Shown here one piece after another: positions 1-55,863 of a stretch of DNA of 55,863 bases; the stretch's first letter is position 1, and each line of letters starts with the position of its first letter. Under the pieces are notes generated by a model. It ran no database searches. It saw only the letters and a program-made list of their open reading frames with translations, and was not told the origin of the DNA. Origin of the DNA: Candidatus Adlerbacteria bacterium (GTDB lineage Bacteria; Patescibacteriota; Minisyncoccia; Phycocordibacterales; SBAW01); the NCBI GenBank assembly GCA_903878285.1, contig CAIRHB010000015.1:1-55863 (forward strand). The letters are read 5' to 3'. The translations under genes and the position numbers were made by a program.

Positions 1-25
1 GTATGTCTTCTGGTGTGAGCGCCAT
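1..25 (-). CDS. 5' end of a gene running off the window (MALTPEDI..., possibly GatC-like)
   Basis: ATG at 25 on the minus strand, preceded by TGgTACACT extended -10; only 8 codons visible. Confidence 0.3.
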
Positions 26-144
26 ACCTGACACACAGTGTACCATTACCGCAAGGGGGTCAGGTGTGGTGGTGGGGATTGGGGGTGTGAGGGGTTACGC
101 GGCAGAGAGTACCCGCAGCTAGCAATATATGGTATAATGCAAAT

Positions 145-318
145 ATGAAAAGCGTGTCCAAAAGCTATACTATTGGTCGCAAGGCGTTCGCTAAAATCAG
201 CGCCGTAGAGGGTATTAGTTTGACCCCACAAATGCGCGAGGATTTTCGCCTGTTTGAGCAACAGAATCTCTCCCACGCAGACAGACGCCAAGCTATTTCC
301 AAAAAGTACGCTCGATAA
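145..318 (+). CDS. 57-aa small protein, VbhA/FicA-like antitoxin type (not in ORF track)
   Basis: Reads MKSVSKSYTIGRKAFAKISAVEGISLTPQMREDFRLFEQQNLSHADRRQAISKKYAR*; TGgTATAAT at 130-138 lies 6 nt before the ATG; the ISAVEG helix resembles the Fic-inhibitory xxxE(G/N) motif. Confidence 0.6.
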   Translation: MKSVSKSYTIGRKAFAKISAVEGISLTPQMREDFRLFEQQNLSHADRRQAISKKYAR

Positions 319-334
319 CTCCAGACATCGTTGA

Positions 335-736
335 ATGTCTTATAGAGAAGATATGCTCAATCATATAACACTCCATGTAAGTAATTTGGAAAAGAGTAAA
401 ACGTTTTTTCGTGCGGCACTTGCACCACTTGGATACAAGTTGCTAATCGAGAAGGAACACTCTGCTGGATTTGGGCAGGAAGACGTTGCAGGCAAGCGCG
501 ACTTTTGGATTAGGCAGCGTGAAATTGGTGACAGTAAGTCGTTTTCTTGCTTGGCGTTCACTGCATCAAGTAAAAATGAAGTCGATATGTTCTATACTGC
601 TGCACTTGGTGCGGGCGGTACTAGCAACGGCGCTCCAGGGTATCGCGTCACGTATCACCCTGGATACTACGCGGCATATATCCTCGACCACAATGGCTAC
701 AACATCGAAGCGGTGTGGGATGATTCAGAAAAATAA
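335..736 (+). CDS. VOC/glyoxalase family protein
   Basis: HITLHVSNLEKSKTFF, GGTSNGAPGYR, YYAAYILDHNGYNIEAV motifs; start may be 353. Confidence 0.9.
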   Translation: MSYREDMLNHITLHVSNLEKSKTFFRAALAPLGYKLLIEKEHSAGFGQEDVAGKRDFWIRQREIGDSKSFSCLAFTASSKNEVDMFYTAALGAGGTSNGAPGYRVTYHPGYYAAYILDHNGYNIEAVWDDSEK

Positions 737-755
737 AAACATAACTCAACGGCAG

Positions 756-787
756 CTACTGCCCAGCAAAAAGGTGCAACTTTTGGG
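756..787 (-). repeat. Degenerate copy of the fba 3' end (copy C)
   Basis: ctactgcccagcaaaaaggtgcaacttttggg, 27/32 identical to 2004-2035; encodes QKLHLFAGQ*. Confidence 0.85.
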
Positions 788-833
788 AGAAACGGGTGCT
801 AGGTATCTTTTTTCTTTTCTTGAGAGCTAGAAA

Positions 834-1304
834 CTACGCGCGCCCAAGCAAGATATACAAGGATTGCCATTGTCCCATAGTCGCAAAATCCACAAGAGCC
901 GTAAGCACCAGCAAGACGAGCAGATTACACGCGATTCGCACAAAGGGAGATGCGGATTGCGCCCTACGATACAGGACACTATCACCAACAAAGAGAGCGC
1001 CGAACGCAATGACTCCTGCAACAACAGAAAAACACACCCGCATCAGTTCACCAATATCGGTACGATGGAACACATCCAAGAGAGCAAGGAAGGGAACAAA
1101 AAGGAACCATTCAATAGTGTGCGGACCAAGAGGAACAAACAAACCGAGGAAATTCACAAACACATTGCCCGAAGCGCCCGTGCCAGTGGGACCGTCGATC
1201 AAGTGCGAAGGAGACCACCCAAATCCCAACAATACCGCTACCCAATACACACATGTGAGAGCCAGATACCAGAAAGCAAATGACGTGTACCGTTTACTGT
1301 TCAT
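834..1304 (-). CDS. Hypothetical multi-pass membrane protein (~4 TM)
   Basis: Hydrophobic 156-aa ORF; TATAAT 6 nt upstream of the ATG. Confidence 0.7.
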   Translation of the reverse strand: MNSKRYTSFAFWYLALTCVYWVAVLLGFGWSPSHLIDGPTGTGASGNVFVNFLGLFVPLGPHTIEWFLFVPFLALLDVFHRTDIGELMRVCFSVVAGVIAFGALFVGDSVLYRRAQSASPFVRIACNLLVLLVLTALVDFATMGQWQSLYILLGRA

Positions 1305-1316
1305 ATGTGTATTATA

Positions 1317-1348
1317 TTACTACCCAGCAAAGAGGCGCAACTTTTGGG
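1317..1348 (-). repeat. Degenerate copy of the fba 3' end (copy B)
   Basis: ttactacccagcaaagaggcgcaacttttggg, 28/32 identical to 2004-2035; encodes QKLRLFAG**. Confidence 0.85.
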
Positions 1349-1369
1349 AAAGACCCTTATACACAATTC

Positions 1370-1398
1370 TTGATATTCTCGGGTCGTTCTGTTACCAT
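1370..1398 (+). promoter_or_regulatory. Sigma70-type promoter of the candidate sRNA
   Basis: TTGATA (1370-1375), 17-nt spacer, TACCAT (1393-1398) with extended TG. Confidence 0.7.
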
Positions 1399-1401
1399 AA
1401 G

Positions 1402-1461
1402 GTGGTGTCTGTGGGCGCAAGCCCCGTTCAGCTCACATCGTAAGCTGAAGACAGACACCAC
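1402..1461 (+). ncRNA. Candidate ~60-nt three-way-junction small RNA of unknown family
   Basis: 11-bp closing stem GTGGTGTCTGT/ACAGACACCAC, GGGC-GCAA-GCCC GNRA hairpin, 7-bp TTCAGCT/AGCTGAA hairpin; has its own promoter and terminator. Confidence 0.6.
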
Positions 1462-1462
1462 G

Positions 1463-1491
1463 AAAGGACCTCTGCAATCGCAGGGGTTTTG
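1463..1491. terminator. Probable bidirectional intrinsic terminator
   Basis: aaaggACCTCTGC-aatc-GCAGGGGTtttg hairpin between the convergent sRNA and CDS. Confidence 0.65.
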
Positions 1492-1504
1492 TCGTATCAT
1501 ATTG

Positions 1505-1981
1505 TTACTCCTCTGCTATGCTGGCACTAGCGAGGTGCAGATATGAATCGCCATCTTTCAGCTTTACCGTTGACATTACGCTCCAAAAGACGATATTCCC
1601 ATTTCCTACACGCCGTAAGATAATCTTTACGCGAATCGGTTTTGAGCCTTTTGTGATAGCAATCACTCCCCAATATTCAATCTCGCGCATTTCTCTTGCA
1701 CCATCAGAAAATCTTCTTTGACCGACTGGCTCCATCGTGTGACGATACTCCTGAATCGTGCCTGCATTGCGCAAGATATGAGGAACGGCGGGCAACAAGC
1801 TAAACTTTAGTAGCTGTTCCTGTTTAGAACGTTCCCGTTCGGCAGAAAACTGGAGATGATGAAAACCATCCGAGTTAAATACAATGTCTAAACCAAAATA
1901 TGGGCACCTAACTTTCCCGATACTTTTATAAAAAGCCTCGGCTTTTTCCTTTTCTCTTCTATATCGTTCCAATAGTTCCAT
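1505..1981 (-). CDS. Hypothetical protein, putative BECR/PBECR-like RNase fold
   Basis: Likely start MELLERY at 1981 with GGGAGG SD; IVFNSDGFHH helix-His motif followed by a beta-meander ending in FWSV; the longer ORF-track version overlaps fba. Confidence 0.6.
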   Translation of the reverse strand: MELLERYRREKEKAEAFYKSIGKVRCPYFGLDIVFNSDGFHHLQFSAERERSKQEQLLKFSLLPAVPHILRNAGTIQEYRHTMEPVGQRRFSDGAREMREIEYWGVIAITKGSKPIRVKIILRRVGNGNIVFWSVMSTVKLKDGDSYLHLASASIAEE

Positions 1982-2003
1982 ACCTATCGCCTCCCACCTA
2001 AGT

Positions 2004-2933
2004 TTACTGCCCAGCAAACAACCGCAACTTTTGGGCGACGTAGGCCTGCATCGCGGTGACGGACGGGGTGAGAAATTTGTAGGGGGTTGTTTCTTCGCTT
2101 GTCGTAAGCGTCTTGCGGAGCGAGTCGCGGTACGCGAGCCGCAGGTCGGTGTTGATGTGGATAATGACCACGCCCGCCTTGACCGCCGCGACAAATTCCT
2201 CGTCGGACGAGCCCGAGCCACCATGGAGCACCAGAGGCACACCAACGTGCCCCGTACTATCTGCCACGCCCGGAGTCGGGTTTACCGCCGCAGACAACGC
2301 CGCGATGCGCGAGATAGAGAGCTTCGGCTGCCCGCTGAGGACAATGCCATGGATATTGCCGACCGCAGGCGCAACGAGGTCGATACCCGTTTGGGCCACC
2401 AGCTCTTGCAGCTCTTCTGGTTTGGTCATCAACTCCTCGGTCGCGGCAGCACCCTCGGGGAGCGCGTCCATCACTGCAGACGAGGTGCCGATGTAACCGA
2501 GCTCCCCTTCGATCAACACCTTCGTGTTGATCGCTCCGAGCGCCGTCGAGGAGCTAGCGTGCTTCTCCTGTGCATACGCTACCGCCGCCTTGCATAGCGC
2601 AACATTATCAGCAAACGACAGCTTCGCACCATCAACGACGACAGAATCTACTCCTGCATCAATCGCGGCGCGCACCTTTTCGATACTGTAGGTGTGGTCG
2701 GCGTTGAGATATATCTGCGCACCCTGCGCGTTGTAGATATCCACTAATGCTCGCGCATGTGTTATTGGAAAATACTCGCGCTCGCCCTCCGACAAACCGA
2801 CCGCGACCGGCAACCCAGTCTCCATCGCCGCCTGCGCGATCGCCTTGAGCTGGTTTGAATCCGAAAAGTTAAAATGCCCCATCGCCCGCCCCGCTTTCGT
2901 ATAATTTTGAATGGTTTCTCGTAGTGTTTGCAT
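2004..2933 (-). CDS. fba: Class II fructose-bisphosphate aldolase
   Basis: ADH, DSVVVDG, EGELG, AVGNIHG, LVLHGGSG, INTD motifs. Confidence 0.93.
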   Translation of the reverse strand: MQTLRETIQNYTKAGRAMGHFNFSDSNQLKAIAQAAMETGLPVAVGLSEGEREYFPITHARALVDIYNAQGAQIYLNADHTYSIEKVRAAIDAGVDSVVVDGAKLSFADNVALCKAAVAYAQEKHASSSTALGAINTKVLIEGELGYIGTSSAVMDALPEGAAATEELMTKPEELQELVAQTGIDLVAPAVGNIHGIVLSGQPKLSISRIAALSAAVNPTPGVADSTGHVGVPLVLHGGSGSSDEEFVAAVKAGVVIIHINTDLRLAYRDSLRKTLTTSEETTPYKFLTPSVTAMQAYVAQKLRLFAGQ

Positions 2934-2940
2934 ACACTTC

Positions 2941-2950
2941 AGTATATACT
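2941..2950. promoter_or_regulatory. Palindromic bidirectional -10 element (AGTATATACT) between divergent fba and PfkB genes
   Basis: Gives TATACT on both strands, 6-7 nt before each ATG (2933 minus, 2957 plus). Confidence 0.65.
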
Positions 2951-2956
2951 ATTTCT

Positions 2957-3955
2957 ATGCAACTAGATTTCCTCGCCATCGGCGATATTGTGACCGAACC
3001 ATTTATCCGTCTCAAAGAAGCGTCTGTGCATTGCAAGATCAATAATGAGGCATGCGAAATCTGCATGCGCTGGGGCGATAAGATCCCCTACGAGTACGAG
3101 GTGCCGATGTACGCCGTCGGCAACTCGGCGAACGCAGCTGTGTCAGCGGCACGGCTCGGGCTCAAGGCGTCGCTGCGCACCTACGTCGGCGACGACGAAG
3201 CTGGCACGCAATGTCTCGAGACATTAACAAAAGAGCATGTCGACACATCACTCATGGTGACCGAGGCGGGAAAGAAAACCAATCACCACTTTGTGTTGTG
3301 GTACGAGACCGAGCGCACTATTTTAGTTAAACATGAAGAGTACACCTACTCTGTACCACCTATAGTTGAAGGGCCAAAGTGGGTGTACCTCTCGTCACTC
3401 GCCGCAAACTCGCTTCCCTACCATCTCGCGCTTGCTGAGTGGCTGAGGACTGTTCCTGACACCAAGCTCGCGTTCCAGCCTGGTACATTTCAGATAAAGC
3501 TCGGTGTCGAAACGCTCAAGGACATCTACATGCGCACCGAGCTCTTTGTCTGCAACAAAGAAGAGGCCGAGCGTATCCTCGGCGTCGAGCCGACCACTGA
3601 GATCAAGAAACTCCTCACCGGCTTGCAAGCGCTCGGGCCAAAGATCGTCATCATTACTGACGATCGACGCGGCGCGTATGCGTTGAGTAGCGCAGGGACA
3701 GCATGGTATGTGCCGATGTACCCCGATGCGCGTGCACCGTTTGAGCGCACCGGCGCTGGCGACGCATTTGCATCGAGCGTCACGGCGGCACTCGCGATCG
3801 GTAAATCACTTGAGGAGGCTCTCTTGTGGGGCCCGATTAATGCAATGTCGGTGGTGCAAGATGTCGGTGCACAAAAAGGACTCCTCACACGGGAGCAGCT
3901 GGAGATGTATCTGCACACTGCGCCGAAAGAGTACGCGCTCTCACCACTCGCATAG
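2957..3955 (+). CDS. PfkB-family carbohydrate kinase
   Basis: GNSANAAVSAARLG, NKEEA, RTGAGDAF signature; start at MQLDF. Confidence 0.9.
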   Translation: MQLDFLAIGDIVTEPFIRLKEASVHCKINNEACEICMRWGDKIPYEYEVPMYAVGNSANAAVSAARLGLKASLRTYVGDDEAGTQCLETLTKEHVDTSLMVTEAGKKTNHHFVLWYETERTILVKHEEYTYSVPPIVEGPKWVYLSSLAANSLPYHLALAEWLRTVPDTKLAFQPGTFQIKLGVETLKDIYMRTELFVCNKEEAERILGVEPTTEIKKLLTGLQALGPKIVIITDDRRGAYALSSAGTAWYVPMYPDARAPFERTGAGDAFASSVTAALAIGKSLEEALLWGPINAMSVVQDVGAQKGLLTREQLEMYLHTAPKEYALSPLA

Positions 3956-4018
3956 CCTCATATTTTTCCATTAAGCCCATCACACAAAGACAGACGGGAG
4001 ACCTGGGAAGCAGCACAA

Positions 4019-4192
4019 CTACGGTTGTTGTGTATACAAACTTGTTGCGAGAAAATCGGCGAAAGGGTTTTTGTTATATGCCGCTTTCCACACAATCAAC
4101 AGCATAGCGAATGAAAACGCGGCTACAAACGCGAGCCCAACAAACGTATTAATATTCGCCTGCCACCACCGCGCGTCGCCACTGGTCATCAT
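4019..4192 (-). CDS. 57-aa single-TM small protein (not in ORF track)
   Basis: MMTSGDARWWQANINTFVGLAFVAAFSFAMLLIVWKAAYNKNPFADFLATSLYTQQP*; ATGA overlap with the transketolase stop. Confidence 0.65.
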   Translation of the reverse strand: MMTSGDARWWQANINTFVGLAFVAAFSFAMLLIVWKAAYNKNPFADFLATSLYTQQP

Positions 4193-5184
4193 ATACGGGT
4201 TAACTTGCGAGACTGCGCTTTTTTGATTGCTGCGACGACGTGTAAGACGCCCATGCCGTAGTGCTCGATAAGCTCGCTCGGCTCGCCCGATTGCCCAAAC
4301 TGGTCGCGCACACCAACAAACTCGATTGGTACGGGGTACTCCTGCGCAAGTAGCTCGGCGATTGCCCCACCCAGACCGCCTGCAATCTGGTGCTCCTCGA
4401 CGGTCACGACAGCACCCGCCGCACGTGCCAGAGCGACCACCGCCTCGCGGTCGAGCGGTTTAATGGTGTGGATGTTGGTGACCGAGACAGCAGTGCTCGA
4501 CCCGAGCTCTTTTGCTGCCGCGAGCGCGTTGTAGAGCAGCGGGCCAGTCGCGAAGATTGCCACCTCGGGGCGCTCGCTTGTCCACACTGTTTGCGCTTTG
4601 CCAAAGACAAACGGTGTCTCGGCGGTCGTCATCAGCGGCGTCTTCTCACGGCCAAAGCGCAAATACACAGGGCCATCATGCGCCGCCGCGGCAAGCGTCG
4701 CCTTGTATGCCTCCACCTCGTCGCAGGGCGACAACACGGTCATGTGTGGCACGACGCGCATGAGCGCGATGTCCTCCAGCGCCTGATGCGTCGCGCCGTC
4801 GGGCCCGACCGACACCCCCGCATGCATACCGCATACCTTGACGGGCAGCTGGTTGAGCGCTGTGGTGGTGCGAATCTGCTCCCAGTTGCGCCCAGGAGAA
4901 AACGCCGCGTAGGACGCGACAAAGGGGACTCTGCCATAGGCGGCAAACCCCGCGGCAAGTGTGACGAGATTCTGCTCCGCGACACCCACCTCGACAAACC
5001 GCTCGGGATATTTTTCCTTAAACGGCAGCGTGCGCGTCGACTCTGCCAAGTCGGCACAGAGCACCACAACATTCTTGTGTGTCTCTCCCAACTTGAGCAA
5101 CGCGCGACCAAACCCATCACGCGTGGGAGCCTGTTCTTTCATCTCAAACAAATCACTTCGCAGTTGTGCAGTTGGTTCTAGCAT
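4189..5184 (-). CDS. tkt: Transketolase, C-terminal (pyrimidine-binding) subunit
   Basis: GVAEQN, GPDGATHQ, VEEHQIAGGLG. Confidence 0.92.
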   Translation of the reverse strand: MLEPTAQLRSDLFEMKEQAPTRDGFGRALLKLGETHKNVVVLCADLAESTRTLPFKEKYPERFVEVGVAEQNLVTLAAGFAAYGRVPFVASYAAFSPGRNWEQIRTTTALNQLPVKVCGMHAGVSVGPDGATHQALEDIALMRVVPHMTVLSPCDEVEAYKATLAAAAHDGPVYLRFGREKTPLMTTAETPFVFGKAQTVWTSERPEVAIFATGPLLYNALAAAKELGSSTAVSVTNIHTIKPLDREAVVALARAAGAVVTVEEHQIAGGLGGAIAELLAQEYPVPIEFVGVRDQFGQSGEPSELIEHYGMGVLHVVAAIKKAQSRKLTRI

Positions 5185-5185
5185 A

Positions 5186-6040
5186 TCACTGATGTTCGCT
5201 CCTAATCTTCCCGCCCATCGTTCGTAGTTCGTTCAAGAATGTTTGTGTTTCTTCTTTTGACTTGGGGTAGCCGTGGTAGTGATAGTCGCGCTCGATTTCT
5301 GGCACTCCTTTGCCAGGGATGGTGTGCGCGAGAATGAGCGTTGGCTTGTCTGCCACCTCCTTTGCCTGCTCGACCACGTCAACAAACGCGCGAACATTGT
5401 TGCCATCCACCTCGAACACCTGCCAATTAAACGCCTCGTACTTTGCGCGCAAGTTTTCAAGCGGCAGCACATCCTCGGTCGTGCCGTCGATCTGGATATG
5501 GTTGCGATCGATAATTGCGATAAGATTGCCGAGATGGTTCGCACCTGCAAACATCGCCGCCTCCCACACATTGCCCTCGTCCTGCTCGCCGTCGCCCATG
5601 ATGCAAAAAATATGGAAAGGGTCGGTGCGTGCCGCATACGCATACCCTGCCGCTTGGCTCAGCCCCTCGCCGAGCGGCCCCGAGGTCGACTCAAGGCCGG
5701 CCAGGCGCAGGCGCTCGGGATGCCCCTGCAGACGCGAGCCAAACTTGCGCAAGGTGAGACACTCCTCGAGTGGGAAGTAGCCTGCATGCGCCATCGCGGC
5801 ATAGCGCACCGGAGCGGTGTGCCCGTTTGACATAAACAGCCGATCGCGCCCCTGCCACTCGGGCTCGCTTGGTCGTTGGTTGAGAATATGAAAATAGAGC
5901 GCCGCATAGATATCCGCCAGACCAAGCGGCGACGCGATATGCCCGCTGCCTGCCGCGAGCAGCATCTCGACGATGGTCTCGCGGATTGCTTGCGCTTTCG
6001 CTTCGAGCATTTGCGCCTCGTTGTCGGTAAGTGTTGTCAT
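5186..6040 (-). CDS. tkt: Transketolase, N-terminal (TPP-binding) subunit
   Basis: GSGH, SNGH, LQGHP, GDGEQDEG TPP motif; start MTTLTDNE with TGcTACACT 6 nt upstream. Confidence 0.92.
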   Translation of the reverse strand: MTTLTDNEAQMLEAKAQAIRETIVEMLLAAGSGHIASPLGLADIYAALYFHILNQRPSEPEWQGRDRLFMSNGHTAPVRYAAMAHAGYFPLEECLTLRKFGSRLQGHPERLRLAGLESTSGPLGEGLSQAAGYAYAARTDPFHIFCIMGDGEQDEGNVWEAAMFAGANHLGNLIAIIDRNHIQIDGTTEDVLPLENLRAKYEAFNWQVFEVDGNNVRAFVDVVEQAKEVADKPTLILAHTIPGKGVPEIERDYHYHGYPKSKEETQTFLNELRTMGGKIRSEHQ

Positions 6041-6059
6041 ATATGGAGTGTAGCACACG

Positions 6060-6791
6060 TTAGCGCACCGCGTCGCGAAGCGCCGCGAGCGAAGCGAGCG
6101 GATCTTTTGCACCAAAGATCGCTGACCCAACGATGAGCCGGTTGGCGCCCGCATGCACCAAGGACTGTGCGTTTTCGAGCGTCACTCCGCCGTCCACCTG
6201 GAGCGGCAGCTGCGGATATCGACGACGCAATCGCTCGACCAGGAACACCGTGTGCGGATTAAACGGCTGCCCCTGTTTACCAACACGGTCAACCCCCATC
6301 ACTTGGATAAAATCAAACTGCGCCTCAAACGACTCAAGCAGGTCTGGCTGGTCGGTCGGCAACACCGCAACACCAACCGTAATCGACAGGCTACCCGTGC
6401 TGTCGTCGCGCACATCAACCAGCGACTGGAACGCCGCGAGCGCCTGCTCGCTATGTGCATGCAGTACGATGCGCGATGCACCAGCACGTACAAAGTCGCG
6501 CACATCCTCAAGTGGGTTCGCAAGCATCAGGTCAAACTCAAAGTCCAGGTCACCCCAAAACGGCAGCCCGTGTTCTTCGGCGATAATTTTATCAAACTCG
6601 GTGCGGTCGGTGTATGGCCACGTCTTCGACCCAGCAAACACGCCGTCGACAACATCAACCTGTACCCGCTTGGTAGCGGCATGGATGATGCCCAGATGCT
6701 GCTCCAAGTCGCGAAATCGCTTTGGCAGTATCGCCGGAATAATCTCCACCGCGGTTGGCAAACCAGCGGTATGTGTATACGGGTCAACCAT
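6060..6791 (-). CDS. rpe: Ribulose-phosphate 3-epimerase
   Basis: DVVDG, QVMG..G.QGQ.F, QVDGGV, VGSAIF; start overlaps the rpiB stop. Confidence 0.88.
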   Translation of the reverse strand: MVDPYTHTAGLPTAVEIIPAILPKRFRDLEQHLGIIHAATKRVQVDVVDGVFAGSKTWPYTDRTEFDKIIAEEHGLPFWGDLDFEFDLMLANPLEDVRDFVRAGASRIVLHAHSEQALAAFQSLVDVRDDSTGSLSITVGVAVLPTDQPDLLESFEAQFDFIQVMGVDRVGKQGQPFNPHTVFLVERLRRRYPQLPLQVDGGVTLENAQSLVHAGANRLIVGSAIFGAKDPLASLAALRDAVR

Positions 6792-7275
6792 GGTCGAGTT
6801 CTGCGATCCGTCGGATGTGTCGCGCGTCACCACTAAACGGCACTGCGAGCCAGAGCTTCACCACACGCTCTACCTCCTCCTGCGTTAAAAACTTCGCGCC
6901 AAGCGAGAGAATGTTTGCATCATTATGTTGTCGCGAGAGCACGAGCACCTCGTCGGCTTGCCCCTCCGAAACCGCAGGCGAAACGGACCCATAGTACACA
7001 GCAGCGCGCGCACCCCGTACACGGTTTGCAGCCATCGCCTCGCCCTGCCCCGAGAGACCAATCATGATTCCAAACACCGAGCCAGTGGCTGTAGCAGCTT
7101 CAGTATCTGCCGCAACTCTCTGCGCAAGCGGGATACAATAGTCGGGGTAGTCGTCACCAGGCACGAGCGTATACGGGCCCATATCCTCGACCTCGTACCC
7201 CTGCTCGCGCAGATAAGCGGCAAGCACCGCCTTGAGTTCGAACCCGTCGTGGTCTGAGGCAAGATAGATGCGCAT
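6784..7275 (-). CDS. rpiB: Ribose-5-phosphate isomerase B
   Basis: ASDHDG, DYPD, ANRVRGARAA, RQHNDANILSLG, RHIRRI. Confidence 0.92.
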   Translation of the reverse strand: MRIYLASDHDGFELKAVLAAYLREQGYEVEDMGPYTLVPGDDYPDYCIPLAQRVAADTEAATATGSVFGIMIGLSGQGEAMAANRVRGARAAVYYGSVSPAVSEGQADEVLVLSRQHNDANILSLGAKFLTQEEVERVVKLWLAVPFSGDARHIRRIAELDHG

Positions 7276-7278
7276 ACC

Positions 7279-8328
7279 TTATATATGCTTCGCGAGTCTA
7301 CTCACGTGCTCGACCAGCGCGTGTGTGTAGCCCATCTCGTTGTCGTACCACGCAAGCACCTTGACCAAGTTACCGCCGATCACGCGCGTGAGCGACAGGT
7401 CGGCAATCGACGCCTGTGCCGAGCCCAAGATGTCGCTCGATACGAGCGGTTCGTCGGTGACGCCAAAGACCGGCTTCCAGCGATCCTCGCCTGCTGCCTT
7501 CGTTAAAATCGCGTTCACCTCTTCGACGCTCGTGTCGCGCTTCGCGATAAAGGTGACATCGGCGATAGATCCTGCGATCACCGGCACACGCAGGCTGATG
7601 CCGTCGAACTTGCCAGCCAAGTCGGGAATGGCCTTGGTGACCGCGATCGCAGCGCCAGTCGAGGAAGGGACGATGTTGTGTGCGCCCGCGCGCCCGTCGC
7701 GGTAGTCCTCCTTCCCTTTCGCCTTCTTGACTGGACCATCAACCAAGTTCTGTGACGCGGTGTAGCCGTGCGTTGTCGAGAGCACCGCCTTTTCGATCCC
7801 GATCGCCTCGTGAAGAATTTGCATTAGCGGACTTGATGCGTTGGTGGTGCAGGATGCATTGGAGGTGATGGTACTCGTGGCAAACTTGTCGTCGTTGATG
7901 CCGACAAGAATCGTCGCACCCGTGTACCCCGCAGATCCGTCAGCGGGTGTTTCATCTTTGACGGGCGCGGTAATCACCACACGCTTGGCACCCGCGTCGA
8001 GATGTACCTTTGCTTTCTCAAAACTGGTAAAAAATCCGGTCGACTCAACCACGACGTCGATACCTAAATCCTTCCATGGCAACTTCGCTGGGTCGGCTTC
8101 GGAGAAGTGTTTGATTTCTTTTCCATCGACCACCAACGCGTTGCCCGCAGTCGCCACACTAAACGACGGCTTGCCGTAGACGCTGTCGTACTGGAGCAAG
8201 TACGCCAGCTGCGCAGCATCGCCCAAGTCGTTAATCGCTATCACCTCTAGCCCTGGTCGCTCGTGCGCGATGCGCAAAAACGCTCTGCCAATCCGCCCAA
8301 ACCCGTTTATCGCAATTTTTGTAGTCAT
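7279..8328 (-). CDS. gap: Glyceraldehyde-3-phosphate dehydrogenase
   Basis: INGFGRIGR, NASCTTN, WYDNEMGY. Confidence 0.97.
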   Translation of the reverse strand: MTTKIAINGFGRIGRAFLRIAHERPGLEVIAINDLGDAAQLAYLLQYDSVYGKPSFSVATAGNALVVDGKEIKHFSEADPAKLPWKDLGIDVVVESTGFFTSFEKAKVHLDAGAKRVVITAPVKDETPADGSAGYTGATILVGINDDKFATSTITSNASCTTNASSPLMQILHEAIGIEKAVLSTTHGYTASQNLVDGPVKKAKGKEDYRDGRAGAHNIVPSSTGAAIAVTKAIPDLAGKFDGISLRVPVIAGSIADVTFIAKRDTSVEEVNAILTKAAGEDRWKPVFGVTDEPLVSSDILGSAQASIADLSLTRVIGGNLVKVLAWYDNEMGYTHALVEHVSRLAKHI

Positions 8329-8370
8329 ATACCCTCTAGTATATACGATTTCTCTCCCACTATCCCCAGT

Positions 8371-8387
8371 TCGAGGTCTCGCCTCGA
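8371..8387. repeat. REP palindrome upstream of the RAYT
   Basis: TCGAGG-TCTCG-CCTCGA. Confidence 0.85.
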
Positions 8388-8409
8388 TTTTTTATTCTAT
8401 ACTATACAC

Positions 8410-9081
8410 ATGGTACGAAAGATGACCTTCACGCCGGGAGAATTTTACCACCTCTACAACCGCGGCACAGACAAAAGGAGCATATATACAAACGCGAACG
8501 ACTACGAGCGTTTTCTATCACTTCTCTATATCGCAAACAGTACCAATCCGTTTCATCTCCAAGAGTGGCGCAAGAAAAATCGAGGCGAGACCTCGATTTT
8601 TCTGGAAGAACGTGAAGAAACGCTGGTGGATATCTGCGCATACGTACTCATGCCTAACCATTTTCATCTTCTTGTCCGAGAAAAATCTGATGGCGGCATA
8701 AGCCGCTTTATGCAGAAACTTACCACGGGGTACACGATGTACTTCAACACCGCGCACGAACGAAGCGGAGCATTGTTCCAAGGCGTGTTTAAAGCGACTC
8801 ACGCCTCGGAAGATTGCTACCTCAAATACCTCATCTCCTACATACACCTCAATCCAATAAAACTCATAGAGCCGACATGGAGGGAGACGGGCATCAAAAA
8901 TAGAGCTCGCGCAGAAAAATATCTCGCCAATTTTACCTACTCAAGTTATCAAGACTATGCACATGACAAACGACCACAAAGCGTCATCCTTCAGCGCACA
9001 GCACTACCCGACTATTTCGAATCACCAAGAGATTTTGAGGAGCACATCACCGCATGGCTAGAGTACGCAAAAGAAGTGTAG
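8410..9081 (+). mobile_element. REP-associated tyrosine transposase (RAYT/TnpA-REP, HUH Y1)
   Basis: YHLYNRG, MPNHFHLL (HUH), R.G.LFQG.F, YIHLNP (catalytic Tyr), YSSY; flanked by REPs. Confidence 0.92.
8575..8601. repeat. REP copy inside the RAYT coding sequence (encodes NRGETSIF)
   Basis: AAAAATCGAGGCGAGACCTCGATTTTT, in frame. Confidence 0.85.
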
Positions 9082-9127
9082 TTCGAGGCGAGACCTCGAA
9101 CCAAAAATCGAGGTCTCGCCTCGATTT
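9081..9127. repeat. Inverted REP doublet (REPIN-like) downstream of the RAYT
   Basis: TCGAGGCGAGACCTCGA (9083-9099) and TCGAGGTCTCGCCTCGA (9108-9124). Confidence 0.88.
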
Positions 9128-9166
9128 GTAGTAATGCGTAGTTGTTTTGGAGTTTTTTCATATAGG

Positions 9167-12100
9167 TTAGTTTGCTGGAGTGCTGGAGGCGACGTTGACG
9201 GTGCGGGTCGCGTAGCCAGTGAGCCCCGCTTGGTCGGTCGCACTATATATAATAGTATGCGTACCCGCCGCACTGGTGTCGATGTGGATCTGGTCGGGCG
9301 TCGTGGTCGCACCGCCGTCGACCGAGACCTGGTAACCAATATTCGGGCTCGCCGCGTCAACAATCGTCACGCCAAGGTCGCTGTAGGTATCGCCGACAGT
9401 GAGACTAGTTGGCGAATCCCCCACCACGGTCAACACCGGCGCAGTCGGCGAATTTGCTGCAGATGAACCGGAGTTGCCCGAGCCACTTGCCAAACCGGAA
9501 CTAGACGAACTGCTCAAACTACCGCCGCTTGCGCCAGAGCCACTACCTGCCACGCCAACGCCCGAGAGCATCTGCTGCAGCTGGTCGCCAGTGACACACA
9601 CCGAGCCGCCGCCCGACTTGGTCACACACAGCTTGTCGGTCGTGACCTGCTTGGAAGTAAACGACTCGGCGAACCCTGCCACCGTCGCCTCAAGCGCCGA
9701 CAATTCATGCGAGATCTCCTGTATCGCGCCAACAATCGGCGCAAACAATCCTTGGTAGTCGAGCGTAAAGTACCCACTGCTGGAGTTTTGATGCACCAAA
9801 TTCGGGAATATTTTCGCAACATCTTGCGCAATAAAGCCATACTGTGTCGAGGTTGATGCGCCGTTGCCGAGCATCCAGGCATTCCAGTCGAAGGACACCG
9901 CGTTGAGCTGGTCAATCGCCGACAAGCTGCTTGATGCGTTAAGGGATGTAATGTTGTCCTTGAGTCGCTGATCAGAGGCGGAGGAACAGTTGCTTACACT
10001 GCTACCATTACCGAGCGTACAACTAAACGGCCCATTGATAGTCACAACCCCCGTATTACTCACACTAAACAACGTCGTCGTCGCCGTCGCAGTCGACGAT
10101 GCAATTGCAAAGAGTGTTGTGTTGGTCTCGCCGTTGTTGGCGTGGACAGAGAGTTTTGCATACGGCGAGGTGGTGCCGATACCGACGTTGCTGCCGAAAT
10201 ATGCAGTATTGGTGGTCGTAGCGTAGTTCATATACGTGTTCCATGCTGCGCCAACTGTACCTAGCCCTCCCATTGCCGCATTTGGAATAAGTCCCACGCC
10301 AAATCGGATATACGACGACGCGTTAACGAGCACCTGTTGGCTGCTACCAGACTGTCCAATTGTTAGAGAGCTTGAGTTTGCTGGGAAGTTCATGCTAACC
10401 GCACCGGTATTACTCACACTAAACAATGTTGAGGTCGCCGCACCCGATACATAGTTAGTCGACGACGCAATTGCAAACAGCGTCGACTGCGAACCGTTTG
10501 CATTTGGTTGCGTTGCTACCGAAAGCTGGGCGAATGGTGAGGTGGTGCCGATACCAAAACTACCAGTCGAGATAAAGCGTCCCGCTTCAATGTTGTTGGG
10601 ATTAAAGACGATACTACCTCCACCCACTCCCCATGAGCCGCTAACAAGTCTTGTGGTGAGGTTAAGGTTTGACGCACTGTTGGAAATGCGGTTGAGCACT
10701 ATCCCTTGGGTCGCAAGACCTAGATAAGTAGACGAACTGTTTGACACGCGCGCGAGTGGGGTGCTTGCACTATCAACGCCAGTAACCTCGAACAAGGAGT
10801 TAGGCGCTGCCGTCCCAATCCCCACGTTGCCCGAGTTAGTGACGGCAAACAACGTCGAGGTCGCCGCACCCGATACATAGTTAGTCGACGACGCAATTGC
10901 AAACAGCGTCGACTGTGAGCCATTTGCATTTGGTTGCGTTGCTACCGAAAGCTGGGCATACGGTGTCGTGGTGCCAATACCAAAGTATCCGTTTTGACTC
11001 AGCACAGCACCAATCGTCCCGTTTCCACCCGCAGTGTTAGGTTGATAGGCAAAATACAGACCGCCCTGTCCACCAGCGCCCGTACGGTATGCACCAACAA
11101 CGCCCGTATAATTGGCAGACGTGGCACCAGACACATCAAAACCGATACCACTATAGTTGTTGTTTACACTGCTATTGTTTCGTATTATTTCAGATACGTT
11201 AGAGGGCGCTATACCTGAAAGGAAGTTGTTGTTGTTTGAAGCAACAACGAAAAGAGGACTGTACGGCGTTGCAGTTCCAATCCCAACATTCCCCCCAAAG
11301 TACGCGTTGCCCGTCGTCGTTGCCCCGCCAGAGACAGTGAGTCCACCCGTTTGGTTGCCGTCGCCGATGGTGGTGGAGGCGTACGAGGTGAGCCCACCAT
11401 TAAACGCCACAAGTGTTGAAGTCGCATTACCCGCGAGCGCGAATGGGTAGGCAAAGGTGTCGTAGTTTCCTGCGGGTTGTTTGTTGTTGAAGGTGTTCCA
11501 ATCGGTCGACGAGAGGTAGCCGTTTGCGCCCGTGCCTGCCTGCGTGATAGTAAACTGCCCTGTGGTGTTGTTGTACGACAGCGGTGCGGATGCAGACAGC
11601 GCCCCGAGCGCGATGTAGTTGCTCGGGTTGGTCGCGTTGTATGGCGTGTAGCCAAGCGCGGGCTGGAATGCGCTCGGCGCGTTACCCTGCCACGTGCCCG
11701 CCCAATCGCCAGCGTTGGTGAGTATGCCGGTGTTCGTAATCTGCCCTGTCGTGGTGTTGTAGGCGATGCCCGCTCCTGCCGAGAGCGAGGTGGTGCCAAA
11801 GGTTGCAGCGATGATGTTACCAACGCGAGTGAGGCCTGTGGAGAACGTCAGTGGTGATTCATACAGACCAGCGAGTGCTGCTTGTGCGCGTGCAGAGGTG
11901 AAATAGAGATTAGTCCCTTCAGCAAGGTTGCTCGTGCTCCGCTGCGAGAGAAAGTAGTCGGTCGACGTGGTGGCGAAGTATTTTGCATCATTCGTCCACT
12001 GCGAGATGTTGGGTGAGGCAAACTGTGTCGTAGTGAGCCCTGTCACATTGAACGTGTTGCCACTGTAGGCAAGCCCCGTGCCTGCGGTGGTAGTCGCTGC

Positions 12101-14521
12101 GGCGTAGACACCACCTACTGAGTTGACCGCGAGCGCCGCGTTGGTGAGTGAGGGGAGGATGAAGGCACTTGCAGTGACCGTGGCGAAGGCGTTGTTGCCC
12201 AAGAAGGTGTTTGTCCCAGAGAATGTGTTTGCACCTGAGAAGAGGTTGCTATCAGCAAAGAGTGTGGACGAAGCAGACGAGAGACAGGAGCCGTTGACCG
12301 CGAAGCAGCCCGAGGTGAGGTTGACGCCGTTGGCGATGGTTGTTGAGCCTGTATTGTCGACACTAAAGAGCGTTGTATTGGTGAGCGCGGTTGATGAAGC
12401 GATAGCAAAGAGCGTTGTTGCAGTGTCGCCGTTGTTTGTCTGTACTGCAAACTTCGCCCACGGCGAGGTGGTGCCGATGCCGATCGCCCCGGTCGTCGGC
12501 GCATGGAGCAAGATGTCAGTCGAGGTCGCCGGTATCGTGCCGTAGATCATATTGCCGATGTTGAGCTGATTGCTCGCCAAGGCGGATGGGAAGGCGGTGT
12601 TCCATCCGATGCCGATATTGTTGCTGCCGGTCGAGAGCGCGTTCGGTCCACCTGCGTTGTACTGGACACCAATCAGGATATTGTCAGACCCGGTGGTCAC
12701 GTTCCATCCAGCCGAGGTGCCAAGGAACGTGTTGTAGTCAGACCTGTTTGTGTTGTTGAATCCCGAATATGCACCGACCAGTGTCGAGCCTTTGTTGGCG
12801 TAGAAGCCGCGGCCAACCCCTGCCTCAAACCCGACAGCCGTGGTCGAGGCAGCGTTGGTGTTGTAGAACAGCGATGCATACCCGAGAGCCGTGTTCCCGC
12901 TACCGGCGTTGTTATAGACAAGCGAAGACGCACCGAGCGACGTGTTAAACGATCCGCTATCATTGTTGTTGAGCGCATTTGTTCCGACCGCAGTGTTCCA
13001 GATTCCGCTGCCATCCGACGCGAGCGCTTGATAGCCAAACGAGGAGTCCCCTGTGACATCAGTGCCCAGCTGATTTTGATTCCCTGCCCCGAGCCCAAAG
13101 GTTGTGTCCTCGCTGTTTGGTGACGCGAAGGCGAGTGAGGTGCCGTTGCTCGTGATTAGCCCGCTGCTTACGTCAAAGGTTGCTACTGCCAAGTTGCCGA
13201 ACGTGTTGTTGCCCGTAAAGGTATTGTTGGCATACGTCTTCGCTACGGTACTTGATGCGTCCAAGTAGGCGTTCACCCGGTCGTCGGTGTAGTACTTGTT
13301 TGTGGTGCCTTCGGCAAGCGCGTCCGTCGTGGTGGCATACCAGTCAGCGAGCGCGAGTTTTGTATTGAGCGCCTGCTGTAAATCTGTTTGGTTAGCAATC
13401 GAACCGGTCATGTTTCCCCATGGCACCGCGAGCGTTGTCGAGCCAGCACCGATCACACAAATACCGTTGAGGCTAAAACATCCCGAAAGCAGGTCGATGC
13501 TGCCACCAAACGTTGAGGTCGTTGTCGCAGTGTCATTGAGTGCGCTCGTGAGTGGTCCCGTGAGCGCACCACCCGATAACGGCAGATAGTCATCCGCCAC
13601 GACCGGCTGAATAGTTTGTGTGATGTTGGTCACAGCACCGCCCATCGCGACGTACCCGGTCGGGGTGGTAATGCCCGGCAGGTGCGATTGTATCGACGCA
13701 GACAACTGCTCGAGTTTCGTGTCCAACTCTGCTTCGGTGACCCCGGTGCTCGTGCCGACAACCGTCTTGAGTATCGTCCGCTCGACAACTGGGTAGGTGT
13801 TGTGTTGGATAATTTGCGGCTGCGACTGAGCAAGCGTGATACTCGGTACTGATGCACTTCGTGTAGCTGTGTTCGATATTGTTGGAGTAGTCGAGGAGTT
13901 TGTTTGAGCTGTTTTTTTTACATTGAGCGCATACTGCGAACCAGTGCCGACAAAGAGTGTCGATGCGATGTGTGCCACGGTCGAGACCACTGCGTCTTCA
14001 AGCGATGCAAGCACTGGCAATACGCTCGCTGTTTGCACACCAAACAGCGGCGAGTCAGCGGTGCCCACAGCCGAACCAAATGTTGTCGATCGCACTGAGA
14101 GCGATACCGCCGCGGTTGCCGCAGCACATACCAACGCGCCCGACACCAACGCAACACCAAACGCCACCACCGTGTGTTGTGGCACACGGTACTTCGAGAC
14201 AAACTCCGATGCGTGTATCCGTGCGCGCTCAATCGTCGGCGCGTTTTGTTTTTTATACTCGATGCCTTCGCGGCGACGCTGCTCGGAGAGCTCCTCTGCT
14301 CGCTGCTGTTTTGCAAATACGCGACTCGCCTCAAACCGTGTGACCGAGCGTTCGTCGACAAACCATGCGTTCCGCACACGGACACCCTTGAGCTTACCTT
14401 CGCGACATAATCTGCCGACATAGTCGGGAGCACAGTCGAGACGTTTCGCAACTTTGCGCGCGGAGAGCATCATCTCGCCGGATGGAGAAAGAATTTTGTT
14501 ATCGTGCTCGTGTGCGCTCAT
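9167..14521 (-). CDS. 1784-aa membrane-anchored fibre/adhesin: N-terminal excisionase-like HTH, TM, tail-fibre-like repeats, peptidase S74 chaperone, C-terminal Ig-like (DUF5011-type) domain
   Basis: LSARKVAKRLDCAPDYVGRLCREGKL..VRNAWFV (HTH); hydrophobic stretch aa ~117-140; NTAVG/NTSLG/NTALG repeats; GNVGIGT repeats; SDQRLKDNI...YGFIAQDV (S74); PVLTVVGD...TYSDLG...YSATD (Ig-like). Confidence 0.88.
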   Translation of the reverse strand: MSAHEHDNKILSPSGEMMLSARKVAKRLDCAPDYVGRLCREGKLKGVRVRNAWFVDERSVTRFEASRVFAKQQRAEELSEQRRREGIEYKKQNAPTIERARIHASEFVSKYRVPQHTVVAFGVALVSGALVCAAATAAVSLSVRSTTFGSAVGTADSPLFGVQTASVLPVLASLEDAVVSTVAHIASTLFVGTGSQYALNVKKTAQTNSSTTPTISNTATRSASVPSITLAQSQPQIIQHNTYPVVERTILKTVVGTSTGVTEAELDTKLEQLSASIQSHLPGITTPTGYVAMGGAVTNITQTIQPVVADDYLPLSGGALTGPLTSALNDTATTTSTFGGSIDLLSGCFSLNGICVIGAGSTTLAVPWGNMTGSIANQTDLQQALNTKLALADWYATTTDALAEGTTNKYYTDDRVNAYLDASSTVAKTYANNTFTGNNTFGNLAVATFDVSSGLITSNGTSLAFASPNSEDTTFGLGAGNQNQLGTDVTGDSSFGYQALASDGSGIWNTAVGTNALNNNDSGSFNTSLGASSLVYNNAGSGNTALGYASLFYNTNAASTTAVGFEAGVGRGFYANKGSTLVGAYSGFNNTNRSDYNTFLGTSAGWNVTTGSDNILIGVQYNAGGPNALSTGSNNIGIGWNTAFPSALASNQLNIGNMIYGTIPATSTDILLHAPTTGAIGIGTTSPWAKFAVQTNNGDTATTLFAIASSTALTNTTLFSVDNTGSTTIANGVNLTSGCFAVNGSCLSSASSTLFADSNLFSGANTFSGTNTFLGNNAFATVTASAFILPSLTNAALAVNSVGGVYAAATTTAGTGLAYSGNTFNVTGLTTTQFASPNISQWTNDAKYFATTSTDYFLSQRSTSNLAEGTNLYFTSARAQAALAGLYESPLTFSTGLTRVGNIIAATFGTTSLSAGAGIAYNTTTGQITNTGILTNAGDWAGTWQGNAPSAFQPALGYTPYNATNPSNYIALGALSASAPLSYNNTTGQFTITQAGTGANGYLSSTDWNTFNNKQPAGNYDTFAYPFALAGNATSTLVAFNGGLTSYASTTIGDGNQTGGLTVSGGATTTGNAYFGGNVGIGTATPYSPLFVVASNNNNFLSGIAPSNVSEIIRNNSSVNNNYSGIGFDVSGATSANYTGVVGAYRTGAGGQGGLYFAYQPNTAGGNGTIGAVLSQNGYFGIGTTTPYAQLSVATQPNANGSQSTLFAIASSTNYVSGAATSTLFAVTNSGNVGIGTAAPNSLFEVTGVDSASTPLARVSNSSSTYLGLATQGIVLNRISNSASNLNLTTRLVSGSWGVGGGSIVFNPNNIEAGRFISTGSFGIGTTSPFAQLSVATQPNANGSQSTLFAIASSTNYVSGAATSTLFSVSNTGAVSMNFPANSSSLTIGQSGSSQQVLVNASSYIRFGVGLIPNAAMGGLGTVGAAWNTYMNYATTTNTAYFGSNVGIGTTSPYAKLSVHANNGETNTTLFAIASSTATATTTLFSVSNTGVVTINGPFSCTLGNGSSVSNCSSASDQRLKDNITSLNASSSLSAIDQLNAVSFDWNAWMLGNGASTSTQYGFIAQDVAKIFPNLVHQNSSSGYFTLDYQGLFAPIVGAIQEISHELSALEATVAGFAESFTSKQVTTDKLCVTKSGGGSVCVTGDQLQQMLSGVGVAGSGSGASGGSLSSSSSSGLASGSGNSGSSAANSPTAPVLTVVGDSPTSLTVGDTYSDLGVTIVDAASPNIGYQVSVDGGATTTPDQIHIDTSAAGTHTIIYSATDQAGLTGYATRTVNVASSTPAN
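10421..10984 (-). repeat. Two ~138-bp near-identical intragenic direct repeats (10421-10558, 10847-10984)
   Basis: Both encode GIGTT.P.AQLSVATQPNANGSQSTLFAIASSTNYVSGAATSTLF; shorter related copies near 10050-10185 and 12350-12485. Confidence 0.9.
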
Positions 14522-14647
14522 GGGAGGTGCTGGGGAGGTGTTTCAGTGGTCGATATATCTTTGTGATGCAAAGTCAGTTCGAGTGAAATCACTTACCCAA
14601 TTGTACGAGAAGAACAGCGCAGAGCGCAGCAAAAAAGAAGCGAAAAC

Positions 14648-14656
14648 TGTGGATAA
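14648..14656 (-). promoter_or_regulatory. Perfect DnaA-box-like site upstream of the giant fibre gene
   Basis: TTATCCACA on the minus strand, 42 nt upstream of TACAAT (14600-14605). Confidence 0.5.
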
Positions 14657-15065
14657 GAAATTGTTCGAGCGAGCGCACACGATGCAGCAGAATATCTTTA
14701 CAGCACAAGCGCAGATGGAGATGCGCCACCCGTCTCACCTATCACGAAATTGAGCGTAGTACGGCCAATAGCGCACCTTGCACTTCGAAAAAATGTTGTC
14801 TACCCAAAGATAGAAAAAATATGCTTTGTATGCTAGTCAGTTCGCCTACCATCAAACACATCTCGGATACTCGATACGGTGTTTTTCTCTCAAAATAGTC
14901 GGGAGAAGTCACATCCTCAGTGCCAAATAAGAACACCTTTTATAAGCTGTCGGCAAAGATACTAAGACATAGAATTGCACTTATGTAAAATATCAGGAGC
15001 ACACATCATGCTATAAGAAATGACTAGAATCAAATTCTGTTATATAATTTACCTATAGACAAAAT

Positions 15066-15722
15066 CTAGAAGTGAAGCCGGATGTTCTTGTCGAAAGAAT
15101 ACGTTGTAATAGAAGGAGATCCTATGCCTGCTGTTATCTGCGCACTGATTTGCAGTGATGCGACGAGTGCCAGTGCGCACACAATGCACGCAGCCACAAT
15201 ATTGAGTACCATTGGGAGTACAGTGCGACTTGGAGCCGATGTCTGCCATGCGCCAACCTCGTCTGTCTCGATAGACTCTGCGGGCAGCGTGGGATGCGGT
15301 CTTGGTATGCTCGGAGTCTCTACTATCCGAGAAGTTGTTATTTTTCTTCGTACCTCGGGATACAGAGGCGCATCGTCTGGCACATAGGTAAGTCCACGCT
15401 TACTGGTAAGCGGTAGCGGATGTGACGTAACAGTGGGGATCTTTGTGAGCGTTACTGTATGTTCTTGCATTGCCGCAGGAGCCGGATGTGGAGGCTCCGG
15501 TGGTACAGGAGTAGCAACAGAAATAGGTTCCTGTGTAGGAAGCTCTTTCCCAAAGTATCCAGCAAGTGACTCTACTTCGACATACCACGCCCGACCAACC
15601 TTAGTGCCGGTGACTTTTCCTCCACGAATCAGCTGTCCGATGTAGTCGCTGTGATAATTGTTCTCTTTCGCGGCACGCCGCGCCGAGATGTATCGCTTGC
15701 CCGATATATCTAGCTCATCCAT
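15066..15722 (-). CDS. Excisionase-like HTH protein with Pro-rich linker and C-terminal TM
   Basis: YISARRAAKENNYHSDYIGQLIRGGKV..TKVGRAWYV; TM VLPMVLNIVAACIVCALALVASL; TGcTATACT 6 nt before the ATG. Confidence 0.82.
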   Translation of the reverse strand: MDELDISGKRYISARRAAKENNYHSDYIGQLIRGGKVTGTKVGRAWYVEVESLAGYFGKELPTQEPISVATPVPPEPPHPAPAAMQEHTVTLTKIPTVTSHPLPLTSKRGLTYVPDDAPLYPEVRRKITTSRIVETPSIPRPHPTLPAESIETDEVGAWQTSAPSRTVLPMVLNIVAACIVCALALVASLQISAQITAGIGSPSITTYSFDKNIRLHF

Positions 15723-15742
15723 AAATCTAGTATAGCAGATAT

Positions 15743-17155
15743 TTACTTTTTGAGGGCGAGAACAAACTGTTCGCGCAGTGTCGTCGGGTTTGCCGAGCCT
15801 TTAGACTCACGCATCGCTTGCCCGATAAGAAACTGGAGTGCAGCATCTTTTCCCGCTTGGTAGTCAGCAACCACTGCCGGGTGAGCGCTCACGATCTTCT
15901 GTACAATCGCTGCAAGCGAGCCAGCATCACTTTGCTGTACTAAGCCCTCTCGCTCGGCAATCTCTTGTGGATCTTCGCCACCGTATACCACTCTGGATAA
16001 TATATCTTTTGTTGCGCGCGAAGAGAGCTTTCCCTCGCTATTCATGTGTACCAACTTTGCGAACTGTGCCGCTTGCGGAGCAGTGTCCGAAACGGTGTTC
16101 ACGATATCGTTTGCGATGTAGTTTGCAGCAAGCAACACCAGCTTCTGCTCTTGTAGAAGCGCCGCTACCGCATCAAAAAAGGCGCCAAACTGGGGCTGCT
16201 GTACAAACATATCTGCATCATCTGGCTTAAGTCCAAGACCGAGATAGCGCTCGCGGCGTACCCAAGGGAGCTCTGGCAGCTCAGCTTGCAATCGTTCTGG
16301 CGAGAACTCGGATATCTCAGACAGTAGCAACTTGGGTAGATCTGGGTCTGGGAAGTAGCGGTAGTCGTGACTCGACTCTTTCTTTCGCTGCGAGAACGTC
16401 ACTTGTTTTGTCTCGTCCCAGCCACGCGTCTCTTGTACGACTACCCCGCCCCCCTCGAGCAACTTACTCTGGCGTGCCACCTCAAAGGCGATAGCTCGCT
16501 CGACACTGCGGAACGAGTTTAGATTCTTTACTTCGACTTTGGTGCCGAGCGTTGCGTCTGTACTTACGGAAATATTTGCCTCGACACGCATCTCGCCCTT
16601 CTCCATGTTTGCCTCGCCTGCACCAAGAGAGCGCAGTAGGAGCTGCAGCTCGCGTGCGAACGCACCAGCCGTCTGTGCATCATGGATCACCGGTTCGGTC
16701 ACCAGCTCCATCAGCGGCACACCTGCGCGGTTGTAGTCCACCAGACTCGCGCTATCTTTGTCGCCCGTTGACGAGACGTGCTGCGAACGCGCGGTGTCCT
16801 CCTCAAGATGCACCCGAGTAATCGCGACACCACAGAGCGTGCCGCCCGAGACGAGCGGGTACGCATACTGACTCAGCTGATAGCCTTTCGGGATATCGGG
16901 GTAAAAGTAGTTTTTACGATCAAACTCGGTGTAGTCGGCGAGCGAGGCACCGAGAGCCTTCCCCACCAAAAGCACCTTGTGCACCGCGTCGCGATTGGCT
17001 GCCGGCAGCGAACCAGGGTGTGCCATACACACGGGGCAAATGTTAGCGTTAGGGCGCTTTTCGTCTGGGTCGTTCTTACACGCACAGAACATCTTGGTCG
17101 CTGTCCGGAGCTCGGCGTGAATCTCAAGCCCTATAGTTGGTGAGTAGTCGCTCAT
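15743..17155 (-). CDS. gatB: Asp/Glu-tRNA amidotransferase subunit B
   Basis: IGLEIH, RKNYFYPD, DYNRAGVPLMELVTEP, YRYFPDPDL. Confidence 0.97.
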   Translation of the reverse strand: MSDYSPTIGLEIHAELRTATKMFCACKNDPDEKRPNANICPVCMAHPGSLPAANRDAVHKVLLVGKALGASLADYTEFDRKNYFYPDIPKGYQLSQYAYPLVSGGTLCGVAITRVHLEEDTARSQHVSSTGDKDSASLVDYNRAGVPLMELVTEPVIHDAQTAGAFARELQLLLRSLGAGEANMEKGEMRVEANISVSTDATLGTKVEVKNLNSFRSVERAIAFEVARQSKLLEGGGVVVQETRGWDETKQVTFSQRKKESSHDYRYFPDPDLPKLLLSEISEFSPERLQAELPELPWVRRERYLGLGLKPDDADMFVQQPQFGAFFDAVAALLQEQKLVLLAANYIANDIVNTVSDTAPQAAQFAKLVHMNSEGKLSSRATKDILSRVVYGGEDPQEIAEREGLVQQSDAGSLAAIVQKIVSAHPAVVADYQAGKDAALQFLIGQAMRESKGSANPTTLREQFVLALKK

Positions 17156-17166
17156 ATCACACCATT

Positions 17167-18135
17167 CTACTCCAAAGTTGCAGAAATCAAATCCCGAAGC
17201 ACCTTTACCGATGAGTCGTCCAAAATAGTCACCACCGTCGCCCGCACACCACTGGCAGCAAACATACCGAGAACCTTTTGTATTTCAATAGTATCTCGGG
17301 TATCCGATTTGGTTAAAATGACCAACTCTGGCCTCTGTGCGAGCGCCCCACCCTCGAACTGCTCAAGCTCGGTGCGCACGGTGCGATAGTCCTCAAGCGG
17401 CGTATCCGATTCAAGCGAGACGCAGTGCAGCAACAACCGCGTGCGTGCTATATGTCGCAGAAATTGCATGCCGAGCCCTTTCCCCTCCGACGCACCCTCG
17501 ATGAGCCCTGGGATGTCCGCGAGCACGTGCCCGTAGAACACGCCGAGGTTTGGGTCAAGCGTAGTGAACTCGTATGCGCCGACTTTTGCCGAGGCGCCAG
17601 TGAGCGCGTTGAGTAGCGAGCTCTTGCCAGCGTTGGGCAGGCCGATCAGCCCGCCTGCCGCGATGAGCCGCAGCTCGATGTGCAGCTTGGCACGCTCGCC
17701 GCGACCACCAACAGTACTCTCGGTTGGCGAGCGATTGACCGACGACTTAAACGCCGCGTTGCCTGCGCCGCCGCGACCACCCTTTAGTATTAGATGCTGC
17801 TCGCCCGAGATAAGCACGTCGACAACTTCGCCAGTCGACAAATTTCGCACCACGGCACCAACCGGCACGTCGATGACGAGGTCGTTGCCACTCTTGCCAT
17901 CTTTGTTGCGATTACCACCATCTTCGCCATGCTCGGCTTGAAACTTCTTCTCGCCGCGATAGCGCGCAAGCAGGTTGAGATCGTCGACACCACGGATGTA
18001 TACATCACCACCACTGCCGCCGTTGCCGCCCGAAGGGCCAGCATACTCAATCCCCTTCAGATGCAGCCAGCGCACGACGCCGTTGCCGCCATTTCCCGCC
18101 CGCGCTTCAATATGTAGCTCATCAACAAATGCCAT
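17167..18135 (-). CDS. obgE: GTPase Obg/CgtA
   Basis: FVDE...GNGG, GLPNAGKS, YEFTTL.PNLG, DIPGLIEGA, TKSD. Confidence 0.96.
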   Translation of the reverse strand: MAFVDELHIEARAGNGGNGVVRWLHLKGIEYAGPSGGNGGSGGDVYIRGVDDLNLLARYRGEKKFQAEHGEDGGNRNKDGKSGNDLVIDVPVGAVVRNLSTGEVVDVLISGEQHLILKGGRGGAGNAAFKSSVNRSPTESTVGGRGERAKLHIELRLIAAGGLIGLPNAGKSSLLNALTGASAKVGAYEFTTLDPNLGVFYGHVLADIPGLIEGASEGKGLGMQFLRHIARTRLLLHCVSLESDTPLEDYRTVRTELEQFEGGALAQRPELVILTKSDTRDTIEIQKVLGMFAASGVRATVVTILDDSSVKVLRDLISATLE

Positions 18136-18176
18136 AGTAGTGAAATTAGGACATTGGATGTCCTAGTTAGTCTTCT

Positions 18177-18512
18177 TTAGAGAACAGCGCTCACTACCCA
18201 TGATACAAGCGCAAGGACGACCGAGCCCTCAAGTGCGGGGACAAACCCAGCGACCGCGAAGCCTTTGACAAACGTTGCAAGGAGCCAAAACAGCAGCGCA
18301 TTGAGCACGAAGGAAAATAGCCCGAGTGTCAAAAGGTTTATCGGCAAGGTGAGAACCTTCAACACTGGCTTAAGCGTCACGCCGATAATCCCCCACAGGA
18401 GCGCGACCACAATTGCTGCGTACCAGCCAGAGACGACGATACCCGAAACGATGTGCGGCAAGAGAAGCAGCGTGCCAGCGATGACGAAAATGTGGAGTAG
18501 TATGCTAATCAT
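18177..18512 (-). CDS. 4TM phage-holin-like membrane protein (YvlD/DUF360 type)
   Basis: KPVLKVLTLPINLLTLGLFSFVLNA signature. Confidence 0.85.
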   Translation of the reverse strand: MISILLHIFVIAGTLLLLPHIVSGIVVSGWYAAIVVALLWGIIGVTLKPVLKVLTLPINLLTLGLFSFVLNALLFWLLATFVKGFAVAGFVPALEGSVVLALVSWVVSAVL

Positions 18513-18561
18513 AAAGAAACGAGAGCGGGACACGAGTGCCGTGTGCCTATATCGTACCACA

Positions 18562-19338
18562 CTAGAGGTAGTTGAGCAATCGACCGTAGCCGAGCCAGCC
18601 AAAGAGCTGGTAGCCGAGCTCGGCAAACTCCCCCATCCCGCCAAGGAGCATCACGACGCCGAGCACCACCAGACATACGCCGCCAATAGTCGAGAACACC
18701 TGCAACCGATTACTCCAACGAGCAACGACCTCGCCAGCCTCGCGCAGCAGCATCGCTATGACGAGAAACGGTATGCCGAGACCGAGTGAAAACACAGCAA
18801 GCAAGAGCGCACCTCGCAGAGCAGTCGCCGAGGTGCCCGCGAAGAGAAGTATCGTGCCGAGAATTGGCCCCACACAAGGACTCCACCCGAGCGCGAAGAG
18901 TATGCCGATGAGCAGCGAGCTCTCGGGGCGCCCGATGGTCAGGAAGTGTGGGATATGGAACCGTCGCTCAACAGACACCAAAGGGATTGTCACGACACCG
19001 AGCATCGTGAGCCCAAAGAGTATGATGATCGCCCCAGCAGCGCGAGCGAGCGCATACCGCCACGACCCAACGAGTGCGCCTAGAATGCCAGCACCCATGC
19101 CGAGTAGTATAAAAATAATCGAGAAGCCGAGCACAAACGCGAGCGCGTTCCACAGCACGCGACGGCGAGCCGTCTTGCCGAGATATGTCTCGCCTCGCCC
19201 AGATGTGCCCGCGGCAGGCACGCCCGCGATAAACGCCAAGTAGCCGGGCACGATGGGTAGTGTGCATGGCGCCAAAAACATCAACAGCCCGGCACAGAAC
19301 GCCGCTGGCAGTAGTGTGAACAGATCAGTAGAACTCAT
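18562..19338 (-). CDS. ccdA: Cytochrome c biogenesis/thiol-disulfide transporter CcdA
   Basis: FLAPCTLPIVPGY and WSPCVGPILG Cys motifs. Confidence 0.9.
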   Translation of the reverse strand: MSSTDLFTLLPAAFCAGLLMFLAPCTLPIVPGYLAFIAGVPAAGTSGRGETYLGKTARRRVLWNALAFVLGFSIIFILLGMGAGILGALVGSWRYALARAAGAIIILFGLTMLGVVTIPLVSVERRFHIPHFLTIGRPESSLLIGILFALGWSPCVGPILGTILLFAGTSATALRGALLLAVFSLGLGIPFLVIAMLLREAGEVVARWSNRLQVFSTIGGVCLVVLGVVMLLGGMGEFAELGYQLFGWLGYGRLLNYL

Positions 19339-19718
19339 GCACCAACAATAGCATGTACCGTCTCTGCTATCTCGCCCGGGGTCACGCGCACTTTCTCCAT
19401 CATCTGCACCGCACCGAGCTCTTTACCAAGCGCGATATTCTCCTCCGTTGCGTCGTTTGAAAACAAAAGCACAGGAATCGTCGCTGTGTACGCATCCTTC
19501 TTTAACTGACGCAGGATGGTGAACCCATCCATGTCCGGCATGCGGATATCGAGCAGAATCATGTCTATGTGAGAATTCCTCGATAGCAGACCGAGCGCCA
19601 CCGCGCCACTTGGTGCGTACACACACTCAATACTATCGCGACGCAGGCGCTGCCCCACCACGTCAGAAAACAGGCTGTCATCGTCAATCATCAGTACCGT
19701 AAGCTGTTTTTCTGTCAT
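19335..19718 (-). CDS. Stand-alone response regulator receiver
   Basis: IDDD, LLDIRMPDMDG, conserved K; no output domain. Confidence 0.92.
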   Translation of the reverse strand: MTEKQLTVLMIDDDSLFSDVVGQRLRRDSIECVYAPSGAVALGLLSRNSHIDMILLDIRMPDMDGFTILRQLKKDAYTATIPVLLFSNDATEENIALGKELGAVQMMEKVRVTPGEIAETVHAIVGA

Positions 19719-19769
19719 ATATCGTTATGGTTAGTACCTCTCTATGGTCGCACGACCAAACCCCGCTGT

Positions 19770-21425
19770 CTAGCTTTCTGTCCCCACTCCGGCAATCGCC
19801 GCGTCTCCCACCCTCTGCAGATCAACTGTGAAGGTTGAGCCCTTCCCGGGTGTCGAGCTGACACGGATGGTGCCGTGATGCGCCCCGACAATCGACTTTG
19901 CGATGTACAACCCGTAGCCGGTTGAATGCGCGTTGATAGCGAGCGAGTCTTTGCCGCGCCCACCTTCGGTAAAGAGCTTCTTGTTGTCCTCGGGGGTGAT
20001 GCCAACTCCAGTGTCCGACACCGCAAACCGCGCCACCCCACCCTGCATCGTAATCGCCACACTGACGCTGCCTGCGGGCGTGTACTTGACAGCATTATCA
20101 ACCAAGTTGTAGAGCACGTGCTTGGCCATCTGCACCTTGTCGCCCATAACGATGCACTCGCCTACCCGAGGCGCCGCGAACGAGTACATAAGACGCTTCT
20201 CCTTCGCCGCAGGCTCAAACTCGGCGTACACCTCATGCGCCACCTTGACGAGGTCGAACGGCCGCATCGAATAGCTCACGACACCCTTCTTAAAGTTCGC
20301 TGCGCCGAGGATGTCGCTCACCATGTCGACCCCTTGCTGCATCTCGTCGCGCTCGCGCGTCGCGAGACTCTTGAGCGCGTCCGACACATGCCCGTAGCTC
20401 TCGTCGGCAATCGCGGCGAACCCAACTTGGCTTTTGGTAAAGTATCCCTTCACCTCGTGCGTAATAAAGTGTATCAAGTTCTCCTGATTCTGATTGGCGA
20501 GTTCGAGATTTGCATTAGTTTGTTCGAGTTCCTTTTTTTGCCTCTCGATAAGCTCTCGCTGCTGCTCCTCTTTGATAATACTTCGCACCAGAAAGAACCC
20601 TCCAATGATCGAAAGAGTGAGGATGCTTGCATTAACCACACGATCAGACGGTGTCGAAAATACCGTACGAAATAGGAGCACCGCTAGTAACGCAAATGTT
20701 GCTAGCTCGGCTGAAATTGCCTTAAAGTTAAATAGGTGATGACGCATCACTGCATATCCAATAACCAGCACATACAACATGACAAATATGTTTGCGTATG
20801 GGGGTATCGGGATGCCATACCACAGAAAATAGTTCGTCGAACCACTCACCGACGCAATCACCATCGCGATAAATACAAAGATGATCTGGCGACGTAATAC
20901 TATGTCAGAAGAGTTTCGATACCCAACCACCAGCAGGTAAGTAACGAAACAATTGCAAATAAGCCACATTAGCAAATAGTATGCATACAAAGGTCCTGCT
21001 TTGGGCCAAAACGGAAAAAAGAGGATATTCTTCACGCCATCTATAAACAATGGGGAGAGGGTTGGAGTAAGATCGAAAAACACAAAGACAAGCGATAGCG
21101 CATAAAATAAAAAGAGAAACGATCTTTTGCGGTGTTGTGTACCAATGAGAGAGAAGACAAAATGTAAGTATGTTGGAGCTGTAAAAATAGCACCCACCAT
21201 AAGCAACCGAGCCCAGAGCAACGCGTCCACGGCATCAGTGCTTAGTTGCCAAAGGGCGTACCCGACACTCCACACAGCAACTGCAGATGCAAAGTAGAAA
21301 AAAGATCTGTTTAAAGAAGCGCGCGGATTTTGTATCAAAATAAACAACCCGATACCCATACTTGCCGCGCAATTGATCGCGGCGGAGAGCGCATAGAAGT
21401 CTGTTGAGAAGAAGAAGGTGTTCAT
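19770..21425 (-). CDS. Sensor histidine kinase with N-terminal 7TM (HisKA_7TM-like) domain
   Basis: About 8 hydrophobic segments, H-box THEVK, N-box NLVDNAVKYT, DTGVG, G.GLYI, GKGSTF. Confidence 0.9.
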   Translation of the reverse strand: MNTFFFSTDFYALSAAINCAASMGIGLFILIQNPRASLNRSFFYFASAVAVWSVGYALWQLSTDAVDALLWARLLMVGAIFTAPTYLHFVFSLIGTQHRKRSFLFLFYALSLVFVFFDLTPTLSPLFIDGVKNILFFPFWPKAGPLYAYYLLMWLICNCFVTYLLVVGYRNSSDIVLRRQIIFVFIAMVIASVSGSTNYFLWYGIPIPPYANIFVMLYVLVIGYAVMRHHLFNFKAISAELATFALLAVLLFRTVFSTPSDRVVNASILTLSIIGGFFLVRSIIKEEQQRELIERQKKELEQTNANLELANQNQENLIHFITHEVKGYFTKSQVGFAAIADESYGHVSDALKSLATRERDEMQQGVDMVSDILGAANFKKGVVSYSMRPFDLVKVAHEVYAEFEPAAKEKRLMYSFAAPRVGECIVMGDKVQMAKHVLYNLVDNAVKYTPAGSVSVAITMQGGVARFAVSDTGVGITPEDNKKLFTEGGRGKDSLAINAHSTGYGLYIAKSIVGAHHGTIRVSSTPGKGSTFTVDLQRVGDAAIAGVGTES

Positions 21426-21509
21426 ACTAAACAAGACGGACGCATGACACGATATCTCTATCGTACCATGCGCCCAAAGCGAGTCCACCGTACCTTCCGC
21501 GAAAGAGCT

Positions 21510-22574
21510 CTATTTTTGTGCAGTCACCACGACAAACCCGCGGTTTGGGTCGATCGACTCTCGGAGTACAAGAAACCCCGCACCAGTGACGATGCCCTTA
21601 AACTCCGACACCGTTCGATAGTGCATCGGCATCCAACGAAAGACGTTTTCGATGAACAACCTCTGCAACCAAGAAAGCCAGCGGGGGCTCCTTAAGACAT
21701 TTCCAGTGAGCAGGAAAGAACCCGGCGGCAACGCATCATAAACCGCCGACAAGAATCTGCTAACCTGCTCGTTGGATGGGTAGTCAGGCCAGCCGATGAC
21801 CTCAACAACTACCCTCACCCCACCAGGCAGTCTTCTGACAACCGCAAGGATTGCCTCCTGGACAAGACGCGGCTCCCTTAGATCGAGTCCGTGCATCAGC
21901 TCTACGTCAGAGCGTATGCCGAGATCATTGATCATACTCTTAGCAAGTTCGAGAGGGCGTCTGTACAGATCAGTCAGAAAGACACCTGCACATACAAGAC
22001 CAGACCACCGCTCACCATCCCGCACTCCCCTAAGAAGAGGTCCTGCGGGTCCTGCAGCAAGAGCAATAAAGGCAACGGATTTGTTGCCATTACTGCTGCA
22101 ATCGTGCATGATTCTGGTCACTTCTTGACGTACGCGAGCGGCTCGATTTTGGACAGATGCAATCATGGGAAGAGTGTTCGCCACAAACCACTCAAACCAA
22201 GACAGCGAAGTGCGGATCTCTGCCGACCGAAGTCGGTAGAAAAGTTCCAGCACTTGACCACTAGCAGGGTCATCCTGGACTTGCCTAACCACGTCCGACA
22301 CTCGCCCAATTTTGGGCGGTTTGAAACGATACTTCCTTGACGCAGCTCGCACTCTCTGAGTATAACTTCTTGTGTCCCGTCTGTTTTTTGGACTCCAAGT
22401 GGTATGCTGGACGCCATAGACAAATCGAGCCACAAACGCCCAGATACCGAATATTACATAGACGGGCGCTGATAGTACCCAAACAAACCAAGGCACGGCA
22501 CGAATTTCTACATTGCTCGTTACGGGATCAACAGACCCCGCTTGGGAGCACCGAAGTGCTATCTGTTGATCCAT
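21510..22574 (-). CDS. Class I SAM-dependent methyltransferase-like protein (PhcB/Methyltransf_20-like)
   Basis: SVQNR, ALAAGPAG (motif I variant), TDL, IGWPDY, VYDALPPGSFLLTGN, W.PMHYRT..EF..IV.GAGF; strong AAGGGGG SD. Confidence 0.7.
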   Translation of the reverse strand: MDQQIALRCSQAGSVDPVTSNVEIRAVPWFVWVLSAPVYVIFGIWAFVARFVYGVQHTTWSPKNRRDTRSYTQRVRAASRKYRFKPPKIGRVSDVVRQVQDDPASGQVLELFYRLRSAEIRTSLSWFEWFVANTLPMIASVQNRAARVRQEVTRIMHDCSSNGNKSVAFIALAAGPAGPLLRGVRDGERWSGLVCAGVFLTDLYRRPLELAKSMINDLGIRSDVELMHGLDLREPRLVQEAILAVVRRLPGGVRVVVEVIGWPDYPSNEQVSRFLSAVYDALPPGSFLLTGNVLRSPRWLSWLQRLFIENVFRWMPMHYRTVSEFKGIVTGAGFLVLRESIDPNRGFVVVTAQK

Positions 22575-22648
22575 TAGATCCCCCTTATTTGTTAGATCAG
22601 TCTAACTCGCACAATAACAGAGAAAAGTAAAAAAAGAAAGGGTAGATT

Positions 22649-25198
22649 TTAACGCTGATGCTCTGGCGCGTTGATGAGGCCGCAATTTTTCCACTTTTTG
22701 CCCGAGCCGCAGGGGCACGGGTCGTTGCGCCCGATTGCCGATAGGTCGGGGGCGATGGCGGCGCCTGCCGAGGACGCAGCGAGTGTGATGGTGTTTGACG
22801 GCTGCTCTTTGACCTCGCTCGCGACGGCAGCATCTGCCGCCTGCTTGGTCATTGAGCTGAGGAGTTCGAAGACACGCGCAGCGAGCATCTGCTCCATCTC
22901 CTTATAGATATGCGTGCCCTCGCGGCGATACTCGGTGAGCGGGTCGCGCTGGCCATAGGCACGCAGATTGACCGAGCCGCGCAAGTACTCCATCGACTCG
23001 AGGTGCTCGACCCAGAGCATGTCGAGCACCTGCAGCACCACGGTGCGCGCGGCGGAGAGAAACTCCTCGCGACCAAACTCGGTTTCTTTTTGTAGCAGGA
23101 GTTGCTGGGCAGCAGACGGCTCATCGGTTGATGTCTCGTGCGGTGATACCACGCCAGGCACTGCAGGAGTGTGCGACGAAACAATCGTCGCGAGCTCGGC
23201 GAGCACATCTGCCACATCATCCACCGAGCCAACGAGCGCCTTGCGACGGCGCTCGTACACCGCGCGGCGCTGGCGATCGAGGATATTGTCAAACTCGAGC
23301 ACGTGCTTGCGTGCGTCGAAATTGAACCCTTCGATTTTTGTCTGCGCGCTCTCGAGCGCGCGAGTGACCAGCGAGTTTTGGATCGGCTCATCCTCGGGGA
23401 TGCCGAAGCGCCCCATCAATCCGCGGATGGAGTCCGGAGCAAAGACGCGCATCAGCGTGTCCTCGAGCGAGACAAAAAATTGTGTCTCGCCCGGGTCGCC
23501 CTGTCTACCCGAGCGACCGCGCAGCTGGTTGTCGATGCGGCGCGCCTCGTGTCGCTCGGTACCAAGCACAAAGAGCCCGCCGAGAGCGCGCACCTCGTCT
23601 GCCTCTACCTGTGTCGCGACGGCACCGCCAAGCTTAATGTCGACGCCGCGCCCCGCCATATTGGTCGCGACGGTCACCTTCCCTCGCTTGCCCGCGTCGG
23701 CGACAATCTCGCCCTCGCGCTCGTGGTTCTTTGCATTCAAAATCTCATGCGGCACGCCCTCGCGCTTTAAATATGCCGACAGAAGCTCGTTCTTTTCGAT
23801 CGACACCGTACCCACCAACACAGGCTGCCCTTTGGCATGCAGCTCCTTTACCCTCCGCGCGAGCGCGGCAAACTTCCCCGCCTCGGTCTGGAAGATCCAA
23901 TCAGGATGATCGAGACGCACCACGTCGCGGTTAGTCGGGATCTCGACCACCTCAAGCCCGTATACCTTGTAAAACTCCTCGGACGAGGTCTTGGCAGTAC
24001 CGGTCATGCCTGCGAGCCGCTCGTACAAGCGAAAATAATTTTGATAGGTAATCGAGGCATAGGTGCGCGACTCCTTTTGCACCGCGACTCCTTCCTTCGC
24101 CTCGACCGCCTGGTGCAGCCCCTCGCTCCAACGACGCCCCGGCTGCATGCGGCCAGTAAACTCGTCGACGATAATCACCTCGCCATTTTTAACGACATAC
24201 TCTTTGTCGCGTCGAAAGAGCGCCTGCGCGCGCACCGCGGTCTCGAGGTGGTGCACCTGCTTAATGCCCTTTTCGGTATAGATATTGTCAACGCCGAGGA
24301 TTTTTTCGGCATGTTCGATACCCGCGTCAGTCATCTGGATTGCTTTTTGCTTTTCGTCCACCGTGTAGTCGACGTCAACGTGCATCTGTGCCGCGAGCGC
24401 GGCAAACTGGCGATAGAGATCCTCAGACTCTGCCGCGGGTGCAGAGATAATCAGTGGCGTGCGCGCCTCGTCGATCAGAATAGAGTCGATCTCGTCCACC
24501 ACGGCGAAGTAATGCCCGCGCTGACGCAAGTCGCTCGCACGGTAGGAGATATTATCGCGCAAGTAGTCAAAGCCGAACTCGCTGTTGGTGCCGTAGGTGA
24601 TGTCAGCCTCGTACGCCTGCGCGCGCGTACACGGGCGCAAAAACTCGTGGAAGATGCGGAAGCTCCCCTCCTCGTCGCGGATGGCGTCGTTCTCGTTGTG
24701 TGTCTGGTCGTATAGATAGGACTGGTCGTGGTTGATAACGCCGACAGACATCCCAAGCGCGGCGTACACCTGCCCCATCCACACCGCGTCGCGGCGCGCG
24801 AGGTAGTCGTTGACGGTCACCACGTGCACGCCCTTTGCCATGAGCGCATTCAAATAAGCAGGGAGCGTCGCAACGAGTGTCTTGCCCTCGCCAGTCTTCA
24901 TTTCTGCGATGCCGCGATTATGGAGCACGATGCCGCCGATAAGCTGCACATCAAAGGGGCGCAGCTTGACGGTGCGGCGCGCGCTCTCGCGAACCGCAGC
25001 AAACGCCTCGGGCAGCAAGCTGTCGAGCACCTCGCCAGCCGCAAGTCGCGTGCGGAACTCCTGCGTCTTGCCGCGCAACGTCTCGTCCGAAAGCGCTTGA
25101 TACTCAGGCTCAAACGCGTTAATCGCGGCAACGGTTGCAGCACTCTTTTTAACCAGCGCCGCACCCGAGTCGCCAAACCATTTCGTCAGTGAAAACAT
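22649..25198 (-). CDS. secA: Preprotein translocase SecA
   Basis: MKTGEGKT, DEIDSILIDEARTPLIIS, QLRGRSGRQGDPG, GRNDPCPCGSGKK. Confidence 0.98.
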   Translation of the reverse strand: MFSLTKWFGDSGAALVKKSAATVAAINAFEPEYQALSDETLRGKTQEFRTRLAAGEVLDSLLPEAFAAVRESARRTVKLRPFDVQLIGGIVLHNRGIAEMKTGEGKTLVATLPAYLNALMAKGVHVVTVNDYLARRDAVWMGQVYAALGMSVGVINHDQSYLYDQTHNENDAIRDEEGSFRIFHEFLRPCTRAQAYEADITYGTNSEFGFDYLRDNISYRASDLRQRGHYFAVVDEIDSILIDEARTPLIISAPAAESEDLYRQFAALAAQMHVDVDYTVDEKQKAIQMTDAGIEHAEKILGVDNIYTEKGIKQVHHLETAVRAQALFRRDKEYVVKNGEVIIVDEFTGRMQPGRRWSEGLHQAVEAKEGVAVQKESRTYASITYQNYFRLYERLAGMTGTAKTSSEEFYKVYGLEVVEIPTNRDVVRLDHPDWIFQTEAGKFAALARRVKELHAKGQPVLVGTVSIEKNELLSAYLKREGVPHEILNAKNHEREGEIVADAGKRGKVTVATNMAGRGVDIKLGGAVATQVEADEVRALGGLFVLGTERHEARRIDNQLRGRSGRQGDPGETQFFVSLEDTLMRVFAPDSIRGLMGRFGIPEDEPIQNSLVTRALESAQTKIEGFNFDARKHVLEFDNILDRQRRAVYERRRKALVGSVDDVADVLAELATIVSSHTPAVPGVVSPHETSTDEPSAAQQLLLQKETEFGREEFLSAARTVVLQVLDMLWVEHLESMEYLRGSVNLRAYGQRDPLTEYRREGTHIYKEMEQMLAARVFELLSSMTKQAADAAVASEVKEQPSNTITLAASSAGAAIAPDLSAIGRNDPCPCGSGKKWKNCGLINAPEHQR

Positions 25199-25240
25199 GC
25201 GCGCATACTACCACAAATAGGCGTTTTTTGCTCGGTTTTG

Positions 25241-26596
25241 CTACCGCCCGTTGGCGAAGACTTTTTGGGCGATTGTGTCAAAATCGTAGGATAGTGGGAA
25301 GTGTTGCTCGAACAAATGCATCGCTGGATCAGTGGCATATTCCCCACGCTCCGAGGCAAGATGCATCGCAAGGATCATCTCCTCGGGCTCGCCGACGCAG
25401 TCGAGCGGCTTGAACCCCTCGATACCGAGAATCTGTCGGATGAGCGGCAGCAGATGCTTTTTCGCATACAGGTCAGCACCAAACATCTCGACCACTTCTT
25501 TTTTCGGCAGAAACGCCGCGAAGCAGGCAAACAAGAATACGCATTTTGGGCACTCTCGACACCAGTATGCCCGGCGGCGCAGATGCTGCTCGATGCGCGG
25601 GAGCCAAAAATAAGCGTTGCAGCTCGTGACATGGCGGAGATACTGCGGATAGCCGACAAAGCGCCGTACAATCTCGAGCTCGCTGTACTCGCGCAAGAGC
25701 GACCGCGTCGAGATGTCGGGCGTGATAGAGCACTGAATGTACTCGTTAATCATCTTCTCCGCCTCTGACGATTTGCACCATTGGTGATTGACCTCTAACC
25801 CGAGGTAGGTGAGATTGCCGAAATCGGCGCTGCGCTCGTTGGAGAAAATAATTTCGTTGTAGCCAAGCAACTCTGCGAGTAACGTTGCCACAAACGTAAA
25901 CGTCGAGACCGACGGATATGCACCCGAAATACCACGCACCACCATCCGCACACCGATACGCGGATCGCGACGACGAGTGACCCTGATCGTCTTTGCACCA
26001 ACCAGTGCCGCGATGCGCTCGTGCGCGGGCGTTGGCGCGAATGCAAAAAAGTCGAACAGCGTACCCGCTGCTTTCAGTAGCTCGGCAGAAAGGACAGAGT
26101 CCTTGCCTGCACCATTTAAGAGAAGCGCTCGCCCCCGCTTGCCCGCTGCACGCTCGAACCCATGCGGCTGCGCCCCCGCGCGTACAAGTCGAGCAGGCGT
26201 GGGCGCAACACGAGACGCATCGTAGGGAAAAGCGATCAGGTCGCGGAAATCCATCTGCATGTGGTAGAAAAACTCCCCAAGCCCATGCAGGTACATCTCG
26301 TCCCAAAAGTGCGCCTGCTCCCGCGTGAGTGTAAAGCCTTCGATGCGGATGTTGTGTGTCGGGAAAACGCACCAGTAGTTGATGCCGAGCATCAGTAGCA
26401 GCGCTTGGAGCGTCGGCTCGAGCACCGCCTTGGGCACCTGCTCCCACAACTCTGGCGATATGCCCTCAAAAAAGAGCTGGTCGGTATAGCTCTTTGTTCT
26501 CCCACTCTTGAATCCTACATGATACGTACAAGATACGATTGAACGAGCAGCATCGACTGCGTATGTACCAAACGTAAACGACGATGCTCGCGACAT
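25241..26596 (-). CDS. murL: MurL-like UDP-MurNAc-L-Ala-L-Glu epimerase (PP-loop)
   Basis: GAGKDS, SNERSA, NHQWCKS, SCN, WCRECPKC.F, KPLDCVG motifs. Confidence 0.72.
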   Translation of the reverse strand: MSRASSFTFGTYAVDAARSIVSCTYHVGFKSGRTKSYTDQLFFEGISPELWEQVPKAVLEPTLQALLLMLGINYWCVFPTHNIRIEGFTLTREQAHFWDEMYLHGLGEFFYHMQMDFRDLIAFPYDASRVAPTPARLVRAGAQPHGFERAAGKRGRALLLNGAGKDSVLSAELLKAAGTLFDFFAFAPTPAHERIAALVGAKTIRVTRRRDPRIGVRMVVRGISGAYPSVSTFTFVATLLAELLGYNEIIFSNERSADFGNLTYLGLEVNHQWCKSSEAEKMINEYIQCSITPDISTRSLLREYSELEIVRRFVGYPQYLRHVTSCNAYFWLPRIEQHLRRRAYWCRECPKCVFLFACFAAFLPKKEVVEMFGADLYAKKHLLPLIRQILGIEGFKPLDCVGEPEEMILAMHLASERGEYATDPAMHLFEQHFPLSYDFDTIAQKVFANGR

Positions 26597-26617
26597 GTGC
26601 GCATCATACCATACGAA

Positions 26618-26660
26618 GAAAAAGAAAAACCTTCCGCGCGAGGCGAAAGGTTTTTCTTTC
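26618..26660 (-). terminator. Intrinsic terminator after the small basic peptide
   Basis: AGAAAAACCTT...AAGGTTTTTCT stem followed by TTTTCTT on the minus strand. Confidence 0.7.
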
Positions 26661-26707
26661 GAGAGGAAATCGCTTGCTCTGGCAGAATGCCAAAGGGCGA
26701 TGCCGGG

Positions 26708-26758
26708 TTAGCGGCGCTTCTTTGCTGTCTTCTTTGCTGCTTTCTTTTTTGCTGCCAT
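26708..26758 (-). CDS. 16-aa Lys/Ala-rich peptide MAAKKKAAKKTAKKRR
   Basis: Clean ATG..TAA frame between a promoter with 17-nt spacing and a terminator. Confidence 0.65.
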   Translation of the reverse strand: MAAKKKAAKKTAKKRR

Positions 26759-26863
26759 AGTAGTAGCGACTCGCGTCGCACTTAAGGTGTAGCATCGATC
26801 GACCTTGTTGTTTGAATATCGTTTGATTGATATTCATCGAACACATCTCGATGCTCTGCTATA

Positions 26864-26919
26864 AGTATCACGCATGCGGTCGATAGATACAATGAAAAAA
26901 AATAAAAAACTGTGGATAA
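26864..26919 (-). promoter_or_regulatory. Promoter (TTGTAT-N17-GATACT) with upstream DnaA box TTATCCACA and AT-rich tract
   Basis: -35 at 26887-26892, -10 at 26864-26869, box at 26911-26919, very AT-rich 26890-27010. Confidence 0.6.
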
Positions 26920-27018
26920 CTTTTTTATTTTTAGAAAATTACAAAAATTATTTTGAAAAACTTTTTATATTCTCTAATTTTATTTTTTGAAAAATATTTT
27001 TGTTTGGTTTTTGTACAC

Positions 27019-28173
27019 CTACCGCATCTCTTGCACTTCTTTTTCTAGTCTGATACCAAACGCATCAGAAACTTTTTGCTGCACCTCACTTGCAAGTGTG
27101 CGCACATCTGCGCTCGATGCGCCACGAGACGCCACCAACACCAAAGGCTGATGCTCAAACAAACGCGCCCCGCCGACCGAAAAACCGCGCAACTGCAACA
27201 CCTGATCCAGCAACCACGCTAAGGGGATTTTGACACCTGCCGCCTCGGGCAGCGCGAACGTTGGCATGTGTGGATACTTCGCCACCAGTGCCGCCGCAAC
27301 CTCCTTCGACACAATCGGGTTTTTAAAAAATGATCCCGCTGTCCCTTCGATTGCAAGATCAGGAAATTTTTCTCTGCGTATCGCGAGCACTGCATCGCGA
27401 ATGTTCGCGAGCGTTGGTTCTGTTTCTTGTTCTATTGTTACTTCAACCTCTGATGTTGTTTTCTGTTCTGTTATTTTTGATTGTTGCGCAGTAGCAAATC
27501 GCAGCGCAAGATCTTTGTATACCAAGTTTGGTTGCGCAACGCGCGACAGAGCAAACGCGACACGTGTGATGATATAGCGCGATGCGCGCTGTTTAAAAAA
27601 ACTATCGCGATAACCGAACGCACACAGGCTCGCATCGAGCCGCACCAACTCGCGCTGTACGCGATCATATGCCTCGACCCAAGCGACGCTCTGCGACGCC
27701 GATGCGCCGTATGCGCCAATGTTTCCCCACGCGGCACCCCCGACTGTGCCTGGGATGCCCGACAAGTTCTCCAACCCCCACAACCCATGCTCGACCGCAT
27801 ACTGCACCAACCCGTCCCAACTCTCGCCCGCACCAACGACCACCAGTGTTTTATTTTCTTCTGTCTCTGTTTTTGCATTCGATACAGAATCTTCGCCCTT
27901 CTTGTATCTTTCTTCTTGAATCTCGATTCCTGCAATTTCTATTTTTATCACCAACCCCTCAAAACCAGAGTCTGGCACGAGTGTATTCGACCCGCCACCA
28001 AGAATATATACAGGCGCGTTCTTGTTCTGAGCACCCTGTCCTGAGCCAGGTCGAAGGAAGTCGAGAGACTCTCTCAATCCCTCAACCGTACGCACGCGCA
28101 CAAAATATCGCGCCTCCCCACCAATCCCAAAGGTCGTGAGCGATGCGAGCGGTACGTGTTCTTCAATCTGCAT
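27019..28173 (-). CDS. murB: UDP-N-acetylenolpyruvoylglucosamine reductase
   Basis: TTFGIGG, LGGGSN, IPGTVGGA..NIGAYG, FGYRDS, AGSFFKNP; carries several insertions. Confidence 0.95.
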   Translation of the reverse strand: MQIEEHVPLASLTTFGIGGEARYFVRVRTVEGLRESLDFLRPGSGQGAQNKNAPVYILGGGSNTLVPDSGFEGLVIKIEIAGIEIQEERYKKGEDSVSNAKTETEENKTLVVVGAGESWDGLVQYAVEHGLWGLENLSGIPGTVGGAAWGNIGAYGASASQSVAWVEAYDRVQRELVRLDASLCAFGYRDSFFKQRASRYIITRVAFALSRVAQPNLVYKDLALRFATAQQSKITEQKTTSEVEVTIEQETEPTLANIRDAVLAIRREKFPDLAIEGTAGSFFKNPIVSKEVAAALVAKYPHMPTFALPEAAGVKIPLAWLLDQVLQLRGFSVGGARLFEHQPLVLVASRGASSADVRTLASEVQQKVSDAFGIRLEKEVQEMR

Positions 28174-28192
28174 AATGTAAGTAAGCAAAAAC

Positions 28193-28480
28193 CTATCTCC
28201 CATCCCACGGGTGTTGCGCAGTGTTTCGAATGCGCAGTATCAAAATCGAGTCGGATAACACTTTGTAGAATATGACGAACGGATAGCGGACAAGTGGTGC
28301 GGCACGAACTCCCGCTACCCCAGCAACTTTCTGTGCACTCTCTGGAAAGCGCGACAAACGAAATATGGTATACAAAACCCGACTCTCAACCGAGCGAACT
28401 GTTATATCGCCAAACGCGCGACTATCGACAGCAATCTTTCGGAGATCTTCGACAGCCGACTGTGACCACTCGACACGCAT
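28193..28480 (-). CDS. RelE/ParE-family toxin
   Basis: VEWSQSAVEDL, L..FPES, YPFVIFY, ILILRI. Confidence 0.82.
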   Translation of the reverse strand: MRVEWSQSAVEDLRKIAVDSRAFGDITVRSVESRVLYTIFRLSRFPESAQKVAGVAGVRAAPLVRYPFVIFYKVLSDSILILRIRNTAQHPWDGR

Positions 28481-28486
28481 AGTTGC

Positions 28487-28702
28487 TTACTGACGGAACG
28501 CTTTGAATGCACTCGCAACAGCGGCAATACTCGCCACACCACTGCGCTCTGCTTCGTGTATTGCGGCAATATCTTCTGGCGTTGCATAGTACACACCCGA
28601 GCGGCGATGCTCGATTTCTGCGGCATACTCGGCCAGCTCGCGTTGGTCAGAATCCGACCAGAGCTCCGCACGAGCAACAATTTCCTTTAGTTTCTCGCTC
28701 AT
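28487..28702 (-). CDS. Putative cognate antitoxin
   Basis: Small acidic ORF immediately upstream of the toxin; TGgTATACT 6 nt before the ATG. Confidence 0.72.
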   Translation of the reverse strand: MSEKLKEIVARAELWSDSDQRELAEYAAEIEHRRSGVYYATPEDIAAIHEAERSGVASIAAVASAFKAFRQ

Positions 28703-28737
28703 ACGCCTAGTATACCATATCGCCACGTTCGAGGTGG

Positions 28738-30996
28738 CTACTTGAGCGTGCCGTTTTGGATTTGGGTGATAATCCCCTGGATCTGCCCCGCGAGAGAAGG
28801 GCTCAGCTGTGCGGCGCGCTGGAGCTCGGTAATCGCGGCAGGCTTGTTGCCCGAGGTGAAGTACGCCGACGCGAGCCCCACATGCGCCTGTGCATCAGTT
28901 GGTGTCTTTGATACGCGCAGCTGCCAGATAGCAATCACGCGAGCATACTGCTTGGTTGTAGTAAACACCTGGAGCAATCGCGCATCATCAACCGTGGTGG
29001 TGCCAAACCCTTGCTGCAAGAGTGCGTCGGCAGCAGCGTTGTCGTTGGCGTAGAACAAGCCTGCCACATAGAGAATGCGCGCGTCGGTGTAGCTGGTGTC
29101 CTCGGTAAATGCTGCTTGCAAGACAGGCAGCGCATCCTTTATATCGCCCGAGTTGAGATAGGACACGCCCTCTTCGAACATAATCTGCTGCTTCTTGGGC
29201 GAGTCGGCGAGCGCCTGCTTGAGCGCATCCTGTGCCTGTGCAGTCTGCCCCGCTGCATCGTAGAACCCGCCCATAAAGAGCTCAAGGCGCGCATCGTGCT
29301 TGCGCTGTGCAAGCAGCGTCTGCCCAGCATCCTGTGCCAAGAGGAACGCGCTCTGCTTGACGGACGGATCAACCGACGACGAGGTGAAAGCGGTGGAGGC
29401 AAACTGGAGCAGCTGCTCGGTCGCCTCCTGGCGGCCCAGCGGCGTCCCTGGCCATGCGGTTGTCCCAAGCACTGAGGCGAACTCGCTCACGTTGAGTTTT
29501 GGATCCTTCGGTGCACCTGTGATACCGCCATTACCGTTCGAGACCGGCGTCTGCGTCATCAGTGCACTCAGCAAGCCCTCGGCGCGAGCAATACCTGGCG
29601 CGTTGAGCGCCCAGCCGCCGACCACCACCACGACCGCAACAATCGGTGCGAGAACGGCAACGAGGTGATCACTGCCCTGCCGAGACAAGAACATCTTGCT
29701 TGGCAGCTTTTTACTCGATAGCCCGTGCGCGAAGGCGAGAATGGTAAAGAAATACACCGAGCTCATCAGGTCATCGAACACGAAGAGATTGTTGAATGTG
29801 TAGCCTGCGAGCAACCCCAACAGCACTGCCTGCTCGGGCACCTCCAGCGCATCGGAGCGGATAATCGCCCACGCAGCAAGCGCAAAGAACGAGATATAGA
29901 GTAGGAACGCCGGCAGCCCTGCCGCAATCAACCAATCGAGAAACTGGTTGTGTGCGCGGTCGAACCACTGCTCCTGCCCATACATCGCTGGGCTGTAGTA
30001 CTTGTTGAAGACGAAGCTAAAGTTCTCCTGCCCCCAGCCGAGCACCGGCTTATCTTTGAACCCCTCATACGCCATGTGCCAGATCTGAAAGCGCGCCATC
30101 GTCGTTGGGTCAGTCAGCGAAATCGACGCAAAGCGATTGAGCGTGTTGTTGTGCGCAACAAACGAGCTGTGGCGCACCGCAAGAAACCCTGCCACGAGTA
30201 CAACCAGCAGCGCGAGGCCGCCGATGGACACTCGGCGCAGGCTGCGCCACTCGCGCCCTGTACCACGCCAGGCAACATACACGCCTGTAATAATCAGACC
30301 GCCGAGGAGGCCGAGCAGCGCGCCGCGCGTCTCGGTATAAAAGAGTGTGACAAACTGCAGCACCAAGGCGATGCCGTAGAGCGCCTGCGCCGTGGTCGAG
30401 CGTCGCTGGCGCACCAACATAAACAGCGTAATAAAGAAGTTGAAGAGCATAAACACCGCGAGGTAGGTCGCGTTGCCAAAGGTGGTGTCGACGCGTGCGC
30501 CGCTCTGCGAGCTAATCGGCAGCTTGCCGGTCAGCTGCAGCAAACCGTAGCAACCCATCACCGCGGAGGAGAAAATCGACACTTGGAACAATCGCTCCCA
30601 CCAACCTTCGGCGGTCACGACCGCGCCAACAATCAGGAAGTAGGCGAAGAGATGCAACACCGTGAGGTAGCCCTCCATGCGCTCGAAGTTGCTCCAAAAA
30701 CTTTTGATCGGGTCAACACTACAAACAGTTGCGACCGCCACCCACGCAACAAACGCGACCACTGCCCAGAAAATGTTTGAAGTGCGCGGGCGATACGTTG
30801 GCTCGCGTACCGCCAGCAGGACATACAGCCCGAGCAGCAGCTCAATCAGGATACGAAAGACAAAATTTTTGCCCGTAATAAAAGGGAAAAACATGTTCGG
30901 CACGAACACGCTGTTGTCGGCGACAATAAACGGAACAAAAAACACCAGAGCCAAACCCGCCAACAGCACCCACCGAAGCCATTTTGTGTATTGCAT
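28738..30996 (-). CDS. O-antigen ligase (Wzy_C)-family membrane protein with C-terminal TPRs
   Basis: TFGNATYLA, TRGALLG, GWGQENF, DRAHNQFLD; TPR-like helices at the C-terminus. Confidence 0.88.
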   Translation of the reverse strand: MQYTKWLRWVLLAGLALVFFVPFIVADNSVFVPNMFFPFITGKNFVFRILIELLLGLYVLLAVREPTYRPRTSNIFWAVVAFVAWVAVATVCSVDPIKSFWSNFERMEGYLTVLHLFAYFLIVGAVVTAEGWWERLFQVSIFSSAVMGCYGLLQLTGKLPISSQSGARVDTTFGNATYLAVFMLFNFFITLFMLVRQRRSTTAQALYGIALVLQFVTLFYTETRGALLGLLGGLIITGVYVAWRGTGREWRSLRRVSIGGLALLVVLVAGFLAVRHSSFVAHNNTLNRFASISLTDPTTMARFQIWHMAYEGFKDKPVLGWGQENFSFVFNKYYSPAMYGQEQWFDRAHNQFLDWLIAAGLPAFLLYISFFALAAWAIIRSDALEVPEQAVLLGLLAGYTFNNLFVFDDLMSSVYFFTILAFAHGLSSKKLPSKMFLSRQGSDHLVAVLAPIVAVVVVVGGWALNAPGIARAEGLLSALMTQTPVSNGNGGITGAPKDPKLNVSEFASVLGTTAWPGTPLGRQEATEQLLQFASTAFTSSSVDPSVKQSAFLLAQDAGQTLLAQRKHDARLELFMGGFYDAAGQTAQAQDALKQALADSPKKQQIMFEEGVSYLNSGDIKDALPVLQAAFTEDTSYTDARILYVAGLFYANDNAAADALLQQGFGTTTVDDARLLQVFTTTKQYARVIAIWQLRVSKTPTDAQAHVGLASAYFTSGNKPAAITELQRAAQLSPSLAGQIQGIITQIQNGTLK

Positions 30997-31035
30997 AATA
31001 TTTGAAATAGTATGGTATTTTGTACGATAAGGCAA

Positions 31036-31728
31036 ATGAAATATTTCAACACCATGCATACCCTATACCAAATAGTCCGAACAAAGCTAAAATTACTGTT
31101 GCGCCGGGGAGTGAGCAAATCGTACTCGCAGTTTGGTGAAGACATGGTTGTGAAAGCCGCCCTGCGATCAGTTACGAAAGGATTTTATATCGATATCGGT
31201 GCGTTTGATCCTGTTCTCTATTCGAATACATACGCGTTTTATAAAAAAGGCTGGCATGGTTTAGTGATAGATCCGAACAGTACTCTGAAGCCGCTATACG
31301 CACTAGAACGCCCACGCGACACATTTGTACTCGCGGGCGTTGGTAAAGAAAAAGAAACGCGAGAGTACCATCGTTTTAACGACGAGTCGTATAACACATT
31401 CGATACTAACGAGGCGATGCAGTACCTCAAGACAAACAAGAATCTTAAGGAGACGCTTTGTTATCCTGTGAATATTGTGCCACTTTCTCAGATTCTAAAA
31501 GACCATCCTGTGACGAAGATAGATTTTCTAAGTATCGACGCACAAGGTATGGACTTATCAGTGCTCCAATCCCACGATTGGAACATCAAACCGACTGTTA
31601 TCGCTGTTGAGTCTGATTTTAACGCAGAATACATTACCAAGAGCGAAGTCTATATGTATCTTGCCGAAAGAGGGTATACACTTGTGGGAGTTGCGGGGCT
31701 CACATTACTCTTTAAGCTGAAACAATAG
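31036..31728 (+). CDS. FkbM-family methyltransferase
   Basis: YSQFGED, YIDIGAFDP..SNT, IDFLSID. Confidence 0.88.
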   Translation: MKYFNTMHTLYQIVRTKLKLLLRRGVSKSYSQFGEDMVVKAALRSVTKGFYIDIGAFDPVLYSNTYAFYKKGWHGLVIDPNSTLKPLYALERPRDTFVLAGVGKEKETREYHRFNDESYNTFDTNEAMQYLKTNKNLKETLCYPVNIVPLSQILKDHPVTKIDFLSIDAQGMDLSVLQSHDWNIKPTVIAVESDFNAEYITKSEVYMYLAERGYTLVGVAGLTLLFKLKQ

Positions 31729-31787
31729 GCATATGAGAGCGAGCGTAACCTAGGCAAATATGCCGACGTTCTATACTATATAGCAAT

Positions 31788-33065
31788 ATGCATTCCCTTC
31801 GGCGAGCATTCTCGCGCGCGATTCGCTGGAGCGAGCAGTACATCAAGACTGACATGCGGTATGTCGCCTCGGGTGTATGGCTGTCGTTTGTCGGGCAAAC
31901 AGCGGTCTCGTTGTCGGGCCTCGCACTGTCGCTGGTACTCAGCCGGTATCTAACGCAGAACGCATACGGCGATTATAAATATATCCTTTCGCTCGTGGGG
32001 CTCCTATCGACCATCACGCTTACAGGGTTGGGCACAGCAGTGTTCCAATCAACTGCACGCGGCTACGACGGTGCCCTGCGCGAAGGATTTTGGCTAAACC
32101 TCCGCTGGAGCGTGCTCGCAATGCTCGGGGCAGCAGTGCTTGCAATCTATTATTTTATCATCGGCAACAACATGCTCGGGATTGGTGTGCTCATTGGCGG
32201 CGCATGTTCGCCACTGCTTGTAAGTGCAAACCTATTCACCTCGTTTCTCTCTGGCAAAAAGGCATTTGGGAAGCAGACGCTCTACGTTGCCATTATTGGC
32301 ACACCAATCACCGCAGCAGTACTCGCACTCACCGCACTCTGCTTTCCTAACCCAATCGCGATGGTCGTCGCCTACTTTGCCTCCAACACACTCCTGTGTC
32401 TCGCGTTTTACTATCGCACCCGCGCACTCTACCGTCCAGACGACACCAAGACCGACCCCGAGATGCGCACCTACAGCAAGCACTTGAGCGCGATGGGCAT
32501 ACTCGGCGGCATTGCAGGGAATATTGATCAAGTATTGCTCTTTCACTATGTCGGCGCACCAGCACTCGCGGTGTACAACTTTGCCACTGGCATACTTGAT
32601 CAAACAAAAGGACCGTTAAAGATGCTCGACTCCATGACACAGGCGCGTTTTGCCAATCGCACCACATCCGACATCGCCTCCAATATGCGAACCAAAATGC
32701 TGTGGCTATTCTTCTCTAGCCTCACGGCTGCTCTGTGCTACATCATTGCTGCGCCATACATATATGAGATTCTCTTTCCAAACTATCTCGCTGCTATTCC
32801 CTACTCACGACTGTACGCGCTGTCACTACTCAGCCTTGCCGCTGCTCCTGCCAGCTCCTACTTGATCGCGAAGAAACGAGTTTCGGAGCAGTACATCACC
32901 ACGCTGGTGGGTTCGGCCATACAGATTCTCTGCATGGCTATCGGCGTTATTTGGTGGGGATTATGGGGGCTCATCATCGCGCGTATCGCCATCCGGTTAC
33001 TTGGAGGATACACCACCTATGCGCTCTATGTGATTTCCGCGAAGCACCACGTGGGTGTAGATTAA
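31788..33065 (+). CDS. Oligosaccharide flippase (Wzx-like)
   Basis: Multi-pass MOP-type membrane protein, SRYL...YGDY, ID..LL. Confidence 0.85.
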   Translation: MHSLRRAFSRAIRWSEQYIKTDMRYVASGVWLSFVGQTAVSLSGLALSLVLSRYLTQNAYGDYKYILSLVGLLSTITLTGLGTAVFQSTARGYDGALREGFWLNLRWSVLAMLGAAVLAIYYFIIGNNMLGIGVLIGGACSPLLVSANLFTSFLSGKKAFGKQTLYVAIIGTPITAAVLALTALCFPNPIAMVVAYFASNTLLCLAFYYRTRALYRPDDTKTDPEMRTYSKHLSAMGILGGIAGNIDQVLLFHYVGAPALAVYNFATGILDQTKGPLKMLDSMTQARFANRTTSDIASNMRTKMLWLFFSSLTAALCYIIAAPYIYEILFPNYLAAIPYSRLYALSLLSLAAAPASSYLIAKKRVSEQYITTLVGSAIQILCMAIGVIWWGLWGLIIARIAIRLLGGYTTYALYVISAKHHVGVD

Positions 33066-33088
33066 GGCATCTCTCAAAACACAGCGGT

Positions 33089-34018
33089 ATGACACAGCAA
33101 CGACACGCAATCCTTGGAACAATCAAACACTACCAGTGGTGGCAGCTGGAGCCGTTTCTCACCACACTCGCCGCGACCACATACCAGGGTGCTATTATCT
33201 TCTTTTACGATCATACTGACGCAGCAACACTGCGCTTCCTGCGCGAGCGTGGCGTGCACTGTGTACCATTCTCCGAGACAGATGCCGCGTATGCGAATTA
33301 CAATTTTATGTGTCTGCGTTTTTTCTTGTATCACCTCTTTCTTGAAAAACATCCCAACGTATATGATCAAATATTTCTGACCGATGTTCGTGACGTGATC
33401 TTCCAGGGCGACCCGTTTTCGTTCACAGTCCGCGGAGTGGAGTGTTTTACCGAGTGCGAAGACATACCGCTCTCGCGCCCGAGCGCCAACCGCCGCTGGG
33501 TAGAGGAGAGTTTTGGCAGCGAGGCAATCGCACACTTTGGCGACAAACCCGTTGTCTGCGCTGGCACCATCCTCGGCACCGAACCGGCATTACGCGAATA
33601 CTTGCGTGTATTCAATGATACGTTACTGGCACAGCCACAGCCGCGCGTGGTCAACGACCAAGGGCTGCACAACTACATCATCTACACCAATCGCGTGCCG
33701 AATGTAACCATCCACGGCAACACTGGGCCCGTACTCACGCTCGGGTTGGAGGATGTGGTGCTCTCTATAGATGGCACTTTCCGGAATGCCGCAGGAGATA
33801 CCCCGCTCGTTGTGCATCAGTACGACCGGCACTACGCACTCGCGAAGCGCTACTGGGGTTGGCGGCTGCGCCTCCTACATCACTGGGACACCTGGCTCGA
33901 CCCGAGGGCTGCGGCACGAGGGCTGCGGTACCGCGCTGCTGTGTATGTGCGACATGCTTTCCCTACACTATACGCTGGTATACGGCGAGTGTTTCGTGGG
34001 CGGCCTGCTGCCAACTAA
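33089..34018 (+). CDS. Putative GT-A fold glycosyltransferase
   Basis: FLTDVRDVIFQGDPF, VCAGTILG, DQGLHNY, VVHQYDR. Confidence 0.7.
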   Translation: MTQQRHAILGTIKHYQWWQLEPFLTTLAATTYQGAIIFFYDHTDAATLRFLRERGVHCVPFSETDAAYANYNFMCLRFFLYHLFLEKHPNVYDQIFLTDVRDVIFQGDPFSFTVRGVECFTECEDIPLSRPSANRRWVEESFGSEAIAHFGDKPVVCAGTILGTEPALREYLRVFNDTLLAQPQPRVVNDQGLHNYIIYTNRVPNVTIHGNTGPVLTLGLEDVVLSIDGTFRNAAGDTPLVVHQYDRHYALAKRYWGWRLRLLHHWDTWLDPRAAARGLRYRAAVYVRHAFPTLYAGIRRVFRGRPAAN

Positions 34019-35099
34019 AGCGGGCAGCCTGTGGCAACGCCTCGGCAGCAAGTCTTGAGCGCAGTGCAGCATCGCCGAGCACTCGACGCAATACTTCGGC
34101 AAGCGCAGTAACGCTGTGCGGATCAAAGACCATGCCCGCGTTTCCTGCCACCTCCGGCAGCGAACTGGAATCGGCTACCACAACAGGCGCGCCACAGGCA
34201 AGCGCCTCCAACACTGGCAGACCAAACCCTTCCAGCAGCGACGGGTACACCACGCACCATGCGCCGCTATACAACTTGCGCAACATATCGGTGTCCACAT
34301 ACCCAAGCATACTGACACGATTAGCGAGACCACTATCATTGATACTGCTCACGATTCGTTGCCGCTCGAATGCATTACGTGCTCTACCTACAATCACTAG
34401 TTGCACATCAGGAAAAGAGTTCGCTATTGCGCCGAACGCAGCTATCAGTGTGGGTATATTTTTACGCGGCTGTATCTCACCAACACACAGCACATAGCGA
34501 CCGGCACCAACAAGCGCAGCAACGGCAGCACTACCAGTGTCGGGGAAAAAGTCGGCAGACGCGCCCTCGTACACCACGGTAATCTTTGCAGGATCAACAC
34601 CGAGTCGGCGCACCACATCATCCTTGGTATACCAAGAGACAGCAATGATCGCATCAGCTGCCACGATTGCGGGCAGCTTCTGTTCGAACAAGCGCCGAGA
34701 CCCCTCCTTTATCCACATAGGATTATGCAGCGGCGCCAAGTCGTGCACGGTGACGACCGTCTTACTTGCGACAGCGGTCATGTTGAGCGGATTCGTAAAA
34801 TGCACGAGGTCGAGTCGATGCAACCGCGCTGCGATACGCACTGACGCATCGTTTATGTCGCCAAGACGCGACACGGGCAGCAGCGTACGCAACAAGTGTG
34901 TGCGAACTTCGTGCCAATTACGAGCACCCTTAAGCGATGGGAACTGCGTCCTGCCAATCTCGTGCAGATAAGAAAACAGGTAGAAACAGTCTTGGGAATC
35001 AGCACGGATAAGCTGCTCGATGAGATTCCGCGCGTACGTACTAATCCCGCCCGCACCAACCGCCTCGACTGCATCAATGCCGACTCGTAACCGACTCAT
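33963..35099 (-). CDS. GT4 glycosyltransferase
   Basis: TVHDL, RKNI, EGFGLPVLEALACG. Confidence 0.92.
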   Translation of the reverse strand: MSRLRVGIDAVEAVGAGGISTYARNLIEQLIRADSQDCFYLFSYLHEIGRTQFPSLKGARNWHEVRTHLLRTLLPVSRLGDINDASVRIAARLHRLDLVHFTNPLNMTAVASKTVVTVHDLAPLHNPMWIKEGSRRLFEQKLPAIVAADAIIAVSWYTKDDVVRRLGVDPAKITVVYEGASADFFPDTGSAAVAALVGAGRYVLCVGEIQPRKNIPTLIAAFGAIANSFPDVQLVIVGRARNAFERQRIVSSINDSGLANRVSMLGYVDTDMLRKLYSGAWCVVYPSLLEGFGLPVLEALACGAPVVVADSSSLPEVAGNAGMVFDPHSVTALAEVLRRVLGDAALRSRLAAEALPQAARFSWQQAAHETLAVYQRIV

Positions 35100-35872
35100 A
35101 TGCGCTCTGCAAGATAATTTGTTGCTCTGAGTACTTCTAGATCGTCGAAATATCCTCTGATTTCGTATAGTCCGCCTGGCAGAATGCGATAGATGCGATA
35201 CGAATCCTTGAGCAGATACCAAAAATCTTGGAAAAATGTCCGCGCATCGACGTTGGCACAACCAAATTCAAACTGGATAAAATGTATCCGTTTCTCTTTG
35301 AGCAGCGCAGCGGCACCCTGCAAACAGACGAGCTCTCCTCCCTCGGTATCTATCTTGAGAAAATCAATGTCTGTAATATGCTGCGCCTCACAAAACGCAT
35401 CAATCGTGCGCAGTTCGATTGTCTCTTGATGGCTGGTGATTTTATTCTTGAGATACTTGCGATCATAGATACTCGAGAGACCATTATTTTCTGGACTATA
35501 AAAAATAGTACTCTTCCCTGCCACATTCGAGAACCCGAAATTATATCGATGCACTGGTGCGTGCGCGATACGTTGATTTTCTTCGAGACGTCGAAATGTC
35601 TCTGGCACTGGCTCGAACGCGTACACCACTGCCGACGGCATCACGCGAAGCACCTCTTCGGTATACCCACCAACATTCGCCCCAACGTCAAACACTACCG
35701 CAGCACGGGTGCCTATCTGTGCAGCAATATATTTGAGTGCTCCGAGTTCGCCGCTCGCATGATAATCGCCATCCACACCAATACCCATACCGCGCAATAG
35801 TATGCGATCGGCGCGACGCATCGCGGCTTGTACTGGTCGCAACGCGAGCAGACGAGACATAGGATTGTCCAT
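35096..35872 (-). CDS. FkbM-family methyltransferase
   Basis: FDVGANVG, AFEP, FLKIDTEG.E. Confidence 0.9.
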   Translation of the reverse strand: MDNPMSRLLALRPVQAAMRRADRILLRGMGIGVDGDYHASGELGALKYIAAQIGTRAAVVFDVGANVGGYTEEVLRVMPSAVVYAFEPVPETFRRLEENQRIAHAPVHRYNFGFSNVAGKSTIFYSPENNGLSSIYDRKYLKNKITSHQETIELRTIDAFCEAQHITDIDFLKIDTEGGELVCLQGAAALLKEKRIHFIQFEFGCANVDARTFFQDFWYLLKDSYRIYRILPGGLYEIRGYFDDLEVLRATNYLAERI

Positions 35873-35925
35873 GGAGAAAGTGTACGCTTTTTTTTGTATC
35901 ACAGCAATGCTACACTCTACACATC

Positions 35926-36762
35926 ATGCAGACTACTGCGCCCACCATATCTTCTTGCACCATCGTGAAAAACGAGGAGCACAACATAGACGGGCTCCTC
36001 GACACACTGAGCGCGTTTGCAGACGAGATTATCATCGTTGACACTGGGTCGGAAGATACCACGGTCGAAATGATTACTCGGCGCATGCAGAGCTCGCCAG
36101 TGCCGATTATCCTATCCAGCTTTGTCGAGTCGCCCTTCCACTACGGCCGCGCTAAAAACGCAGCGGTGCGCCTTGCTACCAAAGAGTACATTGTGATGGT
36201 CGATGCCGACTTTCGCCTCGAGGGGGGGTTTGCCGATGGACTGCGTCCGTTCCTCGCAGCAGAGAAGCCAATAATCGCCAGCTATCGCATCATCGACGAG
36301 TACGTTCCCTCGTTGATACTGACTGACCATCCGTTTATCTGGAAGCGTAGCAGCGGTCTCCACTACTATGAAGACGATCGCGGGCGTGTCCATGAGAAAC
36401 TTGTTATGCATGCCGACCTGCCGCTTGCGCACTTTGCGGGAGCAATGATCCACTGCCAACGAGACAAACACTCGCTGGTGAATCCGCAACGCATACTGTT
36501 TCAACTCAAGTTGGATATCGACCGCCAACCAAAAACAGCTTCTCTCGCGTGGCATATACTGCGCGGCATACACGGCGCATGGTATAAGTTTTATCAGTAC
36601 TACATCATCAAGGGTACGCGGCATTCGGGATACGCTGGATTTAAATACGCTACAATTGTTGGACTTAACGAGTTTCTCAAGCAGTTGTTTATCGGACTCA
36701 AGGCAACGCCAGAGTCAATAAAAAAACTTGATGCGAGGTCACCAATTCATACCGCTCGGTGA
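35926..36762 (+). CDS. GT2 glycosyltransferase
   Basis: IVKNEE, VDTGSEDTT, DAD, VHE. Confidence 0.88.
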   Translation: MQTTAPTISSCTIVKNEEHNIDGLLDTLSAFADEIIIVDTGSEDTTVEMITRRMQSSPVPIILSSFVESPFHYGRAKNAAVRLATKEYIVMVDADFRLEGGFADGLRPFLAAEKPIIASYRIIDEYVPSLILTDHPFIWKRSSGLHYYEDDRGRVHEKLVMHADLPLAHFAGAMIHCQRDKHSLVNPQRILFQLKLDIDRQPKTASLAWHILRGIHGAWYKFYQYYIIKGTRHSGYAGFKYATIVGLNEFLKQLFIGLKATPESIKKLDARSPIHTAR

Positions 36763-36771
36763 CTCACTCGT

Positions 36772-37590
36772 ATGCGATCATATGCACATATGGCTCGATG
36801 GGAAAAACTGTGGATGCGCATGATGCTGTTTAAAAATTGGTATCTTTTTGTCTTCCCCGGTACACGGATACTTAGCGAGCGCCCGCGTATAGCGCGACTG
36901 CGCAACGGTACAGTGTTTCGTATGGGCGGCACCAACTCGACTACCTACCGCGTCATGGTCGACATTCTTTGGAATGACGAGTACCGGCTTGGCGCCATTC
37001 GCGATCCGCGCTGCATTGTCGACTTGGGAGCGAACGTAGGTGTGTTTGCTCTTACGGTCGCGAAACGATTCCCCAACGCTCACATCTACGCGGTCGAACC
37101 AGTACCAGAGACGTTTGCCCAACTCGTCGAAAACATCCGACTCAGTGGCGTTACCAACGTCACTCCGCTACAAAACGCGGTGGCGCATACCTACGGCACA
37201 AGAACACTCTACCTCGGAGAGTCCTCGGTCGAGCATACCTTGTTCCCTTCGCTGCTTGGAGACCATGGCAACCCGAGCCACCATATCACCGTGGAGACGC
37301 TGCCGCTTTCACATTTTGGCACATGCGATGTCCTTAAGGTCGACGTAGAAGGTGCTGAGTACGAATTATTTGAGGATACAATCCCCGACTGCGACTACCT
37401 GATGATGGATGTGCATCGAATTGAAGGGACAGCAATGAATGCATTTCTGCAGCGTTTCGAGAAGCAGTATCATATCGACCCACAACCAGAGGATATAGCC
37501 CAGGACGCAACCAACGCAGAGTTCCGCTTTACCAAAAAAGCGCCCGAACCTACTACTGACGAATCACTCCCTCGGCACGACATGCAGTAG
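36772..37590 (+). CDS. FkbM-family methyltransferase
   Basis: VDLGANVG, AVEP, LKVDVEGAE. Confidence 0.88.
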   Translation: MRSYAHMARWEKLWMRMMLFKNWYLFVFPGTRILSERPRIARLRNGTVFRMGGTNSTTYRVMVDILWNDEYRLGAIRDPRCIVDLGANVGVFALTVAKRFPNAHIYAVEPVPETFAQLVENIRLSGVTNVTPLQNAVAHTYGTRTLYLGESSVEHTLFPSLLGDHGNPSHHITVETLPLSHFGTCDVLKVDVEGAEYELFEDTIPDCDYLMMDVHRIEGTAMNAFLQRFEKQYHIDPQPEDIAQDATNAEFRFTKKAPEPTTDESLPRHDMQ

Positions 37591-38715
37591 CATCACGTCT
37601 ATTGCCGCCACAACCTCCGCGACCGTGGTCGCTGCTGCTTGGCGGTGCACTTCGGCAGCATCGTGTATACGGCTGTTGAGCGCATGCATGGCGGGGGCAT
37701 CCCGTGGTGGCGCGATGACGATGTGGCGCGGTGGATTATTTGGTGGCTGATCCCGCTCGCTCACAGGACCTACAATATCGATGGTTGGTACGCCGAGCGC
37801 TTCGGCGATATACAATGGACCTGTGTCGCCACTTATAAACAATCGCGCCCGTGCGATAAGTGCCTTGAGCTCGTCCAGCGATGTCTGCTCGCAGAAGTTG
37901 TACACGCGCGGTGACGACACATGAGCAAACATCTCCGCAACTTCCTCTTTGTCTGCAGTAGCACCAACAACAACCACTGGCATCCGTCGTGCCACATACT
38001 CAGCAACTCGTGCAAACCGCTCCGGCGGCCAACGCTTAATTTTATTACCTGCAGAAGGCGCGATGATGGCGAACGCCGTTTTGTTGGACACAGCACTCGG
38101 CAGTATCGCCACAGCACGCAACTTCTCGACAACACGCGCTGCTGCTGCGTCGGTGTAGAAGACCTGCTTGCGTGTGTCGCTCGTGTTGATGCCAATCGGC
38201 TCGAGCAGACGCAGATACTCACGCGGCGTATACGACCCGAACGTGTATGACACCACGTTCGCGAGAAGGCGCAGCAGTCGATACGCTTTGGCGTCGGTCG
38301 GACATACGCCACCAACAATGCGTGGCGCGACAATATGTGGCACGCCCGCGAGGTACAGCGCTGCAAGACCAGATGCGTTTGGATTCGTCACGCAGGCGAA
38401 ATCAAGGGCACACGCATGCAGCCGATGTGCCATCTGGATACTACTCCCCTCCCATGCGACATACTCATCGACGTGTGGATTCCCCGCGAGCACGCCGCGG
38501 TTTGCTGCAGTGCCGACAACCACAAGACGCGCTGCGGGGTAGCGTATTTTTATTGCTCGGAAGAGCGGTGTTGTGCACACCATATCACCGAGCTGTGCTA
38601 CTTGCACCACGCAGACTGTCTTCGGCTGCGCAACGAGCCGAGTAGCGCGACCATGCACGAGTGCATACGCAGCGCAGCGCATAAGTACCCAGCATTGGTA
38701 GAGGATGTCTTTCAT
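37564..38715 (-). CDS. GT9 (heptosyltransferase-like) glycosyltransferase
   Basis: LGDMVCTTP, KRWPPERF, ISGDTGPLYIA. Confidence 0.88.
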   Translation of the reverse strand: MKDILYQCWVLMRCAAYALVHGRATRLVAQPKTVCVVQVAQLGDMVCTTPLFRAIKIRYPAARLVVVGTAANRGVLAGNPHVDEYVAWEGSSIQMAHRLHACALDFACVTNPNASGLAALYLAGVPHIVAPRIVGGVCPTDAKAYRLLRLLANVVSYTFGSYTPREYLRLLEPIGINTSDTRKQVFYTDAAAARVVEKLRAVAILPSAVSNKTAFAIIAPSAGNKIKRWPPERFARVAEYVARRMPVVVVGATADKEEVAEMFAHVSSPRVYNFCEQTSLDELKALIARARLFISGDTGPLYIAEALGVPTIDIVGPVSERDQPPNNPPRHIVIAPPRDAPAMHALNSRIHDAAEVHRQAAATTVAEVVAAIDVMLLHVVPRE

Positions 38716-41036
38716 CGAAATAGTGCGGACGAGACATACACACATACACGATGCAGCAGATAGTCGACCCGCGCATCACGACGCCCCTGCGCGTACGACC
38801 ACGTTGCATGACCATCGAGTGCCGCGAGCATAAGACGTCGCAGACCAACACGCTTGAGCTCCATCATGCGCGACACGAGCGTATCGGTCTCTTCCATATA
38901 CCCTGCGAGTGCCGATTCTTCTGGTGCGAGTGTCACCAACCGGTCTTGATACCGAAATCCGACACAGCGACCTTCGGTAACCATGAGCTCTGGCTGAATG
39001 CCATCTATGGTGAGTGTGCCATACGCGTAGTCGCGTGGTTCAATACTATCTACCGAAGTAGTACCCACCCGCAGCTTACTCATTGAACCGAAGCGCAGCG
39101 CCCAGCGGACAGCACCACCGCATAGTGCAGTAAGGAGCGCGACACCGTGGTAGCGATACACTGAGCGGTCGCAGACCACTCGACCAATAGATGCTCCGCG
39201 AAACAAAGCGAGCCACGGGAGAAACACGCTGTCCTCGGCAACATGCACACGCGACCAACGGCGCAACTGCCAGCGTAGTGCGGGCGACCATGGCACCGGT
39301 GTATCGATAATCAACTCGCTGTCGTGACACGGCTGCGGTAGCTGCGCGAGCACCGTCGCAAGCGCCTGCGGCGGGATCGCCACGTACACGAACCGCGCAC
39401 GGGAGAGTAACTCTGCCGAAAGCTCCGCAAGCGGCGCGACCGAGTACGGCTGCTGCGTACCAAACACCTCGCCCGCGTGACGCGCATACACGCCAAGGAT
39501 GACACAGCGCTCGCGCAATGACTCCAGCGCCGGCAGTACATCCTGTGCAATCCGCTTGCCCGCGCCGATAATAATGACACCCTCTCGATTATCTGACACG
39601 GAGCGCCCACTAGCACTCACCACCGCGAACTCGCGCTTGAGATGCTCTGCGAGGCGGATAGCGAGCGCAACGATGGTGTAGGTGGGGTTGGCTGAGCCAC
39701 TTGTTGGAAAAAGCGACCCACCTGCAACATAGCAGTTTGTGGTGCCGTACACGCGGCAATCGGCATCCACCACGGCTGTCCGCGAGTCGCTACCCATCCG
39801 CGTGCCGCCCAAATGATGACTCGCATCATCGACTACCGCAGCAAGCACTTCCTCTGCGGTACCTTCGACGCGCCCAAGATGCAAGCGAGTAACCTCCATA
39901 CACAGTGTTTGATGCAGCGCCTCAAGCGTTGCTTCGTCGCGCTCGCCGAGCGCGTAGGACACGACTGGCAGCGGCGTACCGTAGGCGTCGCGGGCGGCAC
40001 CGAGCGTAATGCGATTTTCGGGACGCGGCTCCATGTCGGCATACCAACGTAACCGCACTGTTCGCGGACGAAGGAGATTAAAGAGCGGCGCAGCGAACGC
40101 GGGCAGGCGACGCCAGATGCTGAGCGCGTAGCGCGCAAGGAGCGCGCTGTCTGGCTCGAGTTGGACATAACTGTTGAGCAACTGGTCGGTACGCTGGCGA
40201 GACTCGGGAAGTGCGAGCCCCGCGTATACCATCCGTCCGTCCTGCGAGCGCGGCAAGTAGGGGCAAGACGCTGCGAGCGGCTTGTGGAGCAGGAGCCGCC
40301 CAGCGTATCCTTTCGGATGATTCATAAAATAGCGGCCAACTTGATCATGCTCATCGCCAATAGCGGACACCAACAAGAGACGCGGGTTTTCGATCCCGCC
40401 AGCAGCAAGTACGAACATCGCTGCACGCACCGTAACTTCCTTCCCTGCTGCGGTACGGCAACGAGCTTCGGTGATAACTCGCTTTCCTGCCCGCCACTCA
40501 GATAGCAGCCGTGTGACGGTTGCCTGTAGATACACATCTACATTCGCACGATGAAACACCGCGCGCAGCGATGCAAAATTGAACGGAGGACGTACTGCCA
40601 GAAACAGCTTCTCACGTAGCTGCGTCACAGCAAAACCACTACGTACTGCGGACATATCGAACGCCGATGGTTTGGGAAATCGGTAGCGCTCTGCGGCAGA
40701 CCAGTACCGCACCATCTCGTCGTGCGCAATCGGCCAGCCACTACTCCATGGGCGTGATTCGAGATCAATCGCGTCAAGCGGTGCGGATAGCCCGCCCCAG
40801 ACCGTACTCGCGCCGCCGAATACTCGCTCGCGGGAATTGTGCTTGATGCGCAGATGTGTACTTTCGGCTGTCTTGAGCGCGTCAGTAAACGCTGCGCGGC
40901 GCTCTCCGCCACTTTCGAGTACACATATATGCAGACCGGTGTACGCAAGCTCTGTAGCAATCGTAAGTCCTGCAGGGCCAGCGCCGATGATGCATACATC
41001 GTACCCAGAGATGTCGTCAGTCAATTTGGTCAGCAT
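38712..41036 (-). CDS. GMC-family FAD oxidoreductase fused to a C-terminal Rossmann (Gfo/Idh/MocA-like) domain
   Basis: GAGPAG, GGIENPRLLL, VGRYFMNHP, HHLGGTRMG, FPTSGSANPT, then VIIIGAGKR. Confidence 0.82.
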   Translation of the reverse strand: MLTKLTDDISGYDVCIIGAGPAGLTIATELAYTGLHICVLESGGERRAAFTDALKTAESTHLRIKHNSRERVFGGASTVWGGLSAPLDAIDLESRPWSSGWPIAHDEMVRYWSAAERYRFPKPSAFDMSAVRSGFAVTQLREKLFLAVRPPFNFASLRAVFHRANVDVYLQATVTRLLSEWRAGKRVITEARCRTAAGKEVTVRAAMFVLAAGGIENPRLLLVSAIGDEHDQVGRYFMNHPKGYAGRLLLHKPLAASCPYLPRSQDGRMVYAGLALPESRQRTDQLLNSYVQLEPDSALLARYALSIWRRLPAFAAPLFNLLRPRTVRLRWYADMEPRPENRITLGAARDAYGTPLPVVSYALGERDEATLEALHQTLCMEVTRLHLGRVEGTAEEVLAAVVDDASHHLGGTRMGSDSRTAVVDADCRVYGTTNCYVAGGSLFPTSGSANPTYTIVALAIRLAEHLKREFAVVSASGRSVSDNREGVIIIGAGKRIAQDVLPALESLRERCVILGVYARHAGEVFGTQQPYSVAPLAELSAELLSRARFVYVAIPPQALATVLAQLPQPCHDSELIIDTPVPWSPALRWQLRRWSRVHVAEDSVFLPWLALFRGASIGRVVCDRSVYRYHGVALLTALCGGAVRWALRFGSMSKLRVGTTSVDSIEPRDYAYGTLTIDGIQPELMVTEGRCVGFRYQDRLVTLAPEESALAGYMEETDTLVSRMMELKRVGLRRLMLAALDGHATWSYAQGRRDARVDYLLHRVCVYVSSALFR

Positions 41037-42141
41037 AGTGAGTGAGAGCGCTACACACAGCAAGCGCTCGTGCATCCCAAGTATACCGCTCTACCCGAGC
41101 ACGTGCAGCATGGGCAAGAGCGGCGGCGCGTGGCGCATCCGACAAGAGTTCAGTGATTGCCTCCGCGAGCGCAGCAGGGGTATCCGCTGGAACCAGCACC
41201 GCCGAGGCGTCGTCCAACACCTCGCGGATGCTTGGTAAATCCGAGGCGACGATTGGCTTGCCAGACGCCATGTAGGCAAAGAGCTTGAGCGGCGAGGTAA
41301 ACTCGGCGGACACCTGCTGCCGCCCAGTGTTGGGTAGCACGAGCACATCAGCGACCGCAAGATTGTCGGGCAACTCGCGCATCGGCAGATAACCAAGAAA
41401 GTGCACACGCGGATACTCGCGCCCAAGTGCCGCGACCTGCGTCGGCTCGCCGCCAATGATGACGACCTGCACCGACTCGGGCAACAACTTTGAGGCTTCG
41501 CAGAGCGTGTCGACCCCTTTCCAGCCATCCACCCTGCCGACGTAGAGCACGATCGGTGTGTCGAGCGGGAGAGCAAGACGCGTGCGTGCCTCTCTGTTCG
41601 CCTGTGGATGTGCGTAGGCAGTGAGGTCGACGCCGTCCGGCGCGACCAGCAGTTTCTGCGCAGCAATACCTTTGGCAACGTACCAACGCTTGAGCCCGTG
41701 CGAAATCGTGATGATGAATGCGGAGCGATGTGCGACCACACGCGCGGCGACGTTCCATGCGCCAGTATGTGTCTCCCACACAATGCGCCGCGAACGAGCG
41801 AGCGCGAGCACTGCCAGCACGAGCTCATCTCTGCCATAGAGCACGCCCCCGGGGCGAGAACGGGTATACCAGAGTGCACGCATACCAAACAGCAGCGACT
41901 GCACAACGAATCCGAGGCGACCGAACGAGACCAAGTCTGGCGACGCGAGCGTGGTAATCGAGAATAGCGGCTTGATGCCGTAGTAGACGAACGGATCCTC
42001 GCGCAGCGCAGTGCGACGAGTCGGCACCACGAGCTCGACCTCGTGCCCCGCACGAGCAAACGCCTCGCACATTTGCATAATTTGCGCACCGTGCGCCTTC
42101 TCGGTTGGGAGGCGAATGTTGGCGATGTAGCAGATGTTCAT
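41017..42141 (-). CDS. GT4 glycosyltransferase
   Basis: KGVD, SPLKLFAYMASGKPIVASD. Confidence 0.9.
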   Translation of the reverse strand: MNICYIANIRLPTEKAHGAQIMQMCEAFARAGHEVELVVPTRRTALREDPFVYYGIKPLFSITTLASPDLVSFGRLGFVVQSLLFGMRALWYTRSRPGGVLYGRDELVLAVLALARSRRIVWETHTGAWNVAARVVAHRSAFIITISHGLKRWYVAKGIAAQKLLVAPDGVDLTAYAHPQANREARTRLALPLDTPIVLYVGRVDGWKGVDTLCEASKLLPESVQVVIIGGEPTQVAALGREYPRVHFLGYLPMRELPDNLAVADVLVLPNTGRQQVSAEFTSPLKLFAYMASGKPIVASDLPSIREVLDDASAVLVPADTPAALAEAITELLSDAPRAAALAHAARARVERYTWDARALAVCSALTHYADQID

Positions 42142-42162
42142 AGCGGTGGTGTGTACAGTGTA

Positions 42163-43254
42163 TCAGGAAGTCTCGCCTACCCCGAGCGCCTGCAGCAAAT
42201 CGCCGACGATATGCTCGGGCAGCAGCTTCGAAACAAACAACGCGCGAGCTGCGGCACCAAGCGCGACGCGGCACTCTGGGTCGGCTTGCACTGCGCGAAT
42301 CGCTTCGGCAAGCTCCTGCGGATTGTTCGCTGGAATCAACACCGCAGTGTGCTCATCGAGCAACTCACGCGCGCCTGGTGTATCGGCGGTAATAATTGGC
42401 TTGCCCATCGCGAGCGCTTCGTACACTTTGTTTGGGATGACGCGCTGCGCCTTGTCGCTCGCGCCGAAAATACCGAGACAGACATGCGCGTGCGCCATCG
42501 AATCCGCGAGCTCGGCGAGCGATACCCGGTCGACAAACACCACCACGCCTGACTCGACAAGGTCACGCGCGTCTTTTTTAATGTGCGCAGAGTGTTGCCC
42601 GCTGCCGATAATACGAAACAGGATATGCTCGCCACGCAAGAGCCGCGCTGCGGCGATGATGCAGGGGATACCTTGCAGCGGCACATACGTGCCATGGAAG
42701 TGCACCACGAATGGCACAGCAGGAATAGCACCATCGCGAGGAAAGAAGGTATTCGTGTCTGACCCAACCAGCACGCGCAGACACTTGGCGCGAGAGACAG
42801 CAAAGACACGCGCCACGTACTCGATATGCGCGTTCGTATCAAGCATCATGGTGTCGGCAAGATGCATACTACTCCAATCGAGCAGATAGTCGCGCATGCC
42901 GCGGATGCTCCAACGGCGGTATCGTGCACGATCATGCACGTTGGAGTCGTAGAGCGACAGCATCGCGTCGAAGACAACGCGTGTTCGCGGGAATAGCAAT
43001 CGAGCAAGCCACACGACCGTGTGTCCAGGAAAGAGTGCCAGCACAAACACATACTGCCCGCGCAGGCGCCGCGCCGCACGAGCAAGCTGCCAGTATTTTT
43101 GTATACCCGGATACTGCTTCGCATCCACACAACACTCGGAAACCTCGTACCCAAGGCTCGCGAACCCCTCTGCCAGCATACGATTGTGCGCATACGACGG
43201 ATCGTAGATACCAAAAAAACAAACGCGAGCAATCGGCGGTGGCGTCTGTTTCAT
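42163..43254 (-). CDS. GT4 glycosyltransferase
   Basis: IPNKVYEALAMGKPIITAD; ATGA overlap with the upstream gene. Confidence 0.88.
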   Translation of the reverse strand: MKQTPPPIARVCFFGIYDPSYAHNRMLAEGFASLGYEVSECCVDAKQYPGIQKYWQLARAARRLRGQYVFVLALFPGHTVVWLARLLFPRTRVVFDAMLSLYDSNVHDRARYRRWSIRGMRDYLLDWSSMHLADTMMLDTNAHIEYVARVFAVSRAKCLRVLVGSDTNTFFPRDGAIPAVPFVVHFHGTYVPLQGIPCIIAAARLLRGEHILFRIIGSGQHSAHIKKDARDLVESGVVVFVDRVSLAELADSMAHAHVCLGIFGASDKAQRVIPNKVYEALAMGKPIITADTPGARELLDEHTAVLIPANNPQELAEAIRAVQADPECRVALGAAARALFVSKLLPEHIVGDLLQALGVGETS

Positions 43255-44108
43255 GCGAGTGATGTGTCGTCGTGTGTCGCGGTAGTAGTGCTCGCGCGAC
43301 ACAGTTTGCGATATAGTATCGCCGCCATTAAACAAAACGGTGCGACCGCTCTGCCCAGCTCGCCGCGCACAGGAATCGCCTCCGAAAAGCCGTGCAACAG
43401 GTAGTTGCGCGATGATTTCCCCAAGGCGCCCAGACAGGTGCGCAGCCCACGCAGCACAATACGCCGTATAAAAAATCCCCATGACTTCGTCGCATACAGC
43501 TGCGCCTCCTGCGCACGATATCCTTTGGTGTGCAGAAGGTAGTGATGCCATTCGTCGCGTGTCGTAAACACATACCATGGATGTGACAGTGTGCCGATTG
43601 GCACACCATCTGGGTAGCGTATTTTCTCATGCACTGGTTTATGAAAGCGCGCGCCCGAGGTGCGATTAAAAAGGCGATGTTGATAGCCAGGGAAGTTCGA
43701 CGAGTAGCGGATGCGCCGACCGTCCATCATGATGCCGATGGGGACGCGATACACCAGCGGATCACCCGCGGCGAGGGGGCGGCTGACAATCTGCCGAATA
43801 TCCTCGCGCAGTTCGTCGGAGATGGTTTCGTCGGAGTCGATGTAGAGAAACCAGTCGTGTATCGCCGCATCAAGACACTGATTACGGACACCCGAGAAAT
43901 CACGCAGTGTGTTGTCTTTATTTTTATACCGCGCATCTTGTGCAATAACACGTGCGCCGAACTCATGAGCAATTGCGAGTGTATCGTCAGTCGAACCACC
44001 ATCACAAATAATACTATCGTCGAACATCTTGACCGACTCCAGTGTACGCCGGAGCGTCGCTGCCGAGTTAAAAGTGAGTATGCCGACACTGCAATGAATC
44101 TTTTCCAT
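43251..44108 (-). CDS. GT2 glycosyltransferase
   Basis: DGGSTDDT, DSDE, VHE. Confidence 0.9.
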   Translation of the reverse strand: MEKIHCSVGILTFNSAATLRRTLESVKMFDDSIICDGGSTDDTLAIAHEFGARVIAQDARYKNKDNTLRDFSGVRNQCLDAAIHDWFLYIDSDETISDELREDIRQIVSRPLAAGDPLVYRVPIGIMMDGRRIRYSSNFPGYQHRLFNRTSGARFHKPVHEKIRYPDGVPIGTLSHPWYVFTTRDEWHHYLLHTKGYRAQEAQLYATKSWGFFIRRIVLRGLRTCLGALGKSSRNYLLHGFSEAIPVRGELGRAVAPFCLMAAILYRKLCRASTTTATHDDTSLA

Positions 44109-44115
44109 ACAATAG

Positions 44116-44877
44116 TTATGCGCGACGACGCACCCAGCTTGTACAGGCGCGATACCATCTGGACGCTTGTGTCATCCGCGCCGCAACCTCGCGCGCGCTC
44201 ATGCTGCGCAGCACCACATGCCGCGGGATCATATACGGATCAGCACCAGGCGCAACGAGGTCGCGCTTGATAGAACACGCGGCTCGGTAGCCAAGTTTCG
44301 GCAATAGTCCAATCGCCTCGCTGCTGTATACGCCGCCTGGGTAGGCAAACAGACGCGCGCCGTGGCGCGGTGCACACGCCGCCACAAGCGCATCGCCATG
44401 CAGCTGCGACACATCGGCATGCGCCAGTGAGTGATAGCCGACCTCAACCAGCGGGTGCAGACGCAGGTGGCGAATATCCGCAGACGAAAGCAGCGGCACC
44501 TTGTTCCCCAACTGTGCGCGACTCGCCTCTGCATCACCGACCACGAACACGGTCGCTGGCGCGCGCAGACGCTCGAGTATCGGCAGCGCCGTCGTGAGAA
44601 AATCGCGGTAGCCATCATCGAACGTGAGCGCGACCGCCTTCTGTGGCAGCTCCTGCTCGCCGCGCATCCACCCTGCCACAGCAGCGAGCGAGACAAACGC
44701 ATGCCCGCGTGCATGTAGATACGCCAACTGCGCAGCAAAGGCGCTCGATGAGATCGTCGTTTCTGCCGCAGCAGCACCTATCGAGTGATAGCACAGTACG
44801 CCCACTTCTCGAAAGTTGCAGAGCGGGTCGAGCACGTTTCGGAGTGTGGAGAGAAAGAAGTAGAGTGTTTTTTTCAT
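44116..44877 (-). CDS. Polysaccharide deacetylase (CE4/NodB-like)
   Basis: LCYHSI, TFDDGY, GYHS..H, FAYPGG. Confidence 0.9.
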   Translation of the reverse strand: MKKTLYFFLSTLRNVLDPLCNFREVGVLCYHSIGAAAAETTISSSAFAAQLAYLHARGHAFVSLAAVAGWMRGEQELPQKAVALTFDDGYRDFLTTALPILERLRAPATVFVVGDAEASRAQLGNKVPLLSSADIRHLRLHPLVEVGYHSLAHADVSQLHGDALVAACAPRHGARLFAYPGGVYSSEAIGLLPKLGYRAACSIKRDLVAPGADPYMIPRHVVLRSMSAREVAARMTQASRWYRACTSWVRRRA

Positions 44878-44910
44878 ACTATGCATGCAGCGCCGATGCG
44901 CCATCGGTAA

Positions 44911-45933
44911 CTATAGCGAAAGAATGCCAACAATACGAGCGATGAGTGCTGACAGCGAGTTTTCGGCAACAACTTTGGCGCGCAGCGCGGAGATGTCGAG
45001 CACTGCAGCGCGGACAATCGCATCCGCCAACTGCTCGGGGTTACCATCCGCAACATACAACCCGTATGGCGACAGCAGGTCGCGAAACGCCTCGTTGGAG
45101 CTCACGGGCGCAAGTCCCACACATATCGCCTCAAGCACTGCCTTGTCGAAACTGCCAGTCGCGCTCAGATTGATACATACAGTATGCTCGGAGAGCAGCA
45201 GTGGAATCTGCGCATGCGGCACTGCACCAAGTAGCTGTACCATTTCTCGATAGGGTTTTGTAGCGAGTGCGCGACGAACTTCTAGTTCGTAGGCAATATC
45301 ATCAGCTGTTGCATGAGTACCTGCAATATCGAACTGGAATGGCAGCTCGCGCGCATACAGCACGTCACACACCGCGAGCATCTCCAACACGCGCTTTGTC
45401 CGCGACATACGCCCAGTGGTAATCATACGAATACGGCCATCGTGCCGTGGCGCACCAGAGAAGAGCGTCGTGTCGATGCCATGCCCAACCACCTGCACCT
45501 TGTTGCTTGAGAGACGGAAACTTTCTTTCGATGCAGTACAAATCACGCTCGCAAAAAACGCGCCGATCCGCAGCCGCAGATTAACGCTCTTGTGCGTATA
45601 CCACAGCACAACTCTTTTGTGTGTGATGCGCCACCATCCGCCACCCATGATGAGATACTCAGGATTCATATGCACAAACACGGCGTCGTACTGCCCACGC
45701 AAGCGCCACATCTGTCGCCAAAAACGGAACGCGTACTGCACGCGCGACACCGTGCCGCGCTCCTTGCCAAGCGAGTAGACGTGCACATTCGCGGGCAACT
45801 CGTGTCGACCTTCCTCAAGACATATGACCGAAACCTGCTCGCAGTGTTTGGCAAACTCGCTGATCCAGCGATGGAACGAGCCGAGGTTCGAGTCGGTGAG
45901 TGATACTTTTTGTGTACAGATAAGCAGCTTCAT
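44911..45933 (-). CDS. GT4 glycosyltransferase
   Basis: GHGID, GRM...K, GSFDKAVLEA. Confidence 0.88.
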   Translation of the reverse strand: MKLLICTQKVSLTDSNLGSFHRWISEFAKHCEQVSVICLEEGRHELPANVHVYSLGKERGTVSRVQYAFRFWRQMWRLRGQYDAVFVHMNPEYLIMGGGWWRITHKRVVLWYTHKSVNLRLRIGAFFASVICTASKESFRLSSNKVQVVGHGIDTTLFSGAPRHDGRIRMITTGRMSRTKRVLEMLAVCDVLYARELPFQFDIAGTHATADDIAYELEVRRALATKPYREMVQLLGAVPHAQIPLLLSEHTVCINLSATGSFDKAVLEAICVGLAPVSSNEAFRDLLSPYGLYVADGNPEQLADAIVRAAVLDISALRAKVVAENSLSALIARIVGILSL

Positions 45934-45945
45934 GTTTTGTATAGA

Positions 45946-48237
45946 TTAGTGTCGCGTGCTCGCTCGTGCTGCACACGCGGCGATGCCCTCGCTCCAGTGT
46001 AGAGCCCACGACTCGGGCGACACGAGCGGCATTGCCAATGATCCACGCGCCCCCTGCTCGAGTATTGCGGTTGCTTGCGCGACAAACGTCTCGGGTGTGT
46101 AGATGGTTGCGCCTGCTGCGCGCGCAATGCCGACGTCGAGTGAGAGCACGGGTGCGCCTGCGAGCAGTGCCTCGACCGTCGACGCGCCGTAGCCTTCGTA
46201 GGCGGCAGTCGCCGCGAGCACGAGGTCGGCAGACTTGTAGAGCGAGTAGACATCGTGACGAAAGCCCAGAAACACCACGCGATCGGTGATGCCAAGTGAC
46301 GCCGCGAGCGCTTGCAGCGCAACTTTCTGCGAGCCATCGCCGGCGATAAACACACCCGCCTTTGGGTATGCACGCAGCAGCGGCACCAGATTACGCAGCA
46401 ATTCGTTGACGCGCTTTTCCTCCTCAAGCCGTGCCGCGATGAGTATGCGCGTTTTTATTTTTTTATATGCAGCAAACAGCTTCGACTCGGGAGCTGCAGC
46501 GACCGCCACAGCGTCGATACACACGGGCAATATCGACACCGCAATGCCCGGCACCTGTGTGCGCATCGCGGTAGCAATCTGCTCGGTCACGACGCGCACG
46601 CCCTGCGCTTTTGGTAGCAACCTCCGCGCGAGCCGTACATTGAGATGATGCTGCGCCTGATACTCGGGTACAAAGAGGTTGGTGTGGATTTGTAGCTGGA
46701 GCGCCGCGTGCACCTTCTTCGCAATACACCAGCCAATGAGCCCCAAGAGAAAGGGGTCCTGCGCCGTCACCACCTCCGGCCGCAGCCGAGCACCCTGTCG
46801 ATACATCCGCCACGCGACCACAGGCTTCGACCCAGCAAACCCACGGACGATACCATGCGACCCGAGCGGCAGCTGCCGCGACGCGCCGCGCACATACACC
46901 TCAAGCCATCCGACCTCCTGCGCCTGCAGCAGCAGACGTTTGTATACGCCGCTACCCTGCGAGAGCGCATGCGCATCACCCGAGAGCATCAGCACGCGCA
47001 ACCCTGTTGCCGAGGCGGCATCTCCAGTCTGTTGTCTGCCAACCACAACGTCTCCCGCCCTTTGGTGTATCTGTCGACGCTTTGGCGGCGGCGTAAGAAA
47101 CAGCGTATCGAGTGCGGTGAGTGACTGCTGCGGATCAAATGGCGCGAGCGCCTGTCGCGCACCACGACGCAGCCGAGTAGCAAACTTCGCATCTCGCACC
47201 ACGCGCACAATACTCGCCGCAAACACAGGCACCGCATCGGGCGCACACAAGAGGCCGCTGACTCCGTCGACAATCAGCTCACCGTTGCCACCAACCGCTG
47301 TCGTCACAATCGGCGTGCCAATCTGCATCACCTCGATGAGTTGATGCGACAGCCCTTCGTAGTGGGTATTGAGCACGAAGACATCCGCTGCCGCAACGCG
47401 ATCATGCAAATCCTGTTGCGATAACTGCCCTTCCAATAGGACACTGCTATTTAGTTTGAGCTTCGCGATTTTTTGTTCGATTGCGCGCTGCTCGGGACCG
47501 CTGCCAATAATGCGCAGTTGTGCCTCTGGATACTCGCGCACCACCAGCGCAAATGCATCGAGCAGCGCAAGAAACCCTTTCCACTTGACTAACCGCCCCG
47601 CGCTCACCAACAGCGGCGACGACCCGACACCGAGCTTTGTGCGCGCTGCCTCCTTGGTAAGATACTCGACTGGATCGAGCGTGCTGTATATCACTGAAAT
47701 CTTTTTGGGAGCAATTCCCCATCGCACAATGACTGTTTTAAAGTACTGACTCGGCACCACGACGCGCTCAGCACGCGACGCAACCACGCACTGCACCCAT
47801 TGAAAAAAACGCACTGACAGCGGATACGCACGACGCGCGCGAGATGCGGAAGTGATAGGTGCCGCGCCTGCCACACCACCAAGAAACGCCTCAAGATCGT
47901 CGGTGACACCAAACCTGCCGACCCCTTGCTCCCACGCATAGTCGCCTGCTACACGCAGGACAAATCGCTTGCGCAACAGGAACGCAGCAGCAGACGCAGG
48001 CACACCGACTGACACTGGGTCGAGCGCGTAGACCACATCGCAGCGCCATCCGCGCCACAACAGGAGGAAAAAATAGGCAATATGCCGCACCACCTTTGGG
48101 TACTTTCGCACGCGAGCAAACGGTAGCAGGTCGATAACATGTGCGCGCTTGGAAAGTTCTGCTGCTACAAACTGTGCATGCGTCGCGGGGCCGCCGATCT
48201 CGGGCGGATACAAAGGCGTCGCAAGCAATATCCTCAT
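45946..48237 (-). CDS. Tandem double GT4 glycosyltransferase
   Basis: Two GT-B modules: YEGLSHQLIEVM and YEGYGASTVEAL. Confidence 0.88.
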   Translation of the reverse strand: MRILLATPLYPPEIGGPATHAQFVAAELSKRAHVIDLLPFARVRKYPKVVRHIAYFFLLLWRGWRCDVVYALDPVSVGVPASAAAFLLRKRFVLRVAGDYAWEQGVGRFGVTDDLEAFLGGVAGAAPITSASRARRAYPLSVRFFQWVQCVVASRAERVVVPSQYFKTVIVRWGIAPKKISVIYSTLDPVEYLTKEAARTKLGVGSSPLLVSAGRLVKWKGFLALLDAFALVVREYPEAQLRIIGSGPEQRAIEQKIAKLKLNSSVLLEGQLSQQDLHDRVAAADVFVLNTHYEGLSHQLIEVMQIGTPIVTTAVGGNGELIVDGVSGLLCAPDAVPVFAASIVRVVRDAKFATRLRRGARQALAPFDPQQSLTALDTLFLTPPPKRRQIHQRAGDVVVGRQQTGDAASATGLRVLMLSGDAHALSQGSGVYKRLLLQAQEVGWLEVYVRGASRQLPLGSHGIVRGFAGSKPVVAWRMYRQGARLRPEVVTAQDPFLLGLIGWCIAKKVHAALQLQIHTNLFVPEYQAQHHLNVRLARRLLPKAQGVRVVTEQIATAMRTQVPGIAVSILPVCIDAVAVAAAPESKLFAAYKKIKTRILIAARLEEEKRVNELLRNLVPLLRAYPKAGVFIAGDGSQKVALQALAASLGITDRVVFLGFRHDVYSLYKSADLVLAATAAYEGYGASTVEALLAGAPVLSLDVGIARAAGATIYTPETFVAQATAILEQGARGSLAMPLVSPESWALHWSEGIAACAARASTRH

Positions 48238-48277
48238 ACCCCTATATTCTACTGTAACTATCGTCACGCGCTACTGG

Positions 48278-48826
48278 TTACTCGGGCAGTGCGCGCAGCT
48301 GCTCGATGAGCGCCGCGTACTCGGCGAGCATCGGATGCTGCCAGGTCTGCGTGAGCATCGCGAGCATCTCTTCGTTAAAGCGCACTCGCCGTTCCTTACC
48401 GCGGCTAAACAGCTTCCACACTGCAGCACCAATGTCGTGATGTGCGTGGATCAAACTCTCGGCATTGTGTATTTTATCTGCGAGCGATACCGCCTTTGCC
48501 TCGACCGACCCAACGCGCACCTGCTCGATGTAGCCCTGCATCCGCTCCTCCCACGGCAGGGCTTTATCCTCCGTCACCGTCAGTACAATCGCTAGCACCT
48601 CGTCGCCAAGCTGCGCACGCAACTCGCTCTCGGGGAAGTTTGTATCCTCGAGCACATCGTGCACCAGCGCTGCGGCAATGACCTCGTTTGCAAATCCGTG
48701 CTTCGCCAACTTGAGCGCGACCATTACTGGATGTTCGACATACGGAATGTCCCCCGCCTTGCGCATCTGACCCGCATGCGCGCGCAGCGCAATCTGCAGC
48801 GCACGGTCAATCAGCTCGTCTCCCAT
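48278..48826 (-). CDS. HD-domain small alarmone hydrolase (Mesh1/SAH-like)
   Basis: AH.GQ.RK...PYVEHP, ALVHDVLEDT, VTED, LADKIHN. Confidence 0.85.
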   Translation of the reverse strand: MGDELIDRALQIALRAHAGQMRKAGDIPYVEHPVMVALKLAKHGFANEVIAAALVHDVLEDTNFPESELRAQLGDEVLAIVLTVTEDKALPWEERMQGYIEQVRVGSVEAKAVSLADKIHNAESLIHAHHDIGAAVWKLFSRGKERRVRFNEEMLAMLTQTWQHPMLAEYAALIEQLRALPE

Positions 48827-50108
48827 ACGGACACAGTACCACAAACACCCGCTCGCGCATCTGTTTTGCAATAGTGTCCCAATCGTATGTTTCTTCGACC
48901 ATTTTTTTGGCGGTTGCGAGTATTTGTTGTACATGCGCGGCATTGGCGGGGTTGGTGATGTCTCGCACGGCATCGGCGATTTGCTCGGGTGAGTCTTTGT
49001 CGACTGCCCACGCGGTTGGTGGATGCTGTTGGTTGCCGCCGCTTGCAGGTGATGACTTGTCTACCGGTGACGAAGTGGTGTGCGCATCAAAAATAAAATC
49101 CGAAAGTCCGCCCTCTTGCGTCGCGATGACGGGGAGCCCTGCAGCCATCGCTTCGATAAACGAGTTGCCCATCCCCTCCGAGCGGCTGGGGCGGATAAAG
49201 ATGTCGCACGCATGCAGGAACGCAGGCATCTGCTCATGACTCACGTAGCCAGCAAAGTGTACACGGTCGGCGACACCAAGTCGCTGCGCGAGATCTTTCA
49301 GCATCTGTTCATCCTGCCCGCTGCCAAGGACAAGAAAATGCACTCTCTCAAAAAAGGTGTCAGGAACCTTTTTATCTGTAGTGTTGGGAAAAGGTTCCTG
49401 ACACCTTTTTCCAAGCGCGCGAATCACATCATCGACGGCGTTTTTGTGCACCAAGCGCGAGGACGTGACGAGCCACACCTCGCCCGCTTTTGTATTGCGC
49501 AGCATGCCGAATATCTTTCGTGCAGACTCTTGCTCTGCTGCGCTTGGAGCCGTAGAAAATCTTGCTACATCAACACCGTTTGGCACGACCATGACCTCGC
49601 CGCGATAGCCACCCTGTCGCGCCCACTCGGCGAGAAAGGTGGAGATCGTCTGCACGACGCTCGCGTGGCGAAACCCTGCTCGTAGGATTGGCGAAAACAA
49701 TTTGATATACCACCGACCAAACACATGCTCGAACGGGTCGCCCTCTTGCAGCGTCAGCACATACGGGAGCGACACGCCGCAGATGCGCAGCAGCGTGAGC
49801 GGGAAGGTCATGTACGACATCATCGCCCAGGCGCCGTCGAAGTGCTCTACCTTATGTAAACGCCGCGCCGCCCACGCCGCACGTGGTATAAAAAGTATTT
49901 TTGCTAAATACGAGCTGCCGCAGCCGACGCGATGCACCTGTATATTCCCGACCCGCTCGTCTCGTGCATCACTCTGCGAGAATCGCATCGTTAGCATATG
50001 GAACTCGATGTCGGTGGGCGCGCCGCGATCAGTAATCTCTTTGATAGCAACCTCCGCCCCGCCCACGTGCGGGTAGTATGCAAGCGAAAAAATGAGAATC
50101 TTTTTCAT
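48807..50108 (-). CDS. GT4 glycosyltransferase with an in-frame palindromic insertion
   Basis: GGAE, SEGMGNSFIEAMAAG. Confidence 0.9.
   Translation of the reverse strand: MKKILIFSLAYYPHVGGAEVAIKEITDRGAPTDIEFHMLTMRFSQSDARDERVGNIQVHRVGCGSSYLAKILFIPRAAWAARRLHKVEHFDGAWAMMSYMTFPLTLLRICGVSLPYVLTLQEGDPFEHVFGRWYIKLFSPILRAGFRHASVVQTISTFLAEWARQGGYRGEVMVVPNGVDVARFSTAPSAAEQESARKIFGMLRNTKAGEVWLVTSSRLVHKNAVDDVIRALGKRCQEPFPNTTDKKVPDTFFERVHFLVLGSGQDEQMLKDLAQRLGVADRVHFAGYVSHEQMPAFLHACDIFIRPSRSEGMGNSFIEAMAAGLPVIATQEGGLSDFIFDAHTTSSPVDKSSPASGGNQQHPPTAWAVDKDSPEQIADAVRDITNPANAAHVQQILATAKKMVEETYDWDTIAKQMRERVFVVLCPYGRRAD
49351..49410. repeat. REPIN-like 22-bp perfect inverted repeat with 16-nt spacer inside a CDS
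   Basis: AAAAAGGTGTCAGGAACCTTTT / AAAAGGTTCCTGACACCTTTTT. Confidence 0.9.
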
Positions 50109-50124
50109 GTCTGTAGTGTGCGCG

Positions 50125-51000
50125 TTACGCACGAGCCTCGGTGATGTATGCAACAAGGGTGTGTGTCGCCTGCCAACCAATAGCACGCGACTTAGTGGTG
50201 TCGAGCGCCGCATTCATACGGTTGCCTGGCATCTCGGGGCGCATCTCGACCACGCCGCCAAACAATTGCGCCAGCTCGAGGATGCTGTACGACTCGTTAG
50301 AGCCAAGACCAAACTCGTCGCCGTCCCCTTTCTCACCCACCAAGAGCAGCCCATCGATGATATCATCCACATGTGTAAAAATGCGCCGCTGCGTGCCGGG
50401 GGCGTTGACTCCGAGCGGCTCGCCACGCAGTGCCTTTTGGCGAAAGATCTCAACCACGGTGCCATACGACCCCGCGCGCTCGCCGGGGCCATACACGTTG
50501 TAAAAATAGGTAATCGCATATGGTAGGTGATACCATTCGTGATAATTGCGCACCATCTCGGAGTTGGTCGCTTTGGTAAACGCGTAGGGGCTTTGATCGC
50601 GCCCCAGCCCGCCGTCGGCAAATTTGGTCGACGAGCCCGCGTACACGAGCTTACAGGTGCGCTGCGGGTTCTTGTTCTGCGCTCGCCAGAACTCCAGCAC
50701 GCCGAACGTGCCCGCGACATTTAAATCCCACACCACCGACGGTTCGGTCAAACTAATTTCTACGCGCGAATACTCGCCAAGATGGTAGATGAGGTCGACA
50801 GCTTCGGGCACGAGCTGTGCGATGTTTTTGGTGTGCCCCTCGCGGTACTCGACGCCTGCAACGTGGTTGTCGCGCGAGCCGGTAAAGTAGTTGTCGAGAC
50901 TGATCACGTGGTGCCCCTCGCCTACCAACCGCTCACACAGATGCGAGCCGATAAAGCCCGCGCCACCCGTAACAAGTATGGTCTTTTGTGTAACAAACAT
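50125..51000 (-). CDS. NAD-dependent epimerase/dehydratase (extended SDR)
   Basis: TGGAGFIGS, AGSS, YAFTK (YxxxK), YFYNVYGP. Confidence 0.92.
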   Translation of the reverse strand: MFVTQKTILVTGGAGFIGSHLCERLVGEGHHVISLDNYFTGSRDNHVAGVEYREGHTKNIAQLVPEAVDLIYHLGEYSRVEISLTEPSVVWDLNVAGTFGVLEFWRAQNKNPQRTCKLVYAGSSTKFADGGLGRDQSPYAFTKATNSEMVRNYHEWYHLPYAITYFYNVYGPGERAGSYGTVVEIFRQKALRGEPLGVNAPGTQRRIFTHVDDIIDGLLLVGEKGDGDEFGLGSNESYSILELAQLFGGVVEMRPEMPGNRMNAALDTTKSRAIGWQATHTLVAYITEARA

Positions 51001-51037
51001 GCGAGTAGTGTCCACAGCCATCACTGTAGCGCAAAAG

Positions 51038-52606
51038 CTACTCTATCTCAAACTCCTCGGCGGCGAGGTAGGTCTCGCGCGAGTTGGCAGTTGACGAAGC
51101 ACCACTCCCCGCTCGCAAGTAGAACAAACCTGCCGCACCGACCATGAGCAGTGCGAGTAGTCCGGCAAGCGAGCCCCACGATGGGAGCGAAAAGCCGCTC
51201 GCCGCGGCGGACGCCAGATGTGCGCTCGCACTCGAGCTTGCTGTAGCCATGGAAGATGTCGGAGTTGCTGCAGATGATACTGGCGTTTTGATTTTCGGCG
51301 GTATATACGACACCACCGGCACAGCCAGAGCAGGCGCACTAGAAGCAATCTGCACCAGCGGGATTATCGACGCGACTATTTTTTGGGACACGCCCGACGC
51401 AGTTGCTGCGAGCATACTATTTGGATAACGTAAGGTGACATCGGAGCTCACACGCATCCCAAGTATATCGACTGCAAGATGGAGACTCTGCAGTCCAAGC
51501 ACGATCGTATCCTTTGGCAGCACAAATGTGCTTGTCGCAGATGAGATCGTCCACAGACCAATGTTGAGATTCTGCGCTGATTGATTGACCAACACCAGCG
51601 AACCATCGGGCTCGGCGAGCATGCCGACCTGCGCCTCGGTCGCTTGCACCTTTACTTCGGCAATACCAACAGAGGTATCGCTCGACACTGTGAGCACCAC
51701 CGCGTAGGTGCCTGGGTAAGGGTAGGTATGAAAGATGTTTTGCCCCTCGGCGGTCGCGCCATCGCCAAAGTTCCAGAGGTAACGCGCACCAGCAATCAAC
51801 GTACCTTTTTCCGTGAGTGCGGTGCCGCTAAAAAATGATCCAGCGCCAGCTGTCACGACGCTCGGCACCATGATACGCGCACCGAGTGGCGCAGACACAC
51901 TACCCCCTGACTGCGCCGCCGATACATCATGTAACGAATCAACTGTGGCTGCATCATTGCTCACATCATCGGTGACCGACGTATTGTCGGAATCTGTATT
52001 AGAAGAATTATCAGAATTTGCCTCATTGGTACTCGTGTCACTTCCCGACGCGGCAATATAGCTTCCTGTGTTAACTCCTGGGTCGGGCGCTGCGGCGACC
52101 AGCGTCCCGTCGCTGAGCCGATGTAGCGAGTTACCGTCATTCTTCCCGCCCATCGCAGTCGTGTAGGTAACCGAGTCAACAGTCGCGCCAGTGTTGTCGA
52201 GCAGTGCAATCGTCGCACCCGATGTTTGGTTTGGACTAATCGCCGATTTAATCACCGAGTACGAGCCGCCATACTGCGCGATAAACCCAACAGGGTCGTT
52301 GGTGATGATAGCGAAGGTTTGTGGCGCGATCGTGAGCGACCCACGACCACCGCCGTTGCTCGCGGCTGCTGGGTCGACAAGCAAGTGCTTTGACGAGCCA
52401 CCATCATCCACACGCCAACCCTTGGTACCAGCGATCATAGTGACTGACGTACTACCAGGGTTGTACACCTCGAACCACTGCGCGGCGCTCTTTGGCGGGT
52501 CGTACATCATCTCGGTAATCTGGAGTGCAGCAAAGACGCGTGTCGGCAGCGCGGCAAGAAATAGAGCTACGAGAAAAATACTACTGTGGAGTATGTGTCT
52601 TCGCAT
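51038..52606 (-). CDS. Surface protein: signal peptide, lamin-tail domain, PKD domain, C-terminal TM anchor
   Basis: LQITEMMYDP...WFEVYN, WNFGDG...HTY.YPG.Y, C-terminal hydrophobic helix. Confidence 0.82.
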   Translation of the reverse strand: MRRHILHSSIFLVALFLAALPTRVFAALQITEMMYDPPKSAAQWFEVYNPGSTSVTMIAGTKGWRVDDGGSSKHLLVDPAAASNGGGRGSLTIAPQTFAIITNDPVGFIAQYGGSYSVIKSAISPNQTSGATIALLDNTGATVDSVTYTTAMGGKNDGNSLHRLSDGTLVAAAPDPGVNTGSYIAASGSDTSTNEANSDNSSNTDSDNTSVTDDVSNDAATVDSLHDVSAAQSGGSVSAPLGARIMVPSVVTAGAGSFFSGTALTEKGTLIAGARYLWNFGDGATAEGQNIFHTYPYPGTYAVVLTVSSDTSVGIAEVKVQATEAQVGMLAEPDGSLVLVNQSAQNLNIGLWTISSATSTFVLPKDTIVLGLQSLHLAVDILGMRVSSDVTLRYPNSMLAATASGVSQKIVASIIPLVQIASSAPALAVPVVSYIPPKIKTPVSSAATPTSSMATASSSASAHLASAAASGFSLPSWGSLAGLLALLMVGAAGLFYLRAGSGASSTANSRETYLAAEEFEIE

Positions 52607-54380
52607 CGTCGCGTATCGCACCCTCTTCGACATTTAGCATATCGCGCAGTTCTATCTCGGACAATCCTACAGCAACTTCTGTCGTGTGGATATCTTTTGG
52701 TTTTTGTGCTGGCTCCTGCTTTGACTCCTGTGTGCGTTCCTTTGTTGCGCGTGCGATTGCGTCACGCAAGCTCGTCGCACCCTCAAGCGGCGGACGAGAC
52801 GGTTCCGTCGGCTTTGGTGGTGCAGGTGGGTGGCGTACTACTGGCGGCGGAACATACTCGCGCTTGGGCGCAGCAGGCGCACTCGGAGCTACTGGTTTTA
52901 CCACTGGAACCACACCTGCTTTCGCGGGTGTGTGTGCGGGCACAGCGTTTGCTGGCACGACTTTTTGTACGACTGTTGCTCTCGACGTAGCAGCTGGCGT
53001 CAGCGGAGTTTTTGGCATAGTCGACGATACAGGCGCAGGTCTTGGTGTAATAGTGCTCGGCGTTGCGGGAGCCTTTGGTGGCGTCGCTTCAAGCGACTGC
53101 CAGTCGGTGATCATCTTCTTAATCTCTTCGCGCGGTTTGGCAAACTGCGCGCGCGACGACGCGAGCGCCTCTTTAAAGTAACTGCGCGGTGGCGGATCAA
53201 ACGGCGGCAAGGTGGTAGCAGAGAACGGCGGCGAGCCGACACCATCAATCATCAGCGTCAGATAGATTTGCGCGATGCCGAGGTTGACCAAGTCGGTCTG
53301 CGTAAACTGGGGTGCGAAGACGGTCTCCAAAACTTCGGCGTCAAAGGGACCGACACGAAACGCGACCGTGGTGCCCACGTTGCCAAACACGGCGTCGCGC
53401 ACCTCCTCCTCCATCTGCTCGACGTACTGGTGCGCAATCAGCAAGTTCAATTTATATTTACGTGCCTCGGACAAAATATCCGAGAACGACTCGTTGGCAA
53501 AGTTTTGGAACTCGTCGACGTAGAAGTAGAAGTTGGGCAACGACGCGAGCGTCGTCGCCGACACATCCGCGCGCGACATGGCCGCCAAGTAAATCTTGGT
53601 CACCAGCATCGAGCCCAAGAGTGTCGCGTTCGTCTCCCCTACGCGCCCCTTGGAGAGGTTCATCACGAAAATCTTTTTGTCATCCATCATCTGGCGGATA
53701 TCAAACGACGACTTCGGCTGCCCGACAATGTTGCGAATGAGCGGGTTGCTCGTAAACTGCCCCACCTTGTTTTGTATGGCAGGCGTCGCGTCTTGGGTGT
53801 AGCGGTCGGTGTAGTTGGCAAACTCGTCGACCCAAAAGCTTTTGACGATGGGGTCGGTGATATTCTCGACCACCTTCTTGCGAAATGGTTTTTGCACCAG
53901 CATCCGATTGACGTCGAGCAAGGTCGCGCCTGGGTACTCCAAGAGTGCGAGCAGCACGTTCGACAAGATGTACTCCATGCGCGCGCTCCATGCGTCGACC
54001 CAGATCTTGCGGAATGCCGAGAGCAGCCCCGACACAACCAAATGCCGCTTGTCGTAGCCGACATCCTCCATCACGTTAAACGCGACGGGGTAGTCCATAT
54101 CAAACGGCGCAAAGTAGACCACATCTTTGATGCGGTGCTCGGGCACGTACTCCAAGATGCGGTCGGCGGTCGAGCCGTGCGGGTCGATAAATGCCATCCC
54201 CTCGCCGTTGCGGATATCCTGGATCGCCATGTTCTCGAGCATGGTCGACTTGCCCATGCCCGTCTTGCCAATCACATACATGTGCTTTGCGCGGTCGCGC
54301 CGCTTGATCCCAAACGGGGTCTCCTTCCCCCGCGAGTTCGTCTGCGCAAAATAGGTTATCTTGTCCGGATCCTCGTGCAT
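52581..54380 (-). CDS. Type IV secretion coupling-protein (TraD/TraG/VirD4)-like ATPase with Pro-rich tail
   Basis: HMYVIGKTGMGKS (Walker A), IDPHG, YVDEFQNF, EARKY, AHQY. Confidence 0.88.
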   Translation of the reverse strand: MHEDPDKITYFAQTNSRGKETPFGIKRRDRAKHMYVIGKTGMGKSTMLENMAIQDIRNGEGMAFIDPHGSTADRILEYVPEHRIKDVVYFAPFDMDYPVAFNVMEDVGYDKRHLVVSGLLSAFRKIWVDAWSARMEYILSNVLLALLEYPGATLLDVNRMLVQKPFRKKVVENITDPIVKSFWVDEFANYTDRYTQDATPAIQNKVGQFTSNPLIRNIVGQPKSSFDIRQMMDDKKIFVMNLSKGRVGETNATLLGSMLVTKIYLAAMSRADVSATTLASLPNFYFYVDEFQNFANESFSDILSEARKYKLNLLIAHQYVEQMEEEVRDAVFGNVGTTVAFRVGPFDAEVLETVFAPQFTQTDLVNLGIAQIYLTLMIDGVGSPPFSATTLPPFDPPPRSYFKEALASSRAQFAKPREEIKKMITDWQSLEATPPKAPATPSTITPRPAPVSSTMPKTPLTPAATSRATVVQKVVPANAVPAHTPAKAGVVPVVKPVAPSAPAAPKREYVPPPVVRHPPAPPKPTEPSRPPLEGATSLRDAIARATKERTQESKQEPAQKPKDIHTTEVAVGLSEIELRDMLNVEEGAIRDDAKTHTPQ

Positions 54381-54399
54381 TAGGGATAGTATAGCACTC

Positions 54400-54861
54400 C
54401 TAATACCCCACGGGTGGTTTGGTTTTGGTGCCGAGATGATTGTAGGTGTGTGCTCGGAGTTGTGCGTCAATACGCTCTGCTTCTTGTGCAAGCGCCACTC
54501 TGTCCTCGGGCGTTTTGGCGTCGAGAATATATGCGAGCGTTTTGTCGAAATCATTTTTAAACTGCTGGTTGATGTCCTTCCATGCAATCCCTTTTAACTT
54601 CTCTGCAACTGCGGGCGAGTACGGCAGCTCGCCAATTTGCAACAGAAACGCAATCGCCGGATACCCCAAGTACCCTTTGTAAAACGAGCCGTTGTCATTG
54701 ACCATAATCGCCATGGCGCTTGGGTCGTACTCAACAGTATAAAATTTGTTCCCACTCGATGAGTACACCTTCGCCGAGTTGCCCGACACCTCGACGCGCC
54801 CATCCGCCACCGCTCCGAGCGCTTCGTACACCTTGATAATCGGCGGATATGTCCACTGCAT
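54400..54861 (-). CDS. Conserved hypothetical protein
   Basis: IKVYEALGAVADGR...SSSG.K.Y...NDNGS...GYLGYP; clean ORF closely spaced with its neighbours. Confidence 0.75.
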   Translation of the reverse strand: MQWTYPPIIKVYEALGAVADGRVEVSGNSAKVYSSSGNKFYTVEYDPSAMAIMVNDNGSFYKGYLGYPAIAFLLQIGELPYSPAVAEKLKGIAWKDINQQFKNDFDKTLAYILDAKTPEDRVALAQEAERIDAQLRAHTYNHLGTKTKPPVGY

Positions 54862-54865
54862 AGTG

Positions 54866-55750
54866 TTATTTTTTCTTCGATTTCTCTGACTTTTTTCGTA
54901 AAGGAATGGTAGCGCGAGACTGTTTGGACAATTCTCTTACTTCCTTCCGGACTTCTTTAATATGCTTCTCGGGTGGTAGTCGCTCAGGCAGTTCTCCACC
55001 AATATCTTTTATCGTCTGGCGCACCTTCCCACCAACCATGAAGTGTGTTCGGCGCGCCTCGTAGTCGCTGCGCACACGATCTTTTCTCAACTTCTCATCT
55101 GTCTGGGTTATGCGAAATAGATTCGCAGCGAGCTCCGTCGAACCAGCACGGTCGAGCAACTCACCTTTTTGTATCCCCTTTTTCTTTTCAACTTCCGCAA
55201 GCGGTGCGCCGTACAGACCTTTGTATCCCGCGTCATTAAAAAGACCGAAATGAGAGACACCCGCCTGCTTCGCTGTACGAAACAACTTTTTATTTTCGCT
55301 TGACACTTCGCCACGAATAAACAAACGCTTTTCGGCATCAGACAGCGCCTCAAAAATCTCCTGTTTTCGTGTCTGTACGGCAAAATAAGTTTGAGCTAGA
55401 GCAATTTGTGGAATCTTTGGATTACCATTCTGAGCAATCAGATAACAGGCATATCTGTCCAGCTTCCAGTCCTTCACTGCCCGTACACCACCAGAACCCA
55501 CATCGACCATTTTAGTCAACTGACTAAAATGGTTATTGACTACCTGGCCACTCTGTAGTGCAGCATTTGCCGCACGACCGATAACTTCTTCAAACGCTTG
55601 CCATGTCGAATATCCAAACAAAGGGAACAGCTCACGTCCTGTCCAGAATTCGATGCCATTTTCATCCACGCGCTTGATATCCTCAAACGCCTTATGTGGA
55701 CCGTGTGTCTCTATTTTGGATGTGGCAAATTCTGTTTTGAAGTTGCCCAC
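54866..55750 (-). CDS. dinD: DNA-damage-inducible protein D (BRO-N-like); 5' end probably supplied or disrupted by an IS
   Basis: EFW.GREL...GY..W..F, RYACYLIAQNG, AQTYFAVQTRKQE, ELAANLFRITQT. Confidence 0.85.
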   Translation of the reverse strand: MGNFKTEFATSKIETHGPHKAFEDIKRVDENGIEFWTGRELFPLFGYSTWQAFEEVIGRAANAALQSGQVVNNHFSQLTKMVDVGSGGVRAVKDWKLDRYACYLIAQNGNPKIPQIALAQTYFAVQTRKQEIFEALSDAEKRLFIRGEVSSENKKLFRTAKQAGVSHFGLFNDAGYKGLYGAPLAEVEKKKGIQKGELLDRAGSTELAANLFRITQTDEKLRKDRVRSDYEARRTHFMVGGKVRQTIKDIGGELPERLPPEKHIKEVRKEVRELSKQSRATIPLRKKSEKSKKK

Positions 55751-55863
55751 CCTTCAGTAACAATGAAGGAATATGAAAAAGAAAAAGCAGGACACGGTGC
55801 ATCCGCAGCTGTCGTTTGAAACGAGAGTCAAGATAGAAACACTTTTGGGCGAAGGAAGAAGTA
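55727..55863 (+). mobile_element. Left end and start of an IS30-family transposase (partial)
   Basis: ATG at 55773 reads MKKKKQDTVHPQLSFETRVKIETLLGEGRS, matching the IS30 N-terminal HTH; IR-like AAATTCTGTTTTGAAGTTGCCCACC upstream. Confidence 0.65.

Follow-up and report, generated by a model that had tools for sequence, protein, structure and literature searches.

Type III toxin-antitoxin RNAs are tandem repeats co-transcribed upstream of the toxin gene, ToxI is pseudoknotted, and the toxins are all ToxN homologs, as set out in the available text of a preprint (bioRxiv 10.1101/2025.04.15.648962). The same text describes AbiF of C. difficile, a toxin unrelated to ToxN that is neutralised in trans by an RNA antitoxin (RCd22). 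A second group of relevant enzymes, the Colicin-like BECR RNases (CdiA-CT Kp342, colicin D, PBECR), has in common a pre-helix, a helix and four strands, with a His on the pre-helix and a Ser/Thr on the last strand, a topology predicted here for a new protein. In the portion of the literature available, the members characterised so far reach their targets by export or by phage delivery, and protein immunity factors block them. LPD3 (PF18798), a domain of phage polyvalent proteins, is given neither an assigned function nor a linked RNA in the accessible part of the literature on it.

The stretch of DNA analysed here (the window) is the 55,863-nt contig C15 of a 0.93-Mb Candidatus Adlerbacteria genome (G000). 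It contains a cassette that resembles ToxIN/AbiQ, CptIN and TenpIN in combining a single small predicted RNase gene, a short structured RNA and an intrinsic terminator; inhibition by RNA binding is proposed by analogy with these systems. Unlike type III systems, the cassette has one RNA copy with its own promoter, usually convergent with the gene, and the RNA is a nested three-way junction (nested pairs alone were counted), whereas ToxI is a pseudoknot in the preprint text cited above. The RNA lies upstream of the gene in only two loci (L026 and L033), where the order RNA-terminator-gene matches the type III layout, and the protein is not a recognisable homolog of ToxN, AbiQ, CptN or TenpN, for which no profile match was found in Pfam, NCBIfam or PADLOC. 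The AbiF pair is alike in being, as far as its published text goes, a type III-like pair with a non-ToxN toxin; it differs in that AbiF belongs to the Abi_2 family, is Cas13-linked and has repeated abiF motifs upstream, whereas the cassette protein is BECR/LPD3-like and its RNA has no Rfam match. The cassette is likely type III-like in action, but not a member of the ToxIN, CptIN, TenpIN, AbiQ or AbiF systems as these are described in the available text of bioRxiv 10.1101/2025.04.15.648962. In contrast to Colicin-like BECR enzymes, its gene stands alone, is of cytoplasmic type and is accompanied by an RNA rather than by a conserved partner protein. LPD3 is linked to it by a weak profile match and by the top Foldseek structures, but the cassette protein is solo and chromosomal and scores below the Pfam cut-off.

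The protein-RNA module is real, widespread and apparently undescribed. The literature search returned no description of the pair within its scope, outside which preprint supplements could list the protein family or the RNA. Supplements aside, the available text of the Minerva preprint does not mention BECR, Patescibacteria or three-way, and the main text of the BECR classification preprint does not mention LPD, Patescibacteria, CPR, non-coding or type III.

Organisation of the cassette at the fba locus

An earlier note, made from the sequence alone, described a self-contained cassette in which only a 158-aa protein and a small RNA unit lie between two copies of the fba 3′-end. This holds for the copies at 1320 and 2007; there are three copies in all (759, 1320 and 2007), against a chance expectation of 0. 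The features of the locus are as follows.

757–793, no strand assigned: third copy of the fba 3′-end (repeat search)
1318–1354, no strand assigned: second copy of the fba 3′-end, diverged, forming the cassette border (repeat search)
1370–1398, plus strand: sigma-70-like promoter, with −35 TTGATA at 1370–1375, 17 nt, and TG-extended −10 TACCAT at 1393–1398
1402–1461, plus strand: three-way-junction ncRNA of ~60 nt, predicted antitoxin (covariation, co-occurrence)
1402–1412/1451–1461, plus strand: closing stem P1, 11 bp
1413–1416/1421–1424, plus strand: stem P2, with GCAA loop at 1417–1420
1427–1433/1443–1449, plus strand: stem P3, with a variable loop, here 9 nt (1434–1442)
1462–1494, no strand assigned: terminator-like hairpin (1468–1475/1480–1487) and short T run, lying between the RNA and the gene that converges on it, likely shared
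1505–1981, minus strand: predicted RNase toxin gene, 158 aa, basic (pI 9.5), solo, LPD3-related, predicted Colicin-like BECR fold
2004–2933, minus strand: fba, class II fructose-bisphosphate aldolase
2005–2041, no strand assigned: intact fba 3′-end, the likely cassette insertion site in this lineage (same site in genome G007)

The predicted toxin gene starts 22 nt past the fba stop and is preceded by a GGAGG site, so that co-transcription with fba is likely. In G007, a genome of the same genus, the same cassette is found at the fba end and the second repeat is not recognisable; the repeats are thus best taken as local traces of insertion at fba, outside the system. A role for the repeat as a system component was ruled out, as other loci are at unrelated sites and the fba end is single-copy in each of the five other matching genomes among 60 genomes of the genus searched.

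The fba copy at 757–793 sets apart further small modules at 834–1304, 335–736 and 145–318, comprising a 156-aa membrane protein that matches no family, a glyoxalase/VOC protein and a 57-aa ORF. Judged by eye, the copy at 1318 may provide the −35 element of the membrane-protein gene. Positions 1–98 form the end of a repeat of which ~98 nt recur at 99–100% identity near the ends of six other contigs (C13, C19, C20, C23, C28 and C29), as well as at the start of C30 and, as a short partial copy, on C2. This repeat seemingly holds the start of a minus-strand gene and is likely an unassembled multi-copy insertion element. Elsewhere in the genome, ARAGORN called a tRNA-Ile(UAU) at C2:50113–50185 and a tRNA-Ala(AGC) at C33:38949–39023, whose anticodons are unusual in bacteria.

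A conserved three-way-junction RNA

The RNA is a real, conserved structure. Its junction fold at 1402–1461 (−34.3 kcal/mol, z = −6.0) was matched by 0 of 200 shuffles and is reproduced by RNAalifold. The three-way junction with a GNRA loop and a 9-nt loop, first noticed in the sequence, is confirmed. Covariation among homologs, proposed at the outset as a check, was found: among 45 diverse RNAs, pairing is kept in 95% of cells, and 16 of the 18 pairs vary at both positions, which exceeds 500 shuffles and every slid control (7 of 18 pairs in a closer RNA set). P1 measures 7–9 bp across homologs and 11 bp in the window. Most P2 loops are GNRA or UUCG, so that the strand of the RNA is fixed, and the P3 cap varies from 3 to 22 nt. 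As had been expected, Rfam gave no match in window positions 1–8000 at E ≤ 10; on 17 homolog loci it gave nothing credible on the RNA, two sub-threshold matches (E about 1; L050 and L086) touching the RNA or its terminator. A hammerhead reading, based on a CUGA seen by eye in P3, was dropped when the motif proved not to be conserved.

The TTGATA-N17-TACCAT promoter is present with its TG extension and is conserved in homologs. Promoter matches in the window alone are near chance (3 sites against 2.3 expected), but a match of at least 9/12 lies 5′ of the RNA in 100 of 143 loci, compared with 71 of 2860 shuffles, and the −10 element ends 5–6 nt before P1 in 87 of these 100. A hairpin and U tract follow the RNA in 123 of the 125 loci with at least 25 nt of spacing, and in several loci the U's come directly after P1. 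The proposed shared terminator stands as far as the hairpin, its T run and their conservation are concerned, but a strict terminator scan did not call the hairpin at 1468–1487. With a promoter 5–6 nt before P1 and a terminator or U's after it, the transcript likely starts at P1 and would need no processing; in the window its start is likely at 1404–1405.

Co-occurrence of the RNA and the gene

A covariance model (R1), for which 47 RNAs from the first 63 loci were used, matches 58 of those 63. Four of the five loci that it misses carry a divergent junction and are recovered by a second model (R2) built on these loci, so that R2-based counts are partly circular. Of the best 80 among 349 metagenome loci, R1 also matches 78, although no locus of this set was used in training; in the two missed loci the sequence ends 66 and 35 nt past the stop codon. 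A model-free scan detected a tight antisense junction no more than 140 nt from the stop in 147 of 159 non-redundant loci, against 9 of 316 control windows; the 147 include L012, where the scan took a wrong hairpin and R1 finds the true RNA. The 12 loci missed by the scan include three contig ends, the two loci with the RNA upstream, three with a junction found by R2 or folding (L081, L082, L089), one doubtful case (L087), two genes that are truncated and lack the RNA (L024, L099) and a marginal 20-bit match (L105). Loss of the RNA from homologs, which would have spoken against the cassette, was not the rule.

The association also holds from the RNA side. In 150 phylum genomes, nine of ten R1 matches touch an intact or broken gene, while with R2, whose counts share the circularity noted above, and a wider protein profile, 14 of 16 RNA matches adjoin 14 of 18 gene loci. 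Among 61 relatives, the same 7 genomes contain 12 gene loci and 13 RNA matches, and 12 of these matches pair with the gene loci. There is one RNA per gene and no tandem repeat of the type III kind, the sole tandem being an orphan pair made up of two different variants. The layout is convergent in 147 of 159 loci, with the RNA a median of 34 nt from the stop in nearly all; in L026 and L033 it is upstream on the same strand, and a promoter-like site also precedes the gene. In nine pairs whose synonymous sites are saturated, the RNA is 81–89% identical, and the protein has a dN/dS of 0.044 against its G007 ortholog; both cassette parts are under purifying selection. RNA similarity follows protein similarity (rho 0.87, 137 loci), which shows co-inheritance and nothing beyond it. 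Protein and RNA are accordingly inherited as one unit across homologs, as the word cassette had implied.

A predicted Colicin-like BECR ribonuclease

The earlier suggestion of a BECR-like protein is supported, at the level of structural models, by fold matches, strand order and conserved His, Arg and Ser residues. H42, R51, F132 and S134 are conserved; in the homolog alignment H42 and R51 are found in 137 of 137 sequences, S134 in 136 (Thr in the remaining one) and R/K123 in 132, and the BECR key residues are nearly invariant in 91 distant members too. The modelled secondary structure (helices 37–41 and 53–72; strands 78–86, 97–109, 117–125 and 130–137) follows the Colicin-like BECR order of pre-alpha, alpha and beta1–beta4, which a homolog model shares, with the pre-helix His, the terminal-strand Ser/Thr and an Arg/Lys nearby in the expected places. 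The best fold matches are of BECR type and include RegB. The Foldseek search recommended earlier gave a mixed outcome: the top matches are LPD3 in viral structures (E 1e-4 to 1e-2, TM about 0.5), but the comparison with PDB was negative for both protein models. The LPD3 profile matches at E 3e-4 and 21.4 bits, under the Pfam gathering cut-off of 27 bits, and matches 22 of 91 family members, so kinship is drawn from profile and fold together. Sequence searches with the protein in NCBIfam, PHROGs, PADLOC and PDB yielded no usable match. The best 150 protein-profile matches are nearly all solo-sized. One fusion, P0163 (388 aa), places the family domain at the C-terminus of a nucleotidyltransferase-like protein on a single short contig, and may be a read-through gene call.

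Distribution, neighbours, gain and loss

The gene is present in 26 of 401 high-quality genomes of the phylum and in 7 of 61 relatives. The family comprises 1,095 clusters at 50% identity and is found in roughly 6–11% of Patescibacteria genomes sampled, its homologs being labelled Patescibacteria. A complete cassette outside this phylum (L044) comes from a Blastocatellia MAG; the contig is 2.9 Mb long, and the low-GC stretch around the cassette also has transglycosylase and SF2 helicase genes. The cassette parts are conserved and adjacent one-to-one, and the chromosomal sites at which they are inserted are unrelated. No third gene accompanies them, as clustering of the 513 flanking ORFs gave 478 clusters. 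Fifteen of 159 loci are within 400 nt of a tRNA. Of 224 neighbours collected, 141 were scanned; the named ones are mostly housekeeping genes, with 6 integrases or recombinases and about 5 plausible defence genes, counted without a baseline. A defence-island setting is unsupported. IMG/VR gave no match to protein patterns or to the exact RNA pattern, and tblastn found none among INPHARED phages and PLSDB plasmids; these searches are suited to detecting close relatives only.

RNAs persist beside broken genes and as orphans, while clear RNA-less genes are truncated. Divergent cassettes stack within one genome or stand in tandem, and every one of them has an RNA of its own; L179, for example, has two at 684–1163 and 1456–1956 with an RNA variant each. 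G000 itself has a second RNA, of another subfamily, at C17:12913–12970 (L073:1501–1558, minus strand), which keeps its promoter and terminator, abuts the stop codon of an ABC ATPase and is accompanied by a gene remnant of ~10 end codons. Two different junction RNAs stand in tandem before one terminator-like hairpin in L191 (G103:C5, about 6230–6345, plus strand), and no family gene was found in G103, a 96%-complete genome. A further orphan, L221 (G518:C112:2426–2487, minus strand), has a second promoter and another structured stretch downstream; its MAG is labelled Nanoarchaeia and is possibly misbinned. The C-terminally truncated gene without RNA in L024 (positions 2995–3435; contig of Mucilaginibacter pankratovii, a Bacteroidota isolate) is 74% identical to P0024, a family member from a metagenome, and is the weak point of the argument from lopsided loss because it keeps the three conserved residues.

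Proposed mechanism and alternatives

The favoured reading, to which we give a probability of about 0.6, is that the cassette pairs a predicted Colicin-like BECR ribonuclease with a three-way-junction RNA that binds and inhibits it, in a type III-like manner. The RNA would be made in excess from its own near-consensus promoter, running from the start of P1 to the terminator or to the U's right after P1; being ready-sized at transcription, it would need no processing from an array. The basic protein would bind the helices and junction, which are conserved in sequence, and not the variable P3 loop. If transcription stopped or the cassette were lost, the RNA would decay and the His42/Arg51/Ser134 pocket would cut host RNA, most probably tRNA by analogy with other Colicin-like BECR enzymes. 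The outcome would be addiction to the cassette, possibly with dormancy under phage infection or stress. Binding, toxicity, target and trigger are inferred. Four patterns suggest that an RNA antitoxin acts on the protein: the unit tolerates either orientation, no more than 7 nt of the RNA core are complementary to the mRNA, stacked divergent pairs each keep their own RNA, and loss is lopsided, with RNAs outliving genes. The RNA antitoxin proposed in the earlier note fits this pattern of gain and loss.

It is unlikely that the RNA is the working part, regulatory or a decoy for a host or phage protein, with the protein as a non-toxic partner, stabiliser or trimming maturase. Orphan RNAs, including the tandem pair, favour such a role, pairing, covariation and orientation independence fit it equally, and BECR-fold enzymes include processing nucleases, RegB being among the matches here. 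However, a conflict module is what the patchy spread (26/401; 7/61), the presence of several divergent pairs in a genome and the often broken genes resemble, and RNA ends apparently set by promoter and terminator alone leave little to process.

A broader reading, also rather doubtful, makes the junction RNA a general inhibitor of LPD3/Colicin-like BECR nucleases, which Patescibacteria would use as immunity. It is similarly doubtful that the orphan RNAs and arrays (C17 of G000, C5 of G103, L221) would disarm incoming cassettes or the phage-injected LPD3 domains of polyvalent proteins.

Convergent type I pairs exist, for example txpA/RatA, and a comparable antisense mode, in which the RNA silences the mRNA through overlapping 3′-ends, would suit the convergent layout and the short distance to the stop; in some loci P1 ends 2–12 nt from the stop, so that the transcripts would overlap the RNA fully. 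We consider it improbable. The predicted 3′-ends may overlap at the terminator, but the RNA core is complementary to the mRNA over those 7 nt only, its conserved fold is outside the likely overlap, orphan RNAs persist, and in L026 and L033 the RNA is encoded upstream of the gene, on its strand and without overlap.

About as improbable is a true tRNA mimic, the specific form given in the earlier note, in which an acceptor stem and CCA end would decoy a tRNase. P1 at 7–9 bp resembles an acceptor stem, and the closest solved fold cleaves the acceptor end of uncharged tRNA-Ile, according to the available text of PMC9086364. The acceptor-like A-CCA end was not borne out: the closing stem is 11 bp, so that ACCA pairs with 1403–1406 and leaves no free end, and even with a start at 1404–1405 both C's of CCA would stay paired. 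A CCA near the stem end occurs in only 13 of 143 homolog loci. The RNA has no unpaired 3′ NCCA on a 7-bp stem, no cloverleaf and no fixed 7-nt anticodon loop, and the anticodon-like role suggested for the 9-nt loop falls with the variability of that segment (3–22 nt) in homologs. ARAGORN found no tRNA in the window and Rfam gave no tRNA match. Looser mimicry of tRNA shape is compatible with the RNA-antitoxin reading.

That the pair is a minimal self-mobile element, with hairpins as DNA ends or guide and the protein driving movement, is the most improbable reading, for the unrelated insertion sites, the duplicated fba end and the lack of an internal mobility gene are outweighed by scattered homology limits in 16 close pairs (ranging from −259 to +138 on the gene-start side and from +1 to +200 beyond the RNA start), by a promoter, GNRA/UUCG loops and G-U pairs that indicate RNA, by an RNase-like fold, and by the integrase genes of other elements among the neighbours (6/141).

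Should the RNA-antitoxin mechanism hold, the cassette would represent a new family of RNA-controlled toxin systems. RNA antitoxins acting on proteins are known for very few toxin folds, and this one would have arisen independently on the BECR fold, for which the characterised members are protein-blocked. Its design would differ too, in that a single three-way junction is transcribed separately and there is no repeat array. It would occur in the ultra-small Patescibacteria, a phylum with poorly known defence and dormancy controls. The whole unit is ~640 bp and comes with natural cognate and non-cognate sets, so that it could be tested in E. coli at once. It offers a way into the phage LPD3 domain, which is uncharacterised, and supplies Rfam with a new RNA family; the immunity reading, if true, would provide an RNA equivalent of orphan immunity-gene arrays and a first function for LPD3.

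Other sequences near the cassettes

LOOT RNA is an orphan RNA associated with CPR. One lies near a cassette, at L036:2331–2456 on the plus strand (RF03000, 78.5 bits), 545 nt upstream of the gene; it differs from the junction RNA in sequence, in length (about 120 nt) and in place, the latter being at 3486–3546. Nine-mers that we take to be DnaA-box-like occur 30–90 nt 5′ of the RNA start (about 1358–1366 in the window) in 22 of 139 loci against 1 of 129 farther-out windows, which are mostly coding DNA, so that the 9-mers may be a general intergenic feature.

Follow-up and report, generated by a model that had tools for sequence, protein, structure and literature searches.

Does the three-gene locus between secA and ccdA of a Candidatus Adlerbacteria bacterium, a CPR-type organism with a tiny genome, encode a quorum-sensing system of the Phc type? 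Ralstonia PhcB is a quorum-signal methyltransferase (MTase), and the product of Phc-type systems, a methyl 3-hydroxy fatty-acid ester, is released and sensed. We analyzed positions 1 to 55,863 of contig CAIRHB010000015.1 (here, the window). A sequence-only reading had placed three co-oriented genes between secA and ccdA, for an MTase, a multi-transmembrane kinase, and a bare receiver. Open reading frames (ORFs) and Pfam matches bear this out: all three genes lie on the minus strand, and the kinase is a HisKA_7TM histidine kinase. The features are as follows.

18562-19338, minus strand: ccdA (DsbD_TM), which forms the conserved flank on the right and overlaps the receiver stop by 4 nt at its start.
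19335-19718, minus strand: stand-alone receiver of 127 aa without an output domain; Response_reg is its sole Pfam match (67.7 bits).
19770-21488 (GTG start) or 19770-21425 (ATG start, MNTFFF...), minus strand: kinase, from ORF and Pfam.
19770-20588, minus strand: resident part of the kinase, its core, with a dimerization region (H-box HEVKGYF) and HATPase_c.
20589-21425, minus strand: sensor half of the kinase (residues 1-279 counted from MNTFFF), HisKA_7TM, with 7-8 hydrophobic segments.
21437-21476, minus strand: 17-bp hairpin within the 85 nt that separate the MTase and kinase genes; TCTTGTTT comes after it, and the scan counted 18 pairs.
21510-22574, minus strand: MTase ORF of 354 aa, predicted to be a class I SAM methyltransferase related to PhcB and bearing a hydrophobic helix at its N terminus.
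22580-22586, minus strand: Shine-Dalgarno (SD)-like AAGGGGG, 5 nt ahead of the MTase ATG.
20559-22653, minus strand: replaceable cassette of ∼2.1 kb, made up of the MTase gene, the hairpin between the two genes, and the part of the kinase gene that encodes the 7TM sensor half.
22649-25198, minus strand: secA, an 849-aa ORF and the conserved left flank of the cassette.

The kinase is the only protein in the genome matched by HisKA_7TM (PF16927; 62.8 bits against a cut-off of 28.6); HATPase_c scores 86.8 bits, eight hydrophobic segments were counted in the sensor half, and Pfam HisKA fails to detect the H-box of the core. The strong SD had been singled out as unlike the leaderless core genes, and the MTase is indeed the only one of 26 window genes checked to match AGGAGG at ≥5/6 positions with 5-nt spacing; a second gene has a 5/6 match, but 13 nt distant. 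Directly ahead of their start codons, many window genes show a TATACT- or TATGAT-like box, the arrangement expected of leaderless genes. Folding of the 96-nt spacer gave −34.9 kcal/mol (z −3.40), equaled in 0/200 shuffles, and the hairpin may be an attenuator between the MTase and kinase genes.

Comparison with another genome of the same genus (G007) delimits the part of the locus that varies. DNA homology ends at window position 22654, at the end of secA, and picks up again at 20558, at the sensor/kinase junction; thus, 20559-22653 is a replaceable cassette. Around it, identity to G007 is 86.5% for the SecA protein (79-84% for secA DNA), 74.8% for CcdA, and 73.8% for the receiver. In place of the cassette, G007 carries a different 2.5-kb block (L189 4094-6635) with a FabH-like gene, of another enzyme family, on the opposite strand. 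A 5884-nt contig of a relative (run X7) joins window position 20354 directly to 22677, and the cassette is missing from 35 of 36 same-genus genomes. Both secA and ccdA are visible in 17 further loci of the genus, and there neither a kinase nor a receiver lies between them.

Base composition sets off the same block. GC drops to 0.41-0.47 over positions 20400-21450, and the MTase and the sensor half, which had been read as AT-richer, each have a GC3 at four-fold sites of 0.49 versus 0.74 for the kinase half; values are 0.62 for the receiver, 0.71 for ccdA, 0.76 for secA, and 0.55-0.74 for thirteen other window genes. The AT-rich extent estimated earlier (∼20480-22574) is close to the measured block. 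Membrane-protein codons, a possible artefact raised with that estimate, cannot account for the shift, since CcdA is itself a membrane protein.

The kinase is a mosaic. Its sensor half shares 21% identity with the sensor at the syntenic position in G007 and 27 to 37% with sensors of MTase-linked kinases elsewhere, and it falls within the MTase-linked clade of the sensor tree. The core, on the other hand, shares 64 to 67% identity with G007 versus 26 to 31% with cores of MTase-linked kinases, and the kinase tree places it as sister to G007 with a support of 100. These sequence comparisons show that the MTase and the sensor half were swapped together, as a single block, while the kinase core stayed conserved. 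The proposal of a synthase/receptor specificity cassette holds to that extent; the fine co-variation that it also implied is not seen (below).

What does the enzyme of the cassette do? The window MTase scores 17.7 bits (E 0.0021) against Methyltransf_20 (PF12147), below the 21-bit gathering cut-off; its relatives score above it (43.9, 25.3, and 42.1 bits), so the family overlaps PF12147 and the window member is too divergent to pass. It retains all family-invariant residues (Y113, R144, G175, D202, G261, Y265, W314, and M317), G175 and D202 being invariant across 34 family members. In an AlphaFold model (pLDDT 87.4), strands and helices alternate from residue 167. Foldseek returned at least 500 matches to MTases at E ≤ 0.001, led by 3ocj (TM-score 0.57/0.66), with small-molecule MTases next. 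The PDB entry 3ocj, a Bordetella parapertussis "possible exported protein," is a PF12147 structure and the nearest fold to the window MTase; its sequence match spans profile positions 89 to 292 (E 5.4e-6). By its predicted structure, the window MTase is a class I SAM-dependent methyltransferase, with a Rossmann-like fold in which motif I contains Gly and strand 2 is followed by an acidic residue. It is nonetheless a long way from better-placed enzymes: its identity to MTases of known context is at most 24%, on a branch of 2.5 to 2.8 changes per column, and its nearest relatives (35 to 39% identical) have no visible genomic context.

A comparison with PhcB had been suggested along with the one against Methyltransf_20. 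A family alignment (A1) compared by hhalign with five PhcB-like proteins gave a probability of 99.1% (E 5e-19, 227 columns, 15% identity), and the family profile scores PhcB-like ORFs at 1e-19 to 1e-25; the PF12147 model reported no PhcB-like ORF at E ≤ 1e-5 in the Burkholderiales search. We infer that these Burkholderiales ORFs are PhcB-like from their length (462 to 473 aa; 464 to 468 aa is given for PhcB in the passages of PMC8578825) and from the 440-aa kinase directly downstream with an invariant H230, the phosphorylation site of PhcS according to the passages of PMC11960443. By profile comparison, the family is thus genuinely, if remotely, homologous to PhcB-like enzymes. Both share an NR element, motif I with its invariant Gly, the acidic residue ending strand 2, and the G-x-x-D-Y, T/G-N, and W...Y-R motifs. 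The order of enzyme, membrane kinase, and receiver is also that of phcBSRQ, and the window receiver lacks a DNA-binding domain, like PhcQ as described in the passages of PMC8578825.

The likeness to Phc stops there. The alignment covers only positions 233 to 470 of the PhcB-like profile: the N-terminal ∼230 residues of PhcB have no counterpart in the window MTase, where a hydrophobic helix and a helical cap take their place. The window sensor, HisKA_7TM, is unrelated to the sensory region of PhcS: hhalign of 15 CPR 7TM sensors against six PhcS-like proteins gave a probability of 0.1%, and Pfam found no HisKA_7TM, or any other match, in the sensors of PhcS-like proteins. CPR PhcS homologues likewise lack a relation to PhcS-type sensors in the passages of Bernard et al. 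2020 (mSystems, PMC7567580). PhcA, the LysR-type output regulator of Phc, has no counterpart, with no LysR match (PF03466) at E ≤ 0.001 in the 97.6%-complete genome. A receiver, moreover, is not a conserved part of the CPR MTase-7TM module, adjoining just 6 of 51 MTase-linked loci with room for one. We conclude that the window system is a Phc-like variant and not a Phc member; of the Phc-like cassette first proposed, enzyme homology and gene order stand, while the sensor, the PhcB N terminus, and receiver linkage do not.

Canonical PF12147 domains, found in 27 of 301 Burkholderiales genomes, make up the C-terminal half of fusion proteins of ∼590 aa with no adjacent kinase, whereas the window MTase adjoins one. 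By eye, the N-terminal half of these fusions is alpha/beta-hydrolase-like, and one neighbour is CDP-alcohol phosphatidyltransferase-like. A different reading of the MTase starts from this lipid-metabolism context: the enzyme would methylate a membrane lipid, and the 7TM kinase would monitor the resulting membrane property. Cyclopropane-fatty-acid synthases among the sequence matches (7qos, E 1.7e-5) and the membrane anchor, a hydrophobic 19-mer at residues 24 to 42, fit such a role. Unlike core envelope functions, though, the cassette is exchangeable and rare within the genus, and the family profile is nearer to PhcB-like enzymes than the PF12147 model is; we regard envelope lipid modification as very unlikely.

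The pairing of MTase and 7TM kinase, proposed for a linkage check, proved recurrent. The MTase profile retrieved 80 loci, and in 65 of these the next gene downstream, in the same orientation, encodes a kinase with a 7TM sensor; adding two loci whose ORFs, as called, overlap by 63 to 70 nt and dropping two without room, the pair occurs in 67 of 78 loci, nearly all in genomes labelled CPR. Four of four relatives from other families of the order have the same gene order, and nine MTase-homologue loci labelled Proteobacteria or Dehalococcoidales lack an adjacent 7TM kinase. Across 41 MTase-linked pairs, MTase identity correlates better with that of the kinase domain (Spearman 0.50) than with that of the sensor (0.17), so fine agr-style co-variation is not seen within this class. 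The sensor-clade label changes three times on the MTase tree and four times on the kinase tree; taken with the correlations, most MTase-kinase pairs thus evolve as intact operons. Swapped modules are evident in the window and at one other locus (L164), with one further possible case by position only.

At a broader scale, we compared 27 kinases of the same core clade across the order. The neighbouring enzyme type changes 12 times when mapped onto the sensor tree, the minimum possible (as low in 0/300 shuffles), and 18 times on the kinase tree (50/300 as low); taxonomic family changes 13 times on the kinase tree, again the minimum (0/300), and 19 times on the sensor tree. The shuffle counts overstate independence, since position −2 contributed to some neighbour labels and relatives carry the same ones. 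Mean identities of sensor and kinase are 23% and 61% for pairs from the same family with different neighbours (n = 18), 31% and 49% for different families with the same neighbour (n = 29), and 18% and 49% where both differ (n = 302). Across the order, sensor domains follow the neighbouring enzyme type and kinase cores follow taxonomy.

The enzymes beside same-clade kinases bear on what is sensed. Sister cassettes include a FeeM/LuxI-like acyltransferase plus an MTase, and BioF/Kbl-family enzymes that also match an alpha-hydroxyketone autoinducer synthase model, below its cut-off. FeeM/LuxI-like and BioF/Kbl-type enzymes are signal-synthase families. Many others are not typical signal synthases: nitroreductase-like, HAD hydrolase, arginase, and decarboxylase neighbours, and SET or PrmA-like MTases of the protein type, favour a ligand common to enzyme and sensor over quorum sensing in particular. 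Nitroreductase-like, HAD, amidohydrolase, arginase, and Orn/Lys/Arg decarboxylase enzymes are also of the conversion or detoxification kind expected if the kinase detects a compound outside the cell or in the membrane (a lipid of the host, a toxin, or a nutrient) that the MTase modifies, detoxifies, or consumes, with no signal released. The genome, as presumed earlier for CPR, yielded no ketoacyl synthase or acyl carrier protein at 97.6% completeness, so that a lipid substrate must be external; with at most three HATPase_c proteins and four receivers, each sensor probably reports something basic. Such private sensing is nevertheless rather unlikely in our view: the MTase is kin to a known signal synthase, signal-synthase families occur in other cassettes, the receiver has no DNA-binding output and nothing marks the enzyme gene as a regulated target, and this gene lies upstream in the same direction of transcription, like the synthases of phcBSRQ.

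SET-domain proteins adjoin same-clade kinases in 6 of 29 loci, and one neighbour is a PrmA/PRMT-like MTase. Both families are known for protein methylation. The MTase might act on or with the kinase itself, either by methylating the sensor, as CheR does with chemoreceptors in adaptation, or by serving as an accessory subunit bound to the membrane; its joint transfer with the sensor half would then make sense. The N-terminal helix would bring it to the membrane next to the kinase, and there are weak CheR matches (PF01739, E 0.0024, in one MTase relative; PDB 5ftw, E 0.0044). Yet the hydrophobic segment is present in only 14/34 and 29/80 family members, most sister-cassette enzymes are not methyltransferases, the closest structures and sequences are small-molecule MTases and 3ocj instead of CheR or SET, and PhcB, its homologue, makes a small molecule according to published work. 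We consider action on the kinase quite unlikely.

The agr (agrBDC) and comQXP systems use peptide signals and vary among strains of one species. As in these systems, the candidate signal-making gene and the sensor part form one variable block on a conserved kinase core and regulator, with the breakpoint in the window at the sensor/kinase junction; synthase and sensor move together as modules, without co-variation at the fine scale within the MTase-linked class. The window differs in that its enzyme is a predicted small-molecule MTase, the window and G007 variants come from different species of one genus, and the alternative G007 cassette holds a different enzyme family. Signal synthases and sensors have been predicted in silico in CPR genomes (Bernard et al. 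2020). The main text of that paper contains neither the word PhcB nor the word methyltransferase, and its passages describe neither an MTase-HisKA_7TM pairing nor cassette exchange.

We therefore give about even chances to the reading that a mobile cassette of the "enzyme plus matching sensor" kind occupies 20559-22653 within a resident two-component system and works as follows. The membrane-anchored, PhcB-related MTase would methylate a small hydrophobic metabolite, by analogy with PhcB at the carboxyl group of a fatty-acid-like compound, which the cell, with no fatty-acid synthase found in its genome, would need to scavenge. The HisKA_7TM domain of the adjoining kinase would bind the product (or the substrate) within the membrane and so set the activity of the conserved core, which would phosphorylate the stand-alone receiver. 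The identity of the compound, its exit from the cell, its role as a cell-to-cell or host-related signal, and the target of the receiver are what we infer beyond this. The exchange of MTase and sensor as one block suggests that a single small-molecule ligand is common to both.

Bacteria of the candidate phyla radiation (CPR, Patescibacteria) have tiny genomes, depend on hosts, and encode very few signaling proteins; to our knowledge, almost nothing is known about what these proteins sense. The source genome of the window (930 kb in 44 contigs, 97.6% complete) encodes at most three HATPase_c proteins and four receivers. Its methyltransferase (MTase) and 7TM histidine kinase belong to a row of five consecutive minus-strand genes.

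Genes of the secA-ccdA region.
22649-25198, minus strand: secA, ORF call
21510-22574, minus strand: MTase, 354 aa, ORF call; Methyltransf_20 (PF12147) at 17.7 bits, below the cutoff of 21
19770-21425 (ATG start) or to 21488 (GTG start), minus strand: histidine kinase, Pfam HisKA_7TM plus HATPase_c
19335-19718, minus strand: receiver, 127 aa, Pfam Response_reg alone
18562-19338, minus strand: ccdA, membrane protein, ORF call

Directly after ccdA lies a gene for a Phage_holin_4_2 family membrane protein (87.3 bits; 18177-18644, minus strand), with synteny kept across the genus; its listed TTG start, which overlaps ccdA by ∼80 nt, is probably too far upstream. Upstream of secA, a 451-aa ORF (25241-26596, minus strand) has no Pfam match and matches the NCBIfam model MurL (UDP-MurNAc-L-Ala-L-Glu epimerase) with an E value of 1.6e-67 and 227.9 bits, the cutoff of 700 bits being far above; judged by sequence, it may encode a divergent MurL-like cell-wall enzyme. 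By far the largest ORF of the window encodes 1784 aa (9167-14521, minus strand).

Our firmest conclusion is that MTase and 7TM sensor are functionally a single unit. Among 80 loci found with a 12-member MTase profile, 65 have the gene for a 7TM-sensor kinase next downstream in the same orientation, and in 2 more the kinase overlaps the MTase by 63 to 70 nt as the ORFs were called; the linkage proposed from the sequence is thus recurrent. Two further loci have the kinase 1.7 to 2.8 kb away, two leave no room for one, and the nine without a 7TM kinase are all labeled Proteobacteria or Dehalococcoidales. Loci related to that of the window come nearly all from genomes labeled Patescibacteria/CPR. 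In other families of the order, all four weak MTase matches have a 7TM kinase directly downstream, and the three of these MTases searched with Pfam all pass the PF12147 cutoff. Within the genus, the MTase went undetected in 35 of 36 genomes, the sole match (E value of 0.0085) containing five stop codons. The receiver, which the sequence-only reading had counted as a third member, does not belong to this conserved unit, being a neighbor in 6 of the 51 MTase-linked loci with room for it and, within the kinase clade of the window, in 1 of 26 loci. Most simply, the MTase and the sensor would handle the same small hydrophobic compound.

Eight loci labeled Proteobacteria (L037, L038, L040, L055, L058, L060, L062, and L065) encode MTase homologs of ∼330 aa with no adjacent 7TM kinase; Proteobacteria-labeled homologs start with MHHYKIHT...- or MKLSNGVN...-like sequences. 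Upstream of the homologs in L038, L058, and L065 is a small opposite-strand gene whose product, by eye, looks like an XRE-type HTH regulator.

The MTase family is small and divergent. Only 69 proteins among 1.84 billion representatives match the MTase at an E value of ≤0.001, the closest being 35 to 39% identical; a word-indexed search of 5.8 billion proteins returned nothing beyond the MTase itself, and no NCBIfam model matched it or a PhcB-like protein. The MTase sits on a very long branch of its tree. Two metagenome scans gave no match to its nearest subfamily (P0002 to P0006, 35 to 39% identical), and a search of 400 genomes of the order brought up none of its members, with best matches of 24 to 27% identity. 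The MTase keeps all residues that are invariant in a 34-member alignment (Y113, R144, G175 of motif I, D202, G261, Y265, W314, and M317). The AlphaFold model, which is confident (pLDDT 87.4, pTM 0.87), combines a Rossmann-type core and a helical cap with a long helix at the N terminus; residues 24 to 42 are a hydrophobic 19-mer, a comparable segment being present in only 14 family members out of 34 and 29 out of 80. Structurally, the MTase is closest to 3ocj; natural-product O- and C-methyltransferases, EgtD, and NNMT come next. A sequence search of the PDB matched generic small-molecule MTases as well as 3ocj and a cyclopropane-fatty-acid synthase. An RNA, DNA, or glycan methyltransferase was rejected, as neither PDB sequence nor structure searches gave such top matches; the sequence-only reading had named a better RNA or glycan match as evidence against itself. 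A rival explanation is that the MTase methylates the kinase itself. In the PDB sequence search, CheR reached an E value of only 0.0044, and the predicted complex of the sensor half with the MTase scored 0.00, which counts neither for nor against an interaction.

The locus had been likened to the PhcB/PhcS/PhcR quorum-sensing system of Ralstonia, and for the enzyme this comparison holds. PF12147 found only fusion proteins of ∼590 aa in 301 Burkholderiales genomes; the profile of the CPR family found a second class there, missed by the PF12147 search, of 462 to 473 aa (E values of 1e-19 to 1e-25), with a ∼440-aa membrane kinase directly downstream that has an invariant His at position 230. We took these loci as phcB-phcS-like, because PhcB is reported to be 464 to 468 aa long (PMC8578825) and PhcS to be autophosphorylated at H230 (PMC11960443) in the accessible text of these papers. 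Profile comparison of the CPR MTases with the PhcB-like proteins gave 99.1% probability (E value of 5e-19, 227 columns), with an alignment that takes in family-specific motifs outside the SAM-binding core and, on the PhcB-like side, is limited to the C-terminal half. The likeness to PhcS did not survive: the CPR 7TM sensors show no relation to PhcS-like proteins in profile comparison (0.1%), and these have no HisKA_7TM match. The window locus resembles Phc in layout and enzyme ancestry but differs in that its sensor is not homologous to that of PhcS, the N-terminal region of PhcB has no counterpart in the MTase, and no PhcA-type regulator was found in the genome. Bernard et al. (2020; PMC7567580) likewise describe, in the accessible text, CPR homologs of PhcS that lack a relation to the PhcS sensor; the accessible main text does not mention PhcB or methyltransferases. 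Literature searches found nothing on Methyltransf_20/PF12147 and nothing concerning CPR on HisKA_7TM, and among the papers found on quorum sensing and histidine kinases in the CPR, no title or abstract describes the MTase-7TM kinase pairing.

In the Burkholderiales loci L101 to L129, a canonical PF12147 domain (E value of about 1e-150) forms the C-terminal half of the ∼590-aa proteins, the N-terminal half resembling, by eye, an alpha/beta-hydrolase. Neighbors include a CDP-alcohol-phosphatidyltransferase-like gene (one, by eye) and a membrane protein, an arrangement suggestive of a lipid-related cluster that is separate from phcB.

Comparison with G007, a genome of the same genus, reveals exchange of the MTase and sensor as a block. 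Its locus has the window order (secA, variable block, kinase core, receiver, ccdA, holin-like, obg), and protein identities are 86.5% for secA, 73.8% for the receiver, 74.8% for ccdA, 85.4% for the holin-like protein, and 77.5% for obg. The kinases are only 43.8% identical over the whole protein, with 21% in the sensor and 64% in the kinase domain. DNA homology stops at 22654 and restarts at 20558, the end of the last membrane helix; between these points G007 has a 2.5-kb block of different content with an unrelated 7TM sensor. The window sensor is 27 to 37% identical to MTase-linked sensors (up to 42% in a larger tree set) and falls within their clade. In the G007 block, a divergent FabH/KAS-III-like gene (PF08545, 24.9 bits; L189, 4597-5628), on the strand opposite the kinase, replaces the MTase; the G007 sensor forms a long branch inside an MTase-linked sensor clade.

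Composition marks the same boundary. GC content falls to 0.41 to 0.47 across 20400-21450, and four-fold GC3 separates the MTase and sensor half from the kinase half, as the sequence-only reading had supposed.

Four-fold GC3 in the window.
MTase: 0.49
Kinase, sensor half: 0.49
Kinase, kinase half: 0.74
Receiver: 0.62
ccdA (membrane protein): 0.71
secA: 0.76
13 other window genes: 0.55-0.74

The shift is genuine and common to the MTase and the sensor half; membrane-protein codon bias, which had been raised as a possible full explanation, is ruled out by these four-fold values with ccdA as the control. In G007, the corresponding values are 0.40 for the sensor versus 0.75 for the kinase half.

Around ccdA, 28 other same-genus loci have no kinase and no receiver; we therefore regard the two-component block as an island at the secA-ccdA junction, with the sensor cassette as a second layer of variation inside it. 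The secA-ccdA gap ranges from ∼40 to 1400 nt in the 17 same-genus loci showing both genes (among L223 to L250), and the junction looks like an insertion hot spot. Among the same-genus genomes compared, only the window genome and G007 carry the whole kinase-receiver island (window 19339-22648). In a pond metagenome run (X7), positions 20354 and 22677 are joined on a 5884-nt contig from a relative; this contig is ∼480 nt longer than the window, measured from the contig start to 22866. The run also holds small contigs identical to the MTase gene of the window, so both cassette variants seem to be present in one sample, on the evidence of contigs from runs that may include the source of the window DNA.

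The strong Shine-Dalgarno motif noted at the MTase was borne out: AAGGGGG ends 5 nt before its start codon, and among 26 window genes it alone has at least a 5/6 match to AGGAGG at such spacing. The 96-nt spacer between MTase and kinase folds with −34.9 kcal/mol (z score of −3.40; 0 of 200 shuffles equally stable), and its hairpin may serve for attenuation or RNA processing between the enzyme and sensor genes. Promoter- and terminator-like sites in 18400-23000 show no excess over shuffles (3 versus 2.9 and 6 versus 4.9).

A perfect-looking 17-bp hairpin (21437-21476, minus strand) lies within the 85 nt from the MTase stop codon to the kinase ATG and is followed by TCTTGTTT. Many window genes lack a Shine-Dalgarno motif and have a TATACT-, TATGAT-, or TAGTAT-like box 5 to 12 nt ahead of the start codon, including secA, the murL-like gene, the minus-strand ORFs ending at 15722, 31059, 41075, and 8328, and the plus-strand ORF starting at 31788. 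A −10-like box directly before ATG is expected of leaderless messages, and this pattern fits putatively widespread leaderless or short-leader transcripts in the genome.

Across the order, relatives of the window kinase half (31 to 51% identical) occur in 90 of 400 other genomes and have an H-x-x-K-G type H-box in common. Their sensor halves and upstream genes vary widely over 29 loci.

Neighbor genes at 29 kinase loci (range L160 to L189).
Methyltransf_20-like MTase
FeeM/LuxI-like acyltransferase plus Methyltransf_11 MTase: 2 loci
SET domain: 6 loci
BioF/Kbl-family enzyme with amidohydrolase or ADC-like protein: 3 loci
Nitroreductase-like
HAD hydrolase: 2 loci
Arginase
Orn/Lys/Arg decarboxylase
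ThiF
PrmA-like MTase

Of 89 kinases, 68 went into the trees, and the other 21 were left out for lengths outside 480 to 620 aa. In the kinase tree, groups follow the taxonomic family codes, with the window sister to G007 (support of 100); the sensor tree groups by neighbor type. Label changes, counted in a 27-kinase core clade against 300 shuffles, and mean identities are given below; some neighbor labels come from the gene at position −2 or from our reading of the sequences, and labels recur among related genomes.

Label changes on trees and mean identities.
Neighbor-enzyme type, sensor tree: 12 changes, the minimum; 0/300 shuffles as low
Neighbor-enzyme type, kinase tree: 18 changes; 50/300 shuffles
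Taxonomic family, sensor tree: 19 changes; 15/300 shuffles
Taxonomic family, kinase tree: 13 changes, the minimum; 0/300 shuffles
Same family, different neighbor (n = 18): sensor 23%, kinase 61%
Same family, same neighbor (n = 2): sensor 52%, kinase 72%
Different family, same neighbor (n = 29): sensor 31%, kinase 49%
Different family, different neighbor (n = 302): sensor 18%, kinase 49%

Covariation of synthase and sensor on a conserved kinase core, as suggested for the window, is seen in the block exchange with G007 but not at fine scale. In 41 MTase-linked pairs, MTase identity follows kinase-domain identity (rho of 0.50) more closely than sensor identity (rho of 0.17), and the two sensor clades are resolved about as well by the MTase tree (3 changes) as by the kinase tree (4 changes). 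The whole operon is therefore the unit in which most MTase-kinase pairs evolve. A graft onto a foreign core was observed in the window and in L164 (genome G639); position alone suggests one further case, G678.

By analogy with PhcB, we favor a reading to which we give roughly an even chance: the MTase would make a methylated lipophilic product that the adjacent sensor detects. Two rivals dispense with a released signal, the sensor responding instead to a private cue made from host material or to a property of membrane lipids; no ketoacyl synthase or acyl carrier protein was found in the 97.6%-complete genome. A broader and more doubtful proposal, for the CPR bacteria of this order, is that a vertically inherited kinase core receives many different enzyme/7TM-sensor cassettes by recombination at the sensor/kinase junction. 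Each cassette would be a small-molecule "dialect" derived from scavenged host metabolites and reporting neighbors or hosts, with PhcB-like MTase, FeeM/LuxI-like acyltransferase plus MTase, BioF/Kbl-type, SET-domain, and nitroreductase-like proteins as the enzymes; related species of one pond sample would have different dialects at the same locus.

A PhcB-related enzyme conserved beside a 7TM sensor provides a concrete candidate for a ligand-receptor pair, one that is exchanged as a unit with clean breakpoints. The conserved junction suggests a cut site for chimeric sensor kinases, and the pairing offers a rule for orphan HisKA_7TM proteins, whose ligands may be guessed from the enzyme encoded beside the sensor. 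A system whose ligands came from scavenged lipids could report that a host is present.
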